Positions 1 to 64,000 of a stretch of 64,000 nt of DNA are shown in pieces. The stretch's first letter is position 1, and every line of letters starts with the position of its first letter. The notes beneath the pieces were generated by a model that saw only the letters and a program-made list of their open reading frames with translations, was not told the DNA's origin and did not search any database. Location: the NCBI GenBank assembly GCA_965202585.1, contig OZ241831.1, forward strand, positions 44,082,001-44,146,000. Reading direction: 5' to 3'. The DNA comes from Thalia democratica. Taxonomy: Eukaryota. The translations under genes were made by a program, and so were the position numbers.

Positions 1-85
1 TTCAAGCTGCTCTTTCTTGGCCAACAAAGTCGTGTTGTTTGACTGGGAGTCAAAAAGATTTGTTTCCAAAGCTTCCTTGTCAGAT
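1..85 (-). CDS. CROCC: Rootletin exon, truncated by window edge (SDKEALETNLFDSQSNNTTLLAKKEQLE)
   Basis: TTTAAG acceptor at 86-87, phase 2 in, open to position 1. Confidence 0.85.
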
Positions 86-3000
86 CTTAAATTTAAAAGG
101 AATGAAAATTTTAGAATTAAGTTTTGAACGCTAAAGCTTTTAAAACATAAACAAGTGCAAACATATAAAAGTTCAAACTAAAATAAGTTAAATACTTTTT
201 AATAATTTAAGATTTTCTAGATTAATATATTTATTCTTTCAAAAATTTATTTTACAAGCTAAGTTTCGGTCAAAGACCTCTTCAGTGCTTAAATAAATCT
301 TATTCAAATAGAATCTCTTCTATTTGAATAAGATTTATTTAAGCACTGAAGAGGTCTTTGACCGAAACTTAGCTTGTAAAATAAATTTTTGAAAGAATAA
401 ATATATTACTTCTCCTCCAGCAGTTGAGATCTCTCTATTTGTTTTCTTGAAACCAAAACATATTATATTTTCTAGATTAAGTAAAAGTGAAACAAACCTG
501 AGCCCGGCAATTTCTTCAGACAGGGATCTGTTTTCCCTCTCGGTTGCAGTGAGCTGAACAATCAAGTTGGCTTTCTCCTTGGCCAGCTCCTCTTTCTCCT
601 TCGCCAGCTTTCCGTTGAAGTCGTTCAGTCTCACGTTGTCTTCCTGGCTCCTTGAGAGGTCTTCCTCGATCGCGGCCTTCTGGCGAGTCGTCTGAAGTAC
701 AATAAGTTGTTGTTGAGAAAATAATGTTGTTTGATGCGTTTAAAAAAAATCTGTTTTTATTATTGAATAAACTTTTGAACACAGTTTTTATTAAACTAAG
801 ATGCTACTTTTAGAAATCTGTTTTAACTTGATTAATGTTATGTAAGTCTATAAAATAAATTAATTTGTTTAACTTTGTTTTACCGAAAGTTTAAGCGTTT
901 TATCTGTTTGAAAACAACATTTTTCTTATACTTTAAATACCAACCTGTCCGAGGGTGTCGGCGAGATCCGCTTTCTCCCGGTGGCTCACCATCAGGTCCT
1001 GCTCCAGCTTCTCCCTGCTCTGCTCCGTCAGCACCAGCGAGTGGTCCAATCCGGCCTTCTCGTTGTGCAGGTCCATCTTCTCCTGCTCCGTCTTGATCAG
1101 CTCGGCGCGGATCGAGTCCTTCTCCAGCGCCAGGTCGTGCTTGGCCGCTCCCAACGCCGCGAACTTGTCTTCCATCTGTTGTTTGATTTTTGAGTTGACA
1201 GTTTGTTAGAAAAATATTGGTTTTCCCGTTAAACCGTTTACAACTTTACCTGTTGTCTCTATTACTATTTAAAAAATCGGTTTTAATACTTGCTTTTGTT
1301 AGTATCTTACCTATTTTAGTTAAATTATTTGCTTGTTAGATAATCAAATTGAGTTTTTTACTAAATTGCTGTTTTTTTCACTTTTTGTCACTTCGTTTAA
1401 CTCGAAGTGCTTGCCACATAATTCCGTCCTCGCAAGTTTAAGTTTTCTCATTGATGGGACAGTTTTAATAATCTTAAAGTTTAGAAAAAAAAAATGTCGT
1501 TAAAATGTTTACTGCCTTTTTATCTGTTAGCTATAAATTTTAAAGTTTTAAAACTATAAACATAACAGTAAAATTCGTGAGTGGTCGATAATAAAAGTTG
1601 TACAAGAATAAACTAACAGCAAACTGTTTTAATGCTAAAGTTAATAAAAAGCAACTCCAAAATTGTCTACAATACACGGAGTCGTAAACTATAATGATTT
1701 AAAAAATACAGCAAATATTGTTTTTTTAAATACTGTACATAAAATTTTATAACTGTTTGAGATTTACGAAAGTTACTATCGAAACACGTAGTCATTAATA
1801 ACTCATTCAAGACGTTTGTTTGTATGGTAAATAATATGCGGAGCGGAAATTAAAAAAACTAACTAATTTTTATTTGTTTACGATATTTATCGTAAGCAAA
1901 GTATAATATTTTCTTGTAAAACATGGCACAAACTGTCAAATACTAGCAATTTACAACATCAAGTGCATACTTGACGTTTAGCTTCTTAGAAAAGGTTCTT
2001 GAATAACAAACTGAAAATACTAGATTATTATTTTACAAATATTACGTATGTACAACTGCGAAACTTTTACAAGCGACTTAATTTGATCTACGTAAAAAAA
2101 TTAAATGGATTATCTATGTTAAGTTGGTATTCGTACCTCGGCGATGACTCTGTAGAGTTCAATCTTGTCCTGAGCAAGTCCCTCGTTGAGGTTCTGCATC
2201 TTGGCCACCTGATCCCTCAACGACGCTTCCTCCGTCTTCAGCTTGTTCAATGCCAGCTCTATTTCCGCGTTCGTCGTTTCAACCTGTGAGATAAAATTAT
2301 ACCTCTACTAATGCTGTATAAAAAACTGGTACTTTAATAGCTTCTATATGAACAAAAAAATATAAACTTTTAAATACAGAAAATATCCAAAACCTTTGCA
2401 AGAGCCTCGACGACTTCCGATTTCTCCGCTTCCATGATTTCTTTCGCCAGCACTGATTTGTTGAGAGCCTCCTTGACGGTCACCAGCTGCTCTCGTAGCG
2501 AGGACTTTTCACCGTCCATTGTAACTTCTGCTGATTTTCTGTTACAAAATAAGTTCTTCGTTAGTAAAAAAAATTGAAATATGAAAAAATTAAATTAATA
2601 TAGTTGATAAAACAGTTCAGCAGTTACCTTAAGTTTGTTAAAAGTCTTTTTAATTACTAATAAATAAGATATGTCTTAAAAGTATGAAAAACAAAAACAA
2701 AAATATTTAAAAACAAAAATTAAAAATATTTTTGATTATTGAACAAGCTGTCGATAAGAAGTTTATAAACAAAACTAAAAAACTTAATTTAATAACTCTA
2801 AAAACCTTGTACAAATTAAGTTTCTTTTGAAATATATATTATTTTCATTACTAACCCTCTTTCAAGTTCCTTCTGTTTTCTCGCCAGGTCTTTCAGCAGG
2901 TCTTCCTTCTCGTCCTCCAGGTTGTCCCTGGTTCGCTGAAGGTCCGCGTTCGCCGCTTGGAGGCGCTCTTTCTCCGTCCGCAACGACTCGATCCTCGACT

Positions 3001-6000
3001 GCAGCGACTCTCTCTCCTTGCCCATCTCGTTCTTCTCACTAGACGTGTGTTGAACTTTGTTAGTAATGTGTATTTAAAGTTTTAACATGCTTATGATTTA
3101 AAAACTCTTCTTTTAGCTTCTAATGAGGATTTTTTTTTTGTATATTTGCCAACATAAACAGCTTATTTTCAAGTACCAGTAATTAAGCTTAGTTTATATA
3201 TAAGTATATAAATATCGAAAATTTATTTTAATGGTCAGTAACAACTGATGTACATCCAAACACAAACTCACCTTCCAACGACTTCTGCCGACGACTTGTA
3301 CCTGTAAGCGTCCCTCTTGGCGTCCTCCTTCGCTCTGGTGGTCGTGTCCAGGTCCTCTCTGATGGACAGGAGCTGCTTCTCCAGCATGTGCTTGCTGTGG
3401 TCCGCATCAGCCACCTGCTTCTTCAGCGCCGCGTTCGAATCCTTGGCCGCGTCCAATTTGGCTCGAAGCTCCTGATTTTTGGTTTAAAGTTAATTACTTA
3501 CTGCAAAGGTCAGAGTTGTTGTCGGTAAAAGTTTTTTGTTAATACTTTTGCAGTTAGTTTCAAAAGAGTTTTTTTTTGTGAATCTGTCGTGTTTTGAAAC
3601 GTCTTGTTTTTGACGAGATATTTACTTTCTTAATTGTAATGATAAACTTTATCAGTTTTGTTATGCAGGTTACCCACTTTTAATTAAGTTTTATGTGGTA
3701 GGTATTTTTTCATGTTTTTTGGAACATCAAGTGTTTTAATTTAATCAAAAAAAAAAATTGCAGAGTGGTTCTTTGCTTTTACATTTTTGTAATATATGTA
3801 AACCAGAACTGTTAACGTGATTGTTATGAAGATTTTCAAGAGAGCTATATACGTTATAAGAGGCACTTAACATAAGTGAAAACAGTTAAAAATATTTGCA
3901 AAACCAAAAAATTCTTTTTTGAATATTTTGTAGTGGTAAAATGTAAACAAACTTTACGAAACTGTACATAAAAACCAGTTCGAACATTAATTTGAAGCTT
4001 TTTGGGTTTATACCAATGAATAGTCTTACTAAAACCGATATTCGTTTAGGAATTTATTAAAAAGGTGCTTTACTTCATGAATATTAAACGCCTAAATGTT
4101 TTAGAAACACTACAACTATGTAATTTCAAACTGCAAAAAAATAAATGCATACAAATGCAAATGCCTAATAAACCGCCAACAACCAATAGTTTAATAATCT
4201 GTAAAGTAATCATTTCTTGAGTAGTCGTACTTTATAAGTTGTTCTAATTGCACAAACAGAAGCTGTTTTTGATTACATCATTCAATTCGGCAACAACACA
4301 TAATACATCATTAAAGTCAGTTAAATGTTGTTTTATTCAATTAATAATACAAATTCTTCTAAGGCATGGTAGTATACACCAACCTGAACTTGCAGCTGTC
4401 TCTTCTGCAATGCGGCCTGCACCGCGTGGTACGTCGAATCTGCGAACGACGGGGAAACTCCTCTCGCTGCCGGGGATCTCCCTCTTCTCGGTGACCTTCT
4501 ACCGCCTGGTGACGGCGACCTTATCGGGGAATACCCACGACTGTAAGAATGAGTTTTAATTTAGATTTTAAAATAACATGTTATTAAACTTTTTTTTTAG
4601 TAGTAAAAGTATCAAGCTTTTCAAAAATGAATGATACTAAATAAAAAATAGTAATTGTCCTTCAGATCAATAAAAATAACTTTAAGTACATAAAATTTAC
4701 CTCTAAGTAAAACAACTGATATAGTCTTCATGAATCTAAAAAAAATTCTGTTAAAACCATATGAATATTATAGTATGTAAAAACATTACTACAGTTTCTT
4801 AAAGCATACCATGAACAAAATGCATTAAATTAAAAAAAACTCGATAAAAGACACTATACTCTAACAAAGTAAACCTTTCGTTTATGCAAGCTTCCTTCAA
4901 GCTCGCTTTAGCCAGCGCCTTCGCGTCACTCTTACTCTTATCCAGTTCCCTTTCCAGGCTGCTGAAATCGCACCTGCTTTTACTCCGGTGCTTCACCAAT
5001 AAATCCCTCAGCGCCGGATGCCAGTCTTTCAAGTCTTTGGTCGACGAGTTGAGCCTGCTGTCCCTGATCAGCTTCTCGCTCGCCTCTATCATGCTCTGCA
5101 CGCTACTAATGCTCCCGATCATCTCCTTCTTGTTCTTGAACGAGTTGTTGAACACCGACTCGGTTTCAACTTGCCTCTGCTCCCTCACTTTACGCTCGTT
5201 TATGTCTATCAGCCTCTGCACGCTCGTGCTCCTGCTTCTGATCCTGGTCGCCGGTTTCGCTTCCACGGCGCTGGCAGAAGCCTGGTTGGCGGAGCTGTCG
5301 TCTTCGAACGACGAGTTGCCGACGAAGCTGTCGTTTCTGACTTCCATCGACTTCCGGGCTCGCTGCAACATCGGCGACCCGAAGCCGCTGTCGTCACAGT
5401 TCTCACCCCTGCCGGGCTCCTCCGAGAACGCCTCGACCAGCGAAATTTTCCTGCCCTGCCGCTGGACGCTGCGCTTCTTCGGCGTCGGCTTCGGCGTGCT
5501 GCCGTGAACCTTGTTGGTTCTGTACGACATGACAACAAAGCTCGAAACAAAAAACTTTCTTTTCAAATAAAACTTTAAAATTTAGTCTCAACAACTTTTT
5601 CTGCGAACAAATTCGGTCTAAAACTAAACTTTGAAGCTAAATAAACGCAAATACTACTGTGAAGGTATCGCACTGCCAGCTCAACTGAAATTAAACTAAG
5701 TGAAAGTGATTTGCAACCGAACGACAAATTACCCAATGTCAAGTGCACGCCGAAAAAGCTCTTCAGCTCAAACGAGCTTGCAATTGTCAAAAGAAAAGGC
5801 ACAAAAAGCAGAAAGGCTGAGAGCAATTTGTTTTCGCGTTCTGTGGCTGGCTGCCACAGAAGAGAGGGAAATTCGTCGAGGGCCCTTGAAAATTTTCTGC
5901 ACAAAACAGATTTCGCCCGGACTGTTGAGAGGTGCTCTTGTGTGAGGGGCAGAAAATAAGTAACAGTGGCAGAAAATAGCTGGTGTGCAGCCACTTTGGG

Positions 6001-9000
6001 TTATTTTATTTTTCTGCTTCAAGTTCAACGCTCCCTTTTTACGTTGCTACGTGAACTGGTCGAAACGTATACTAATTTTAGTAACATAGTTATTTACATA
6101 TTTTTTTAAAAGGCAAACAAATCTAACGATTCTAATAAGACTGCTACTCGTAAAGCAAACTATTTCTGTAAAAAAAAAAAAACTCTTTTTGCACAATAAG
6201 CTAGTAAATAAAATTTTTATACTGTCACTAAAAATGAATAAATAAAAATTCGATTGTTTTTTTAATATTTTCGATACTTTTGTTAAATACAACTAATAAT
6301 ATAAAAAACATCCTAGATTGTTTTTTTAAATTCTTGCTTTATAACTTTAACCTTGTAAGTGAACTCAACTTAATTCAAACTTAAAATAATACAAAAACAA
6401 ATGACAAAGATGAAATAAGTCTAACAAAGCTGTAGAGTTCAATGCTGTAACCATTTAAAAGTACTAAAAAAACTAAATTTCATCTATGTATTAAACTAGA
6501 CAAATGTTTTTTGTCTTACATAAATAAAAAAATCATCAACACTAACGTGGGAGACACGCTGAGCCCCATGTCGTTCATGCTCTCGCTCAGCTCAGTGACG
6601 GCACTTGCGGGTTTCATCTGATCGTCGCTGAGCGCCATGGCCAGGTCCGCGTCCGCTATGACCGACTGCGCGATGTCCCTGAGCGCCTGCTCGATCATCG
6701 CCTTGTCGTCCCTCAGCTTGGCCATCGTCTCCACGTCCTCTTCCTCCTCTTCCACCCGGGTAGATTCCTGTGCGTTGGTTGTGACAATAAAAAAACGAAT
6801 GAACAAAAAGGTCAGTTCAAACAAGTTCTTATTCAAATGGCACATTTTCCATTAAATAATATTTTTTAACTTTTGTAATGTTACGTGTTGTTTATTGCTT
6901 GTTGAAACTTTTTGCTGCATCAGCTTTTGGATCAAGAAGATTTATGGTCAATTTAAGCAAGGGCTTTCTGAAGTGGGCGATATTACCCTTATGGTGGAGG
7001 TATTGACTATTAAAGGCGTTAACAACTAGTACGGGGTGAAAAATTAAAAGGGTATTTCAATAGCAAAGGAGCCAATATTTTTGTATCTTTTGCAAAAAAA
7101 GAACATAAAAATGATTTTGTGAAACTCTTCTGTGAGCGAGTAATTATTTGTACGCTGGTTATAAACTGAATCCGTAAATTTCTCAACGTAAACACTTACT
7201 TGCGGAATGGACAGGTTGAGTTGGTTGATGGTGCAGTCTTTTTCGTCGTTCTGTTTCTGAAGTCTCTCTGTGGCGACAGTCAGTTCGTTGATCTTGGCGT
7301 TCAGCGCTGCTTTCTCCGTATCGAAATCAGATTGCATCTGTAGCATTTCTTTCACCTGTTTAATATACAAGATTTAATAGATTGTGAAATTTATTACATT
7401 TTTTTAAACAATTGTTTTCATAAGTTAAAACGTAACTTTTAAACACGTTTCATATTTGATGATATTGTGCTATTTACAACAATGAAAAAAAAAGGAAGTC
7501 TGTCTAAATACTTTTCCAAATACAAAATAGAGCTTTTGTACCAAAGTCAAACGTCTTGTAATTAAACTTCGAAAATTTAAATACACATAAGACAAAAAAA
7601 TAATATGTAAAATTACTTTAAATCTTCTACTACCCCTTTTTTTTATTTACACTTAAAAAAAAACACGCCTTTTCTCTCAGCTGATCTTCGACTCCGCTCT
7701 TCTCTCCTCTTTCTTTCTCAAGAGAGACTTTAGCGGACGAGTCCTGAACATTCTGATTGGCTCCGAGGTTCAAGCAGGCGGCGTGAAGTTGACGGGCACC
7801 TCTCTGTGTAAATACACAATTGTAACACAGACATATATCTAACTGTTTGTATGGTATACGAAAAGAAGAATGCGCTTATTTGAACCTTTTGGATGAAAAT
7901 ATAAAAACATATGCTGTAGCGAAGTTTAAAAGCACAATCTTCTTACTACTTTTTAACAATTTAAAAGACTATCAATGTTATCTAAGTTAGATATATTGCA
8001 TTTTGTATACATTAGATTGGTGGCGTATTTAGAGTAAAGGTAGGCATGGTAAGCAACTAAATACAAGTAGTAAATTGCAAAATCCCACCTGGACATCATT
8101 GATAGCTTCGTTCAGGTTGGTCTGAGTGCTGGACTTGAGATCGGTGAATCCCCTTCTGATCTGCACCACTGCCCTCCACAATGCCAGCAATCTGCTGTGC
8201 TCGTCACCAAAGTACGTGCTAAAGTTCTATGAAAGAAGTTATATAAATTTAAAACTTCAAATGTGTCTGTCCTACTATGTTCTTATACAATAAATAGGGA
8301 CAGTAAGTTATACAGTTTTTAGTTAGATCAAACAGAACTATTTTCTAAATAATGTTTACGCCTACTATAAATCTGTACACGAAAACGAACTAAATTTTAT
8401 GGTTTCTGGCTACTTTAAGTAAAATTGTTCAACTTACCACGTGAGTTTAGTAAAAAACATTTTTTGTCAGGAAAAAAATTTAAACAAAATTATTTTGAGT
8501 TAACCGAAACTACTTTTGTAGACTAAAATTTTATATTTATTATTATTACGTCATACAAAATCCTCACCTCTTGTTCTTCCTTCCACTGCTGCTCCGTCGT
8601 CTTCAGTTTCTCCTGAACGTCTTCGAAGTCCTGCTGGCACTTTTGCAGGTCGTCGGTCACTTTCTTCATGTCCTCACTCATCTTCTCGTTGCCCTCGTTC
8701 GCCGCTTGCAGTTGTTCGCGCAACATCGCGTTCACCTCCGCAAGACTTTCGGCTCTGAAGAAAAAAAATACAGTTTGTCTACTGTTAGGTACTTTGAAAC
8801 CTTAAACACCATTTGAATTGTGGAAACGGATCACAAATGCACGGAGCGTCACTTTTGCATTAAATTGTTTCAATTAATTTAGTAATTTAAAACTTTTTAT
8901 GTTTGAAATGTTGTTTTTAAATAAATAAATACTTTCGTACGAACCATAACTGTATATATATTTTATTATATTAAACTTGGAAATAAGTTTCGGTTATTGC

Positions 9001-12000
9001 GAAAGTTTTGTTCGTGCATTTCTGACAACTACCGTGCTTGATTATACATAAGTAGTTTGTTTTTAGGTATTAAGATGTATTTAGACATCATTTAAACTAA
9101 GTACAGTAATTAAGTGTTTTTGCCTGTCAACAATTAAAATCTTGAAAACTTTATATATTGCTTAAGTACATAAAAGTTTTTGGTTTCATAGGTTTACAAA
9201 CGTGTTTTATATTGTAAAGTGTATTTCTCTCCAATAGATCATTTTTATGTGTTTATATAATTTTTTTGTGGCTATCATTAAAAAACTTGCACGAACTTTT
9301 CATTTACCTGTTACTGTTTTCTTAAAATTCAGTAATTTTTGAAAATAATTTATGACAAGTGACTTTTACGGACCACTTTTTAAAGCACTCAGCATATTTA
9401 AAACACGTTGATCCTTTTATCTCATTCAAATGTTGTTTACAAGTGTGCGCAGCGAAAAAAAAATTGACTAAAAACAGCAAACAGTTTAACACTCAAAACA
9501 CTCGCAGTCGTTGACCCAATTACAATTATCGCAGCGAAACAAGCCGATACTATTATGACGTCACAAGCGCTGTCGTCAGGCAAGCGAAAGTATTTAGCGT
9601 CCTCTCACGGTGACGTCACAATGGCGGAGACGCTTTGTACTGGCTCGTGATTGGACGAGGCGTGAGCGACACTTGATCCCGCTTGTTAGCAGTTTGAAAG
9701 TTGTTGTGACAAGTTAATTGCGGCGGAATGTTGAAAAGTTTTAATTATTTGAATTTATTGTGACTAATTAGATTGAAGAGATCAAATGATTAAAATCGTT
9801 TACATCGATTTCGAAATTATGGGTTATAATAAAGAATAATTTGACATGTAAAACAATAAAGTTAGCACTTTTAGTTTAAAAAAAAAATTATGTAAGCCTA
9901 ATTAATTACTTTAATAAAATTTTATTGGAACTATTATAAACTCATAAGTATTGATTTGTTTGGTTTAAATATCTATTTAAATACGCTTGAATGTATTTTG
10001 TCGTAATTGTAGTTTACAGACTTTAAAATTATGGAACAATAGCATACACTAGTCTACAATACCTTATTGACTTTTTCATATGTAAGTAGACCAAAGTATA
10101 CTTCAAAAACAGTAAAAATTTCAAATACATCAAATTCATCTAAGCTAACACATCACGACGTCTTTTAAATAAAAATGATCAAACCCCATTAAAACGTTTC
10201 AAAAGTTTAAAAAAAAAAACATAGTAAAAAAAGTTGGATTTGAAAATATACTTCTCAAATAAATTCTGCAACAGACACGCTTTGTTTATGTTCAACACAA
10301 AAAGCTTAATAGTTTACCGAAGCGATCTTGCGAATTTCACAAAAAGTTCTCATAGAAAAAACGTTACTTTTGACATTGAGGCGCTTTGTATCCTGCACTG
10401 TTGTTATTACAAGCACATTAAAAGAACAGCGGCTTTTCCATTGTTTCCAGAAACAACTTTAAACAAAAAAACTGCGTAAGTATTAATTTCACCTTAAAAC
10501 TTTGACTTTCGTAAGAAAAATTAAATTGAATTAGCTTACAACTAAAGCCTATTCCAGTGTTTAAACTATGCAAATACAATTACAAAGTTGTTCTCAAAAC
10601 TCACACCAAAAGCCTTGCTGATCTTATAATTTTCATTACAAGTTCTATTCTTTCGTACTCCATAACATGCTTGTACTAAATTTTAATTGATAATTAATCT
10701 AACTGTGCGTTTTTTGCCTAATAAAGCATTTTTTTACTACATTAATATTACTAATACACAATTTACGAGTGTCGTTCTTATGCAAAGCACCGGCCATCGA
10801 CATATTTAGTACTTAAGTGCGTGTTAAATGGGAAGTGGGGATTTTTGAGTTTTGTAATCATAATACTAATTGATTGGATTGTATTCTAGATTGTGCATGA
10901 AAATAAAGTATTAGTTATTTAGAATGATATTTAGAAAATAAATTTAGAAAAAATATTTTAACATTGAAATAAAGTTTGAAAACTTCCCAAACTTATGCTA
11001 GTTTATATAATGATGTTAAGTTTTTTTTTTGAATTTGAATTAATTAATGAAATACCTAAACAGATGTTCGGACTATTTTTAAAGATATATGTCCATAAAA
11101 TAGTCATCAACGAAATTTCATAAAGTATGTCTTTAAATAAAATAATGTTATATTTTAAATTATAGGCTAAATGTAGTTATGTTATTTCAAAAACTAACTT
11201 TTTTTTATATTACAAGCAGTTTAGGCGTAGATTAGAATAAAGTCTAAATTATTTTTTTCTGTAGTTTTGTTATTAATGTTAAAAATTGGCAAACAAGAAG
11301 TTTAAAGTTTTAATTTTGATAACATACTTAACAAAGTTTAAGTTGAATTAAAAAATTGTAAAAGTTGCTATACTTTTAATTTTAAAATCAAAACATACTT
11401 TTAATTTTAAAATCAAAACATGTTAGGCTTGTATAACTACACTTAATTGCATGATACAAAAAACTAAAACAGTTGACTAGAACAAAAAAAAATTAAAATT
11501 TAAGTAAAACCGAACAAGAATTTAAAATGCGCCTAATACATGTTGCGTTAAAAGTTTTCAAAATCTATATATTTAAGAAAAAAAAATTTCAAGCTATCAC
11601 AACAATCTCACCTCTTCCGTTCTTCTTCTAGTCTGAGGAGAGCGTCTTCGATATCTGACGTGTGATGAGCCTCACTCCTTCTCAGTCTCGCCTCTGTGGA
11701 GTCCAGCCTCTGCCTGAACGAATCTGCTTTCTCGTCCATCTGTTGATAATATGTTGTTAGATGCAATTTTATTCAGGTTAAAGTAGAGAAAAACCTTGTA
11801 AGTGTATTAAAAAATTCAGGAAATTGTTTGTATAAAAAAAAAAGTAATGTGACTAACTGGTAGTTTTATATTTCTGTTTAGCAGCTCGTAAGTTTAAGTT
11901 TAAAAAAAAGGTTTTAAATTTCTTGAAATTTCTCCTGTCAATTGTTAAAGCACTGAAAGTATTAAATTTTAAACTCAAAACACTATGAAAAATGGAAGAC

Positions 12001-15000
12001 AAATAAATTAGTAGTTAAGTGTTGTAAAACATTTATTTGCTAACGTAAAATAAAAGAGTGCTGGAATTTTGAAACTATAAAACAAAAAAAAAACGTTCCT
12101 TAATAAAAGTATAAACTTTTGGTACAATTAAGGGTTATTTGTTTATTTTAAATTTGTACACACATACAGATCTACTGCAATCTTGTACCACAAAAACACT
12201 TCGTATTTTGAAAAGTACTAAATTATTAAAAAAACATTGTTAGCAAAAACCTTATGCCTAACTTACCTACGAAATTCTTCAAAATCAAAATGGTTTAATT
12301 TAAACAAACAAAGAAATCCATAGTACATATTAGAAATACTGTTTAAACTTTATTTGAATAATAAAAGTAGAAAACATACTTATACTTTATTACTTAAAGT
12401 AATTTAAAACATCTATACTTAGAAATTTTTATATAGAAGAATATTCTTTTGTCTTTCTCAACGTTAAAGAAATATTAAACCTAGTTTTATTCAGCTTTTC
12501 AAATAAACAAAACAAAATTAACAATGGAATGTAGTTCAAGTCATAAAATTTCAAACAAATAAAACTTTTACAACAATCCACAGTGTTTTAAAAAAAAATT
12601 CAAGTTAATCGTTGTAATAGAAAATAAGTTTAACATACAAAACTGAAAACTGTTTACCGAATTTTGTCTTTTTAGATCTTGTTTAAACGTTTGGTAATAT
12701 AAGCTAAATTAAAAAGATAAAATGTAAATTACTAATGTAATTTGTACTAAAAAGCTTATTCAAAATAAAATAAATTCTTACAGCAGCTTGGGATCTGTTA
12801 GCAACTTCTTTAGTTTCGGATAGTTCATCTTCTAATTCTCCACATTTCTTCTTGTACTGTAGTACCTGTAAAAATTTAAAACTTTATACAGGTACTTTAA
12901 ACAAAATTTGTTGGTTAATACAAAATAAACAGGAAATTTTACGAAAACTTTCTAAAGTTATAAAAAGATATGAATTTATTCTAAGAATAAGTTCACTATT
13001 TCTCCTCTAATAGTTGAGATCTCTTTGTTTATTTTCTTAAAATCAAAACATATAAGTTATAAAAAGTTATTAAAAAAACAAACAGTAGATAAAACAAAGT
13101 TCATCGATGTTTTTAATTTGCATGATAACTACTATTGTCTCAGTAATATAGTTTTCACAGTAACCAATAAATCTTCCAAAATACTTATCAAGTTTTGTGC
13201 TGAGTTGCAAAAAAATACTTATTTTAATTTTTGTAGCAAACATTACAATTTTTATTATTATTTATCAAACCTGAATCTTTAAACTTTCAATTTCAATTCT
13301 GGTGGCCTCGTCTGACGGCTCAGCCATTATATTGGTAAGAAAATAAATACAAAATTATACAAAAATCTATTAAAATGATGTGTTTGATATAAACAAATAA
13401 ACATACACTCTGTTTAAAATTTTGTACAAACCACTAATAGGCTTTCTGAAATTAAAAAAAAAAGTTGTATAACCTATAAAAAAAATAAAAAGACAATAAC
13501 TAATTTAAAATTAACTGAAACTTCCACTACAACTGCGCCGGCTAATCGCTAAAAACAAATTAGCGCTCTTTTTCAAACCAACGGCTTGAAAAGCCAATCG
13601 AAAGTTGAAAGAACTCGTCCACAGAAGAGGGTTCGAAACACTTTCAACTTTCAGCGTTGTTGTCGGCTACTACACCTTGCAATTGAAAGTGAGCCACTTC
13701 ACGCAGGCAGAACATTTGTTGAAAAAAATGCTCACAAGTTTCTACTTGCCCGGTCGAATATCGTGTATGTTGCGAGGCGCACCTTCGGGCTTTCTCAATT
13801 TCGCATCATGTTTGCTTACGGTTGTTGTGACGTCATAATACGACGATTATGTGGATTTGAGTTGCGCAATCGGCAGAGTTATGTGTAGCAATTAGTTTAA
13901 GTGGAACTTTATATGGATAAGAAACTGAAATAATTGAGTAAACTGAAGATTAAGTTTTTATTCAAGTTAGAACTGACAATTAAACCTATAACGTTCATAT
14001 ATTTTTTTCTATAGAGCTTAAATAAATATAATGAAAAAGTAATAACTTTTATAAAAACTCTAACGTTTCGTTATACTTAATTTTTTATCTTGTTACAAGT
14101 TTATCTGATATAATTATATAGTATTTAAATATCTATATGTTTTACTTAATTTTATTTTTCCTATACTAAAACAGGGGTCGGCAGCCTTTTTTAATTCAAG
14201 GCCCAATTTTTCCAGAAAAAATTGCTCGCGAGCCGCACTTTTTACAAAAAAAATTTTTGAGGGTCGCAACTGTTTAAAAAATAATCATAGTAATTAGTAG
14301 AAAAATACAATTCTAAACCAAAACATTACAAAATAAGCAGTAAAATAGCACTAGTTAAGAGTAACCATTAAATTAAAATTCTAACTGTAAAATTTTATGG
14401 CAAAACCTTTTTTTTTTCATGTTTTTAGAAAAGTGTGTTTTTAGCTGAAAAGTACCTCGCGTGCCCCAGATTTTGACTTTGAGGGCGAATTTGGCCCGCG
14501 GGCCGCATTTTGCCGACCCCTGTACTAGAACTATATACTTTTATTTTAAACTACGTAATTTTAGTTTCTCAAACTTTGTTTAATTAGTTTTCAGTTGGTT
14601 TTGTCATTATACAAGTTAATACATGTAATTTAAAATCACCTCTTAATGTTATAAAGAAATATTGCGGTGTTAGTTAAAAAAACTTTAAAAATTTCATTTT
14701 TTAACAATAAACTGTTTTAAATATACTTAGCCCGTAACAGCTCTTAATAGCTTTAAAATTTGTAATTAAAGTCTCATAAAAGCAAAAGATTAAAAGTATG
14801 TATAATTACAAATGTTACAGCTAGTATCGAAAACTTTTCTCCTTAAAGTTAGTCAAAAATAACAACATTAAAAAGGAACCTAATTTTGTAAAACGACTAT
14901 ATTTTCTTACACTTGTACTTTGAAACTATCAAAAGGTGTACTTTTATAGCTCAAAAGAGATCAAAAGCAGAATTTAAAGGATGTGGCTCTAAAAAAATAT

Positions 15001-18000
15001 TTATTTTTTGACAACTCTGCTTGAGATCAAGATGTGTTTTCAATAAAGACAACAAGACGTATTTTAGTTGAAACTTTATTAACGTTCCGTACTTAAATTT
15101 CTGAGGGCTTACGCCACTTGGCGTTTAATTTTCTTTGAAATTTTAAGCTCAATCTCTTGACAGTTGCTTAATACAAATTTAAAGCCTGACAGTCGCAGTG
15201 ATTTCTAGCACAGTCTAGCGGATATAAATGTTTGTTACAATTGTACTTCAGTAGATGACTGCCGAAAACTCACAAAAACTAGTAACCACTAGCTGACTTA
15301 CTTTAGTTTATAAAAGTTTTCAAAAAAATATTTAGTTTATTTTTCATAAGAAAATCTAGATGTTTAATTTGCAATGATATTTCATAAATTATTCTTTTAT
15401 CTAGTTTTTCAGAGTTGTACTTAGTAGTAAAGCATATAAACTATTTACTGTGAAAACTCATCAGAGTAATAACAGTATTTAAAAAAAGTCGTATAAGTAT
15501 TCTATAACATTTTTCTTAAAGTTTCTAACAAGATATATTAAGTAGACTTTTACAAATTAAACTAAACCACAGAAACAGTAGTTTTAGTTTAAAATACTTT
15601 TTACTTAATGCACAGATTTATGTTTAGGGTTTTGATGAGCACACCTTTAACAAACAAAGATTTAGTAATGTTAATAATTTAATTTTTGTTACAAAAAACG
15701 TATTTTACGTTTAAGAAGTTTTAAGGTAACTATAAACTTAAAAGCTTATCGACGTAATCACAAATCAACCACAATTAAAAGGTTTTTCTGTCATGGATGT
15801 TAAGTTTCACATAAACAAAATCAATTGTTTGACGTGATTTTAATTATTAATAAAATAAAATTATAGTAGTCATTTCAGCAGAGCCGAGATGTTTTTGCGC
15901 CACCATTCAATAAGGACTAAGCTGCACGACCATCAAAAACAGAACATGTGACATTCTGCGACCTTGTTCCTGCGTGACCAATCCTAATGACAAGAATGTA
16001 CCATGGACTGTTGTACATAGTGGTCGTGCAGTGCATTCTTGTGCTTCCAAAATACAGTAGTACCGATATTTTTAAGCTTTGTAGTTTTGTCAATAATATC
16101 GTTCAAACAAATGTTCTTGTTTGTGATAAAATTGATTTGGAAAAAGAAATTAATATAAAATTTGTAATTAAAGAACAGTTTTTGTCGTCTTATCTTGTAA
16201 AGAATTTTCAAAACAAACATACAAATTAAAAAATGATTAGCATTGTTCAGTTTTCAGCACAATGAAAAACTTTAAAGGGATGGAGGCTAGTCATGTGTTT
16301 TGAGGTTTCTTTATCTAGACATAATAATAAGTCTATAAGTGCGTCACAAAGAAGTATTTACTTTTGAATAATATTGATGCTTTTGTACTATTACAAACAT
16401 TTTATATTAATGTCGTAGATTCTGTATTTGTTTTTGTTTTATGCGTACAAGACTATTTGCAGTATTATGATTGTTTAATAATTAAACAAACTATATTTCT
16501 TAGATTTTTTTTAGTAAATGTTATAACCTGTAAATTGTAAGCAATCGTGTCCTTTTGTTGCTGACAGATTATTACACCCATAATACCTTTACAAACCTAC
16601 CTGAATCTTGATCAACTATACAAATATAAACTAGATTTTTTAAATACAGCTAGTAAATTAATAAAAAACTGTTTTTCTCATATTATTTTTACAATTAGAA
16701 CTTTATCAGCTTCTTTACTGATACTTATATACTTTAGTTTAGTAAAAAAAAGTAAAAAATATTTTACCTTTCCTTGCAGTTTTTGCACGAGTTGCTGCTG
16801 CCTGTGTTGGCCTTCCTGATAGGCCAGTAGCTTTCTCTTGTAAACTGCTTGCTCGTCTTCTAACCGTTGTGTTAATATCTTGTTCTGTGAGAAGTTTTGG
16901 TTGATTTATTCATTCTTACTTTTTAAACCTAGGTTCTAAAACGTAGAAAGTTTTATTTTTTATAAGTTGTTTAGTTCTTAATTTTATTTTATTAGTGAAT
17001 GGTTTTTTAAAATAGAAAGTAAAGTTTAAGTTATAACATATTTTTTGTAGTTTTAAACATGAAATGTGTTTAAAATGTTTTAGTTTTTAGTAAAAGAAGA
17101 CACTCAACTCCAAGTACAAAAACTAAAAGTCTCAAAGTAACTTCTTTAGCTTAGTACATAAAACTTTTCCTACAATGTTTTAATTAAAGTTGCAACAAAT
17201 ACAGTTCCTACAGATTTTAACAAACTACTTATTATTAGTCAAACATCTAGTTTGTTACATACGTGTTTTTTCAAATGGTTAAGAAGCTAAAAAGTAAACA
17301 AGTTTGAGGTTTACGACCATTTTTACGACCTTCGTCGGTTTAAACGGACTTTTATAAGCTGCAATCTGTTGACAGCACAAACTAACGGTATGTTAGAACA
17401 ACAAAAACACTATAATGTGAATTACATTAGAATATAATATATAAATTAATTCAAAAATTTAGTAAATCAAAAGCGATTTATGATAATAAGTACATATCTT
17501 TTTAGATATATTTAAGCACTGACGAGGTCTTTGACCGAAACTTAGTTTGTAAAATAAATTCTTGAAAGAATAAATTTATCATTAGTTTACCCTTAGTTAA
17601 CTTTTTTTTTAAAGTATACATATAGGAGAAAATGATAGATTTACAAAGCTTTAAGTATTTTATAATTGCAAATAAGCATAAAAAAGTTAATAGTGTAATT
17701 AAAATAAAAGAAGCACAAATTTTGATAAAGATGTATTTCAAATAAAATAAACGCGTTTTTAGTGTTTTAAAATGTACATTAAGTTGTCATTTTTCAGACA
17801 ATTTATGTTAAAGCATTCAAAACTATTTCCAACAGTATTTGTATGAAAACATTTGAAAAACTTTAAGTATAACAGTTTATTACTAGTATGAAATCGTAGT
17901 TAAAAAAATGTTACGAAATGTTATAAAGATTCTGTAAGTTTTAATAGTTTGTTTAATTTTAATATAAAATTGAACAAGTTTAGTTTATAATACAAATAAC

Positions 18001-21000
18001 TGATTAAAGCTAGTAAAACAGTTTTTTTTTATATAATCGAAGTCAAACTAAATAACACAACAATATTACCAAATAATGAAAGGTAAATATTATGTACAAT
18101 ATCTTTATTTATTCAAAACTTCACGAAAGAGTCGTTTATGTTTGTATAACGTAAAAAGTACACCTTGGCCTTTATCTAAGAAATATGTATTATTCAAAAC
18201 CAAAAGCATTACGTACTAGTAAAGTTTTTAGTTTTATATTAAAAATATCTATATTTTTTACATTTTGTATGTTAAAATAAATTGATTCTTTAATATTTTA
18301 AACGACCGTTTGCTTTTAAAAATACTTTTACATAAAATACTTTTGTGTGAAGCTATAAGAATTACATTAAAACAATAATCAAAAAATAAATTAAAAAATA
18401 AAATAACCGTTTTTTTTACTAAAAATAAGTATATGTTAGTACTGTTACAAAGAGCAATAAAAGATACAAATTTGTGTTTTGATTTGTTAAAATAATAAAT
18501 GAAACTTAAGATGTTTTATTATTAAAACAATATAAACTATGTTATAAAAAAAAATATATATAGAAACTATATATTCATACTTGTATACAAGCTAACATAG
18601 ATTCTAATTATAAACTTGAAGTTTGGCTAAGCTAAAAATCAAATACAAGCTAGTTAAAGTTTCTAGGAAAATCAAAAACTTAGTTAGTTTTGATTGATTA
18701 CACTAGACTAAAAAGATTTAAAAATGAATAGTTCTATAACTTTCACGTATTAACTAAAAAAACCATAAGGAAAACAAAAGTTCTACAGGTTCCATAAAAA
18801 CAATCACACATTATTGCTTACCTCCAAACTTAGAGTCCTGATGTCCATTTTGCTTGTGTTAGGTGTGCTTTGTTGCTAGAAATTTCACAGTGTTTTATTA
18901 AATAAAAATGACTAGAATTTAAATTAAAATAATTTAATAAAACAGCAATTACTAACACTCTTTAAAGCGTTTTAATTGAATAAAAATATCAAAATATAAG
19001 CTTTAACAATATAAGCTTATGTAGTTAAAATAAAATATCTTAAAAATAATAAATAAAACAAAGATACTTGCAAAAAATGAACAAAGTTATGTGCAATATT
19101 AGTGTTGCTACTACATAACAATAGCACAACTAACAAACACATAAAAAAGCCTTTTTAACTTAAAAATAATTGAAATAAAAGTAAAAGCTAATCAACAAAT
19201 AATGTCTGCACTCTAGGACAGCCACTTATCAATTGACAAGACAAATTGACTTGTGAAGATGTTTATTCGCTTAGCACTTGGCACGTACGTATGTCGCAAA
19301 CGCCTTAAGCAAACTCCCATCTGAAGCTTTTTGACCCAACTGAAAATTTCAAACGCAAAACCCGTTCATATTCCGCCGTTACGCTTCAATGATCACGAGA
19401 AACGGATATATTTTCCTTGTTAACTTTTTCTCTTTCTTACGTGGGTGAACTTTTTTTTGTGCAAACAAAGGGGAGCCAACGGCACGAAATTTGAAATTGC
19501 GACAAGTCGGGGCGAAATGTGTCATTTAAGCTTGTTTAAAGTAGCCGGTTATGTCCTTGTTAATGCTTTTAATTATCAATATTTGACACCTGATGTGTTA
19601 TGACAAGTTTTTAGATGATTAAACAAATATCAGCTGTGATAATTTTAGCTTAAAGTTCTTTAATTTTGTTGACATTCAATTATACTCATTATAACCCATA
19701 ACGATTTTTTTTAATATAGTAGATAAGTGTAGGGTACGTAAACCTTTTAAATCTTACTTACCAATAAATAAAAAAAAAATACTACTTTTTGTACTTGTGT
19801 TCAAACAATACCAAAAATAAGTAGATGAGAAAAAGTTATCTTCATTCATGTCGTTATGAAATTTAATTTTTCGTAGGAGACTGACTGTATCTTTTATCTT
19901 TAAAAACACTTAATTTCTTCAATTAAGTATAAACTTATGTTTTTGATTGGCTAGTTCTATTTCATTTTTTCTTTTCATAAAATAGCTTAACTTTAAATTA
20001 TTGTTAATTAGACAAGTTGTTTGGTAAAGTTATTGTTACGCTAAAATTAAACTATAAAATCATAGTATATTGTTTATTACTGTATTAAACTTATTAAGAT
20101 CTTAAATTTCCAGACTTTTAATCTACTTTAAAATAAATAAATTAAAAACATACTTTTTCAAGACTTTTTTCAAGTTCTTCTTTTTCGGCTTTAACTGTTT
20201 TCAGCATTTCAGCGCTTCTATTTAACTCATCTGCTAGAACTCGGTTTTCTTCCTAAAATTTATAACTTGTTTAAAACGTTAACTGATTGTTTCCTTTAAG
20301 ATAGCACAAGTTAGCAATCTTTTTTTTTAATTTTTTCAATGTATTTATAAAAAGCTTTGTTAAATTAGTATTTTCCTACTGTTAGATTATAGTATCGGGT
20401 CGTTTTTAAAAAAAAGCTAAATTGTATTTAATGGAAATACAATTTTGCCAAATATGTTTAAGAAAAAGTAGGCTAGCAAGAAATTAAATTGTGAAGCCTG
20501 CTAGAGTTTTAGTTGCTGAAAAACACACTTATATAAGTAACAAAAGGCTTAATTAAAGGTATAACTTGACTAGAGAAATAAGTTACATAAAAAATATAAA
20601 TTTCAGACTTTAGGTTTTATGAAATTTATGAAACACAATACTGAAGATCATTATTTTTTATCTTCTTTAATACTTCAAAATAGACAGTGCAGTCTACTCT
20701 TTTGTTGCACAGAGAGACTCAAAGATTAGTTTACTGAAATTTTGTTTCCTCGATTTCCTTATGAGGCAGCTGCATCCTTTACGGATAAAGTGAATAAAAA
20801 TGTTATTGTTGAGTTTTATTGTTTTGTGCTTTGCGAACAATGTGCTTGTACTACCAAAGGAAATTCCAAGATTTTTTTGTGTGGAAATGTACACAAAATT
20901 GCAGTTTGGCTTGTCAACAAAAGTTTTGTATAATGTAAATAGTCTTATAAGCACAATAAAAAAACAATTGTTTTATAAGAATTTTTGATTTTTTTTGCTA

Positions 21001-24000
21001 TAATTACTATTTGAAGAGTCATTCTTTATAATCGCCCGATAACTAAACTTAATTAGAGAAAAAGTATAACTTGATGTAATAAGTAAAAAATACACTTTTA
21101 GCTAACTTTAATGTTTTTAAACATTAACAGTATGTTCTAAAATAACGTTTTTACCAATAGTTTGTTTCAATTTGAAAAGTTTGAAAACTAAAATTTTACA
21201 AAACAATTCACTTTGTATCAAAAACAAAAATAATTTACAAAAATAAACAGAAGTCTTTTAAATTGATAAAATATTAATGCAGTTTAAATCTGCATTGTAA
21301 CAAAAAAACACAAAAGTGTACATTTTATTAGTTCACAACACGTTTGTACTTATGAGGTGTTAACCTGAAGGTTTCTAGTTTCTTCAGGGGTGGGTATCCT
21401 CTCAGGGGGCTCACTCAGGTTGTCTGTGATTATTTCCCTCAACCTCGCCCCTATCGATCTATCTGGGGAATCCCTTGTCAAGAAACTGTCATTGATATCC
21501 TGAAAAAATAAACATTAAGTTTAATGATACTGTTAGCTTTTATTTTCTTTGTACTACTAACAATCAGTATTTCTTACTTATTCAAATATTTTGTTTTATC
21601 ATACTTATGGATTTTTTATTTAAAAAAAATGGTTCAAATATTTTCTTTAGAAAAATAAAACAAAAAAATATTTATTTTAACTTTTTAAATAAAAAGTATG
21701 AAATACTAAAGCTTTAAATAAAGTTAATATTTTTTAAAGCGGTTGATTTAAAACAGAATTAAGAAAATTCAGTTACATAATTATTAGTGGAAGTAATAAC
21801 AAGCACCATAAAAATACTACACCTTACTAAAGTATAAAAAGTGTTTTATATTGCTTTATATAACAACAACAGATTAAAATTACACATAAATTTGTTTAAG
21901 TACCTTAAGTAAAGGGAGTACCTTTCAAATTTGAGTCAAACTTTACCCTTTTTACACTATATAATAACTAATTAATTTTTAACAAAAATAGGTCTTTTTG
22001 TGTTAATTGTAGATTTAATAGGTATTTAATAAGTTAGTTGCCTTTTGGTGACAATAATTAAATTAATACATGTCTTCGTTCATTCAACTTCATTTGTTTT
22101 TTTAGCTTATTTTTGTGCACACTCATTTTCGATATTTTAAACATTGCGGGTGCGTACCTTATACATGTCCCTGCTGTAGTAAGTTTTTTATTAAAATTTG
22201 GTTGAAAATTATTCTAATTTTTGAAATGTTTATTTCATTCTAGTGCATAGATAAAACATATAATTTTTTTTTATTTAACGACGTTTGTAACAACTTTTAA
22301 ACTAGATTAAATGCTTCTCTACTATAACTTGCATAATTAAATTCAAAAACTGTTATAAATTAAGTTGTTGAGCGTAGACTAGCAACTTTTATTTTTCACA
22401 AGTTGTAAATTTTTTTATATATGCCATACTTACAACCAATTTTTAGTTTTTATTAAATTTTACGTATTTTTTAGTAATGTTTAAGTTTTTTTAAGTTATT
22501 TAAATGCTCAATAATTTACAAAGAATCAAGATTTTTTTAAAATATTAAGTCGTAAGAAACAACACATGTAAAAGAGAATGTTTAAGATTAATTACGGTAC
22601 AAATAAAAATAAAAACTAGCACACAAAAAAACTTACAATATCATAAGAAAAAACTAAAAATTTAATGCAAAAAGAGTGTTTTTATAAAACAATAAACTTA
22701 TTTAGCAAAATAACTTCAAGTTCATAACTTATTGCGTAATATTACAACTTAAAACATTATTAACTGTCTAGGTGTTTTCACTTTGACAAGAATCACAATA
22801 CCAACATTTGCATACAAAATTAGATTAACGAAAATATAGTTAAATTTTAGTTAAAGTAATAATGTAGTTTGATTTTTTTTAGATGTTCCTATAAGGAAAA
22901 CCGACTCAAAGACCAATATACAAAAGAACACAATTTTATTTATAGACATCTGATAATAATTGATAGGCGTAATAAAAGTTTAGATAAGCTGCAATAATTT
23001 AAAACGATTTTTTTAAGTTACTTTTTAGTACTGAAAAGTTTGTACTATAAGAAGTTTTAGTAGTTAGATTAGTTATTACTATAAGCAAGAGTTTGTTTTT
23101 AATTAACTTTCATAATCACCCACTTGGAACAAAAAAAGTTATACTCTTTATTACCTAATAGTTTACTCTTTATCAGAAAAAACTTATTTACTCGTAAACT
23201 AAATAAAAAATCGTTTCAGCTTTTGTCCTGACAGTCAAAATCTTACACAATGGAAAACCTTGCTGTTGGTCCTGTGGGTTGTAAAGTAATACACTGCTCT
23301 TTATTAAAAACTAAATAGTCTTATAAAACAGTACAGATTAAATCAAGAAATATAATCGAACTGAGAAAGCTATAAACAGTAGTATCAAATAAAATCGTTG
23401 AATGTATACTTTTTTATTCTCTTAAGCCAAAATAACTAGTAGTGTTTACAAACGTTTGATATCATAAGTTTTACGGGTGCGGTAGAATAAAATTTAGACA
23501 ACTCAAATTTTAAAATCTTTTTAGGGGTCATGTTTTTTAATAGAAATAAAAAAATGTATGAATTTCTTATTAACACGTGAAAACCATTCTTTTCACTTTG
23601 CTATATTTTATTCTTTTTTAAGTTATGACTAAAATAAATATTAAATTATAGTAATTTTTAGTATTTTTTTAATTTCTCATAAAATAATTTTCATTTTAAT
23701 TGTTTTCTAATATCATAATATTAACCGCGCTTTTTACTTTTTTAAAATTCTAATTAATTTTTGAGATAAGGCCTGTTAAACATTTTTCTTGATTAGTCCG
23801 AATTTGAACTGTAATGTAACCAGTTTTACTTACAATAATATGACCTTTAATTGTTTTTTTTTAGTAAAAGCATAGCATACCTTAAGTAAAAAATTTAAAG
23901 CTAAATGGTTTACACATTAAGTAATAACACTTGACAACCGATAAAACAAGGTCATATTCGTAGACATAAACAAAATAAAACTTTTTATATTAGCATTACA

Positions 24001-27000
24001 CTATCTTTCAACCGCTTGATAGTGCAAAAGATTAGTCTCTTATGTTTTAACATCAGCACTTCATAATAGCAGTTTTTTAGCAGTATAAACTGTTGATTTG
24101 GACAAAACGTTTACTAAAAATTTTATTTACTGAAGTTTAAATAAGTCTTTATTAATTTTTAACTTGTATAAGTGTGCAGAAGCTTTGTATTTCTAAGTTT
24201 TAAAGCAGACTTTTGTAAAGTTTTTTTTTATTTTTAAAAGTTATATAATATAATTTTCATCAAAATAAAACTTAAAATGTTTAAATAAAACTTAAAAGTT
24301 TACAAAAAAAAAACACCTTACTTTGCCAAAGATTCTTAAAAAAAAAGTAAAATTAAATAGCCTAACTGAGGTTAGGAAATTTTTTAGCTGGTAAGTCAGA
24401 TTTACAAAAAAAAGTCTTTCTCGGGCCGGATATGTTTGAAATATTTTTAATAAACTGCATAATTAAAAACAAGTGTTCAGTAGAAGTATAAAAAAAGTAG
24501 AAGCAAAATTCTAACAACATAATAATATTAAAAAAAAGCTTGTAATGTAAAAATCAAAACAACTTAAAGATTTTTTTTTTATAATAAAAAATGAGTTTAA
24601 TTGGTTCACAAAAGTTGTTTTTAAGCATAAATTGCATCTTGGGCCGTAGGTTGCCCATCCCTAGACTAAACAGTATTAGAAAACTAAAACTATAAAAAAT
24701 ATAAAATGTTCCGTATACTTTTAGTATCAAAAAGCATATAAAAGTATAAAGACTTGAGATAGATTATGAGTCGGTGGCCTTTTATAATTTACGGACCAAA
24801 TTTTACGAACTAAAAATTTTATAAACTGTTACTAGGTACGCATAAGTAGTTTACGTCTAACAAAGTAAAAGTTATTAAAGATTTATAAAATCTGCAACAT
24901 TTTTAAACTCCCGTAAGTCAATAATTTATTTCAAACTTTTTTAATACACTTATTATAATTTGTTTATTTTTTCTTATATAAAAGTTAATTTTATACAACT
25001 AATATTTATATATATCTTTGTTTTTAAAAGATAGAATAACCTTTTTTTTTTCGAGCTACTTTTTTAACTAAGTGGTTAAAACGAAACTGTCGGAGCTTTA
25101 ATGTGTATTACATAATTCAATTTCCTTTTTTACATATCGAATAATTTTTGTTGAAAAAAAAGCCAAATGCTAATGATATTTTTTAAATATATCTGAACTG
25201 CGGACAATAGTTTTCACACGTTGATATAAATTAGCACGTCTAATATTATTAAATAAAATCCAATAAAATATACTTAATTATCTTCTTTTAATTATCTGAA
25301 ACTGTATAATAAAGTTGTCTATACTAAATTTTTAGACAAAAAGAAGAGTTGTAAATGTAAATATTTTTACGAAGGTTTATCTATAGTATTTAATAAGTAT
25401 AGAACAGCTTAAAATTTACTTATCATTCTTGAATGTTCATACACAATGTATGGAGCTCAACTTTTCAACTTATTATTTATAAAAAAATTCAAAAGAGACT
25501 TACTATTTTTAGTTTTTGGCTTAGTTATTGCTTAATTAGACAACTGGAGTCATATATAATGTATAATTATGAACCTTAAAAATGTTTTATGGAGAAAAAA
25601 ATTTACTTCAAATAAAAAAAAATATTTAAACAACATTTTCTAAAATATTAAAGCTCTATTTGAATGCAAAAACCCTATACACCTTCTAACGATGAGAATT
25701 TTTAGAGCAATTTTTTTTTCATAAGTTGTACTTATAAAACATAGTTTAAGTAAATGGAACTTAGGTATATATCTGATTCAAAACAAACAAATGTAATAAA
25801 GAAAAAAGTTCGTAGTTATACGTGTTTTTTAAGTATCTAACCAAAAAAATTTTATTTTTTAAAGTCAATTCTGTTTTCATACTTGAGTTTTCTGTAACAA
25901 CTTGTTAACTGTGCAACTTAGATAGGTAACTTTACTAACTTGTGTTTTACTTTAACTGCGTATTAATAGAAACAAACTTTTGAATAATATATGACTAATA
26001 GTTGATTATTGTCAAAATAACAGTTTTTGCCAAAGCTAAACAAGAGCACAATCTAAACTAAGTACTTTTATAAAATCATTTAAGTAGAGTATAAGGAAAG
26101 ACCTAGAAACAAATAGTCAAAAAGTAACCTAATGTTGATATTATTTCTAGTAAACGTAAAAATAAATAGTCTAAATTAATGCATTTTAAAGATATGTTTG
26201 CAAAAAAAACTTTATGTAACATTTTTTCAAGGTTTAGAAAAAAAACCAACAACTAAAATATTAGAAAAATGATAGATTTTAAATGAATGTAAAACACAAT
26301 CAGAAAGTTAGAATTAAGACTATAAAAACTATTTTCTGAGTACAATACTTTATTGTTTATTGATAATAGGGAAAACAGCATTAACTTTAGTGTTCTTTTC
26401 AAATACAGAAAATTTATTAGAGTTTAATAGAAAATAGAAATTTTTAAATTTTTAATACTTCGTAAAACCTAAAAACTTTAGTTTTTTCTGAAAGTTTTTT
26501 TGAGGAAACTACTCAAAATAACTTTATGTTTATTTTTATAACTTATGTTATATTTAATAAATAGCCTTAGATAAGATGTTAAATTCTTACGTTTTTGATA
26601 AAAACGTGTTCTTCAAAATAAATATTCTTATGCTAAAGGTAAGTTTATAGTATTAACATTTTAAAGTTATGACTAGTTTAACATGTAATAAAAATTGAAA
26701 AGTTTATTAAAAATCATACTTAATATTCTTAACACAATTATTTTTTTACTAAAGCTTTTACAAATTAGTAGTTGAAAATGATTTTGTATATCATGTTTTG
26801 AAACGGATCTAAATTTACTAGGGTAAATAAATCTAACTTTTAGCTAGTAGTATTTGCATGTTTACTAAAACTATTTGCTATCAAAGTTTTGAAGATGCCA
26901 GTTTTATTTACAAGTTTATTTGTAACGCTAGTAAAATTTGCAATGTAAACAGCAATAAAACACTTCTGGTCAGGTTTAATGACTTTGTTTAGCAAAAATT

Positions 27001-28290
27001 CAAGCTAAAGTAATACTTAAATACACATGTGTAATGCTAATCATAAGTATGATTGTATAGAAAAAAAGTAAGAATAACAAAATTACTCTCAAAGCTACAA
27101 CATAATTCTAAAAAAAACTGAATTATTTTATAGTTATACAACTTAAACTATATGAGGGATTTGAAAGAAAGTAAAAAAGTAATTACATATATGAAATATC
27201 ATAAATCAAAAATTTGACAACCGCTTTTAATATTTATTAAAACTTATAAACTTCTTTTAGGACAAACTTAGTTATAAAAAGATACAAATTTTTACATTTG
27301 TATTTTTTACATAAAACAGTGCTAGGTTTTACAGTCTGTGCAAATATTAACATAACTTTTTATACAAAAAATTTCATTAAAATAAAAATCAAAACTTAGA
27401 CTTTTACAACTTGCACTAAGAGTGCGAACAACTACAATTCATAACTAATTTCAAGTAGAAATATTTATTTGCTAATTACACTTGAAATTGTAACGGAGCG
27501 AAACCGTTACAAATTTGAATTTGCACCAAAGTTTGAGTAAATATGTAAACAAGCTTTTTAGAATTTTTATTTGCTCAAATCTTTGCATCAAGATAAGGTA
27601 TTTAAACGCACTTGTAATAACCGTTTTATGTACAAAATTTACGTTTCAATTTTACCGCCTACATAAGTTTAACTTTATAAAACATAACCTTGTAAGATAA
27701 GTAAAGATAAAAGGTTTTTAAAATATATGGTTTTTACGTACAGGAATATTTTAAATTAATAACAAAAAAAAATAAATAAAACATTATACTTTCTTTCTGA
27801 GATTATAATAAAAGAGTTTTATTAATTTCGGTTTATACCGTTACTGTAATTAATTTCTTAATAATAAAAAAAAAAAAAACTGCAGTATTTATTGTAAGCA
27901 AAGTAAAAAAGACTACATAATATTTAATTACAAAACTATTAAACTATAAAAATACAAAACAATAAAGTTTAGCTTCGCTAAACTATAAATCCAATTTTTA
28001 TTTTTTAACAATCTAACCTGCATAGTGTCTTGAAACGCGAACTCCGAAGGTTGAATCACTTGAGAGGCTATCGGCGCGAGTCCTTCCGGTCTCGGGTAGT
28101 CCTTCGCGGACACTTCCGACGGCGACGCCGAAGACACCCTGTCCTCCAGCGACTTGCCCATGGACGAGTTGTTCAGGTGGATCCCCCTCTTGATGAGCTC
28201 GTCCAGGGACTTCTCCGTCCTGGACAGCTCCTCGTCCAGTGAGCTGCCGGATTTGATGGAAGACCTTCTGCTGCTCTTGCTGCTGCTCAT
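1..28290 (-). CDS. CROCC: Rootletin (ciliary rootlet coiled-coil protein, CROCC family), 5' part; gene continues beyond left edge
   Basis: Exons 5'->3': 28018-28290, 21365-21499, 20154-20252, 18822-18875, 16768-16884, 12782-12865, 11612-11739, 8568-8754, 8089-8226, 7669-7803, 7200-7355, 6547-6767, 4384-4540, 3272-3471, 2856-3038, 2394-2538, 2137-2283, 945-1175, 498-691, 1-85. All junctions are phase-compatible (3069 nt, no stop). Motifs match rootletin as I recall it: LEDEQAVYKRKLLAYQEGQHRQQQLVQKLQGK, RAESLAEVNAMLREQL, YFGDEHSRLLALWRAVV, ALRDIAQSVIAD, AVQAALQKRQLQVQ, EEASLRDQVAKMQNLNEGLAQDK. Confidence 0.92.
226..467. mobile_element. Penelope-like hairpin-plus-tail insertion with hammerhead-like motif
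   Basis: Perfect 91-bp inverted repeat (223-313/318-408, 4-nt loop), 59-bp unpaired tail, flanking 13-bp direct repeat TTTTCTAGATTAA (213-225, 468-480). CTGAAGA-GGTC-TTT-GACC-GAAAC core in each arm. The class assignment is inference. Confidence 0.55.
498..691 (-). CDS. CROCC: Rootletin exon (TTRQKAAIEEDL...KEELAKEKANLIVQLTATERENRSLSEEIAGL)
   Basis: AG/GT bounded, 194 nt, phase 0/2. Confidence 0.92.
945..1175 (-). CDS. CROCC: Rootletin exon (MEDKFAALGAAKHDL...DTLGQ)
   Basis: AG/GT bounded, 231 nt. Confidence 0.92.
2137..2283 (-). CDS. CROCC: Rootletin exon (VETTNAEIELALNKLKTEEASLRDQVAKMQNLNEGLAQDKIELYRVIAE)
   Basis: AG/GT bounded, 147 nt. Confidence 0.92.
2394..2538 (-). CDS. CROCC: Rootletin exon (KSAEVTMDGEKSSLREQL...EALAK)
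   Basis: AG/GT bounded, 145 nt, phase 2/0. Confidence 0.9.
2856..3038 (-). CDS. CROCC: Rootletin exon (EKNEMGKERESLQ...KELER)
   Basis: AG/GT bounded, 183 nt, phase 2/2. Confidence 0.9.
3272..3471 (-). CDS. CROCC: Rootletin exon (ELRAKLDAAKD...SAEVVG)
   Basis: AG/GT bounded, 200 nt, phase 0/2. Confidence 0.9.
4384..4540 (-). CDS. CROCC: Rootletin exon (RGYSPIRSPSPGGRRSPRRGRSP...AVQAALQKRQLQVQ)
   Basis: AG/GT bounded, 157 nt, phase 2/0, conserved SP-rich linker plus ALxKRQLQVQ. Confidence 0.92.
4875..5530 (-). CDS. Extra/alternative rootletin exon (MSYRTNKVHG...EACINE), 218 codons, splices in frame to exon 4384-4540
   Basis: GC-rich stop-free ORF inside intron 4541-6546. ATG at 5530. Donor AG|GTTTAC at 4874 has phase 2, matching the next exon. 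Weak in-frame acceptors at 5541-5542 and 5559-5560. Confidence 0.65.
5620..6060 (-). promoter_or_regulatory. GC/CpG-elevated region immediately upstream of the extra rootletin exon (candidate internal promoter)
   Basis: GC-elevated non-coding block, 9-bp hairpin TTCTGTGGC/GCCACAGAA (5839-5861), GGCAGAAAATA twice. Confidence 0.35.
6547..6767 (-). CDS. CROCC: Rootletin exon (ESTRVEEEEED...ALRDIAQSVIADAD...VSP)
   Basis: AG/GT bounded, 221 nt, phase 0/2. Confidence 0.9.
7200..7355 (-). CDS. CROCC: Rootletin exon (VKEMLQMQSDFDTEKAALNAKI...IPQ)
   Basis: AG/GT bounded, 156 nt. Confidence 0.9.
7669..7803 (-). CDS. CROCC: Rootletin exon (RGARQLHAACLNL...DQLREK) with GC donor
   Basis: 135 nt. Ends AAG|GCGTGT and joins in frame to VKEMLQMQ (QLREKV.EM.Q.Q motif). 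Confidence 0.85.
8089..8226 (-). CDS. CROCC: Rootletin exon (NFSTYFGDEHSRLLALWRAVVQIRRGF...DVQ)
   Basis: AG/GT bounded, 138 nt, conserved EHSRLL.LWR motif. Confidence 0.92.
8568..8754 (-). CDS. CROCC: Rootletin exon (AESLAEVNAMLREQL...WKEEQE)
   Basis: AG/GT bounded, 187 nt, phase 2/0. Confidence 0.92.
9480..9730. promoter_or_regulatory. Intronic CpG-rich promoter/enhancer-like island
   Basis: TGACGTCACAA twice (9556-9566, 9611-9621), YY1-like AATGGCGG, ATTGG at 9650-9654. Non-coding and CpG-rich in an AT-rich intron. Confidence 0.5.
11371..11420. repeat. 25-bp perfect tandem duplication
   Basis: TACTTTTAATTTTAAAATCAAAACA x2. Confidence 0.8.
11612..11739 (-). CDS. CROCC: Rootletin exon (MDEKADSFRQRLDSTEARLRRSEAHHTSDIEDALLRLEEERK)
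   Basis: AG/GT bounded, 128 nt, phase 0/2. Confidence 0.9.
12782..12865 (-). CDS. CROCC: Rootletin exon (VLQYKKKCGELEDELSETKEVANRSQAA)
   Basis: AG/GT bounded, 84 nt, LQYKKKC motif. Confidence 0.9.
12985..13055 (+). repeat. Fragment of the same dispersed repeat (tail part)
   Basis: aagaataa...ttctcctctaatagttgagatctct...ttttcttaaaatcaaaacata aligns to 393-462. Confidence 0.6.
13530..13880. promoter_or_regulatory. Intronic CpG-rich promoter/enhancer-like island
   Basis: TTGTGACGTCA (13825-13835), CCAAT at 13594-13598, CpG-rich. Confidence 0.4.
14172..14522. mobile_element. hAT-type MITE, 351 bp
   Basis: TIR CAGGGGTCGGCA...TGCCGACCCCTG, 8-bp TSD TACTAAAA/TACTAGAA. Same family and length as 46171-46521. 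Confidence 0.88.
16768..16884 (-). CDS. CROCC: Rootletin exon (NKILTQRLEDEQAVYKRKLLAYQEGQHRQQQLVQKLQGK)
   Basis: AG/GT bounded, 117 nt, start of the conserved Rootletin domain. Confidence 0.92.
17516..17550 (+). ncRNA. Minimal type I hammerhead ribozyme motif (in a dispersed repeat copy, 17509-17579)
   Basis: GCA-CUGACGA-GGUC(UUU)GACC-GAAAC-UUA-GUU|UGU: all core nucleotides present, 4-bp stem II, 2-bp stem III, NUH=GUU, short helix I. Confidence 0.6.
18822..18875 (-). CDS. CROCC: Rootletin 54-nt exon (QQSTPNTSKMDIRTLSLE)
   Basis: TTTCTAG acceptor, GAG|GTAAGC donor, phase 0/0, open frame joining to NKILTQRLEDEQ. Confidence 0.7.
19240..19560. promoter_or_regulatory. Intronic CpG-elevated island upstream of the 54-nt exon
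   Basis: CpG-rich non-coding block in an AT-rich intron, no ORF. Confidence 0.3.
20154..20252 (-). CDS. CROCC: Rootletin exon (EENRVLADELNRSAEMLKTVKAEKEELEKSLEK)
   Basis: AG/GT bounded, 99 nt, phase 0/0, coiled-coil heptads. Confidence 0.85.
21365..21499 (-). CDS. CROCC: Rootletin exon (DINDSF...GARLREIITDNLSEPPE...NLQ)
   Basis: AG/GT bounded, 135 nt, phase 0/0. LREIITDNLS resembles the CROCC N-terminal motif. Confidence 0.85.
24365..24663. mobile_element. Degenerate hAT-type MITE related to 40139-40523
   Basis: Right end GGGCCGTAGGTTGCCCATCCCTA. The left end is eroded but aligns loosely (..gggccggatat..). Confidence 0.45.
28018..28290 (-). CDS. CROCC: Rootletin exon 1 (Ser-rich N-terminus MSSSKSSRR...QDTMQ)
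   Basis: GC-rich ORF from ATG 28290. Donor CAG|GTTAGA at 28017, phase 0. Acceptor-like TTTTTCCAG at 28306-28307, 15 nt upstream of the ATG. Confidence 0.75.
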
Positions 28291-29199
28291 TGTTAACTAA
28301 AAGGTCTGGAAAAATTCGAGAAATACAAGTTTAAATGAGTTGTATTTTCAATAACTTTTAGCTTTTATTAATAGACAGAAAAAGTATTAAGGTTAAAAAA
28401 ATAAAGAAACAGATAACAAGTATGACCTAGATGATCTTATGAATAAATACAAAATATGTTTTGTCCAATTAAAATTTTATTATTTACAGAATTTTTTTTT
28501 AGTAGCTTAGAATACAAAAAAAAAAGATTTTCAAATGAACAGTGTAGAATTAAACAAAGAAAGACAAGCTGTATTTAAAAAATACTTAGCTTTGAAAGCT
28601 TGGCTCTTATTTAATTTTTTTTGTTTTTGTTTTTTTAAGAAATAAAATTACAAAGTATTGCTATGTTAACAAAACAGTTTATCTAACGACTTTGCTAGTC
28701 TATAAAGTTAGTTTAAAGCTAAATAGTATCATACAAACAAACAAAAATGTTTAAAATAAAACTAGTTTTTTTGTTGATGTATAAGTTAAGGTTAAATTGA
28801 AAACTAATACTCATAAATTTAGAAAAATGTTTAAAAAAATAAAATAAATTGATGAATGTCATCAGCCTTAAATACTTGCCAACAATTATCAAATTTTAAG
28901 TTTAAATATCCTCTAATTTACTTTAACTAAAAACAACTAAGATATAAAAGTTAAAGATAAAAAATAAAACTAACTATCAAAAAATATCCATTAAACATAT
29001 TAACACACACAAGATTAAAATGTTTTAGACAACTTTTAGTTTCTTATTTGAACTAAATAAATAAAGATGAAAGATTATGTATGATGAAGAAAAATAAGTA
29101 TTCTTATTGTTAGAAACAAACGAACTTAAACTTATGCTTGTTTATTGTAACAAAAATCTGTAAAAAAATAAAACAAAAATAAATGCCTGCAAATATTTG

Positions 29200-29400
29200 T
29201 AGCACCGCTCATTAACAGGGTGCTTGAAAGAAGTCCCAGCAAAATCGCCAACAAAAGAAAATACCACCGGCAGTGAATAGAGAAAAAAGCAACGAACAAA
29301 GTAACGCTCTGGTGGTTTCGCACCGGAGAAAAGCGCTTTTTGCGCGTAAAATTTACTATGCGATCATAATCGCTGTGTATTGGGTGTTTAATTTTTAATT
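29200..29400 (-). promoter_or_regulatory. Candidate main rootletin promoter/5' region
   Basis: CpG-elevated block ~1 kb upstream of the first ATG. Position and composition only. Confidence 0.3.
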
Positions 29401-32400
29401 CACTTGTCTGAGCTCGTTAAAACTGTCAACTTGGTTAAATTTTGAGATATTGATTTGAAAGCAAAAGCAGTAATAAAGCATATAAGCATAAAAAAAAGTA
29501 AGTTTTTGCAAAAACATACTTTTTAAACACTATTTTCAACGCTTGGAAAACGCTATCAGCTAATTCAATCGTAAAATAAAAAAAGCAAATTATTTTTTGT
29601 TACTTGATATAATAAGACAATTTGTTTTGTTACACTTTGTACAAAACTTTATGGAATAGTCGAAGCCTACGTTATTTTTTGTCAAAATAAAGCATTTAAA
29701 TAACTTGTAAGCAAAAATAGTACAACTACTTACAATATAAGTAAAACCATAAAGCTTTCAGAGTACTTAAGTACATGTGCACAAAAATGATAGCACACCA
29801 CTTTAGTATTAAACTTATTTAAAATTAACAAACATGGATTGTCTTCTTTTGCGTTAGTGCTATTTAAACAAAATAAAATAAACGAGCATTTATATTATAT
29901 TCATAAAAGTCTTAACATAAAAACTCAATATCAACTTCAGTTTTATTATATAAACTTAGAATTTGAAAATTGCTTAAAAAATTAAAAACATACGAACGAC
30001 AGATAGCGTTTTGTGTTTACATTAGCATGAAGTTTACTAGCGTCTTTCAAGTGTGCCCCTACTTGCCCCAACAAGTCACCTACAAACATTCTAAACACGT
30101 ACAGCTTCCCATACAAGCTTCCTTTGTGTTTACTAATTTGATGTTTTCCTTTTAATTCGCGTCTTTAAAGCAGATTATCTTTTCCCGATCAAATGTGTAA
30201 GCTTGTGTCGGCTTGTTGCATATGGGGTGTTAGTGTGATTAAAATTACTGCATAAGTTTTCATTGTCAACTCAACTATTGGTTTTAAAGCTTACTATTTA
30301 TTATTGCTTACTATTTGCTGTTCGTTTAAAAATATATTTCTATAGAATACATTTTGTAAGCTTAACATTTTTGATTGAAAAAATAAAACTTGGCATTTGT
30401 CTTTGTTGATCTATAATTTGTTCATTAAACTTGAATTTTGTGTCTTACCATTTTTAGTTACGAATGTTCTAAAAAAACTGTTTGTTATTAGTTGTGTAAA
30501 AATTTATTAATTTAAAACTCAAAAAAATAAGTTGAACAATCATTCTAAACTAAAGACCAATTAAGAAGTTTTATAAATAAAGTTAAATAAACTGATCTGC
30601 CGCCTCTACAATATATTTTGTAAAAAAAATCAATACATTAGTTTTCTAGCTACAAAGTATTTCTGACAGCCCTACAATTCTTTAGACCGAGACCTTTTTT
30701 ACACTAAACCAAATATCTTGTACTCAAAAATTTCTTCAAGTAAAAGTTTTGCGGTTTCAGTTTATGTTGCACTCTTAAAACAATTCACAGACAAATCCGT
30801 TATACACCGCACCCAGAAGTAAGACAAGTATTTGTAGTTCAAGTGTCATCGCACTTTCTATGTGGTAGCGTGGTGTCTTTTGTTTCAACAGCGCTTCACT
30901 TTCCATTCAAACAAGATTGGAAATGACTTCAAAACTCGAAAACACATTTGCCTACTGTTTGTTTATTACATTTGCATTTTGTTGTTTTGAGTTCGAATAC
31001 TAAACATGTTTGACACGATTCATATCAACTATTTAGTGACCTATTTTTTTATTTTTTGCTTGATTTAAGAAAAAAAAATCATAAACAAAAATTTGTTGTA
31101 TTTCGTATTGTACTTATAAGTGTGACAAACCTACTTAACCAATTTTTAGGTTTGTGACACTTTAAAACGACTTTCTTTACAGCGAAGTAGTAAATGAATG
31201 GCTTAAGATATTCAAATTTTAAGTATTCATACTTTTCTGTTCAAAAATATTTTACAGAAACATTAGCTAAGAAAAATAAAGCTGTTAATGAAAATTGTAT
31301 TGTATTTTGTTATACGAAACATTATGCATTTAAAACTTTATTGAATTCATATAAGCTTTCTGAAAGCGATAACATGATTCCTAAAAACCAATGAAGCTTT
31401 GTAGTTAAATCATTTCTCTTCTAAATAAATTGTATGACTTGTAGAAATACGGTTATCGAATGCTGTTTTCTATACATCTGTTTTTATATCTTTTGTATTT
31501 TTCATTTATTTCATTTATATCTAGTTTTTTCATAAAAAAAATTGACAAAAAGTTTAAGAGTTTTGTTTGATAGATTCAAGCAAAACTAAAGATAATATTG
31601 CTTTGCCTTAAAAATAATTTTATTGCTTGTCAATGACAGAGACTAAAGTTCTTTTTTCTCAGCTGACTAAAACCTGAGCTCACTGCATGGCCGTATATTA
31701 TCACTAATAGTTATAATCAATACTGTTATCGAGTATACGAGAGGTTGCTTTTTTAAAACTAAGAAGCAACGTTTCTCATTTTAAGCTTATAAGCATTTTC
31801 AAAACTGAAAAACTTGAAGAGACTAGTTTATTATAAATTAAAACAATTTTTAGTAACTAGCAATTGAGTTTAGTGTAAAAGCTTCAGTATAATAAAGTTT
31901 AATTAAATTTAGGGTAAGCAAATTGCGGCCCGCGAAGCAAAAGTTTGCGAAGTGTGACGTACTTTTTAGATAAAGTCATACCATTTGAAATTTTACAAAT
32001 AAATTTTGTGGTAATAGCTTAAACATAAGCTTCTAATTTAAAACATCAAAAACTAAAAGTGCTTTGTTATTGCTTACTATTTGCTGTTTGTTTTAAAATA
32101 TATTTTTATACTTATTACTACTGTTATCTTATGATCGTTATACCACTTGCAGACTTTATTATGAACAATGCGGTCTGCGAATTTATTATAAGCAATAAAA
32201 CTTAAAAAGAAAGTTAGCCAGTAAATTGAAATTGACTGTCGGCCCTTAAACTATATAAGCTATAAAACTTTTATAGAAATAACTTGTTAGTATTTAGTTT
32301 AACAAGTGCTTTTGGTGATTAAATGAAACTTAAAAAGATAAAAAAACAAGTTAATCGTGTAAAATAATTGAAAATATGTTAAATATTAGAATAAGTATAC

Positions 32401-32834
32401 AAACAAGTTTTTAAGATCAATTTTTTTCTATAGTTTGTAAAACAGATATAGACGTAAAATACTTAAAAGTATGTATCTTAAAACTGAAATTTTTTTCAAA
32501 CTGTTTTCGATTACTTTAAAATATATCTTTTCATAATTTTACTTTAAGCAGTGATAAACTGATTAAGCGAAGTACTGTTTGCGCAATGAGTTTGGGAAAA
32601 AAATAAGTTGTATATTAAAACTAACAGTAAAGTTGTCATGTTTAGTTAAATAAATGGTATACTATGATAATTATTGTTTTGTTTTAAGCTTAATTGTTTA
32701 TTTTTGATATAATTTTAATTACAAAAATTAAGTCTTATAAACTTTATCGTATTACTAACAAAAAATTGTAGACGTTAGATGAGATTAAAAAGTGTTTTAT
32801 TGTTTTCAATAACATGTTACATCACACAATTAAT

Positions 32835-33583
32835 TTATTCATAATCAAAAAAGAATCCTTTGGCAACATTAGCTGAATCAGATTTGAAAGTCAAGTAGAT
32901 CCAGTTAGATGAAGCTTCAAAGTGGTAACGTTGGTTGTATGTATCGAAAATATTGGCAATTTGAGCATCTGACTCTGAATCTCCGTCAAATACCTACAAA
33001 ATAAGTATTGTTTTTTTTTTTTGAAAATTTTTATTGAGGCTTATTTTGTTTTGAAGTTTTGGTATTGCAAATCAATTACTAATATTTAATAAACTATGTT
33101 TTTTAAGTTTACTTTTTATAATAAGCATTGCAAGTAAAAATCTTAAGTAAAGTATTTTTACAGAAAAAACCATCTCTATTCAATATTTAATTTAAATTGT
33201 AAACAAACATACTTGCAAATAATCGTTGCTTTCGATTCCGTCAACATTCAAGTCGATTATGACTGGACTTCCGTCTTCAGCGTGTACAAGCCAGTTGCAA
33301 TCGAGGTAATTGTCGTAGTTTTCAGGATAATTTGGTGAGAACATTCTTCCACTGTCGTGCAAATGGTATCCACTGCAAGCTGCATACAAACTCATCAGTC
33401 TTCCTTCCTTTGTAACGGTACGAACCACTGGAAAAACAAGTTAAATAATTTATATCAGAACAGATATTGACAAATGTAAGATAAATTCTAATATGAACGA
33501 TCATACTTACTTTTAGTTTGTGGAGAAGCCATAGTTGCTGAGATGACAGCGAAAGCCAAAGTAACGAAGAAAACAAGTTTCAT
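32835..33583 (-). CDS. Secreted single-CUB-domain protein, copy 1 (148 aa)
   Basis: Exons 33511-33583, 33213-33427, 32835-32993. Signal peptide MKLVFFVTLAFAVISATMA. CUB motifs CSG...SGRMFSPNYPENY...DCNWLV...DYLQVFDG...LTFKSD...KGFFFDY. Confidence 0.92.
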
Positions 33584-33884
33584 TTTGATAAATTTGTCTA
33601 TAAAATTTTATTGTTTACATATGTTTACTTTTTAACATGAATAGTAAAGCTCAAAAAATATAAATTAAATAAATGTTACTTTAAGTACTATTGCTCAATA
33701 ACTTGTTTCATTTAACAAAAAAAAAGGTTCATTTTACTACAAATAATTGTTTTATCAGTCTTTAATAAAGTTTAATAAAATAAACTTAAGTTAAGGCTTT
33801 AAAGTTTTCAAACTTGTTATAAACCATTAAATTTCTAATTAGCTGTAGTGAGCTAGTTATGGTTGTTTTGTACAAACACGCGTC

Positions 33885-33972
33885 TTATATATATTACTTG
33901 TATCATGTGTGAAATTTGCAATATGGTTAGTATGAAATGGTTGCAACACATTTCAAACCAATTGCTTAATTT
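33885..33972 (-). promoter_or_regulatory. CUB proximal promoter module + TATA (copy 1; paralogs ~42064-42150, ~50346-50430)
   Basis: Reverse complement of 33919-33946 is 26/28 identical to 35823-35850. TATATAA lies downstream on the minus strand. Confidence 0.6.
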
Positions 33973-35795
33973 TATAGAGTTATGAAACAGTTTTTCTATA
34001 AGAAATCATTTTAAATATTAAAAGTAATTTGTTATACGAACCTTTTTAGATTAAGTAAAAAACGTTTTAAGTTTCTAGCTTGCTAGTTCAATAACAATGA
34101 TTTAATTGAAAACGGTTGAATCTATTGTGTTCAACATGTGTTCAGCATGTGTCTGTTAGGCTGTAAAATATTAAAAACAACCTTTTTTAATTTTGTAGTA
34201 CTTATTTATTCACAACGAAAACTCATGTTAAGTTAGTATTACAACAGTTAAAAATAATTAAAATTATAAAATGCTCAAAGTTGTTTTTCATAAAGTAAAA
34301 GTTTAAGGTAGGATAACCTTAAAAGTTTGGTTTATTTTTATTTTAAATGAATACAATAAACCTGCAAAAAAAATTAAAAGTGTTGTAAAGACTTTTAAAT
34401 TTTCTATCAACGAACTAACTTAAACAACTGAATTATCAGAATAAACCTTTAATATTTTTTGTTTCTATTTCTTTTTTCTGACAAGTACGTGTGTATAGTC
34501 AAGTAATTTGAATTATATACAGTCTAGTGTCTATAATAAAACACAAAAACCTCAGCTTTGTATATCTTGTGCTTAACTGATTTTGAAATATAACATGAAA
34601 TCAATTATCATATTTTTCAACTAGAACTTTTGTTACAAAAAACAAAGTGTTATTGAATGTGTTGTAAGGTTTTTGTGTCATAAAAAGAAAAGTACTTTAT
34701 TTCTTTTTTCAATACAAACAAAATACTTACCGGTAAAAATTATAACTTAAGAAACTTAGCAACCCTAGATTGATGTTAGTCATGTGAGTTTTACATGCTT
34801 ATTTAAGTTGACAAACTTGTATGAAAAAGATTTAGTCTCGTCTAAAAATACTTTAAAACTATTACCTATTATATTTTAGCTTTAAGTTCTAAATTTACTT
34901 GGTGGGTTTAATTGTATGTAGTTGTAGTTTAAAATCTTTAATAGAGTTACGTGTACGAACAATTATACTGTCATGAGCATCTTAGTATCTTAGTAATCTT
35001 TCTAAGTTTTCAATTCTAATGTCATACATTCAATCGGTTTACAAAATTAACACAATTTTGAAACATTTAACTGTTATTATGTAAATCATAGTGGTTTTGA
35101 AAAGAGGTTCTTTCTGCTAATTAAAAAAAAAACGTTTAAGTCCAAATTGTACTAACCACTTTTAAAGTTTTTCTGATCCCAGAAATGATAACTTTGAATA
35201 ATACTTTATGTTCGTAACACCAATCAATTAACAAGTTTGTTTGTTGAACGTATTTTATGAAAAAAAAAGTTATTACTGAAAAAGGATTTTACTTATAACA
35301 AACTGATTAGATAACCTTTGATATCTTCTAATATTAAACTAAAATCAAGAGAATTATAAACAAAACTAAATACTTTTATTAGTAAAGCTTAACCATTTAC
35401 AAAACTAAGACTTTGTTTTGCGTTATGATAAGTGAAGCTTAGAACAAAGCTTAATTAAAGTTTAGGAGTTACTAGTGTTAAAAACATGTTTTACTTATTG
35501 ATTCCTATGTACTAATGTTATGGAAGTTAACATGAAGTTTAGAATCAAACTAATTTAATTGAGTGTTTATTTTATATTCTTGTTTATAAACTGAACACTC
35601 GAATACCTTAAAAAAATGATAATAAAAACAGAATTAAAATAATTGTTAATTATTTTTTCATACTATTATCGTTTTCAAACGGTATTAAAAAAACATGTGT
35701 TCATCAGGTCAATATTGCTCTAAAAATACCATTAGAACAAACAACTTAAAGCTTTTAGTAATTACTGGTCGCATTATTTACAATAATACGTGTTG

Positions 35796-35886
35796 AAATT
35801 AAGCAACTGGTGTTTACGTGTTTTGCAACCATTTCTTAGTAACCATATTGTAGTTTTCACATTATGTTGAAAAGCGGTATATATAA
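35796..35886 (+). promoter_or_regulatory. CUB proximal promoter module + TATA (copy 2; paralogs ~43965-44054, ~52939-53030)
   Basis: TTGCAACCATTTCTTAGTAACCATATTG followed by TATATATAA at 35878-35886, ~165 bp upstream of the ATG. Confidence 0.6.
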
Positions 35887-36048
35887 CCATCATCGTAAGT
35901 TAAGTTTACACTTTATTGTTTAATACCATTAAACTTTATCTAGGTATAAATCAAACAAGGTTTTGAGTAGTAGTACCTAAAGTACATTCAAACTCAACAT
36001 AAACTAAGTATATGAAACAATAAAATTTTATAGACAAATCTATTAAAA

Positions 36049-36764
36049 ATGAAACTTGTTTTCTTCGTTACTTTGGCTTTAGCTGTTCTCTCAGCAACTA
36101 TGGTTTCTCCGCAAACTAAAAGTAAGTTTAATAGTTGATATTAACATTTATCTTACATTTGTCAATATATGTTCTTTGATATAATACTTAACATGTTTTT
36201 CCAGTGGTTCGCACCGTTACAAAGGAAGGAAGATTGATGAGTTTGTATGCAGCTTGCAGTGGATATCACTTGCACGACAGTGGAAGAATGTTCTCACCAA
36301 ATTATCCTGAAAACTACGACAATTACCTCGATTGCAACTGGCTTGTACACGCTGAAGACGGAAGTCCAGTCATAATCGACTTGAACGTTGACGGAATTGA
36401 AAGCAACGATTATTTGCAAGTATGTTTGTTTGCAATTTAAATTAAATATTGAATAGAAATAGGGTTTCCACATATATTTCTTTTTTAAACATTTTAGTTG
36501 AAATTTCTAACAAAAACTAACAACGTTTTGAAAATAAGACTGCGCTATTAAACCCTTAAAATCAAATTAGTTTGAATATATAGATAAAAATTCTTTATTT
36601 TGTAGGTATTTGACGGAGATTCAGAGTCAGATGCTCAAATTGCCAATATTTTCGATACATACAACCAACGTTACCACTTTGAAGCTTCATCTAACTGGAT
36701 CTACTTGACTTTCAAATCTGATTCAGCTAATGTTGCCAAGGGATTCTATTTTGATTATGAATAG
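36049..36764 (+). CDS. Secreted single-CUB-domain protein, copy 2 (148 aa)
   Basis: Exons 36049-36121, 36205-36419, 36606-36764, GT-AG introns, TAG stop. Confidence 0.92.
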
Positions 36765-37250
36765 ATTAGTATGTATAATTTTTTTTTTGCGTAAATAAAA
36801 TTGTTTATAACGTTTACAAAATTTATTATTATTGATTAAACTACAATAAAATTAATTGTACTTATGCTTTAAAACTTAAGGTTGTCAATAAATTTTGAAC
36901 AACTTGTTTAAAATAATTACAAGAGTGAAAATTTTAAATTATATAAAATTAGAGAAGTAAGTTTGTTTTAAATAAAAAGATTAAAAGATATACTAACTAG
37001 TAAAAAAAGTATATTTATAACAATTTTGTTAAAGCCCAGCACTTTTATAAATATATAATCCAACTTATAGTTTTTGTATCAATTAGGCAAAGTACTTTAG
37101 ACATAAGTATTATAACACTTTACATTTGTTCTCTTAATTTGAAATTACAGTCTTTAAATATTAATTTTTTAAATTTTCGTTTTAAAATTATTTTATATTT
37201 TAACTTTTGTATTTAAACCTTTTAAACCGAAGAGCTACGTTACTAGTTTA

Positions 37251-37309
37251 TATACTTTGGTAGCGTAAGCTACCAAAGTAAGCTACCAAAGTATATTTGG
37301 TAGCGTAAC
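37251..37309. repeat. Short fold-back/tandem cluster of TTTGGTAGC / GCTACCAAAG units
   Basis: TACTTTGGTAGC-GTAA-GCTACCAAAGTA (12-bp stem) plus two further copies. Confidence 0.8.
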
Positions 37310-40138
37310 TGTTGTATTTGGTGCACTACTATAAAAATTCTAACTAACAAAAATTTAAATTAAATTTACAAGTTTAAAGGTCCACAAATTAAAAAGCAAT
37401 GTATGCTTGAAAAAAATAGCGTACGTAGGCCTAATTTGTACCTATAAATTTGTTTTTTGAATGTTTTAATAAAAAAATACTTAAATAGTTTAATTGAGTT
37501 TGCAGAAAACTTTCAAAAACATTCCATTAATAAAATTAAAAAACTATACTTGAGTTATCTGTAATTAGAGCAGTAAGTTGCAGACTTGATGTTATTGTTA
37601 ACTATGTGGAAATGTTAATTTTATGAAAAAAATGTATAACTTTTTTGACACTTTACATAGTAATAAACTTAATAATATCTTTTATAACAAAGAATATTTT
37701 TTTTCAAACAATAAGTAATGTAAAGAGGTCAATCAACTTCTCTTAGAACGTTTTAGTTAAGTTACACATAATATATAGAATTTAGTTTACGACTACTTCA
37801 CTACTAAAAGCTTTTATTGTAACAATTCGTATAAATTTTAAAATACCTCTAACTTTTTATGGAAACATGACAATTCAAACTTTAACAATTCAAACTTATA
37901 TAGATTTATCAAAAATACTTAAAACCAAAAGAAATATGAACTTGAAGGTCTAACTAAGTGAACTTTGATGGTAAAAAAATATTCATTAAAAGAAATTAGT
38001 AAATATTTGTTCGAAATATATAATTTTTTAAATTTCAAAACATAAATTTCTAGAACTTAAGTCGTTCTGAACTTTTTTATTTTTTAAAAGTTTGAAATTA
38101 AACCTCAATTACAAAAACAACAAATAAGAAATATGTTTTGTTATAAGGTCTTACTAAACTGCGGTACAGTTGATACAACCTAATACTTTGTATAAAAAAA
38201 AGCTACATAACAAAACAATTTTAAATATAGATTTTTTAAAGGTTTTGTTATAAAAAACTCTAGTTGATATCATATTTACATCTAGTTAAGAGAAAAAAAT
38301 ACCGAAATATAAATTTTATAACATTTTTTGTGCATGTTGAACTTACCAAAATATTCTTTACTTTGTTCTTGTAAAATGCCAGATATAACTAAATAATTAC
38401 AGCTAACTTATTATCAGTTAGTTTAGTTTATTAAGCTTCATTGTTTTAGAGCAAAACATTATTTAAATGTTAATACTTTTCAAACTCAACTAAAGACTTT
38501 TGTTTCTAATTTTTCCGATTAAAAGTAAAAGAAACATTATGACTTTCAGACACTAGTTTTAACAAAATCTTATTTTTTATTTAATTTAATAATGTAGTAA
38601 TCATTCAAGTACTAAAGAAATGATTAAGTAAGAAAACAGCGGAGTTCAACCAACCAATTAAGTATAGAACCTTCGTATAAAGCAAACTCGTTTTAAAAAA
38701 GAAAACTTTTAGTTATTGCAGTGACCCGTTGTAGATAAAACTGTTATATAGATCTTTTAAAATCTTAAGTAACATTAGTATATTTTTAAACACTTAAGCA
38801 TAGTTTGTAAATATAACTTATGGTGAAACGATTAAACATCTTTTTTTTTTTTGCTCGATTAATTTAATAAACTTATTAATCAGACTTTTATTATCAAAAT
38901 TAAAAATTTTTATTTATGCACTTAGTCTACTTTAAATCAAACATAGCTATAATATTAATATGGTTTTTATCATAAATAGATATCTAATATATTTTTCGAT
39001 ATTTTAATGTGTTATTGCTTTTGTATTCGTATTTTGTTATATGAAAATTATTATTATGACACCTAAATATTTAACTTTTACCTAACTTTATAAATTATGT
39101 AGTAAATAAGTTTTAATGTACTACTATTTTAACTAAGCTTACTACTAATAAATCATATTGAATAAATCTTAAACAATCTTCAAAATGCAGCACTACAAAG
39201 TTAGATAACTCAAAAAGTCAAATTAGAATACTGCAACACAGGACCTGGTTTAAAACACATGTTTGTAACACTAACAGAGGGTAGTTTGTTCAAAGTGCGT
39301 AGCTAAGTGGTAGATTACTGTACAACCTCTGAAAATTAAACAAGCTAATGATTAAAATAAAACTTTAGGTTTAAGATTAATAAATAGTAAAACCTAACAC
39401 TATTAACACAATTTAACTAAATTCTAAAAAAAAATGTTTAGTTTTTAATCATACTTTACGCATATTTCTTAATACACAAGTTAAATTCAGCTTGCTTAGT
39501 AAGTACTTATGACTTCAAAGGACTTAAGTTGAATGTATGAGCTGGTATTTTTTTTAAATTAATTACATTAAGACAACCCTAATAAAATCAAGAAATGCCA
39601 ATGTGATTACTTTCTAGTTTCTATTAAACTAAGATAAAATTTAGAAAGAAAACACGATATACGACTAGCTCTATGGCCATAAGAATTTACGTCGTAACTA
39701 ATGTTTCATTAATATCATCCAACTTTGTTTAATATTTAAAATATTACATAACAAAAAAGTTTGTTAAATACTTGTTCGTTTCTTTGACTAGTTATATAAA
39801 AGTGTTTATTCATCATTATCATTGAAATCGATAAAAGTACTATATATAATATTAAAACCTGATCCACATAACTTTGAATCACTATAATTTAAACAACTTA
39901 GCAAAAACTGTAGGTCACTTAATTTTGTCAACTATTGTACTCTTAAGGTGTAATGGCGAAACAAATATTATAACTATACACGTTATTAGTTCAAATTTGA
40001 AACAGTATTTGCTGTAATCAATATTTAAACTACAATAATAAAACTTAACTACTTTAACATACCTATCATTTAAACACAATTAAAAAATGATAACCTTATA
40101 TATTAAGAAAATTTGTATGACATTTAATACTCCTAGAA

Positions 40139-40523
40139 TAGGGCTGGGCAACATTTTCAGTCGGCGGGCCAGAATAGAAAAAAATATTTCTTAGCATGCC
40201 GGAGCATTTTAATTTTAATTAAATTACCAAAATTACTTTTCGACGAAATTACTTATTCGTTTCGACAATTTTTTACTATATCCAGTGCGAGCTTAGAATT
40301 TCAGGTAAATTGTACTTAAAGCCTTTTATTTATTTTTCTTTGAAATAAAATAAATTAGTTTGAGTTTTAATTCTTTTTTTTAGAAGACCATATTTACAAA
40401 CTCCCAGGTTGCAGTATTATATTTCGCAGGCCGGATTTTACATAAATATAAAAGCATTAGCAGGTCAATTATTTTATTCCAGAAGGCGAATAAGGACAGT
40501 GGGCCGTACGTTGTCCTTCCATG
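40139..40523. mobile_element. Degenerate hAT-type MITE (second family)
   Basis: Ends TAGGGCTGGGCAAC / GTTGTCCTTCCATG, imperfect 8-bp flanks TCCTAGAA/TACTATAA. Inverted paralog at 47562-47957. Confidence 0.6.
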
Positions 40524-41028
40524 TACTATAACTTTGAAACTAAGTAAATTGCTATGCTAAAAAAAAGTTGTGTAAGGTTTAACTAAAACTGATCGTATGT
40601 TGAAAACTAATGATCTAACTACAATTTAACTGAAAGTGTCAATCAAGTTAAGTACTTTTAAAAACGAAATGAAGCTTAAAAACAAGTGCTCAGAAGTATT
40701 CATTTAAAACAATTCCTGTTAAGATAAAAATATTTAAATCAAATTTTTGCATAAACACACAAGCTAGTTTTGCAAGTAAAATTATTCTTCATATTCGAGT
40801 TCAAACACTTCTATAGACGTAATTTACTTATAAAATAAGTAGATTACGACTAACTTTTAAAATATTATGTATAGTTTAATAGTTTGTAAACTTTGTTTGT
40901 TTTTAAGCTTTTTTTCGCAAATCTTTTATTTTAATTTATAAGTATATCTAATTTTATTATACTGCAAGCATTATAAAAAGTTTTCACTTTTATTCACGCT
41001 AATTGAAAAAAAAACTTTACACTTTAAT

Positions 41029-41758
41029 TTATTCATAATCAAAATAGAATCCCTTGGCAACATTAGCTGAATCAGATTTGAAAGTCAAGTAGATCCAGTT
41101 AGATGAAGCTTCAAAGTGGTAACGTTGGTTGTATGTATCGAAAATATTGGCAATTTGAGCATCTGACTCTGAATCTCCATCAAATACCTACAAAATAAGT
41201 TTTTTTTTTGGGAATTTTTATTGAGGCTTATTTTGTTTTGAAGTTTTGGTATTGCAAATTTTATTTAATAAAATATTTTTTTTAAGTTTACTTTTTATAA
41301 TAAGCATTGCAAGTAAAAATCTTAAGTAATGTACTTTTACAGAAAAAACTTTCTAAATTTAAAATTTATTTTAAATTGCAAATAAACGTACTTGCAAATA
41401 ATCGTTGCTTTCAATTCCGTCAACGTTCAAGTCGATTATGACTGGACTTCCGTCTTCAGCGTGTACAAGCCAGTTGCAATCGAGGTAATTGTCGTAGTTT
41501 TCAGGATAATTTGGTGAGAACATTCTTCCACTGTCGTGCAAATGGTATCCACTGCAAGCTGCATACAAACTCATCAATCTTCCTTCCTTTGTAACGGTAC
41601 GAACCACTGGAAAACAAGTTAAATAATTTATATCAGGATAGATAGAAAAAATAGAATAAATTTTAATATGAACTATTAAACTTACTTTTAGTTTGTGGAG
41701 AAGCCATAGTTGCTGAGATGACAGCTAAAGCCAAAGTAACGAAGAAAACATGTTTCAT
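41029..41758 (-). CDS. Secreted single-CUB-domain protein, copy 3 (148 aa)
   Basis: Exons 41686-41758, 41392-41606, 41029-41187. N-terminus MKHVFF. Confidence 0.92.
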
Positions 41759-44216
41759 TTTGATAAATTTGTCTATAAAATTTTATTGTTTACATATGTT
41801 TTTACTTTTTAACATGAATAGTAAAGCTCAAAAATTATAAATTAAATAAGTCTTACTTTATGTACTATTGCTCAATAACTTGTTTCATTTAACTTTGAAA
41901 ACCAGTTTCATTTTACTACAAATAATTGTTTTATCAGTCTTTAATAAAGTTTAATAAAATAAACTTAAGTTAAGGCTTTAAAGTTTTCAAACTTGTTATA
42001 AACCAATAACTTTAAAATTAGCTGTAGTGAGCTAGTTATGGTTGTTTTGTACAAACACGCGTCTTATATACATTACTTGTATCATGTGTGAAATTTGCAA
42101 TATGGTTAATATGAAATGGTTGCAACACACTTATAAACCAGTTGCTTAATTTTATAGAGTTATGAAACAATTTTTCTATAAGAAATTTACTATTTGTTAT
42201 AAGAACATATTTAGATTAAGTAAAAATACGTTTTAAGTTTCTAGCTTGCTGGTTCAATAACAATGATTTAATTGAAAACGGTTGAATCTAATGTGTTCAA
42301 CTTAATCTGCAAACATGTGTCTGTTAGGCTGTAAAATATTAAAAACAACCTTTTTTAATTTTGTAAAACTAATTTATTCACAACGAAAACTCATATTAAG
42401 TTAGTATTACAACAGTTAAAAATAGTTAAAATTATAAAATGTTCAAAGTGGTTTTTTATAAAGTAAAAGTTTAAGGTAGGATAACCTTAAAAGTTTGGTT
42501 TATTTTTATTTTAAATGAATACAATAAACTTGCAAAAAAAAATAAAAGTGTTGTAAAGACTTTTAAATTTTCTATTAACGAACTAACTTAAACAACTGAA
42601 TTATCAGAATAAACCTTTAATATTTTTTGTTTCTATTTCTTTTTTTTTGACAAATACGTGTGTATAGTCAAGTAATTTGAGTAATGTACATTCTAATGTC
42701 TATAATAAAACACAATAACCTCAGCTTTATATATCTTGTGCTTAACTGATTTTTAAATATAACATGAAATCAATTATTATATTTTTCAACTAGAACTTTT
42801 GTTACAAAAAACAAAGTGTTATTGAATAATTTTTAAGGTTGTTATTGCATAAAAAGAAAAGTACTTTATTTCTTTTTTCAATACAAACAAAATACTTACC
42901 GGTAGAAATTATAACTTAAGAAACTTAGCAACCCTAGATTGATGTTAGTCATGTGAATTTTATATGCTTATTTAACTTGACAAACTTGTATGAAAAAGAT
43001 TTAGTCTCGTCTAAAAATACTTAAAAACTATTACCTATTATATTTTAGCTTTTAGTTCTAAATTTACTTGGTGGGTTTAATTGTATGAAGTTGTAGTTTG
43101 AAATCTTTAATAAAGTTACATTTACAAACAATTATACTGTCATGAATATCTTACTATGTTATTAATCGTTCTAAGTTTTCAATTCTAATGTCATACATAC
43201 CATCGGTTTACAAAATTAACAGAATTTTGAAACATTTAACTGTTATTATGTAAATCATAGTGGTTTTGAAAAGAGGTTCTTTCTGCTAATTAAAAAAAAA
43301 CCATTAAGTCCAAATTGTACTAACTACTTTTAAAGTTTTTCTGATCCCAGAACTGATAACTTTAAATAATACTTTAAGTTCGTAACACCAATCAATTAAC
43401 AAGTTTGTTTGTAAAACGTATTTTATGAAAAAAAAAGTTATTACTGAAAAAGGAATTTACTTATAACAAACTGATTAGATAACCTTTGATATCTTCTAAA
43501 ATTACACTAAAATCAAGAGAATTATAAACAAAACTAAATACTTTTATTAGTAAAGCTTAACCATTTACAAAACTAAGACTTTGTTTTGCGTTATGATAAG
43601 TGAAGCTTAGAACAAAGCTTTATTAAAGATTAGGAATTACTAGTGACAAAAACATGTTTTACTTATTAATTCCTATGTACTAATGTTATGTAAGTTAACA
43701 TGAAGTTTAGAATCAAACTAATTTAATTGAGTGTTTATTTTATATTCTTGTTTATAAACTGAACACTCGAATACCTTAAAAAAATGATAATAAAAACAGA
43801 ATTAAAATAAATGTTAATTATTTTTTCATACTATTATCGTTTTCAAACGGTATTAAAAAAACATGTGTTCATCAGGTCAATATTGCTCTAAAAATACCAT
43901 TAGAACAAACAACTTAAAGCTTTTAGTAATTACTGGTGGCATTATTTACAATAATACGTGTTGAAATTAAGCAACTGGTGTTTACGTGTTTTGCAACCAT
44001 TTCTTAGTAACCATATTGAAGTTTTCACATTATGTTGAAAAGCGGTATATATAACCATCATCGTAAGTTAAGTTTACACTTTATTGTTTAATACCATTAA
44101 ACTTTATCTAGGTATAAATCAAACAAGGTTTTGAGTAGTAGTACCTAAAGTACATTCAAACTCAACATAAACTAAGTATATGAAACAATAAAATTTTATA
44201 GACAAATCTATTAAAA

Positions 44217-45246
44217 ATGAAACTTGTTTTCTTCGTTACTTTGGCTTTCGCTGTTCTCTCAGCAACTATGGCTTCTCCACAAACTAAAAGTAAGTTTAAT
44301 AGTTGATATTAACATTTATCTTACATTTGTCAATATATGTTCTTTGATATAATACTTAACATGTTTTTCCAGTGGTTCGCACCGTTACAAAGGAAGGAAG
44401 ATTGATGAGTTTGTATGCAGCTTGCAGTGGATACCATTTGCACGACAGTGGAAGAATGTTTTCACCAAATTATCCTGAAAACTACGACAATTACCTCGAT
44501 TGCAACTGGCTTGTACACGCTGAAGACGGAAGTCCAGTCATAATCGACTTGAATGTTGACGGAATCGAAAGCAACGATTATTTGCAAGTATGTTTGTTTG
44601 CAATTTTAGCCTGTCATAAATTTTTAGATAAAATTAAGAAATATTAATAACTTTTCAACTCGAATAAATATATCAGGAGCTAAACTTGATCAAAAATTAG
44701 TTTTAAAACTTGTTTTATATTTAGTTTGTCTTGTTTTAAAACAAACAATATTTTGATAGTTATTAACTTTTTATATTGATTTTTAGTATTTAATTTTAAA
44801 AAGAACTTAACTGTAGCTAAGGATTTTATCAATCTTATATATTAAATTATTTAAACATTGTTTTATAAAAGATTTTTTGAATTAATCTGTTTGTATTTGT
44901 TTTCTCAGATTTAAATTGACAACACAAATATTTGCACTTAAAAAGCATACTTTGTGTAACAAATTGTAAAAAGTAAAGTATTAAATCATATAAAGTTTTT
45001 GATTAGCTCCATTAGTAAATAGTTATGTATCAAGTAGTAAGCATAAAGTTTAAGTAAAATATATATTCAAAGGGATTTATTTTTAAGGTTTTTGACGGAG
45101 ATTCAGAATCAGATGCTCAAATTGCCAATATTTTTGATACATACAACCAACGTTACCACTTTGAAGCTTCATCTAACTGGATTTACTTGACTTTCAAATC
45201 TGATTCAGCTAATGTTGCCAAGGGATTCTTTTTTGATTATGAATAA
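44217..45246 (+). CDS. Secreted single-CUB-domain protein, copy 4 (148 aa; long intron 2)
   Basis: Exons 44217-44289, 44373-44587, 45088-45246. Confidence 0.9.
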
Positions 45247-45879
45247 ACTTGTCGTTATTTTTTCTTGAAAATAAAGTTATATAAACTTAATCGCAAATTT
45301 TGTCTTCATGTATAAATAGTTATCTCTAAGTAATATGTCAGTTCAACAATTTTTATGTACTAATAGCATAATAATAAAAACGGAGCAAACTACGATTCAT
45401 ACTCTGAAAATTCTTAATCTAAAAACTTTGTGCTGTTGTTGACCAATTTTACTGATAAAAAGTTCATTTAACAGTTTTTATGTTTCATAGTTTAAATTAG
45501 TCGAACCTTCTTTTATTTTTTTTAGTAATTATGAATTATGTTTAAGGATATGAACCATCGTTTTTTTTTAAAGATAATGAATTGTTGGAACTTAAGTTTT
45601 CGTAACTTTAAATTATCATTTAACAACAAAAACAAAAAAAAATGAAACGATAAATTCTGTACATATTTGTGTAAAAATTGATCACGAGTTTAAGTTTTAA
45701 TTTAATAACATTAAAAGCTAAAGGTTTTTTTTTTTAAGAAAAAAAAAACTTATAAAATAAATATTTATAGCAATTTTTTTTGAAGCCTACTACTTCATAT
45801 AAAATTTTTATATTTATTATTAACATGACAAAATTTGCCTTATTTGTGTAGTTTAAACGTAAAGTTTGTTAGTAGCTGT

Positions 45880-45925
45880 CAAATTTGCACGAGGGGACAA
45901 AATTTTGTCCCCTCGTGCAAATTTG
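45880..45925. repeat. Perfect 46-bp palindrome followed by degenerate TCGTGCA repeats
   Basis: CAAATTTGCACGAGGGGACAAAA|TTTTGTCCCCTCGTGCAAATTTG, no loop. Confidence 0.9.
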
Positions 45926-46170
45926 TATTCGTGCAAAAGTATCTTCGTACAATTTAGTCCACTCGTGCAGTTTTGAAGCATTTCAAAAATTTGTAATTCT
46001 ACTTTTTGCAAACTAGTAGAAAAACATATATATGTTGAAGCATTTCTACTTAAAACTTAAACAATTTTTTTTTAATTGTCAAATTTATTCATTTAATCAT
46101 CAACCAAATGAGTAAGTAAGAAAAAAGCGGAGTTGGAAAAACCAACTTAGTATAAAACCTTAGTATAAAG

Positions 46171-46521
46171 CAGGGGTCGGCAGCCGTCTGTTACTCGCGG
46201 GCCAATTTTTTCAGAAAAAAACTGCTCACGGGCCGCACTATTTAGAATAAAATCTTCGAGGACCGTAGTTATTTAAAAATAGCTACAGTAATTACTAAAA
46301 AAATAACATTTTATACTAAAAATATAAAAAAATTAATAGTAAAATAACACATTTAAACAGTATTTATTAAACTAAAAGCCTAGTTGTAAGTTTTTTTTGA
46401 AAAACCTTTTATCTTTAAGTTGTTTTAAAACTTGATTTTTGGCTAAAAAGTACCTCGCGGGCTGCAGATATTGGCGTTGAGGGCCGCAACTGGCCCGCGG
46501 GCCGCAGTTTGCCGACCCCTG
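46171..46521. mobile_element. hAT-type MITE, 351 bp
   Basis: TIR CAGGGGTCGGCA...TGCCGACCCCTG, perfect 8-bp TSD GTATAAAG. Empty paralogous site at 38675-38682. Confidence 0.92.
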
Positions 46522-47561
46522 GTATAAAGAAAACTCATTTTCGTATAAAACTTAAGTTACTACAATGACCGGTTGTAAATAAAACCTTTACATAATTCTC
46601 ATGAATTTTAAAGTAACATAAGTAAACAATTTTTTTTACATTTAAAATTTTTTTTTGAACATAAATTATGGTGAAACAATGAAACAATTAACACATCAAT
46701 ATTTTGATTATTTTAATGAAATAAATTATTAAACTTTTTCTATTGATTATTTTAATGATTTGATAAATTTTTAGTCAAATATAAATAAAGATACAATCAA
46801 AATTTTATTGAAAAACAAATATTTAATTTTTTCATCAATATTTTTATGTGCTATTGCTTCTGTATTTAGTTGTAATTGAAAACTTTACTATGATTAAATT
46901 TTCTTAAAAAATTTTGTCTAAGCTAACAAATACATTTTTAATTAAAATATGTCAAAAGAGTAAAAGCAATCAAAACATTAAAAAAATTAAAATATGAAAT
47001 TGAATGTAATGAAAAAAAATTATTATAAAATAACTATTTTTACATTTACCTTAATCGCTAAATACCGACTTTTACTAAGATATGTATTAACAATAAAAAG
47101 TCTAATCCAATTCGCTTTTTATTAAACATTAGCTTTTTGATTTATTTTCTGTTGTAAGAATTCTTGAAATTAACGTTGGTAATATTATGTAAAAATTAAA
47201 AGTTAATTTTCAAAACCTAGTTGTAAAAAACTATAAGTTAGCTTTGATATCTTGTACAAGTTTTAAAATAGCTTTGAAAGCTACAGATCAATGAGAAAAA
47301 CTTATAACACGGTTTAAAAACAAAAAAAAGTTTAATAGTCAAAAAACATACTTATCGAACTATAGTTGAGATAAAAGGTTTAACGACAACGAATTTTCAT
47401 TAATTATTTACTGTATTATACTACATTGTATTAAAAAAACTTATTGCGATGGAAAATTTTAATTAAGTTGTGAATGGATTATTAGTTTATTTTATACAGA
47501 TTAATTAGCCTTAAACCTTACTTTTTTTTCTAGAAATTTACTTAGTTACATGGTTATAAAA

Positions 47562-47957
47562 TATGGATGGACAACGTACTGCCCGCTGTCCGTTTCTGGC
47601 TGCTGTAGCGAAAATGCATTGCTCGCCAATGTTTTTTAATTTAAGTATAATTTACCCCTCAAAATATAAAACTGCAGCTCGCAAGCATGTAAATATGGCA
47701 AAAAAATTTTAAACTTTTATTAGATTTTTTTTAATTTGAAGTAAAAACCAAAAAAAGGCCTTAAATGCAATTTATGTAAGACTTTAAGCTTACACTATAT
47801 ATAGTAATAAGAAGTGTTGTAGAACAAGTATTATTGCCGAAATGAACTTGATAATTGAGTAACTTTCGTAATTTAAGTGAAGTTAAAATGCTCCGGCCTG
47901 CTAAGAAATAATTTTTTGCCAGTCTGGACTGCTGACTGAAAATGTTTCCCAACCATA
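47562..47957. mobile_element. Degenerate hAT-type MITE, inverted paralog of 40139-40523
   Basis: The reverse complement of its right end (tatggttgggaaacattttcagtcagcagtccaga...gccggagcatttt) aligns to 40139-40210. Confidence 0.6.
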
Positions 47958-49340
47958 TTCTAAAAGTGTTAAATGTTATAAAATTTTTTCTTAAGATCTA
48001 AGGTTATCATGGTAAACTATATTACAATGATAGGTAAATAATATAGTTAAATTTTATTATTTTAACTTAAATAATAATTACAGTACATATTATATTTAAT
48101 TTAAACTAATAATATGTACAGTATTAATTCTTGTTTTGTCATTATACTTTAAGAGTACAATAATTGGCAAAGTTAAGTGATATATAGCTTTTGCTAAGTT
48201 GTTTAAAAAATAGTGATTCAAAGTTATGTGCATTAGATTTTAATAACATTTATTAAATTTTTTTCAGTTTTAATAAAAATTATGAACAAACATTTATACA
48301 ACAATATTTCAGATAGTAAATAAGTATATAACAAACGTTGTTTGTAGTATAATGTTTTTAAATATTAAACAAAGCTTGATGAGATTAATAAAACATTAAA
48401 TACGACGTACAATTTTGTGGTTATAGAGGTGGTCGTCATCAAGTTTTCTTTTGAAACTTTATTTCATTTTAATGGCAACAACAAAGTAAGCACATTGACA
48501 GATTTCAATGTGGGTGTCTAAATGTAATTAATATTTTATCAAAAAAGATGTTTATAAAAAAACAAGCTTATACTTCTCAACTTAATCCTTTGAGTTTATA
48601 AATACTTACTAAAAAATCTAAATTTAACTTAAGTGTTGAAAAAATTTCGTATAAGTATAAATAAGTACTAAGATAATGGAATTTTAGCTTAGTTGTGTTT
48701 AATAGGTTGATTTTTTATTATTCATTGACTTTAAAGTAAATTTTGTTTACCTTTGATTCGTTTAAATTTTCAGATTTTTTACAGTATGCCGTCTTTTTGA
48801 ACAAACTACCCTCTGTTAGTGTTACAAACATGTGTTTTAAACCAGTTCCTGTGTTGCAGTATTGTAATTTGACTTTTTGAGTTATTGAATTTTATAGTGC
48901 TGCAAGTTTCAGACTGCTTAGGGTTTATTAAAAATAAGCTAAATACTTCGGTGTCATCATAAGATTTAACATATTATTTTTTATTTATAATTTATCAACT
49001 TAAAAATAAGATGTTGGTAGATAGAATTTTGTTTCTTTTAAAGTCTTCTAACAATTTATATTTGTATTTACAGAAAGTTTAAGGCTGGTTTTTTTATCAC
49101 TAATTTCACTTCACTAAAAAGCATTAAACGTTTAATCATCAATGAAGTTACTATGATAACATTATGTTTAGTTCAACAGTATGTTTATAATTTTTTTGTG
49201 TTTTAAATTTTTTTTGTGACAATCCTTAATCTTAAAGCATAGATATAATAAACTTTATTGTAGTGTAAACAGTAATAATAAGTATTGTAAACGTTATAAA
49301 CAATTTTATTCACGCTAATAAAAAAAAATTACAAATTTAT

Positions 49341-50086
49341 TTATTCATAATCAAAATAGAATCCCTTGGCAACATTAGCTGAATCAGATTTGAAAGTCAA
49401 GTAGATCCAGTTAGATGAAGCTTCAAAGTGGTAACGTTGGTTGTATGTATCAAAAATATTGGCAACTTGAGCATCTGACTCTGAATCTCCGTCAAATACC
49501 TAAAAAGTTTTTTGTTTTTGTTTTATTAATTTTTACTGAGGCTTATTTGGTTTAGAAATTTTGACATTGCAAACCAATTACTAATATTTAATGTAAACGA
49601 TATTTAAAAAAATTGCTTTTGTTGTTAAAAATTGAAAGTAAAAATCGTAAATAAAAGACTTTTAAAGTAAAATTATCTTCATTTAATATTTATTTCAAAT
49701 TGCAAACAAACATACTTGCAAATAATCGTTGCTTTCGATTCCGTCAACATTCAAGTCGATTATGACTGGACTTCCGTCTTCAGCGTGTACAAGCCAGTTG
49801 CAATCGAGGTAATTGTCGTAGTTTTCAGGATAATTTGGTGAGAACATTCTTCCACTGTCGTGCAAATGGTATCCACTACAAGCTGCATACAAACTCATCA
49901 GTCTTCCTTCCTTTGTAACGGTACGAACCACTTGAAAAACATATTAAATATTTTATTCAAGAACAAATCTTGACAAATGTAAGATAAATGTTAATATCAA
50001 CTATTAAACTTACTTTTAGTTTGTGGAGAAGCCATAGTTGCTGAGATGACAGCGAAAGCCAAAGTGACGAAGAAAACAAGTTTCAT
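49341..50086 (-). CDS. Secreted single-CUB-domain protein, copy 5 (148 aa)
   Basis: Exons 50014-50086, 49716-49930, 49341-49499. AAG acceptor on exon 2. I->V in QVAN. Confidence 0.92.
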
Positions 50087-52036
50087 TTTGTTAAATTTGT
50101 CTATAAAATTTAATTTCTTACATATGTTAACTTTTTAACATGAATAGTAAAGCTCAAAAGTTATAACTTAAATAATTTTTTCTTAAAGTACTATTGCTCA
50201 ATAATTTGTTTCATTCAACAAAGAAAACAAGTTTCATTTTACTCCGAATAATTGTTTTATCAGTCTTTAATAAAGTTTAAGAAAAAAAAAAAACTTTGAA
50301 ATTAGTTGTTGTGAGCTAGTTATGGTTGTTTTGTTCAAACACGCGTCTTATATATGTTACTTGTATGTGAAATTTGCAATATGGTTAAGAAGAAATGGTA
50401 GCAACAATTTTAAAAACCAATTGCAAAATTTTATAGAGTTATGAAACAATTTTTCTAATAGAAGTTATTGTGAACATTAAAAGTAATTTGTTACACGAAT
50501 ATTTTTAGATTTTGTAAAGAAAGTTTTAAGTTTCTGGCTTGCTGGATAAAAAAACCATGATTTTATTGAAAACTGTTGAATGTAATATGTTCAGTTTAAT
50601 TTGCAAACAAGCGTCCGTTAGGCTGTAAAGTATTAATAACAACCTTTTTTAACTATGAAGTTACTATTTAATCACAACGAAAATTAATGTTAAGTTATTA
50701 TTACAACATCTAAAAATAGCTAAAATTGAAAATGTTCAAAGTTTTATTTATAAAGTAAAAGTTTAATTTAGTTTAAGCTTAAAATGTTTTATTTTTCTAA
50801 TTTTAAATGAATACAAAAAACTTGCAAAAGATTTCTAAATGTTGTAAAGAGTTTTGAATTTTCTATTAATAAATTAACTTAGACAACTGAATTATCAGAA
50901 CAAACCTTTAATAATACTTTTTTCTAACTCATACTTTTAGACAAACAGGCATGTATAGTCAAGTAGTTTGATTATGCATATTCTAGATAATAAAACAGAA
51001 TTAACTCAGATTCGTATATCTTATGGTAAACTGATTTTTAAAGACAACTTGAAACTAGTTATGTTTTTCAACTAGAACTTTCCTTACAAATTTACATTAG
51101 GTTAAAAAGTGTTATTGGTTGTGCTTTGAGGTTGTTGTTGCATTAAAAAAATACTTAACTTCTTTCTTCATTACAAACAAAATGTTTACCGGTATATATA
51201 ATAAATTATAACTTAAAAAAACTAAACAACCTTAGATTGATGTAAGTTTTGTGGATTTTATATGCTTATTAAAGTTTATAAACTAGTATGAAAAAGATTT
51301 ATTCTCGTCTAAATATATTTAAACACTAAAATATACTTAACATCTAATTACTTAAATACCTATTAGAATTTAGTTTTTAGTTTTAATTTTACTTGATAGG
51401 TTTAATTGTATGTAGTTCTAATTCGAAATCGTTGATAAGTTAATGAATAAAATTCTTGTTAGTTACATTAACAAACAATTGTACTATCATGGTATGTTAA
51501 TATCTTATCAATTGTTTTAAGTTTTCAATTCTAATGTCATACACTCAATCGGTTTAAAAAATTAACACACTTAATAAATTTAACTGTTATTATGTAAATC
51601 ATAGTGGTTTTGAAAAGTGGTTCTTTCTGTTAATTTAAAAAAAACGTTTAAGTCCAAATTTTACTAACCACTTTAAAAGTTTTTCTGATCTGAGTATTTA
51701 TAACTTTGATTAATATTTTAAGTTTCTAACACCAATGAACTAACTAGTTTGTTTGTTAAATTTTTTCAATGAAAAAAAATAGTTATTACTGTAGAAGGAA
51801 TTTACTAATACCCAAGGATTAGATAAAACCTTTGATATCTTCTAAAACTGAACTAAAATCAAGAGAAATTAAACAAAACTAAATACTGTTACCAATAATG
51901 CTTAATTATTTACAAAACCAAAATTTAGTTTTGCGTCTTGATATGAGAAGGTTAAAACAAAGCTTAATTGAAGTTTAGGAGTTACTATTGGTATGAAAAA
52001 TCCTTTACTTATTGAAAATCCTATACACTAATGTTA

Positions 52037-52662
52037 ATTAGACAATTTCAGATTGAGAATTTCATTAAACACAGTGTTTCTTGCAAACGCAATGATCACG
52101 ATTTAACAACTCTATAAAATAAGATAGACAAAGCTATATATACTACTAATAGATGTTACTAATCAACACTAGTCAACACTAACTATACACTTATTAGAAC
52201 TGATTAAATTAAATGAGCTTGCTAAATTAACAAAAAGATTCCAAAATACTTAATGGCCAATTAAGTAAAAAAAATGATTCGATAAAAACAAAAAATATAA
52301 GTAAATAAATAAATAACTAGAAAATACAAACACAATAATAATACAATAAGTTAAAAAATACAAGTACGAATGTAACATAATTATGAAATTTGTAAATACG
52401 GACATGGCAATGTTATGATTTTAAACAAAATTTAGCGAAGTGTCTGCATTTGCCAATTAAGTCAGTTGTGGAGTTGAGCATCTAGTAGTAGTATATATAG
52501 CTTTGTCTATCTTACTTTATAGAGTTTTTAAATCATGATCATTGCGTTTGCATGAAACACTGTGTAGAATAAAAACTCTCAATTTGAAACTGTTAATTAA
52601 AATTTATTTGCTCCTTATCAGTTGAGCTCTTTATTGTGGAATGATAACTTACTATAGAGTTA
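52037..52662. mobile_element. Inverted-repeat-plus-tail insertion with 14-bp TSD (same Penelope-like family, degenerate hammerhead)
   Basis: Imperfect ~125-bp inverted arms (~52034-52160 / ~52472-52600), 62-bp tail containing CTCCT..CAGTTGAG, direct repeat ATACACTAATGTTA at 52023-52036 and 52663-52676. Absent from the paralogous spacers (35501-35545, 43670-43710). Confidence 0.65.
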
Positions 52663-53245
52663 ATACACTAATGTTATACAAATTATCAGGAAGTTTAGAA
52701 AGAAAATAGTTTTTTTGAGAGGCTTTTTCTTAAAAGGTTGTTTAGAAATTAAAAAAATTATTAAAACAAAAAAAGAATTAAAATCATGAAAAATTTCTTT
52801 TTTATACATTTTTCATTTTTCATAGGTTTCCAAAAACAATGTAATCATCAAGTCAATATTGCTCTAAAAATACCTTCAAAACAAACAAAACAAAGTTTTT
52901 AGTAATTACTGGTTGCAATATTTACAATATAACGTCAGAAAATTGAGCAACTGGTGTTTACGTGTTTTGCAACCATTTCCCTGGAAACCATATTGTAGTT
53001 TTCACATTACATAGATGTCTGGTATATAAATCTATCATTTTAATTCAATTTACACTTTATCTTTTAAAACATTCGAATTTATGCATGTTTGAATAAAACA
53101 AGGTTTTGAGTGTTAGTACTAAAAGTAGCATTTATTTAAATATACAAATATTTAATAAAGTTATATTTTTTGAGCGTTACTATTTAAGTAAGTGTTAATA
53201 ACTATGATAAGTAAATAATTACATTTTATAGACAAATTTATCAAA

Positions 53246-53959
53246 ATGAAACTTGTTTTCTTCGTTACTTTGGCTTTCGCTGTCATCTCAGCAACTATGG
53301 CTTCTCCTCAAACTAAAAGTAAGTTTAATAATTATATTAAAATTTATTCTCTTTTTTCTATCTATTCTTATATAAAATACTTTACATGCTTTTCCAGTGG
53401 TTCGTACCGTTACAAAGGAAGGAAGACTGATGAGTTTGTATGCAGCTTGCAGTGGATACCACTTACACGACAGTGGAAGAATGTTCTCACCAAATTATCC
53501 TGAAAACTACGACAATTACCTCGACTGCAACTGGCTTGTACATGCTGAGGACGGAAGTCCAGTCATAATCGACTTGAACGTTGACGGAATTGAAAGCAAC
53601 GATTATTTGCAAGTATGTTTGTTTGCAATTTGAAATAAATATGGAAAAGAGATAGGGTTTCTACATATATTTCATTTTTTTTAAACATTTTAGTTGAAAT
53701 GTATAACAAAAATTAACAACGTTTTGAAAATAAAACTGCACTATCAAACCATTAAAATCAAATTAGTTTAAATATATAGATAAAATTCTTTATTTTGTAG
53801 GTATTTGACGGAGATTCAGAATCAGATGCTCAAATTGCCAATATTTTCGATACATACAACCAACGTTACCACTTTGAAGCTTCATCTAACTGGATCTACT
53901 TGACTTTCAAATCTGATTCAGCTAATGTTGCCAAAGGATTCTTTTTTGATTATGAATAA
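53246..53959 (+). CDS. Secreted single-CUB-domain protein, copy 6 (148 aa)
   Basis: Exons 53246-53318, 53398-53612, 53801-53959. Protein reads identical to copy 1, with synonymous differences. Confidence 0.92.
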
Positions 53960-56808
53960 ATGTTTGATTAATTAACTTAGTCAAAATAAAGCAATATTAA
54001 CTTATACGCAAATATTTTTGATTTTCAATATTAAAAACGTTAATGCTTTCTAATTTTTCGGTTAGAAAATAAATAAATAAACCGTATTATGTTTATGTTT
54101 TGCTAACATATCAAAAAATTTAAATTTATAATATTTTTATTCTTAAGTGTTAGAAAAGTTTAATCAAATTTATACTGAGAATTTTTATTTTAGTTAGGTT
54201 TACGACCACATAACCACTAAAAGCTCTGATTGTAAAAATTTTTTTAAACTTTATAATGTATCTAATTTTATTTGGTTACATGACAATTTTAACTACAACA
54301 ACTCGAAATCTTATGATGTTTTATCCATATACCAAAAAACAACTTGAACATTATAACACTACTTTTAAGTCTAACTATCATAGTATAAAAACTTATCAAA
54401 ACAGATAAGTAAAATTTAACTTAAACTCAAAGTTATTAAAATTAAAAAGGTAGAATTTTAAATTTTAAGATTTTGAACTATTGTTCACCCTTTTGCTTTG
54501 ACAAAGTTTGAATTTAAACTCAAAATTAAAAAAATGTAATTAGAAATACTTATCTTATTAAAAGATCTATCTAAATTGCAATAGAAATGAAAAAAACCTA
54601 AAGCTTGTATAAAAAAATATAGTCTGAAAGTACTTTAAACGAAGGTCTTTTATATAAGGTTGTTTATACAAATAAATTCTAGGTGAGATAATACTTAAGT
54701 CTCTTTAAAAAAATACCGAGTTACACATATAACATAATTTTTTGTGCTTGGTTAACCTCGCAAATATGTCTCACCTTACTCTTTTAAAGTGTCTGCTGTT
54801 GTTAAACAATATCAATTCAATTAGTCATCAAGGAGTTTTATTTATTGTTAAAAGTACAGGTTTCGGTAACAAAGCTGTTTAAACGGTAATATTTCCCAAA
54901 CTCAGTCGCTGATTTTTATTTCTACTTTAGCAGATTCAAAGAAATAGAAAAAATATAAATTTGAGAAAAAATATAAACAATTTTTGTATGCTTTTTTTTT
55001 CAAATCGACTTAATCAATCTGATTAAGTAAAAAGTTTTTAAGCTCGCACAGCCAGTTTAGTACAATACCTTTGTACGATGCAAAATGTTTTTTAATATAA
55101 AAAAGTAGTTACTACATTAACCCGCTGTAAACAGTTTTTTACATAAACTTTGTAGATTTTTAATTAACGTAACTCTTCTTTTAACATTTAAATTCAATGT
55201 TTAAATTTAACTTAACACGTAAAATAATAAAACGATTAATACATACATATTTTACAGGTTAATCAGTTTAACAAAGTAATTATTCTATCTTTTATTATTG
55301 AAACTAAAACTGCTGTTCTATTTGATAAGTGTACTTTAAATCAAATATAATTAGACATGTAACTGAGAGTTTTATAGTATATAATTTGATGTTTAACACT
55401 ATTGTATTTGTATTTTGTTAAACCTAAAATGGTTAACTATAATTAATAACTTCGTGTTATTTAAGCTAATGAAAACATTTTTAATTTCAACATATCAAAT
55501 GTACAACAGCCATGAAACATTAAAACAATAAAAGTATGATATTTTAGATTTTTTAATAATTTTTCAAACATATTAAGAACTTTTACGTTTACTTTTGTAG
55601 CTAAATACAATTTTTTGTTTATAAATTTCTTTACAATATAATATTTATTCAAATTTGCTTTTAATTTAATAATAGCTTTACGTTTAATTTTCTGTTGTAG
55701 AAATATTTTAGAATAGTTTGTAACACAAACGTTTGAAAATAAGGATTAACCTCATAATTATAATTGTAAAAAATTACGAGTTAGCTTTGGTATATTGACA
55801 GATTTTAACATAACTTCATGTAACTGCAGAACAAACAAAAATATGTTGAAGAATGTTTATAAAACTTTGAAAGGCTAATATAACGAAACATACTTTTTAT
55901 TCAACTATGGTTGATGTAATAGGTTTATCGACAACAAATTTTATGTTTACTGTTATACTTTTTATAATTGATATATATACTTTATTATATTATAAAAACC
56001 TTGGTGAATATATTATAAGAATCTACATCCGTTGATTATACTAAAATTTCTTTAGTTACATACAAGACAAGCACTTTTTTCTTTAAACAAGCTTACTTGT
56101 AGGTATAAAATACTAAATTATGTCTTTCGCTAAACTTTCAGCTACAAATGTATTACTTTCTTTCTAAGAAAAAGTGCTGTATTTTGATTTATAATTTTTT
56201 TTTTGTTTTTCAAACAGTCACAAACTTTAGAGAAAATTGTAACATAGTTAACATCAAAAATATTTTCGAAACTTTCTCTTACTTTACCGTAAGCAAGTCA
56301 AAATAATATTTTAAGAACTATTACGTTTTATCATAAAATAATTAAAAATATAACTGAGTTTTAAAAGTTAATCAAACTACCGTTAATCAGAACTAATACA
56401 AGAAATTTTAAATCAGTAACAAATACGAGTAATAAACAATTGCTCAGCTTTAAATCTCAATTGCGTAAACAATTTTTGTTTATAAATAAAAAATATGAAA
56501 ATGAGTATAGTTTTAATTTGTTAAACGGCTTTAGTTGATTTTAAATATTTTTTATTTATTTTAGCATTTGTGTAATTGGCTTAAATTATATTTGTTAATT
56601 ATAAATAATGATTAATGTTATTTTGATTGACTTTTAATATCGATTAGTGCTGCTAATATCTAGTTAATTGTTTGTTTAGCTTTTTAATTTACTTACTTGT
56701 AATAGAAAATTTTAAGCGAAAATATTTTTACAAACCTTTTGAATAAAGTTTTGTTTTCAAAAATTTTTGTAAAATATTTGTATCAAAACCCAGTAAATCA
56801 GTTTATAT

Positions 56809-57071
56809 CAGGGATTCCTGAACTTTTTTTTTTAAAGCCCCCTTTAAAGAAATTAAATTAGCTATGGCCCCCTCCAACAAGATTACTCGAAAAACTACCA
56901 TTAAAATCACCTATGGCTTTTTTTTGCTCTTCATCTGCAACTCCATAACATCTAGTGTAAGTTGCAAATTATGACCTCATGGCCCCACTGTGGCTCCTTT
57001 ACTACTCATGGCCCTCTGAATATATTTCTTGGCCCCCAAGGGGGCTACTTGGCCTGGTTTGGGAAACCCTA
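56809..57071. mobile_element. hAT-type MITE, 263 bp
   Basis: Ends CAGGGATTCCTGAAC / GTTTGGGAAACCCTA, 8-bp TSD GTTTATAT/GTTTATAC, internal GGCCCC repeats. Confidence 0.75.
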
Positions 57072-59273
57072 GTTTATACCATAAATGTTTATTTAAAAGA
57101 ATTTTAAACGTTGACTTTTTTATTAAAAATGTTAGTGTGCTATGAAAAAATAAATAAATAACATAACTTATGCATGGATAGTAACGCAGCATAATCAGCT
57201 TTATTAGATTATTATTATGTGTAATGATTATACTATTTTATTTAAATAGCGAAAATGTGTATTTCAACTAAGTTAAGGTTATCGGTTTAATTTAATAGAA
57301 TAACAGTTAGTTATCATAGAAATAAAACAATTTTTTTATTAGTTAATTAAAAGTTTTGTAAAACCTGCAAATTTTGTAAGAATTTATATAAATCTTTTCA
57401 AAATATGTTCAAATTTTTAATTTTATTTAAATCAGAATTTGTTTTGAAAGTATAGTCTTTAAATTTAGTGTACTTAAAAAACACTTCTTATTAAACCTTT
57501 CTAGATTTTGAATTTTAGCTAGAAATCTTACTGAAGTAAATTAAGTTTATGTTTTCCACAAAAAAAACAACTAGCAAACCTTATGTATTTTATTTAACGA
57601 TATTTTTGGCAAGCAAAGTAAAAACAACAAAATAAATAAGATTTATGTAGTGCAAATAACAATTAATAAATTGTGTAAGTTTTAGTGGGTTTTGATAATT
57701 TTACTGTGTAAATTTAAGTTATATAAACTAAATAACTTAATATAATTTAACTTTAAAGGAATTTAAGTTACACACCATCTTTAAGTTCGTTTTTATCCTA
57801 AAAAAATTTTTATAGTTATTACAAAAAACTGAAAACAAAATAGTTTATACAATTTTAGTAAGTAAAATCTTTTTGGCAAGCAAACAATAAAAAGTCGAAT
57901 AAGAAACGAACCAAAACAAATAAACAATTAGATAGCTAAATGCACAAGTTAAAACCTTACATTACGTCTTAATACGAATTCTATTATTTACAAAGTTAAA
58001 ATAAATTAAAGTTAAATGAAAGTGCAATTAACAAACAAATCAAAAATCTGAATAAGGCTAATAAGTAAGTCTTTCGCCGAAAAATACTTAATGCTCGGTT
58101 AAGCATTGTTGACTTTGGTGCACTTTACCGAAAACGTTCACTCAAAGCTGCAACAACAACAAAGTATGTACACATTTGACCCGTAAGTTAGGTCTTGCAT
58201 GACGAAAAAAGAGAGTTCAGTTTTGCCAGCACAGTTTTGAAAACGAAATCAAATCAGTCTTGCAACTTTTGAAAGTTTTTTGAGGCTCGGGGCTCTGCTT
58301 AAAATCTATTAAAAGTGTATTAGTTTGAAGTGGGTTTCATTGTTAGTAGAGATTTAACTGAAAATGTAACTTTAACTGAAATTATAACTTTGTGCACTGT
58401 TGAAATTATACTAATTTATCTTTCGAATTTAGAGCAATAATTGTTTTATCTAATTAACTGGAAAAATAAAAACTTTAATGAATCAAATAATCAGTCTTTT
58501 CCTTCTTGTTGGTTAGTAAAACATCAAAAATTAATTTCATGAAAAAACATAGACAATTTACATATGATGGAGCAAACAAAAACTTATTTACAAAGAAAAT
58601 ATACTGTAAGGAAAGGCAAGAGGAAACTGCGCAACAAGTATTTACAAGTAAAAATTAAAAGAAAAAATTAAAAGTTGTTCATTGTAACAAATTTTTTTTT
58701 ATCAACACAAAAAAAAAGGCAAAAAGTATAATCAGACTTGTTGTTTTGCATAACAGAAATTTAATTATTTAAAAGAATAACGTAATTTTTAATTGAAAAC
58801 TGTATTATAAAAGTTACTAAGTAGTATGAAATATAATTTAGTTAAACAAAGAATTAGTTTTCAATGAACTACGCTAAAAAAGTTATTACAGAAGTTGCTG
58901 TTACGAAAATAAAGTAAATTTAATTTAAACGGCTACATACATTCGTTAAACATCGCAGACTTAAAACATTTTAAGTGGAGAACTAAAGTTATAAATGACT
59001 TTTTCCTGTATCAAAACTAAAATAACAACATGTATAAGTAAATAATTAAATAATGCAAACTTAAAAAGGTGATTTGTGCTTTTAGATTTGTAAAGTTGTT
59101 AGTGAACATTACAAATAAAAAAAAAAGCTTTTAAAAATGAAACTGTTACAAAATCCCTATACAAAATATCAAGTTTTAGCAACACTCAAACCATTAGTAC
59201 TATTTATTAATCAGCATTTTGAATAAAATTTTGAAAAATCTCCAAAACCTTGGCTGAACTCATTTCTTTCCAT

Positions 59274-62172
59274 TTAAATGGACATCCTCTTCCTCTTGTG
59301 GTAGATCTCCTTGGTGTCGGAGGAGCAGAGGAAGAGGACGGCGGCGCAGAGGAGGAAGCACATGGCGGACCACGCCAGCCCGTAGCCCCACCCGAACCAG
59401 AAGAAGGCGGCGAACGGGATGCCGACGACGAACCTGACGGGCAGGAACACCACCGCGAACAGGACCAGGACGGCTGAATGAAACAGTTGAAAGTTAATAG
59501 AAGTTGCAGTGAAAAAAATAAGTTAAAATATAAATTGACTTGAGTAATAGAGAATAGCTGTGGTGTCTAAACAACGGTAGAAAGTTATAGTGGAAAGTAG
59601 GTTAAAATATAAATTGACTCAGACAATAGGGGATAGCTGTGGAAGAATGTAGTAAGATGTTGAGCTTTATTTTTTATTTTAGTAAAGTATATGTGTTTAA
59701 AACAAAAAATCACCAATTTGTTTTGATAAACGCCCACTTGAAAAAATTAATTTAGTAATCACCTATTACTACTTGAAAAATATTTAATTCTTCTACTCCT
59801 TACTAGTCATTGCCCGTGATAGCCAGTATTTTACTCAAAATAATCGATATCGCCGACTTTATGAAACCCTGGTTTAAAGCACCAGAAAAGCTCAGAAAGT
59901 GGTTTATCATAGTTACAATATTGTAATAATACTAAGGTTTTACAAATTGTACTTTAGGCATGTCAATTATTTTTTATAATTTTTTGACTTAGTCTTAATG
60001 ACTATGTATAAAAACTACTTTACTTCAAAAAATCAACAAAGCTTTTATTTTACCCTCATAAAATTGCTTGAAGTACAGTAACACCACTTAAGTTTCTAAA
60101 ATCGTCCTTTAGTCATGTCAGTTATCTTTGTGAGTGATATTTCGAGTAATACAATGAATGTAAAGAAAAGCTTTGTTGATTTTTCTTGAAGTATAATAAT
60201 TCTTATATATACGAAAGTTGTTTATTAGTAATGTTTTATGTGTTGAAAGAATTAAGCTGAAATGGATATAAACTTAATAACAGAACAAAAGCAGGGCTTT
60301 GAATATTGATACTTTTTATTAAAGATCACGAAATAAATAGTTAAGCGCGATAGATAGCCATTAAGTTTACAAAATGAAAGCAAAATACCGCATTTTAAAA
60401 CCTTTGCAGCTGTGCGAAAGTACAGCAAGTCAACTTGCTTCTTTTAAAAGTTTTGTAGTGTAACAGTTATTGCTGGTAAGTGAGTTGAAGTGCATGAAGC
60501 AGCGGTAATTAGACTTTCGGAAGGAAGTAAAATGTTGAATTAGCATACTTTAAGCAAAATTAGACGTTTGTGGATAATAACTTTAATTAAATATCATAGT
60601 TTAAAATTGGTTTGTAAATATGCTTAAACTTATTTTTAGAGCAAACTAGTACTAGCCATACCAGTTTTAATTTAAATTTAAATAATTATAGTCTATAAAA
60701 ATCCGTAAATTTAAAGTTGTGGATCACAAATAAAATTTAGTTCCCTAGTTTTAGTTGAAACTACCTAGAATAATTATTCTATAGTATACTAAAAGTAACA
60801 GTTTTATGATTATGGTAAGTATTTTAAGCCATAATTAAAGCTTATTATTAAAAACAAAGTTAAGATATAAAAATAAAGTATTATAGAGCTGTTGTTGATA
60901 TACTGTTATAATAATAGTTCCAAAGATAAAGATTGTTATTCGTTTATACTAAGTAAATGTTGTTACTTATCCAAAAAAATAGAAAACTATTGTTTCAAAA
61001 TTCTTAGAAATTTTAATTTTATACATTTAAGAGAGTCAGGTTTTATTAGATTAAAACTCAATAGCTTTTAGAAATATAAAAATTTAAATATACTCAGTAT
61101 ATACAAATAATAGTGAAATTCATCTTATCAAAAATGTAATAAAAAAAATTCAAATTTACTACTATGTCAAAAACAGATAAAATAGGCTTTTTATTAAGAC
61201 AAATGGCTTAATTTTGTTTAGCAACAATAAACCGTACGTGTCAATTCATCTTATACCTTTTAAACATATTTATCCCGTTGTTTTATATGCTATTTTAAAT
61301 TTAAGTCGTTTCAGCTGAAATGTTACTCAATGCAAACAAATAATTTATAAGTATAAACATAAACTAATTACATAACAAATTGAAATTTTTATTATAATAA
61401 AAATTTATCTGTGAGCATTCTTTATCACTTTTATAAACTGAATTAAGTGTCTATTTAGTAAACAAACAAGTAAGTAGTCAGAAATTAAGTATTTGGTGTG
61501 AATTTAAAACCTTAGTTTTCAGTGTTTAAGTTCAACTTATAACTCAGATTTTAAATTGAAAAATTTTATTTAGACTAAACAAATTAAAATATAGCTGTTT
61601 CTTAACTTATACACTAGAAAAAGACAACAGCAAAACGTTGATGAAAAACTCAAATATCTTGAAAACGTTTAAGGGATAAAATTTGAAGTCGTTCAAGTTA
61701 AAAGGGTGAAGTTAAACTGTCTTTAAATCCTCAAATACTTAATAACTGCTATTTTCGTTTAAGGTACCCTAGAAAAATAAAAACTTTGTAATTCAACTGT
61801 GAGAACTACGTGAGTTATTAAAAAATATAATATTCTCATACCAGGTTTCCAGACTTGAATTATTTTTCCGAAATTATTTGATAGTTTATATCAAAAATAG
61901 AAGATTCTGAATATTCAGCTTTAAACTAACTACACTAAATAATGTGTTTAAATACACAAACTAACAACTTTTAAAACAAGCTCTCTAATGTTTTTTGTAA
62001 ACAGTAAAAAAGTTATTAAAAAAAAACTAACAAGCCACAATGAGAATGATTGCGGAAATCTTGTAAAAGTACCTCCATTCCCGTTTGAAATATGCAAGTA
62101 AGGCGATCACTAATGCTACAATTGATGCCAACAGTGCCACAATCATCATCGCTTGTACTACAGACATGTATC
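59274..62172 (-). CDS. TMEM47/PERP-like tetraspan protein (PMP22/EMP/claudin superfamily), last two coding exons; N-terminal exon(s) not found in window
   Basis: Exons 62032-62172 (GYMSVVQAMMIVALLASIVALVIALLAYFKREWRYFYKISAIILIVA) and 59274-59473 (VLVLFAVVFLPVRF...WFGWGYGLAWSAMCFLLCAAVLFLC...KRKRMSI*), phase-1 junction. The WGYGLAW and PV(R/K)F motifs resemble TMEM47/PERP. Confidence 0.82.
59522..59642. repeat. Imperfect direct repeat, 79-bp period, in the TMEM47-like last intron
   Basis: GTTAAAATATAAATTGACT...TAGCTGTGG at 59522-59563 and 59601-59642. Confidence 0.75.
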
Positions 62173-63145
62173 CTGTACAATTTGTATTACAGCATAAAAA
62201 ACGATATTTAATCATAAAGGCTACAAACAAAAACAAGTAAGTTGTTGATGTCAGTTTTTGAAATGGTATTATTATCAAAAAAAAAACAATTTGAATTTCA
62301 GCGACAAAGTTATTGTTTTTTAAATAGCTATTTTTTTTAATGGAGTTAAGCTTGTTTTACATTTGATTATCTTAAAAAGTGTTAATATATTAAACAACTA
62401 TTAGTTCAATTGAGGTTTACTCGATTGGAATCAAAATATCAAACTGTAAACGTGAAATAGAAAGTAGAAAAACAACGTTATGTAGAATAATACTCATACA
62501 AAATCTATTAACATAAAATTAGCAACGTTATGGTTTACTTTAATTTTTAATAACAGCAAAATGTAACAATGTTTTGTTTTTGCGAAACACTAGACATTTA
62601 TAACTACAAAAATTTTAGACAATAGCATAGGTACATGTACATTTTACGTAATGAGTATTACCATGTATTCTTGAGTGATTACCGCAGGGAATACTAAGTG
62701 AGTTGATTGAAGTTTAAAAGAGTACTGCTGGTCATCAATAAGTTACCAACTGTTTATACACTTGAAGTAGTTTAAAGACTGATTTTAAGAATTTAAAGGC
62801 AGTAAGCACGAAACAAGATTAAAAGGTTATACTTATATATAACTTTTGAAGTAGAAGAACTAGATAATCCGTATAGCTTTAAAATAAAACTTATCAGCTA
62901 CAACATAGCATAAACTGATCACCTCTTTTTAAACGCTTCAAAAGTTCATTTGAGTTGATGCTGCTAGAATACACACGTTTCTGCATGCGAAACTTTATTT
63001 ACAAAACAACAAACGAACAAACACTCACCTAATTCATCAAAACTGAAAGCTGATAACTAAACCGCTTAAAAGGTCAAATAAGGTGATCGCAACTCAAAAT
63101 TATTATAAATTCTGCGACCCGCAAGCTGACAGCTACAGTAACCTC

Positions 63146-63979
63146 TCGCATCTTTACGCACTCGTGACGTTACGCACTCTCGTTTAGTTACGCATTTTAA
63201 AATTCTAAAAAATTCAAAAAAAAATTTAATTTTTTTTAATATTGCACAAATTAAGTTTATTTTATATTTTTAATGTAAAATATGTTTCTAAATGCTAACT
63301 CACCTCACTATATCTTTAGACTTTGTAAACTTATGTTCCTTGACTAACTGATAAACATTTAGTTTTACTTCAGTATATCAGAAATTTTATAAACAATAAG
63401 AGTTTAAATTAAATTTCTGAAAGATATATGACTGTCTTAAATAATGAAAGTATAATGAAATAATGAAATTTCAAAACACAAACCAACAATTCAGCACTCT
63501 TGCCCTATATATGAACAAACATCTAAAAAATAAATCTTATGAAACTTCCTAGCAAAAAGTAGCAGTGATACTTAATAAATATAGAGTTTACATTTAACAC
63601 AAATTCTTAATTATAAATTGAATTTTCTAAGTAGAATAGAGTATAAATGTTTAGTATCATATAAATCACATATAAAAAAGATAAAATCTACTTATTATTA
63701 AAATTAGTAAAAAATTTCTAAAAGTATTATTATTTTATATAAGTTTGAATCCTTTTGTTAGTATATGTATTATTTTATCTTTTGTTTTCATATTTATAAA
63801 TAAATTAAACAATTTTTTTAAAAGTGAGAAAGTGCCCAGTCTGCTTTTAATTAGCAGCAATATCAAAAAATAGCCATTATAGTAAGTATATTTGGTACCT
63901 CTCGTATCTTTACGATCTCTCGTATCTTTACGCAGTATTTCTGTGGACACAATGTGCGTAAATAAGCGAGAGGTTACTG
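63146..63979. mobile_element. pogo/Tigger-like (Tc1/mariner superfamily) non-autonomous element, 834 bp
   Basis: 26-bp TIR CAGTAACCTCTCGC(ATC/TTA)TTTACGCAC (24/26 identical), TA TSD at 63144-63145 and 63980-63981, subterminal direct repeats CTCTCGTATCTTTACG. Confidence 0.82.
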
Positions 63980-64000
63980 TAATTTGATTTTTAACCCTTT

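Follow-up and report, generated by a model that had tools for sequence, protein, structure and literature searches.

A Conversion-Shuffled Array of Six Genes for One Secreted, Putatively Ca2+-Binding Single-CUB Protein

The 64,000-nt stretch of DNA analyzed here (the window) contains an array of six intact genes whose 148-residue products consist of a signal-peptide-like N-terminus followed by a single CUB domain, with no other domain. We read the array as lineage-restricted, shuffled by gene conversion and kept under selection, its copies together making what would be one secreted, Ca2+-dependent CUB binding module. To this joint reading we give a probability of roughly 0.6.

Organization of the Array

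A BLAST search of the window with the three exons of copy 6 (g6) returns exactly six full sets, with no extra and no decayed copy of the CUB gene. All six genes are built of exons of 73, 215, and 159 nt with GT donors and AG acceptors, which join to an open coding sequence of 447 nt for 148 amino acids, and they follow each other in a strict −/+ −/+ −/+ order, i.e., as three head-to-head pairs (Table 1). The search and the gene models are in full agreement with the preliminary description, which had reported six intact genes of this order and exon structure without a pseudogenised copy; the spacers, estimated there at about 2.5, 2.5, and 3.2 kb, have the lengths given in the table.

Table 1. 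Genes, head-to-head (ATG-to-ATG) spacers, and tail-to-tail gaps of the array, in window coordinates
Feature	Position	Strand	Description
g1	32835-33583	-	exons 33511-33583, 33213-33427, 32835-32993; signal peptide + CUB, 148 aa
Pair 1 head-to-head spacer	33584-36048		2465 nt; no ORF of at least 45 aa; the inverted homology of g1 and g2 extends just about 50 nt beyond each ATG
g2	36049-36764	+	exons 36049-36121, 36205-36419, 36606-36764; Y144
Tail-to-tail region 1	36765-41028		4264 nt; other tails just 64-73% similar
g3	41029-41758	-	exons 41686-41758, 41392-41606, 41029-41187; L3H, Y144
Pair 2 head-to-head spacer	41759-44216		2458 nt
g4	44217-45246	+	exons 44217-44289, 44373-44587, 45088-45246
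Tail-to-tail region 2	45247-49340		4094 nt
g5	49341-50086	-	exons 50014-50086, 49716-49930, 49341-49499; V108, Y144
Pair 3 head-to-head spacer	50087-53245		3159 nt; about 80% identical to pairs 1 and 2
g6	53246-53959	+	exons 53246-53318, 53398-53612, 53801-53959; protein identical to that of g1

The spacer of pair 3 is longer because it carries an insertion of ~650 nt (52023-52676) with inverted arms of 127 nt, and intron 2 of g4 measures 500 nt, compared to about 190-220 nt in the other copies. A 33-nt block 5′ of the ATG and an AATAAA located 35-45 nt past the stop codon are kept in six of six copies, and the conserved TTTTATAG, which may be a spliced-leader or 5′-UTR acceptor, stands directly 5′ of the ATG in the CUB genes. 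The small ORFs of the tail regions belong to no Pfam family, Rfam gives no match in the whole window at E values up to 0.1, and a regular expression for the minimal hammerhead finds motifs in the rootletin part only, with none near the CUB genes.

Heterozygosity can be very high in tunicates, and alleles of some species differ as much as pairs 1 and 2 do (5%). One could accordingly imagine that haplotypes or collapsed reads have been set out as false tandem copies, but such an assembly artefact is extremely improbable. The window has no runs of N, pair 3 has diverged by about 20% and has its own insertion, the 500-nt intron is private to g4, and the tails, 64-73% similar, are in part inverted relative to each other (39155-40661 of the first against 48935-47431 of the second). 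Moreover, three distinct forms of the gene come from a single metagenome sample, ERZ907909. The six-copy array is real.

Duplication, Exchange, and Constraint

The 400 nt upstream of the genes mostly group by strand, the minus genes being 89-95% alike and g2 and g4 99% alike, compared to 63-72% between minus and plus genes. Between g2 and g4, 99-100% of the sequence agrees in the upstream regions and intron 1, and intron 2 mostly clusters by strand as well. The pairs and their spacers are collinear, with 94.8% identity between pairs 1 and 2 over 3.6 kb (from one gene through the spacer to the middle of the gene that follows) and about 80% between pair 3 and these two, while the inverted homology within a pair ends about 50-100 nt upstream of each ATG. 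Because flanks and spacers resemble each other by strand and the pairs are collinear, the alignments show a history that apparently began with an inverted duplication of an ancestral gene, the divergent pair with its ~2.5-kb spacer and tail then being copied twice. This is the scenario of inverted duplication followed by triplication that had been put forward in the preliminary description.

The copies have also exchanged sequence. The partitions of the variants alternate along the gene (e.g., 101011, 110110, 101110, and 100101), and by the four-gamete test 664 of the 1653 pairs of sites are incompatible. The incompatibility is clustered, with a local value of 0.269 as against 0.401 in permutations, none of the 5000 permutations being as low. 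In addition, g6 has a minus-type proximal promoter: of the 27 informative upstream sites, 16 show partition 101011. These mosaic patterns and the promoter of g6 show that gene conversion, also between opposite strands, shuffled the transcription units after the duplication. Judged from the alignments, the uniformity of the array is the outcome of selection together with exchange from copy to copy, and the copies are not simply diverging duplicates.

The grouping of the upstream regions by strand is open to another explanation, namely that the array serves a regulatory division of labour rather than dosage, such that minus- and plus-type genes give separate programmes (tissues or stages) for the same protein. 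This would be consistent with promoters that are unrelated beyond about 50-130 nt between the two strand types, with upstream similarities of 63-72% between and 89-99% within the types, and with the early end of the inverted homology inside the pair; the acquisition of a minus-type promoter by g6 indicates further that promoters and gene bodies can be recombined. Two programmes, however, do not need three near-copies of each promoter type, and the 94.8% identity of pairs 1 and 2 across the whole spacer resembles plain amplification. We consider the division of labour a possible but doubtful alternative to the reading of a selected array with one product.

The mature protein varies at only two positions, I108V (g5) and F144Y (g2, g3, and g5), which are the I/V and F/Y differences noted before. 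In the signal peptide, amino-acid differences are found at positions 3, 11, 14, and 19; that of g2 is the most altered of the six and carries A19V at the predicted −1 site. The variable sites are 18 synonymous and 2 nonsynonymous in the mature region, and 3 synonymous and 4 nonsynonymous in the signal peptide. Between copies, the mature region has a dN/dS of 0-0.06 at a dS of 0.04-0.23. Identity in intron 2 ranges over 56-92%, and no alignment is obtained for the 400 nt downstream of the genes, in line with the diverged introns and flanks already described. Purifying selection is clear, because dN/dS stays at 0-0.06 while the non-coding identity among copies falls from about 95% to unalignable: nearly all amino-acid changes are stripped from the mature part, and the signal peptide drifts. 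The earlier view that one invariant product is maintained is borne out by these site counts and ratios.

The same numbers bear on the idea that the copies are alike from youth alone, as recent neutral duplicates without selection on dosage or protein. The close match of pairs 1 and 2, and that of g2 and g4 in the upstream regions and intron 1, would fit such an origin, but dS reaches 0.23, and several copies either share just 56-72% identity in intron 2 and the tails or cannot be aligned there. Without selection, the 18:2 ratio of synonymous to nonsynonymous sites would be about 3:1 the other way (binomial tail near 1e-9), and environmental copies are under the same constraint. Neutral duplication is thus contradicted by the dN/dS result, and we regard it as very improbable.

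The environmental copies come from ocean metagenome contigs (Tara Oceans and others, several projects) and are intact, with the same exon structure. Compared to the array, their exons are about 96-97% identical and their introns 50-85%, with a dN/dS of about 0.03-0.1. Exons that differ by 0.6-4% where introns differ by 15-50% may mean that the synonymous sites are constrained too, an argument limited by the fact that the copies may be either orthologues of relatives or further paralogues of the same species. The codon usage of the six genes, with an Nc of 38-41 compared to about 55 expected from GC3 (a noisy measure for a gene of 148 codons), gives an indirect hint of high expression, and the conservation of the genes suggests that they are transcribed.

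Searches for homologues point to a restricted distribution. What a word-based search recovered were fragments of the exon-2 ORF alone, all from marine metagenomes; neither a named relative nor a spliced full-length form was among them, and two of the 148-aa products are absent by exact look-up from a collection of 15 billion proteins. HMMER against 1.84 billion representatives gave no close named relative among the best 150 matches listed, which are mostly multi-CUB giants of 24-38% identity; a single-domain relative of 40-60% identity may rank below these. The nearest named matches obtained are generic CUBs of 28-38% identity. A scan of JGI metagenomes with exon 2 gave no relative, a search of the ESM Atlas by features returned generic CUB clusters only, and in the literature on single-CUB proteins in tunicates or the endostyle nothing specific was found. 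Small proteins consisting of a signal peptide and one CUB do occur, unstudied, in other invertebrates. By these searches, the array is a lineage-restricted family on an ordinary, very common domain. To call it an undescribed system, as had been done initially, is an overstatement in view of this domain and of the small one-CUB secreted proteins of other invertebrates.

The CUB Domain and Its Predicted Ca2+ Site

The predicted mature protein, of ~129 aa, is acidic, has no N-glycosylation sequon, and begins with a short flexible N-terminus that leads into the CUB. Residues 42-147 match the Pfam CUB family PF00431 over all of its profile (positions 1-110 of 110; E 6.4e-16, 59.1 bits, cut-off 21.4), and a sequence search of the PDB finds cubilin (E 5.9e-22) and neuropilin-2 (E 7e-15). 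The AF2 model, based on an alignment of 59 CUB-domain sequences (A1), has a pLDDT of 85.8 overall and above 95 for residues 41-148. Foldseek matches it to PDB structures of the CUBs of neuropilin a1/a2, TSG-6, PCPE-1, cubilin, C1r, and MASP with a probability of 1.0; the rmsd is about 2 Å for neuropilin, TSG-6, PCPE-1, and cubilin, with TM scores by target of up to 0.81.

The first CUB disulfide is present, C42 and C68 being invariant columns of A1. The second (Cys3-Cys4), usual but not obligatory in CUBs, is absent, as the protein has no Cys beyond these two; several other CUB domains in A1 likewise have no second disulfide and share the same short loop. By alignment, the residues of the site of the Ca2+ subtype are all there, namely Y62, E90, D93, D135, and N138, corresponding to Tyr17, Glu45, Asp53, Asp98, and Asn101 of C1s. 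In C1s CUB1, Glu45, Asp53, Asp98, and Ser100 form the Ca2+ and lysine-binding site (PMC4222235). Y62, D93, and D135 lie in columns of A1 that are at least 90% conserved and E90 aligns to the consensus Glu, while in the PDB sequence search E90 and D93 match the Glu and Asp of neuropilin-2 a1 and cubilin. By its retained site residues, the array protein is a putative member of the CUB subtype that binds Ca2+ and recognises lysine. Compared to most CUBs, however, its E90-D93 loop is short by 5 residues, and the position of the aromatic Tyr52 of C1s is occupied by Asn. Given this short loop, the Asn, and the missing second disulfide, the predicted Ca2+/ligand site could differ or be lost.

Proposed Role and Known Systems

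In the mechanism that we propose, the protein would be a soluble Ca2+-dependent module whose acidic Ca2+ site takes hold of a basic residue (lysine or arginine) on an extracellular partner, in the way known from the CUB domains of C1s, MASP, cubilin, and neuropilin. The six copies would serve to supply a single, unvarying secreted protein in quantity, or to express it from promoters of two types, and the likely setting would be an abundant secretion, e.g., feeding mucus, tunic, or house matrix. We regard as unlikely the bolder proposal that the protein is a major unrecognised component of the secreted feeding or housing matrix of a pelagic tunicate, where it would cross-link or coat the mucus net, house, or tunic in a Ca2+-dependent manner, with very high expression, or else ongoing conversion limited to exons in a family of more than six copies, keeping its coding sequence near-frozen across ocean populations.

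Should the product turn out to be abundant in a secretion, it would open a simple, well-defined protein route into the mucus filters, houses, or tunics of tunicates, whose biochemistry is poorly known and which matter for ocean carbon flux. The array would also serve as a small natural example of how inverted and direct repeats evolve in concert while purifying selection acts strongly on them. For the present, it neatly illustrates something widespread, in which a small secreted protein that is specific to a lineage and built on a ubiquitous domain is amplified in tandem.

Among known systems, the Ca2+-binding CUBs (C1r/C1s, MASPs, cubilin, neuropilin a1/a2, PCPE-1, and TSG-6) have the fold and Pfam family of the array protein and, by alignment, the same Tyr/Glu/Asp/Asp(/Asn) site residues. 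In these CUBs, Ca2+ and a basic ligand residue are bound at this site (PMC4222235). They are, however, modules of large multidomain proteins, whereas the array CUB stands alone, at 25-35% identity and with the differences in second disulfide, loop before D93, and Tyr52 position described above.

The spermadhesins of ungulate seminal plasma (AQN/AWN/PSP-I/II and aSFP) are encoded by clustered paralogous genes and have the same minimal architecture of a signal peptide and one CUB (12-15 kDa), so that the array protein could be imagined as a reproductive protein of this kind, a gamete coat or seminal or egg-coat material. This we find quite improbable. The structures 1spp (17% identity) and 1sfp (15%) come only at ranks 44 and 46 in Foldseek, and spermadhesins are absent from the PDB sequence search at E values up to 0.1. 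The disulfide pattern also appears different, as spermadhesins have two and the array protein one. Reproductive proteins typically diversify, and spermadhesin paralogues, found in mammals only, have diverged in sequence and ligand, whereas the array protein is frozen and its copies nearly identical. On this evidence, the spermadhesins are an analogue of the array protein and not a relative.

Another group to compare is that of the oikosins, the house proteins of Oikopleura, about a third of which stem from gene duplication and of which oik4 and oik6 have CUB domains (PMC3390340). As tunicate-specific secreted matrix proteins made in bulk, they resemble the array protein by description only, and their paralogues are described as diverged families, in contrast to the invariant product here.

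The layout of the array finally recalls the gene pairs of the silkmoth chorion and the histone repeat units, in which divergent pairs stand in tandem, are homogenised by gene conversion, and yield a bulk product. The two genes of those pairs encode different proteins from a short common promoter, whereas both genes of each pair in the array encode the same protein, across a spacer of 2.5-3.2 kb whose two sides are unrelated.

Layout and origin of the array

The six CUB genes lie in AT-rich eukaryotic DNA, with a G+C content of about 25% in the array and 22-42% over 2-kb blocks of the whole window. Each has exons of 73, 215, and 159 nt with GT donors and AG acceptors and an open frame of 447 nt. 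BLAST with the exons of the last copy as query recovers six complete exon sets and nothing further in the window, and no extra or decayed copy was found there by relaxed tblastn. The genes are arranged strictly as divergent pairs (pairs 1, 2, and 3), with ATG-to-ATG distances of 2465, 2458, and 3159 nt, respectively, and tail-to-tail gaps of 4264 and 4094 nt between the pairs.

Gene models of the six CUB genes (positions in the window)
Gene	Pair	Position	Strand
g1	1	32835-33583	-
g2	1	36049-36764	+
g3	2	41029-41758	-
g4	2	44217-45246	+
g5	3	49341-50086	-
g6	3	53246-53959	+

Sequence comparison within the array establishes a pair-then-triplication architecture. Over the 400 nt preceding the ATG, the genes cluster by strand, the minus genes being 89-95% alike, g2 and g4 99%, and g6 80% like these two, while minus and plus genes are 63-72% alike. 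Pairs 1 and 2 are collinear along 3.6 kb at 94.8% identity, a stretch that begins at the stop of the minus gene, includes the spacer, and ends with exon 2 of the plus gene; pair 3 has ca. 80% identity to both. Within a pair, the inverted homology covers the transcription unit and about 50-100 nt upstream, and extends no further. It is thus envisaged that a unit of about 0.9 kb would first have been duplicated in inverted orientation, and that the whole 8.2-kb pair-plus-tail unit would then have been copied in two rounds. The preliminary description had proposed this same order of events, which the above comparisons support, and all of its numbers (exon sizes, strand order, spacers, six intact copies) agree with the BLAST results and gene models.

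The spacer of pair 3 is longer (3.2 kb) because of an insertion of ca. 650 nt (52023-52676) that is confined to it, has no second copy in the window, and carries inverted arms of 127 nt (52030-52155 vs 52604-52479, 89%). The tails between the pairs have 64-73% similarity, partly inverted. One 1.5-kb stretch is homologous in inverted orientation (39155-40661 vs 47431-48935, 72.6%) and contains similar short ORFs (39874-40017, plus strand; 48096-48233, minus strand) that match no Pfam family; this stretch may be an old mobile element or else a piece of the repeat unit that was rearranged. A 21-22-nt copy of the exon 1 start (the ATG and first codons, with a stop soon after) is located some 130-170 nt 5' of the true ATG of g5 (50217-50237), g1, and g3, and also in an environmental copy (L003:1066-1087), and represents either a short upstream ORF or the remnant of a partial duplication.

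The left flank contains minus-strand coiled-coil exons, one with a sub-threshold Rootletin match (30.9 bits, cut-off 36), and the right flank an exon with a sub-threshold PMP22/Claudin match, consistent with the CROCC and TMEM47-like labels given earlier to these neighbors. The rootletin-like exons (933-8735 and 27928-28290, minus strand) have a GC3 of ca. 71% in a background of 25% G+C, and the CUB genes ca. 38%, such that two very different codon regimes are adjacent. A regular-expression search located hammerhead-like cores (CTGANGA-stem-GAAA) in the rootletin gene region at 285 (-), 346 (+), and 17519 (+), none of which matches an Rfam family at E up to 0.1; within the CUB array, neither an Rfam family nor such a motif was found.

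Gene conversion and environmental copies

The informative sites indicate that the six copies have not diverged independently, since the partitions switch along the gene. In the proximal promoter g6 groups with the minus genes (pattern 101011, one digit per gene from g1 to g6), in intron 1 g3 and g6 stand together against the rest (110110), in intron 2 g2 groups with g6 (101110), and in exon 3 and just downstream g1, g4, and g6 are together (100101). The four-gamete test fails for 664 of 1653 informative-site pairs, and the incompatibility of neighboring sites is 0.269 compared to 0.401 in permutations, none of 5000 being as low. Genes g2 and g4 have identical first introns and upstream regions 99% alike, but their second introns cannot be aligned, and 9 of 345 positions differ in exons 2-3. 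Intron 2 of g4 (44588-45087) has 500 nt, compared to 186-219 nt in the other copies, aligns with none of their introns, and occurs once in the window. This mosaic is characteristic of gene conversion, and the copies have thus exchanged sequence since the duplications, also across opposite strands.

The sole close database matches found are exon 2 ORF fragments predicted on ENA marine metagenome contigs, from Tara Oceans PRJEB4352 and at least three other assemblies, and eleven matching contigs were retrieved for comparison. Those of sufficient length have the same three exons, GT/AG borders, and an intact frame. Their exons are 96-97% identical to those of the window, with dN/dS of ca. 0.03-0.1, while the introns are mostly 50-85% identical. 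One copy is more distant (L001, dS 0.21-0.27). Two further contigs (L002 and P0164) represent a paralogue with exon 2 79% identical, from an ocean sample that also yielded close copies; at least one more diverged branch of the family thus exists, which the window lacks. One contig (L004) runs into DNA 89% identical to the left flank of g1, another (L009) into DNA 71-76% like the right flank of g6, and L003 into DNA 80% like the minus-type spacer, so at least the array ends have wild counterparts. When coding sequences are compared, environmental and window copies are intermixed: g3, for instance, is closer to L003 (2 differences in 345 positions) than to any of the other five genes. The contigs may be copies from close relatives or further paralogues of the same species, and under either origin the coding sequence is much better conserved than the DNA around it.

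An assembly artefact is contradicted as far as these data go, as there are no gaps and the copies are 5-40% apart outside the exons; private insertions, the rearranged tail, and three distinct gene versions in one metagenome sample also argue against it.

The CUB protein, its predicted site, and its possible role

All six genes encode 148 residues, the g1 and g6 proteins being identical, and the product is a secreted-type single-CUB protein. The N-terminus resembles a signal peptide, S20 being preceded by a small-x-small site, and Pfam places one CUB domain at residues 42-147 (E 6.4e-16). The mature sequence is rich in Asp/Glu, has two cysteines in all (C42 and C68), and contains no N-x-S/T sequon. 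A PDB sequence search matches cubilin CUB5-8, neuropilin-1 and -2, enteropeptidase, PCPE-1, C1s, and MASP-2. AlphaFold2, given 58 aligned CUB domains from the HMMER hits (A1) as input, reaches a pLDDT of 85.8 overall and >95 from residue 41 to the C-terminus, residues 20-40 being of low confidence. Foldseek against the PDB returns exclusively CUB domains, led by neuropilin a1/a2, TSG-6, PCPE-1, cubilin, C1r, and MASP-1. A spermadhesin relative is ruled out, as spermadhesins rank 44-46, far below the best CUBs, with 15-17% identity.

The mature region has 18 synonymous and 2 nonsynonymous variable sites, namely I108V (g5) and F144Y (g2, g3, and g5), while the 24-codon signal peptide has 3 and 4, its hydrophobic stretch varying at positions 3, 11, 14, and 19. 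In pairwise comparisons, the mature part shows dN/dS of 0-0.06 (dS 0.04-0.23), which rules out a diversifying recognition array. Conversion by itself would be blind to the coding effect of a change, so these patterns demonstrate that the mature protein is under strong purifying selection.

Both cysteines (C42 and C68) are invariant in A1, where conservation of Y62, D93, and D135 reaches at least 90%. E90 falls under the consensus Glu, and the HMMER alignments place it opposite a Glu in both neuropilin-2 a1 and cubilin. By alignment, these acidic and Tyr positions correspond to those with which C1s CUB1 binds Ca2+ and lysine (Glu45, Asp53, Asp98, and Ser100; PMC4222235). There are two departures. 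The second disulfide is absent and the E90-D93 loop is five residues shorter than in usual CUBs, as also in a few other CUBs of A1, and an Asn precedes D93 where C1s has the ligand-contacting Tyr52. We consider it reasonably likely that the domain binds Ca2+ and holds a basic residue of a partner through this same predicted site.

Codon use is biased (Nc 38-41 vs ca. 55 expected from GC3; Gly always GGA and Gln always CAA), which, for a short gene and with no genome-wide reference set, is a weak hint of high expression. A 33-nt block immediately 5' of the ATG, with TTTTATAG and then ACAAAT, is kept in all six genes and is plausibly a trans-splice or 5'-UTR acceptor; AATAAA follows 35-45 nt 3' of every stop. 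Tentatively, the array may serve the output of an abundant secretion component. Alternatively, the same protein could be made in different places from two promoter types, and the sequence fits this and the dosage reading alike.

Other invertebrates also have small proteins in which a signal peptide is followed by a single CUB domain (e.g., a 142-aa AlphaFold DB cluster representative), and tandem arrays homogenized by conversion are well known. The CUB array is thus a lineage-restricted example in which domain type and array type are both already known; what is noteworthy is that three head-to-head pairs follow each other in strict order, that the coding sequence is frozen next to fast-changing introns, and that copies are present in open-ocean metagenomes.
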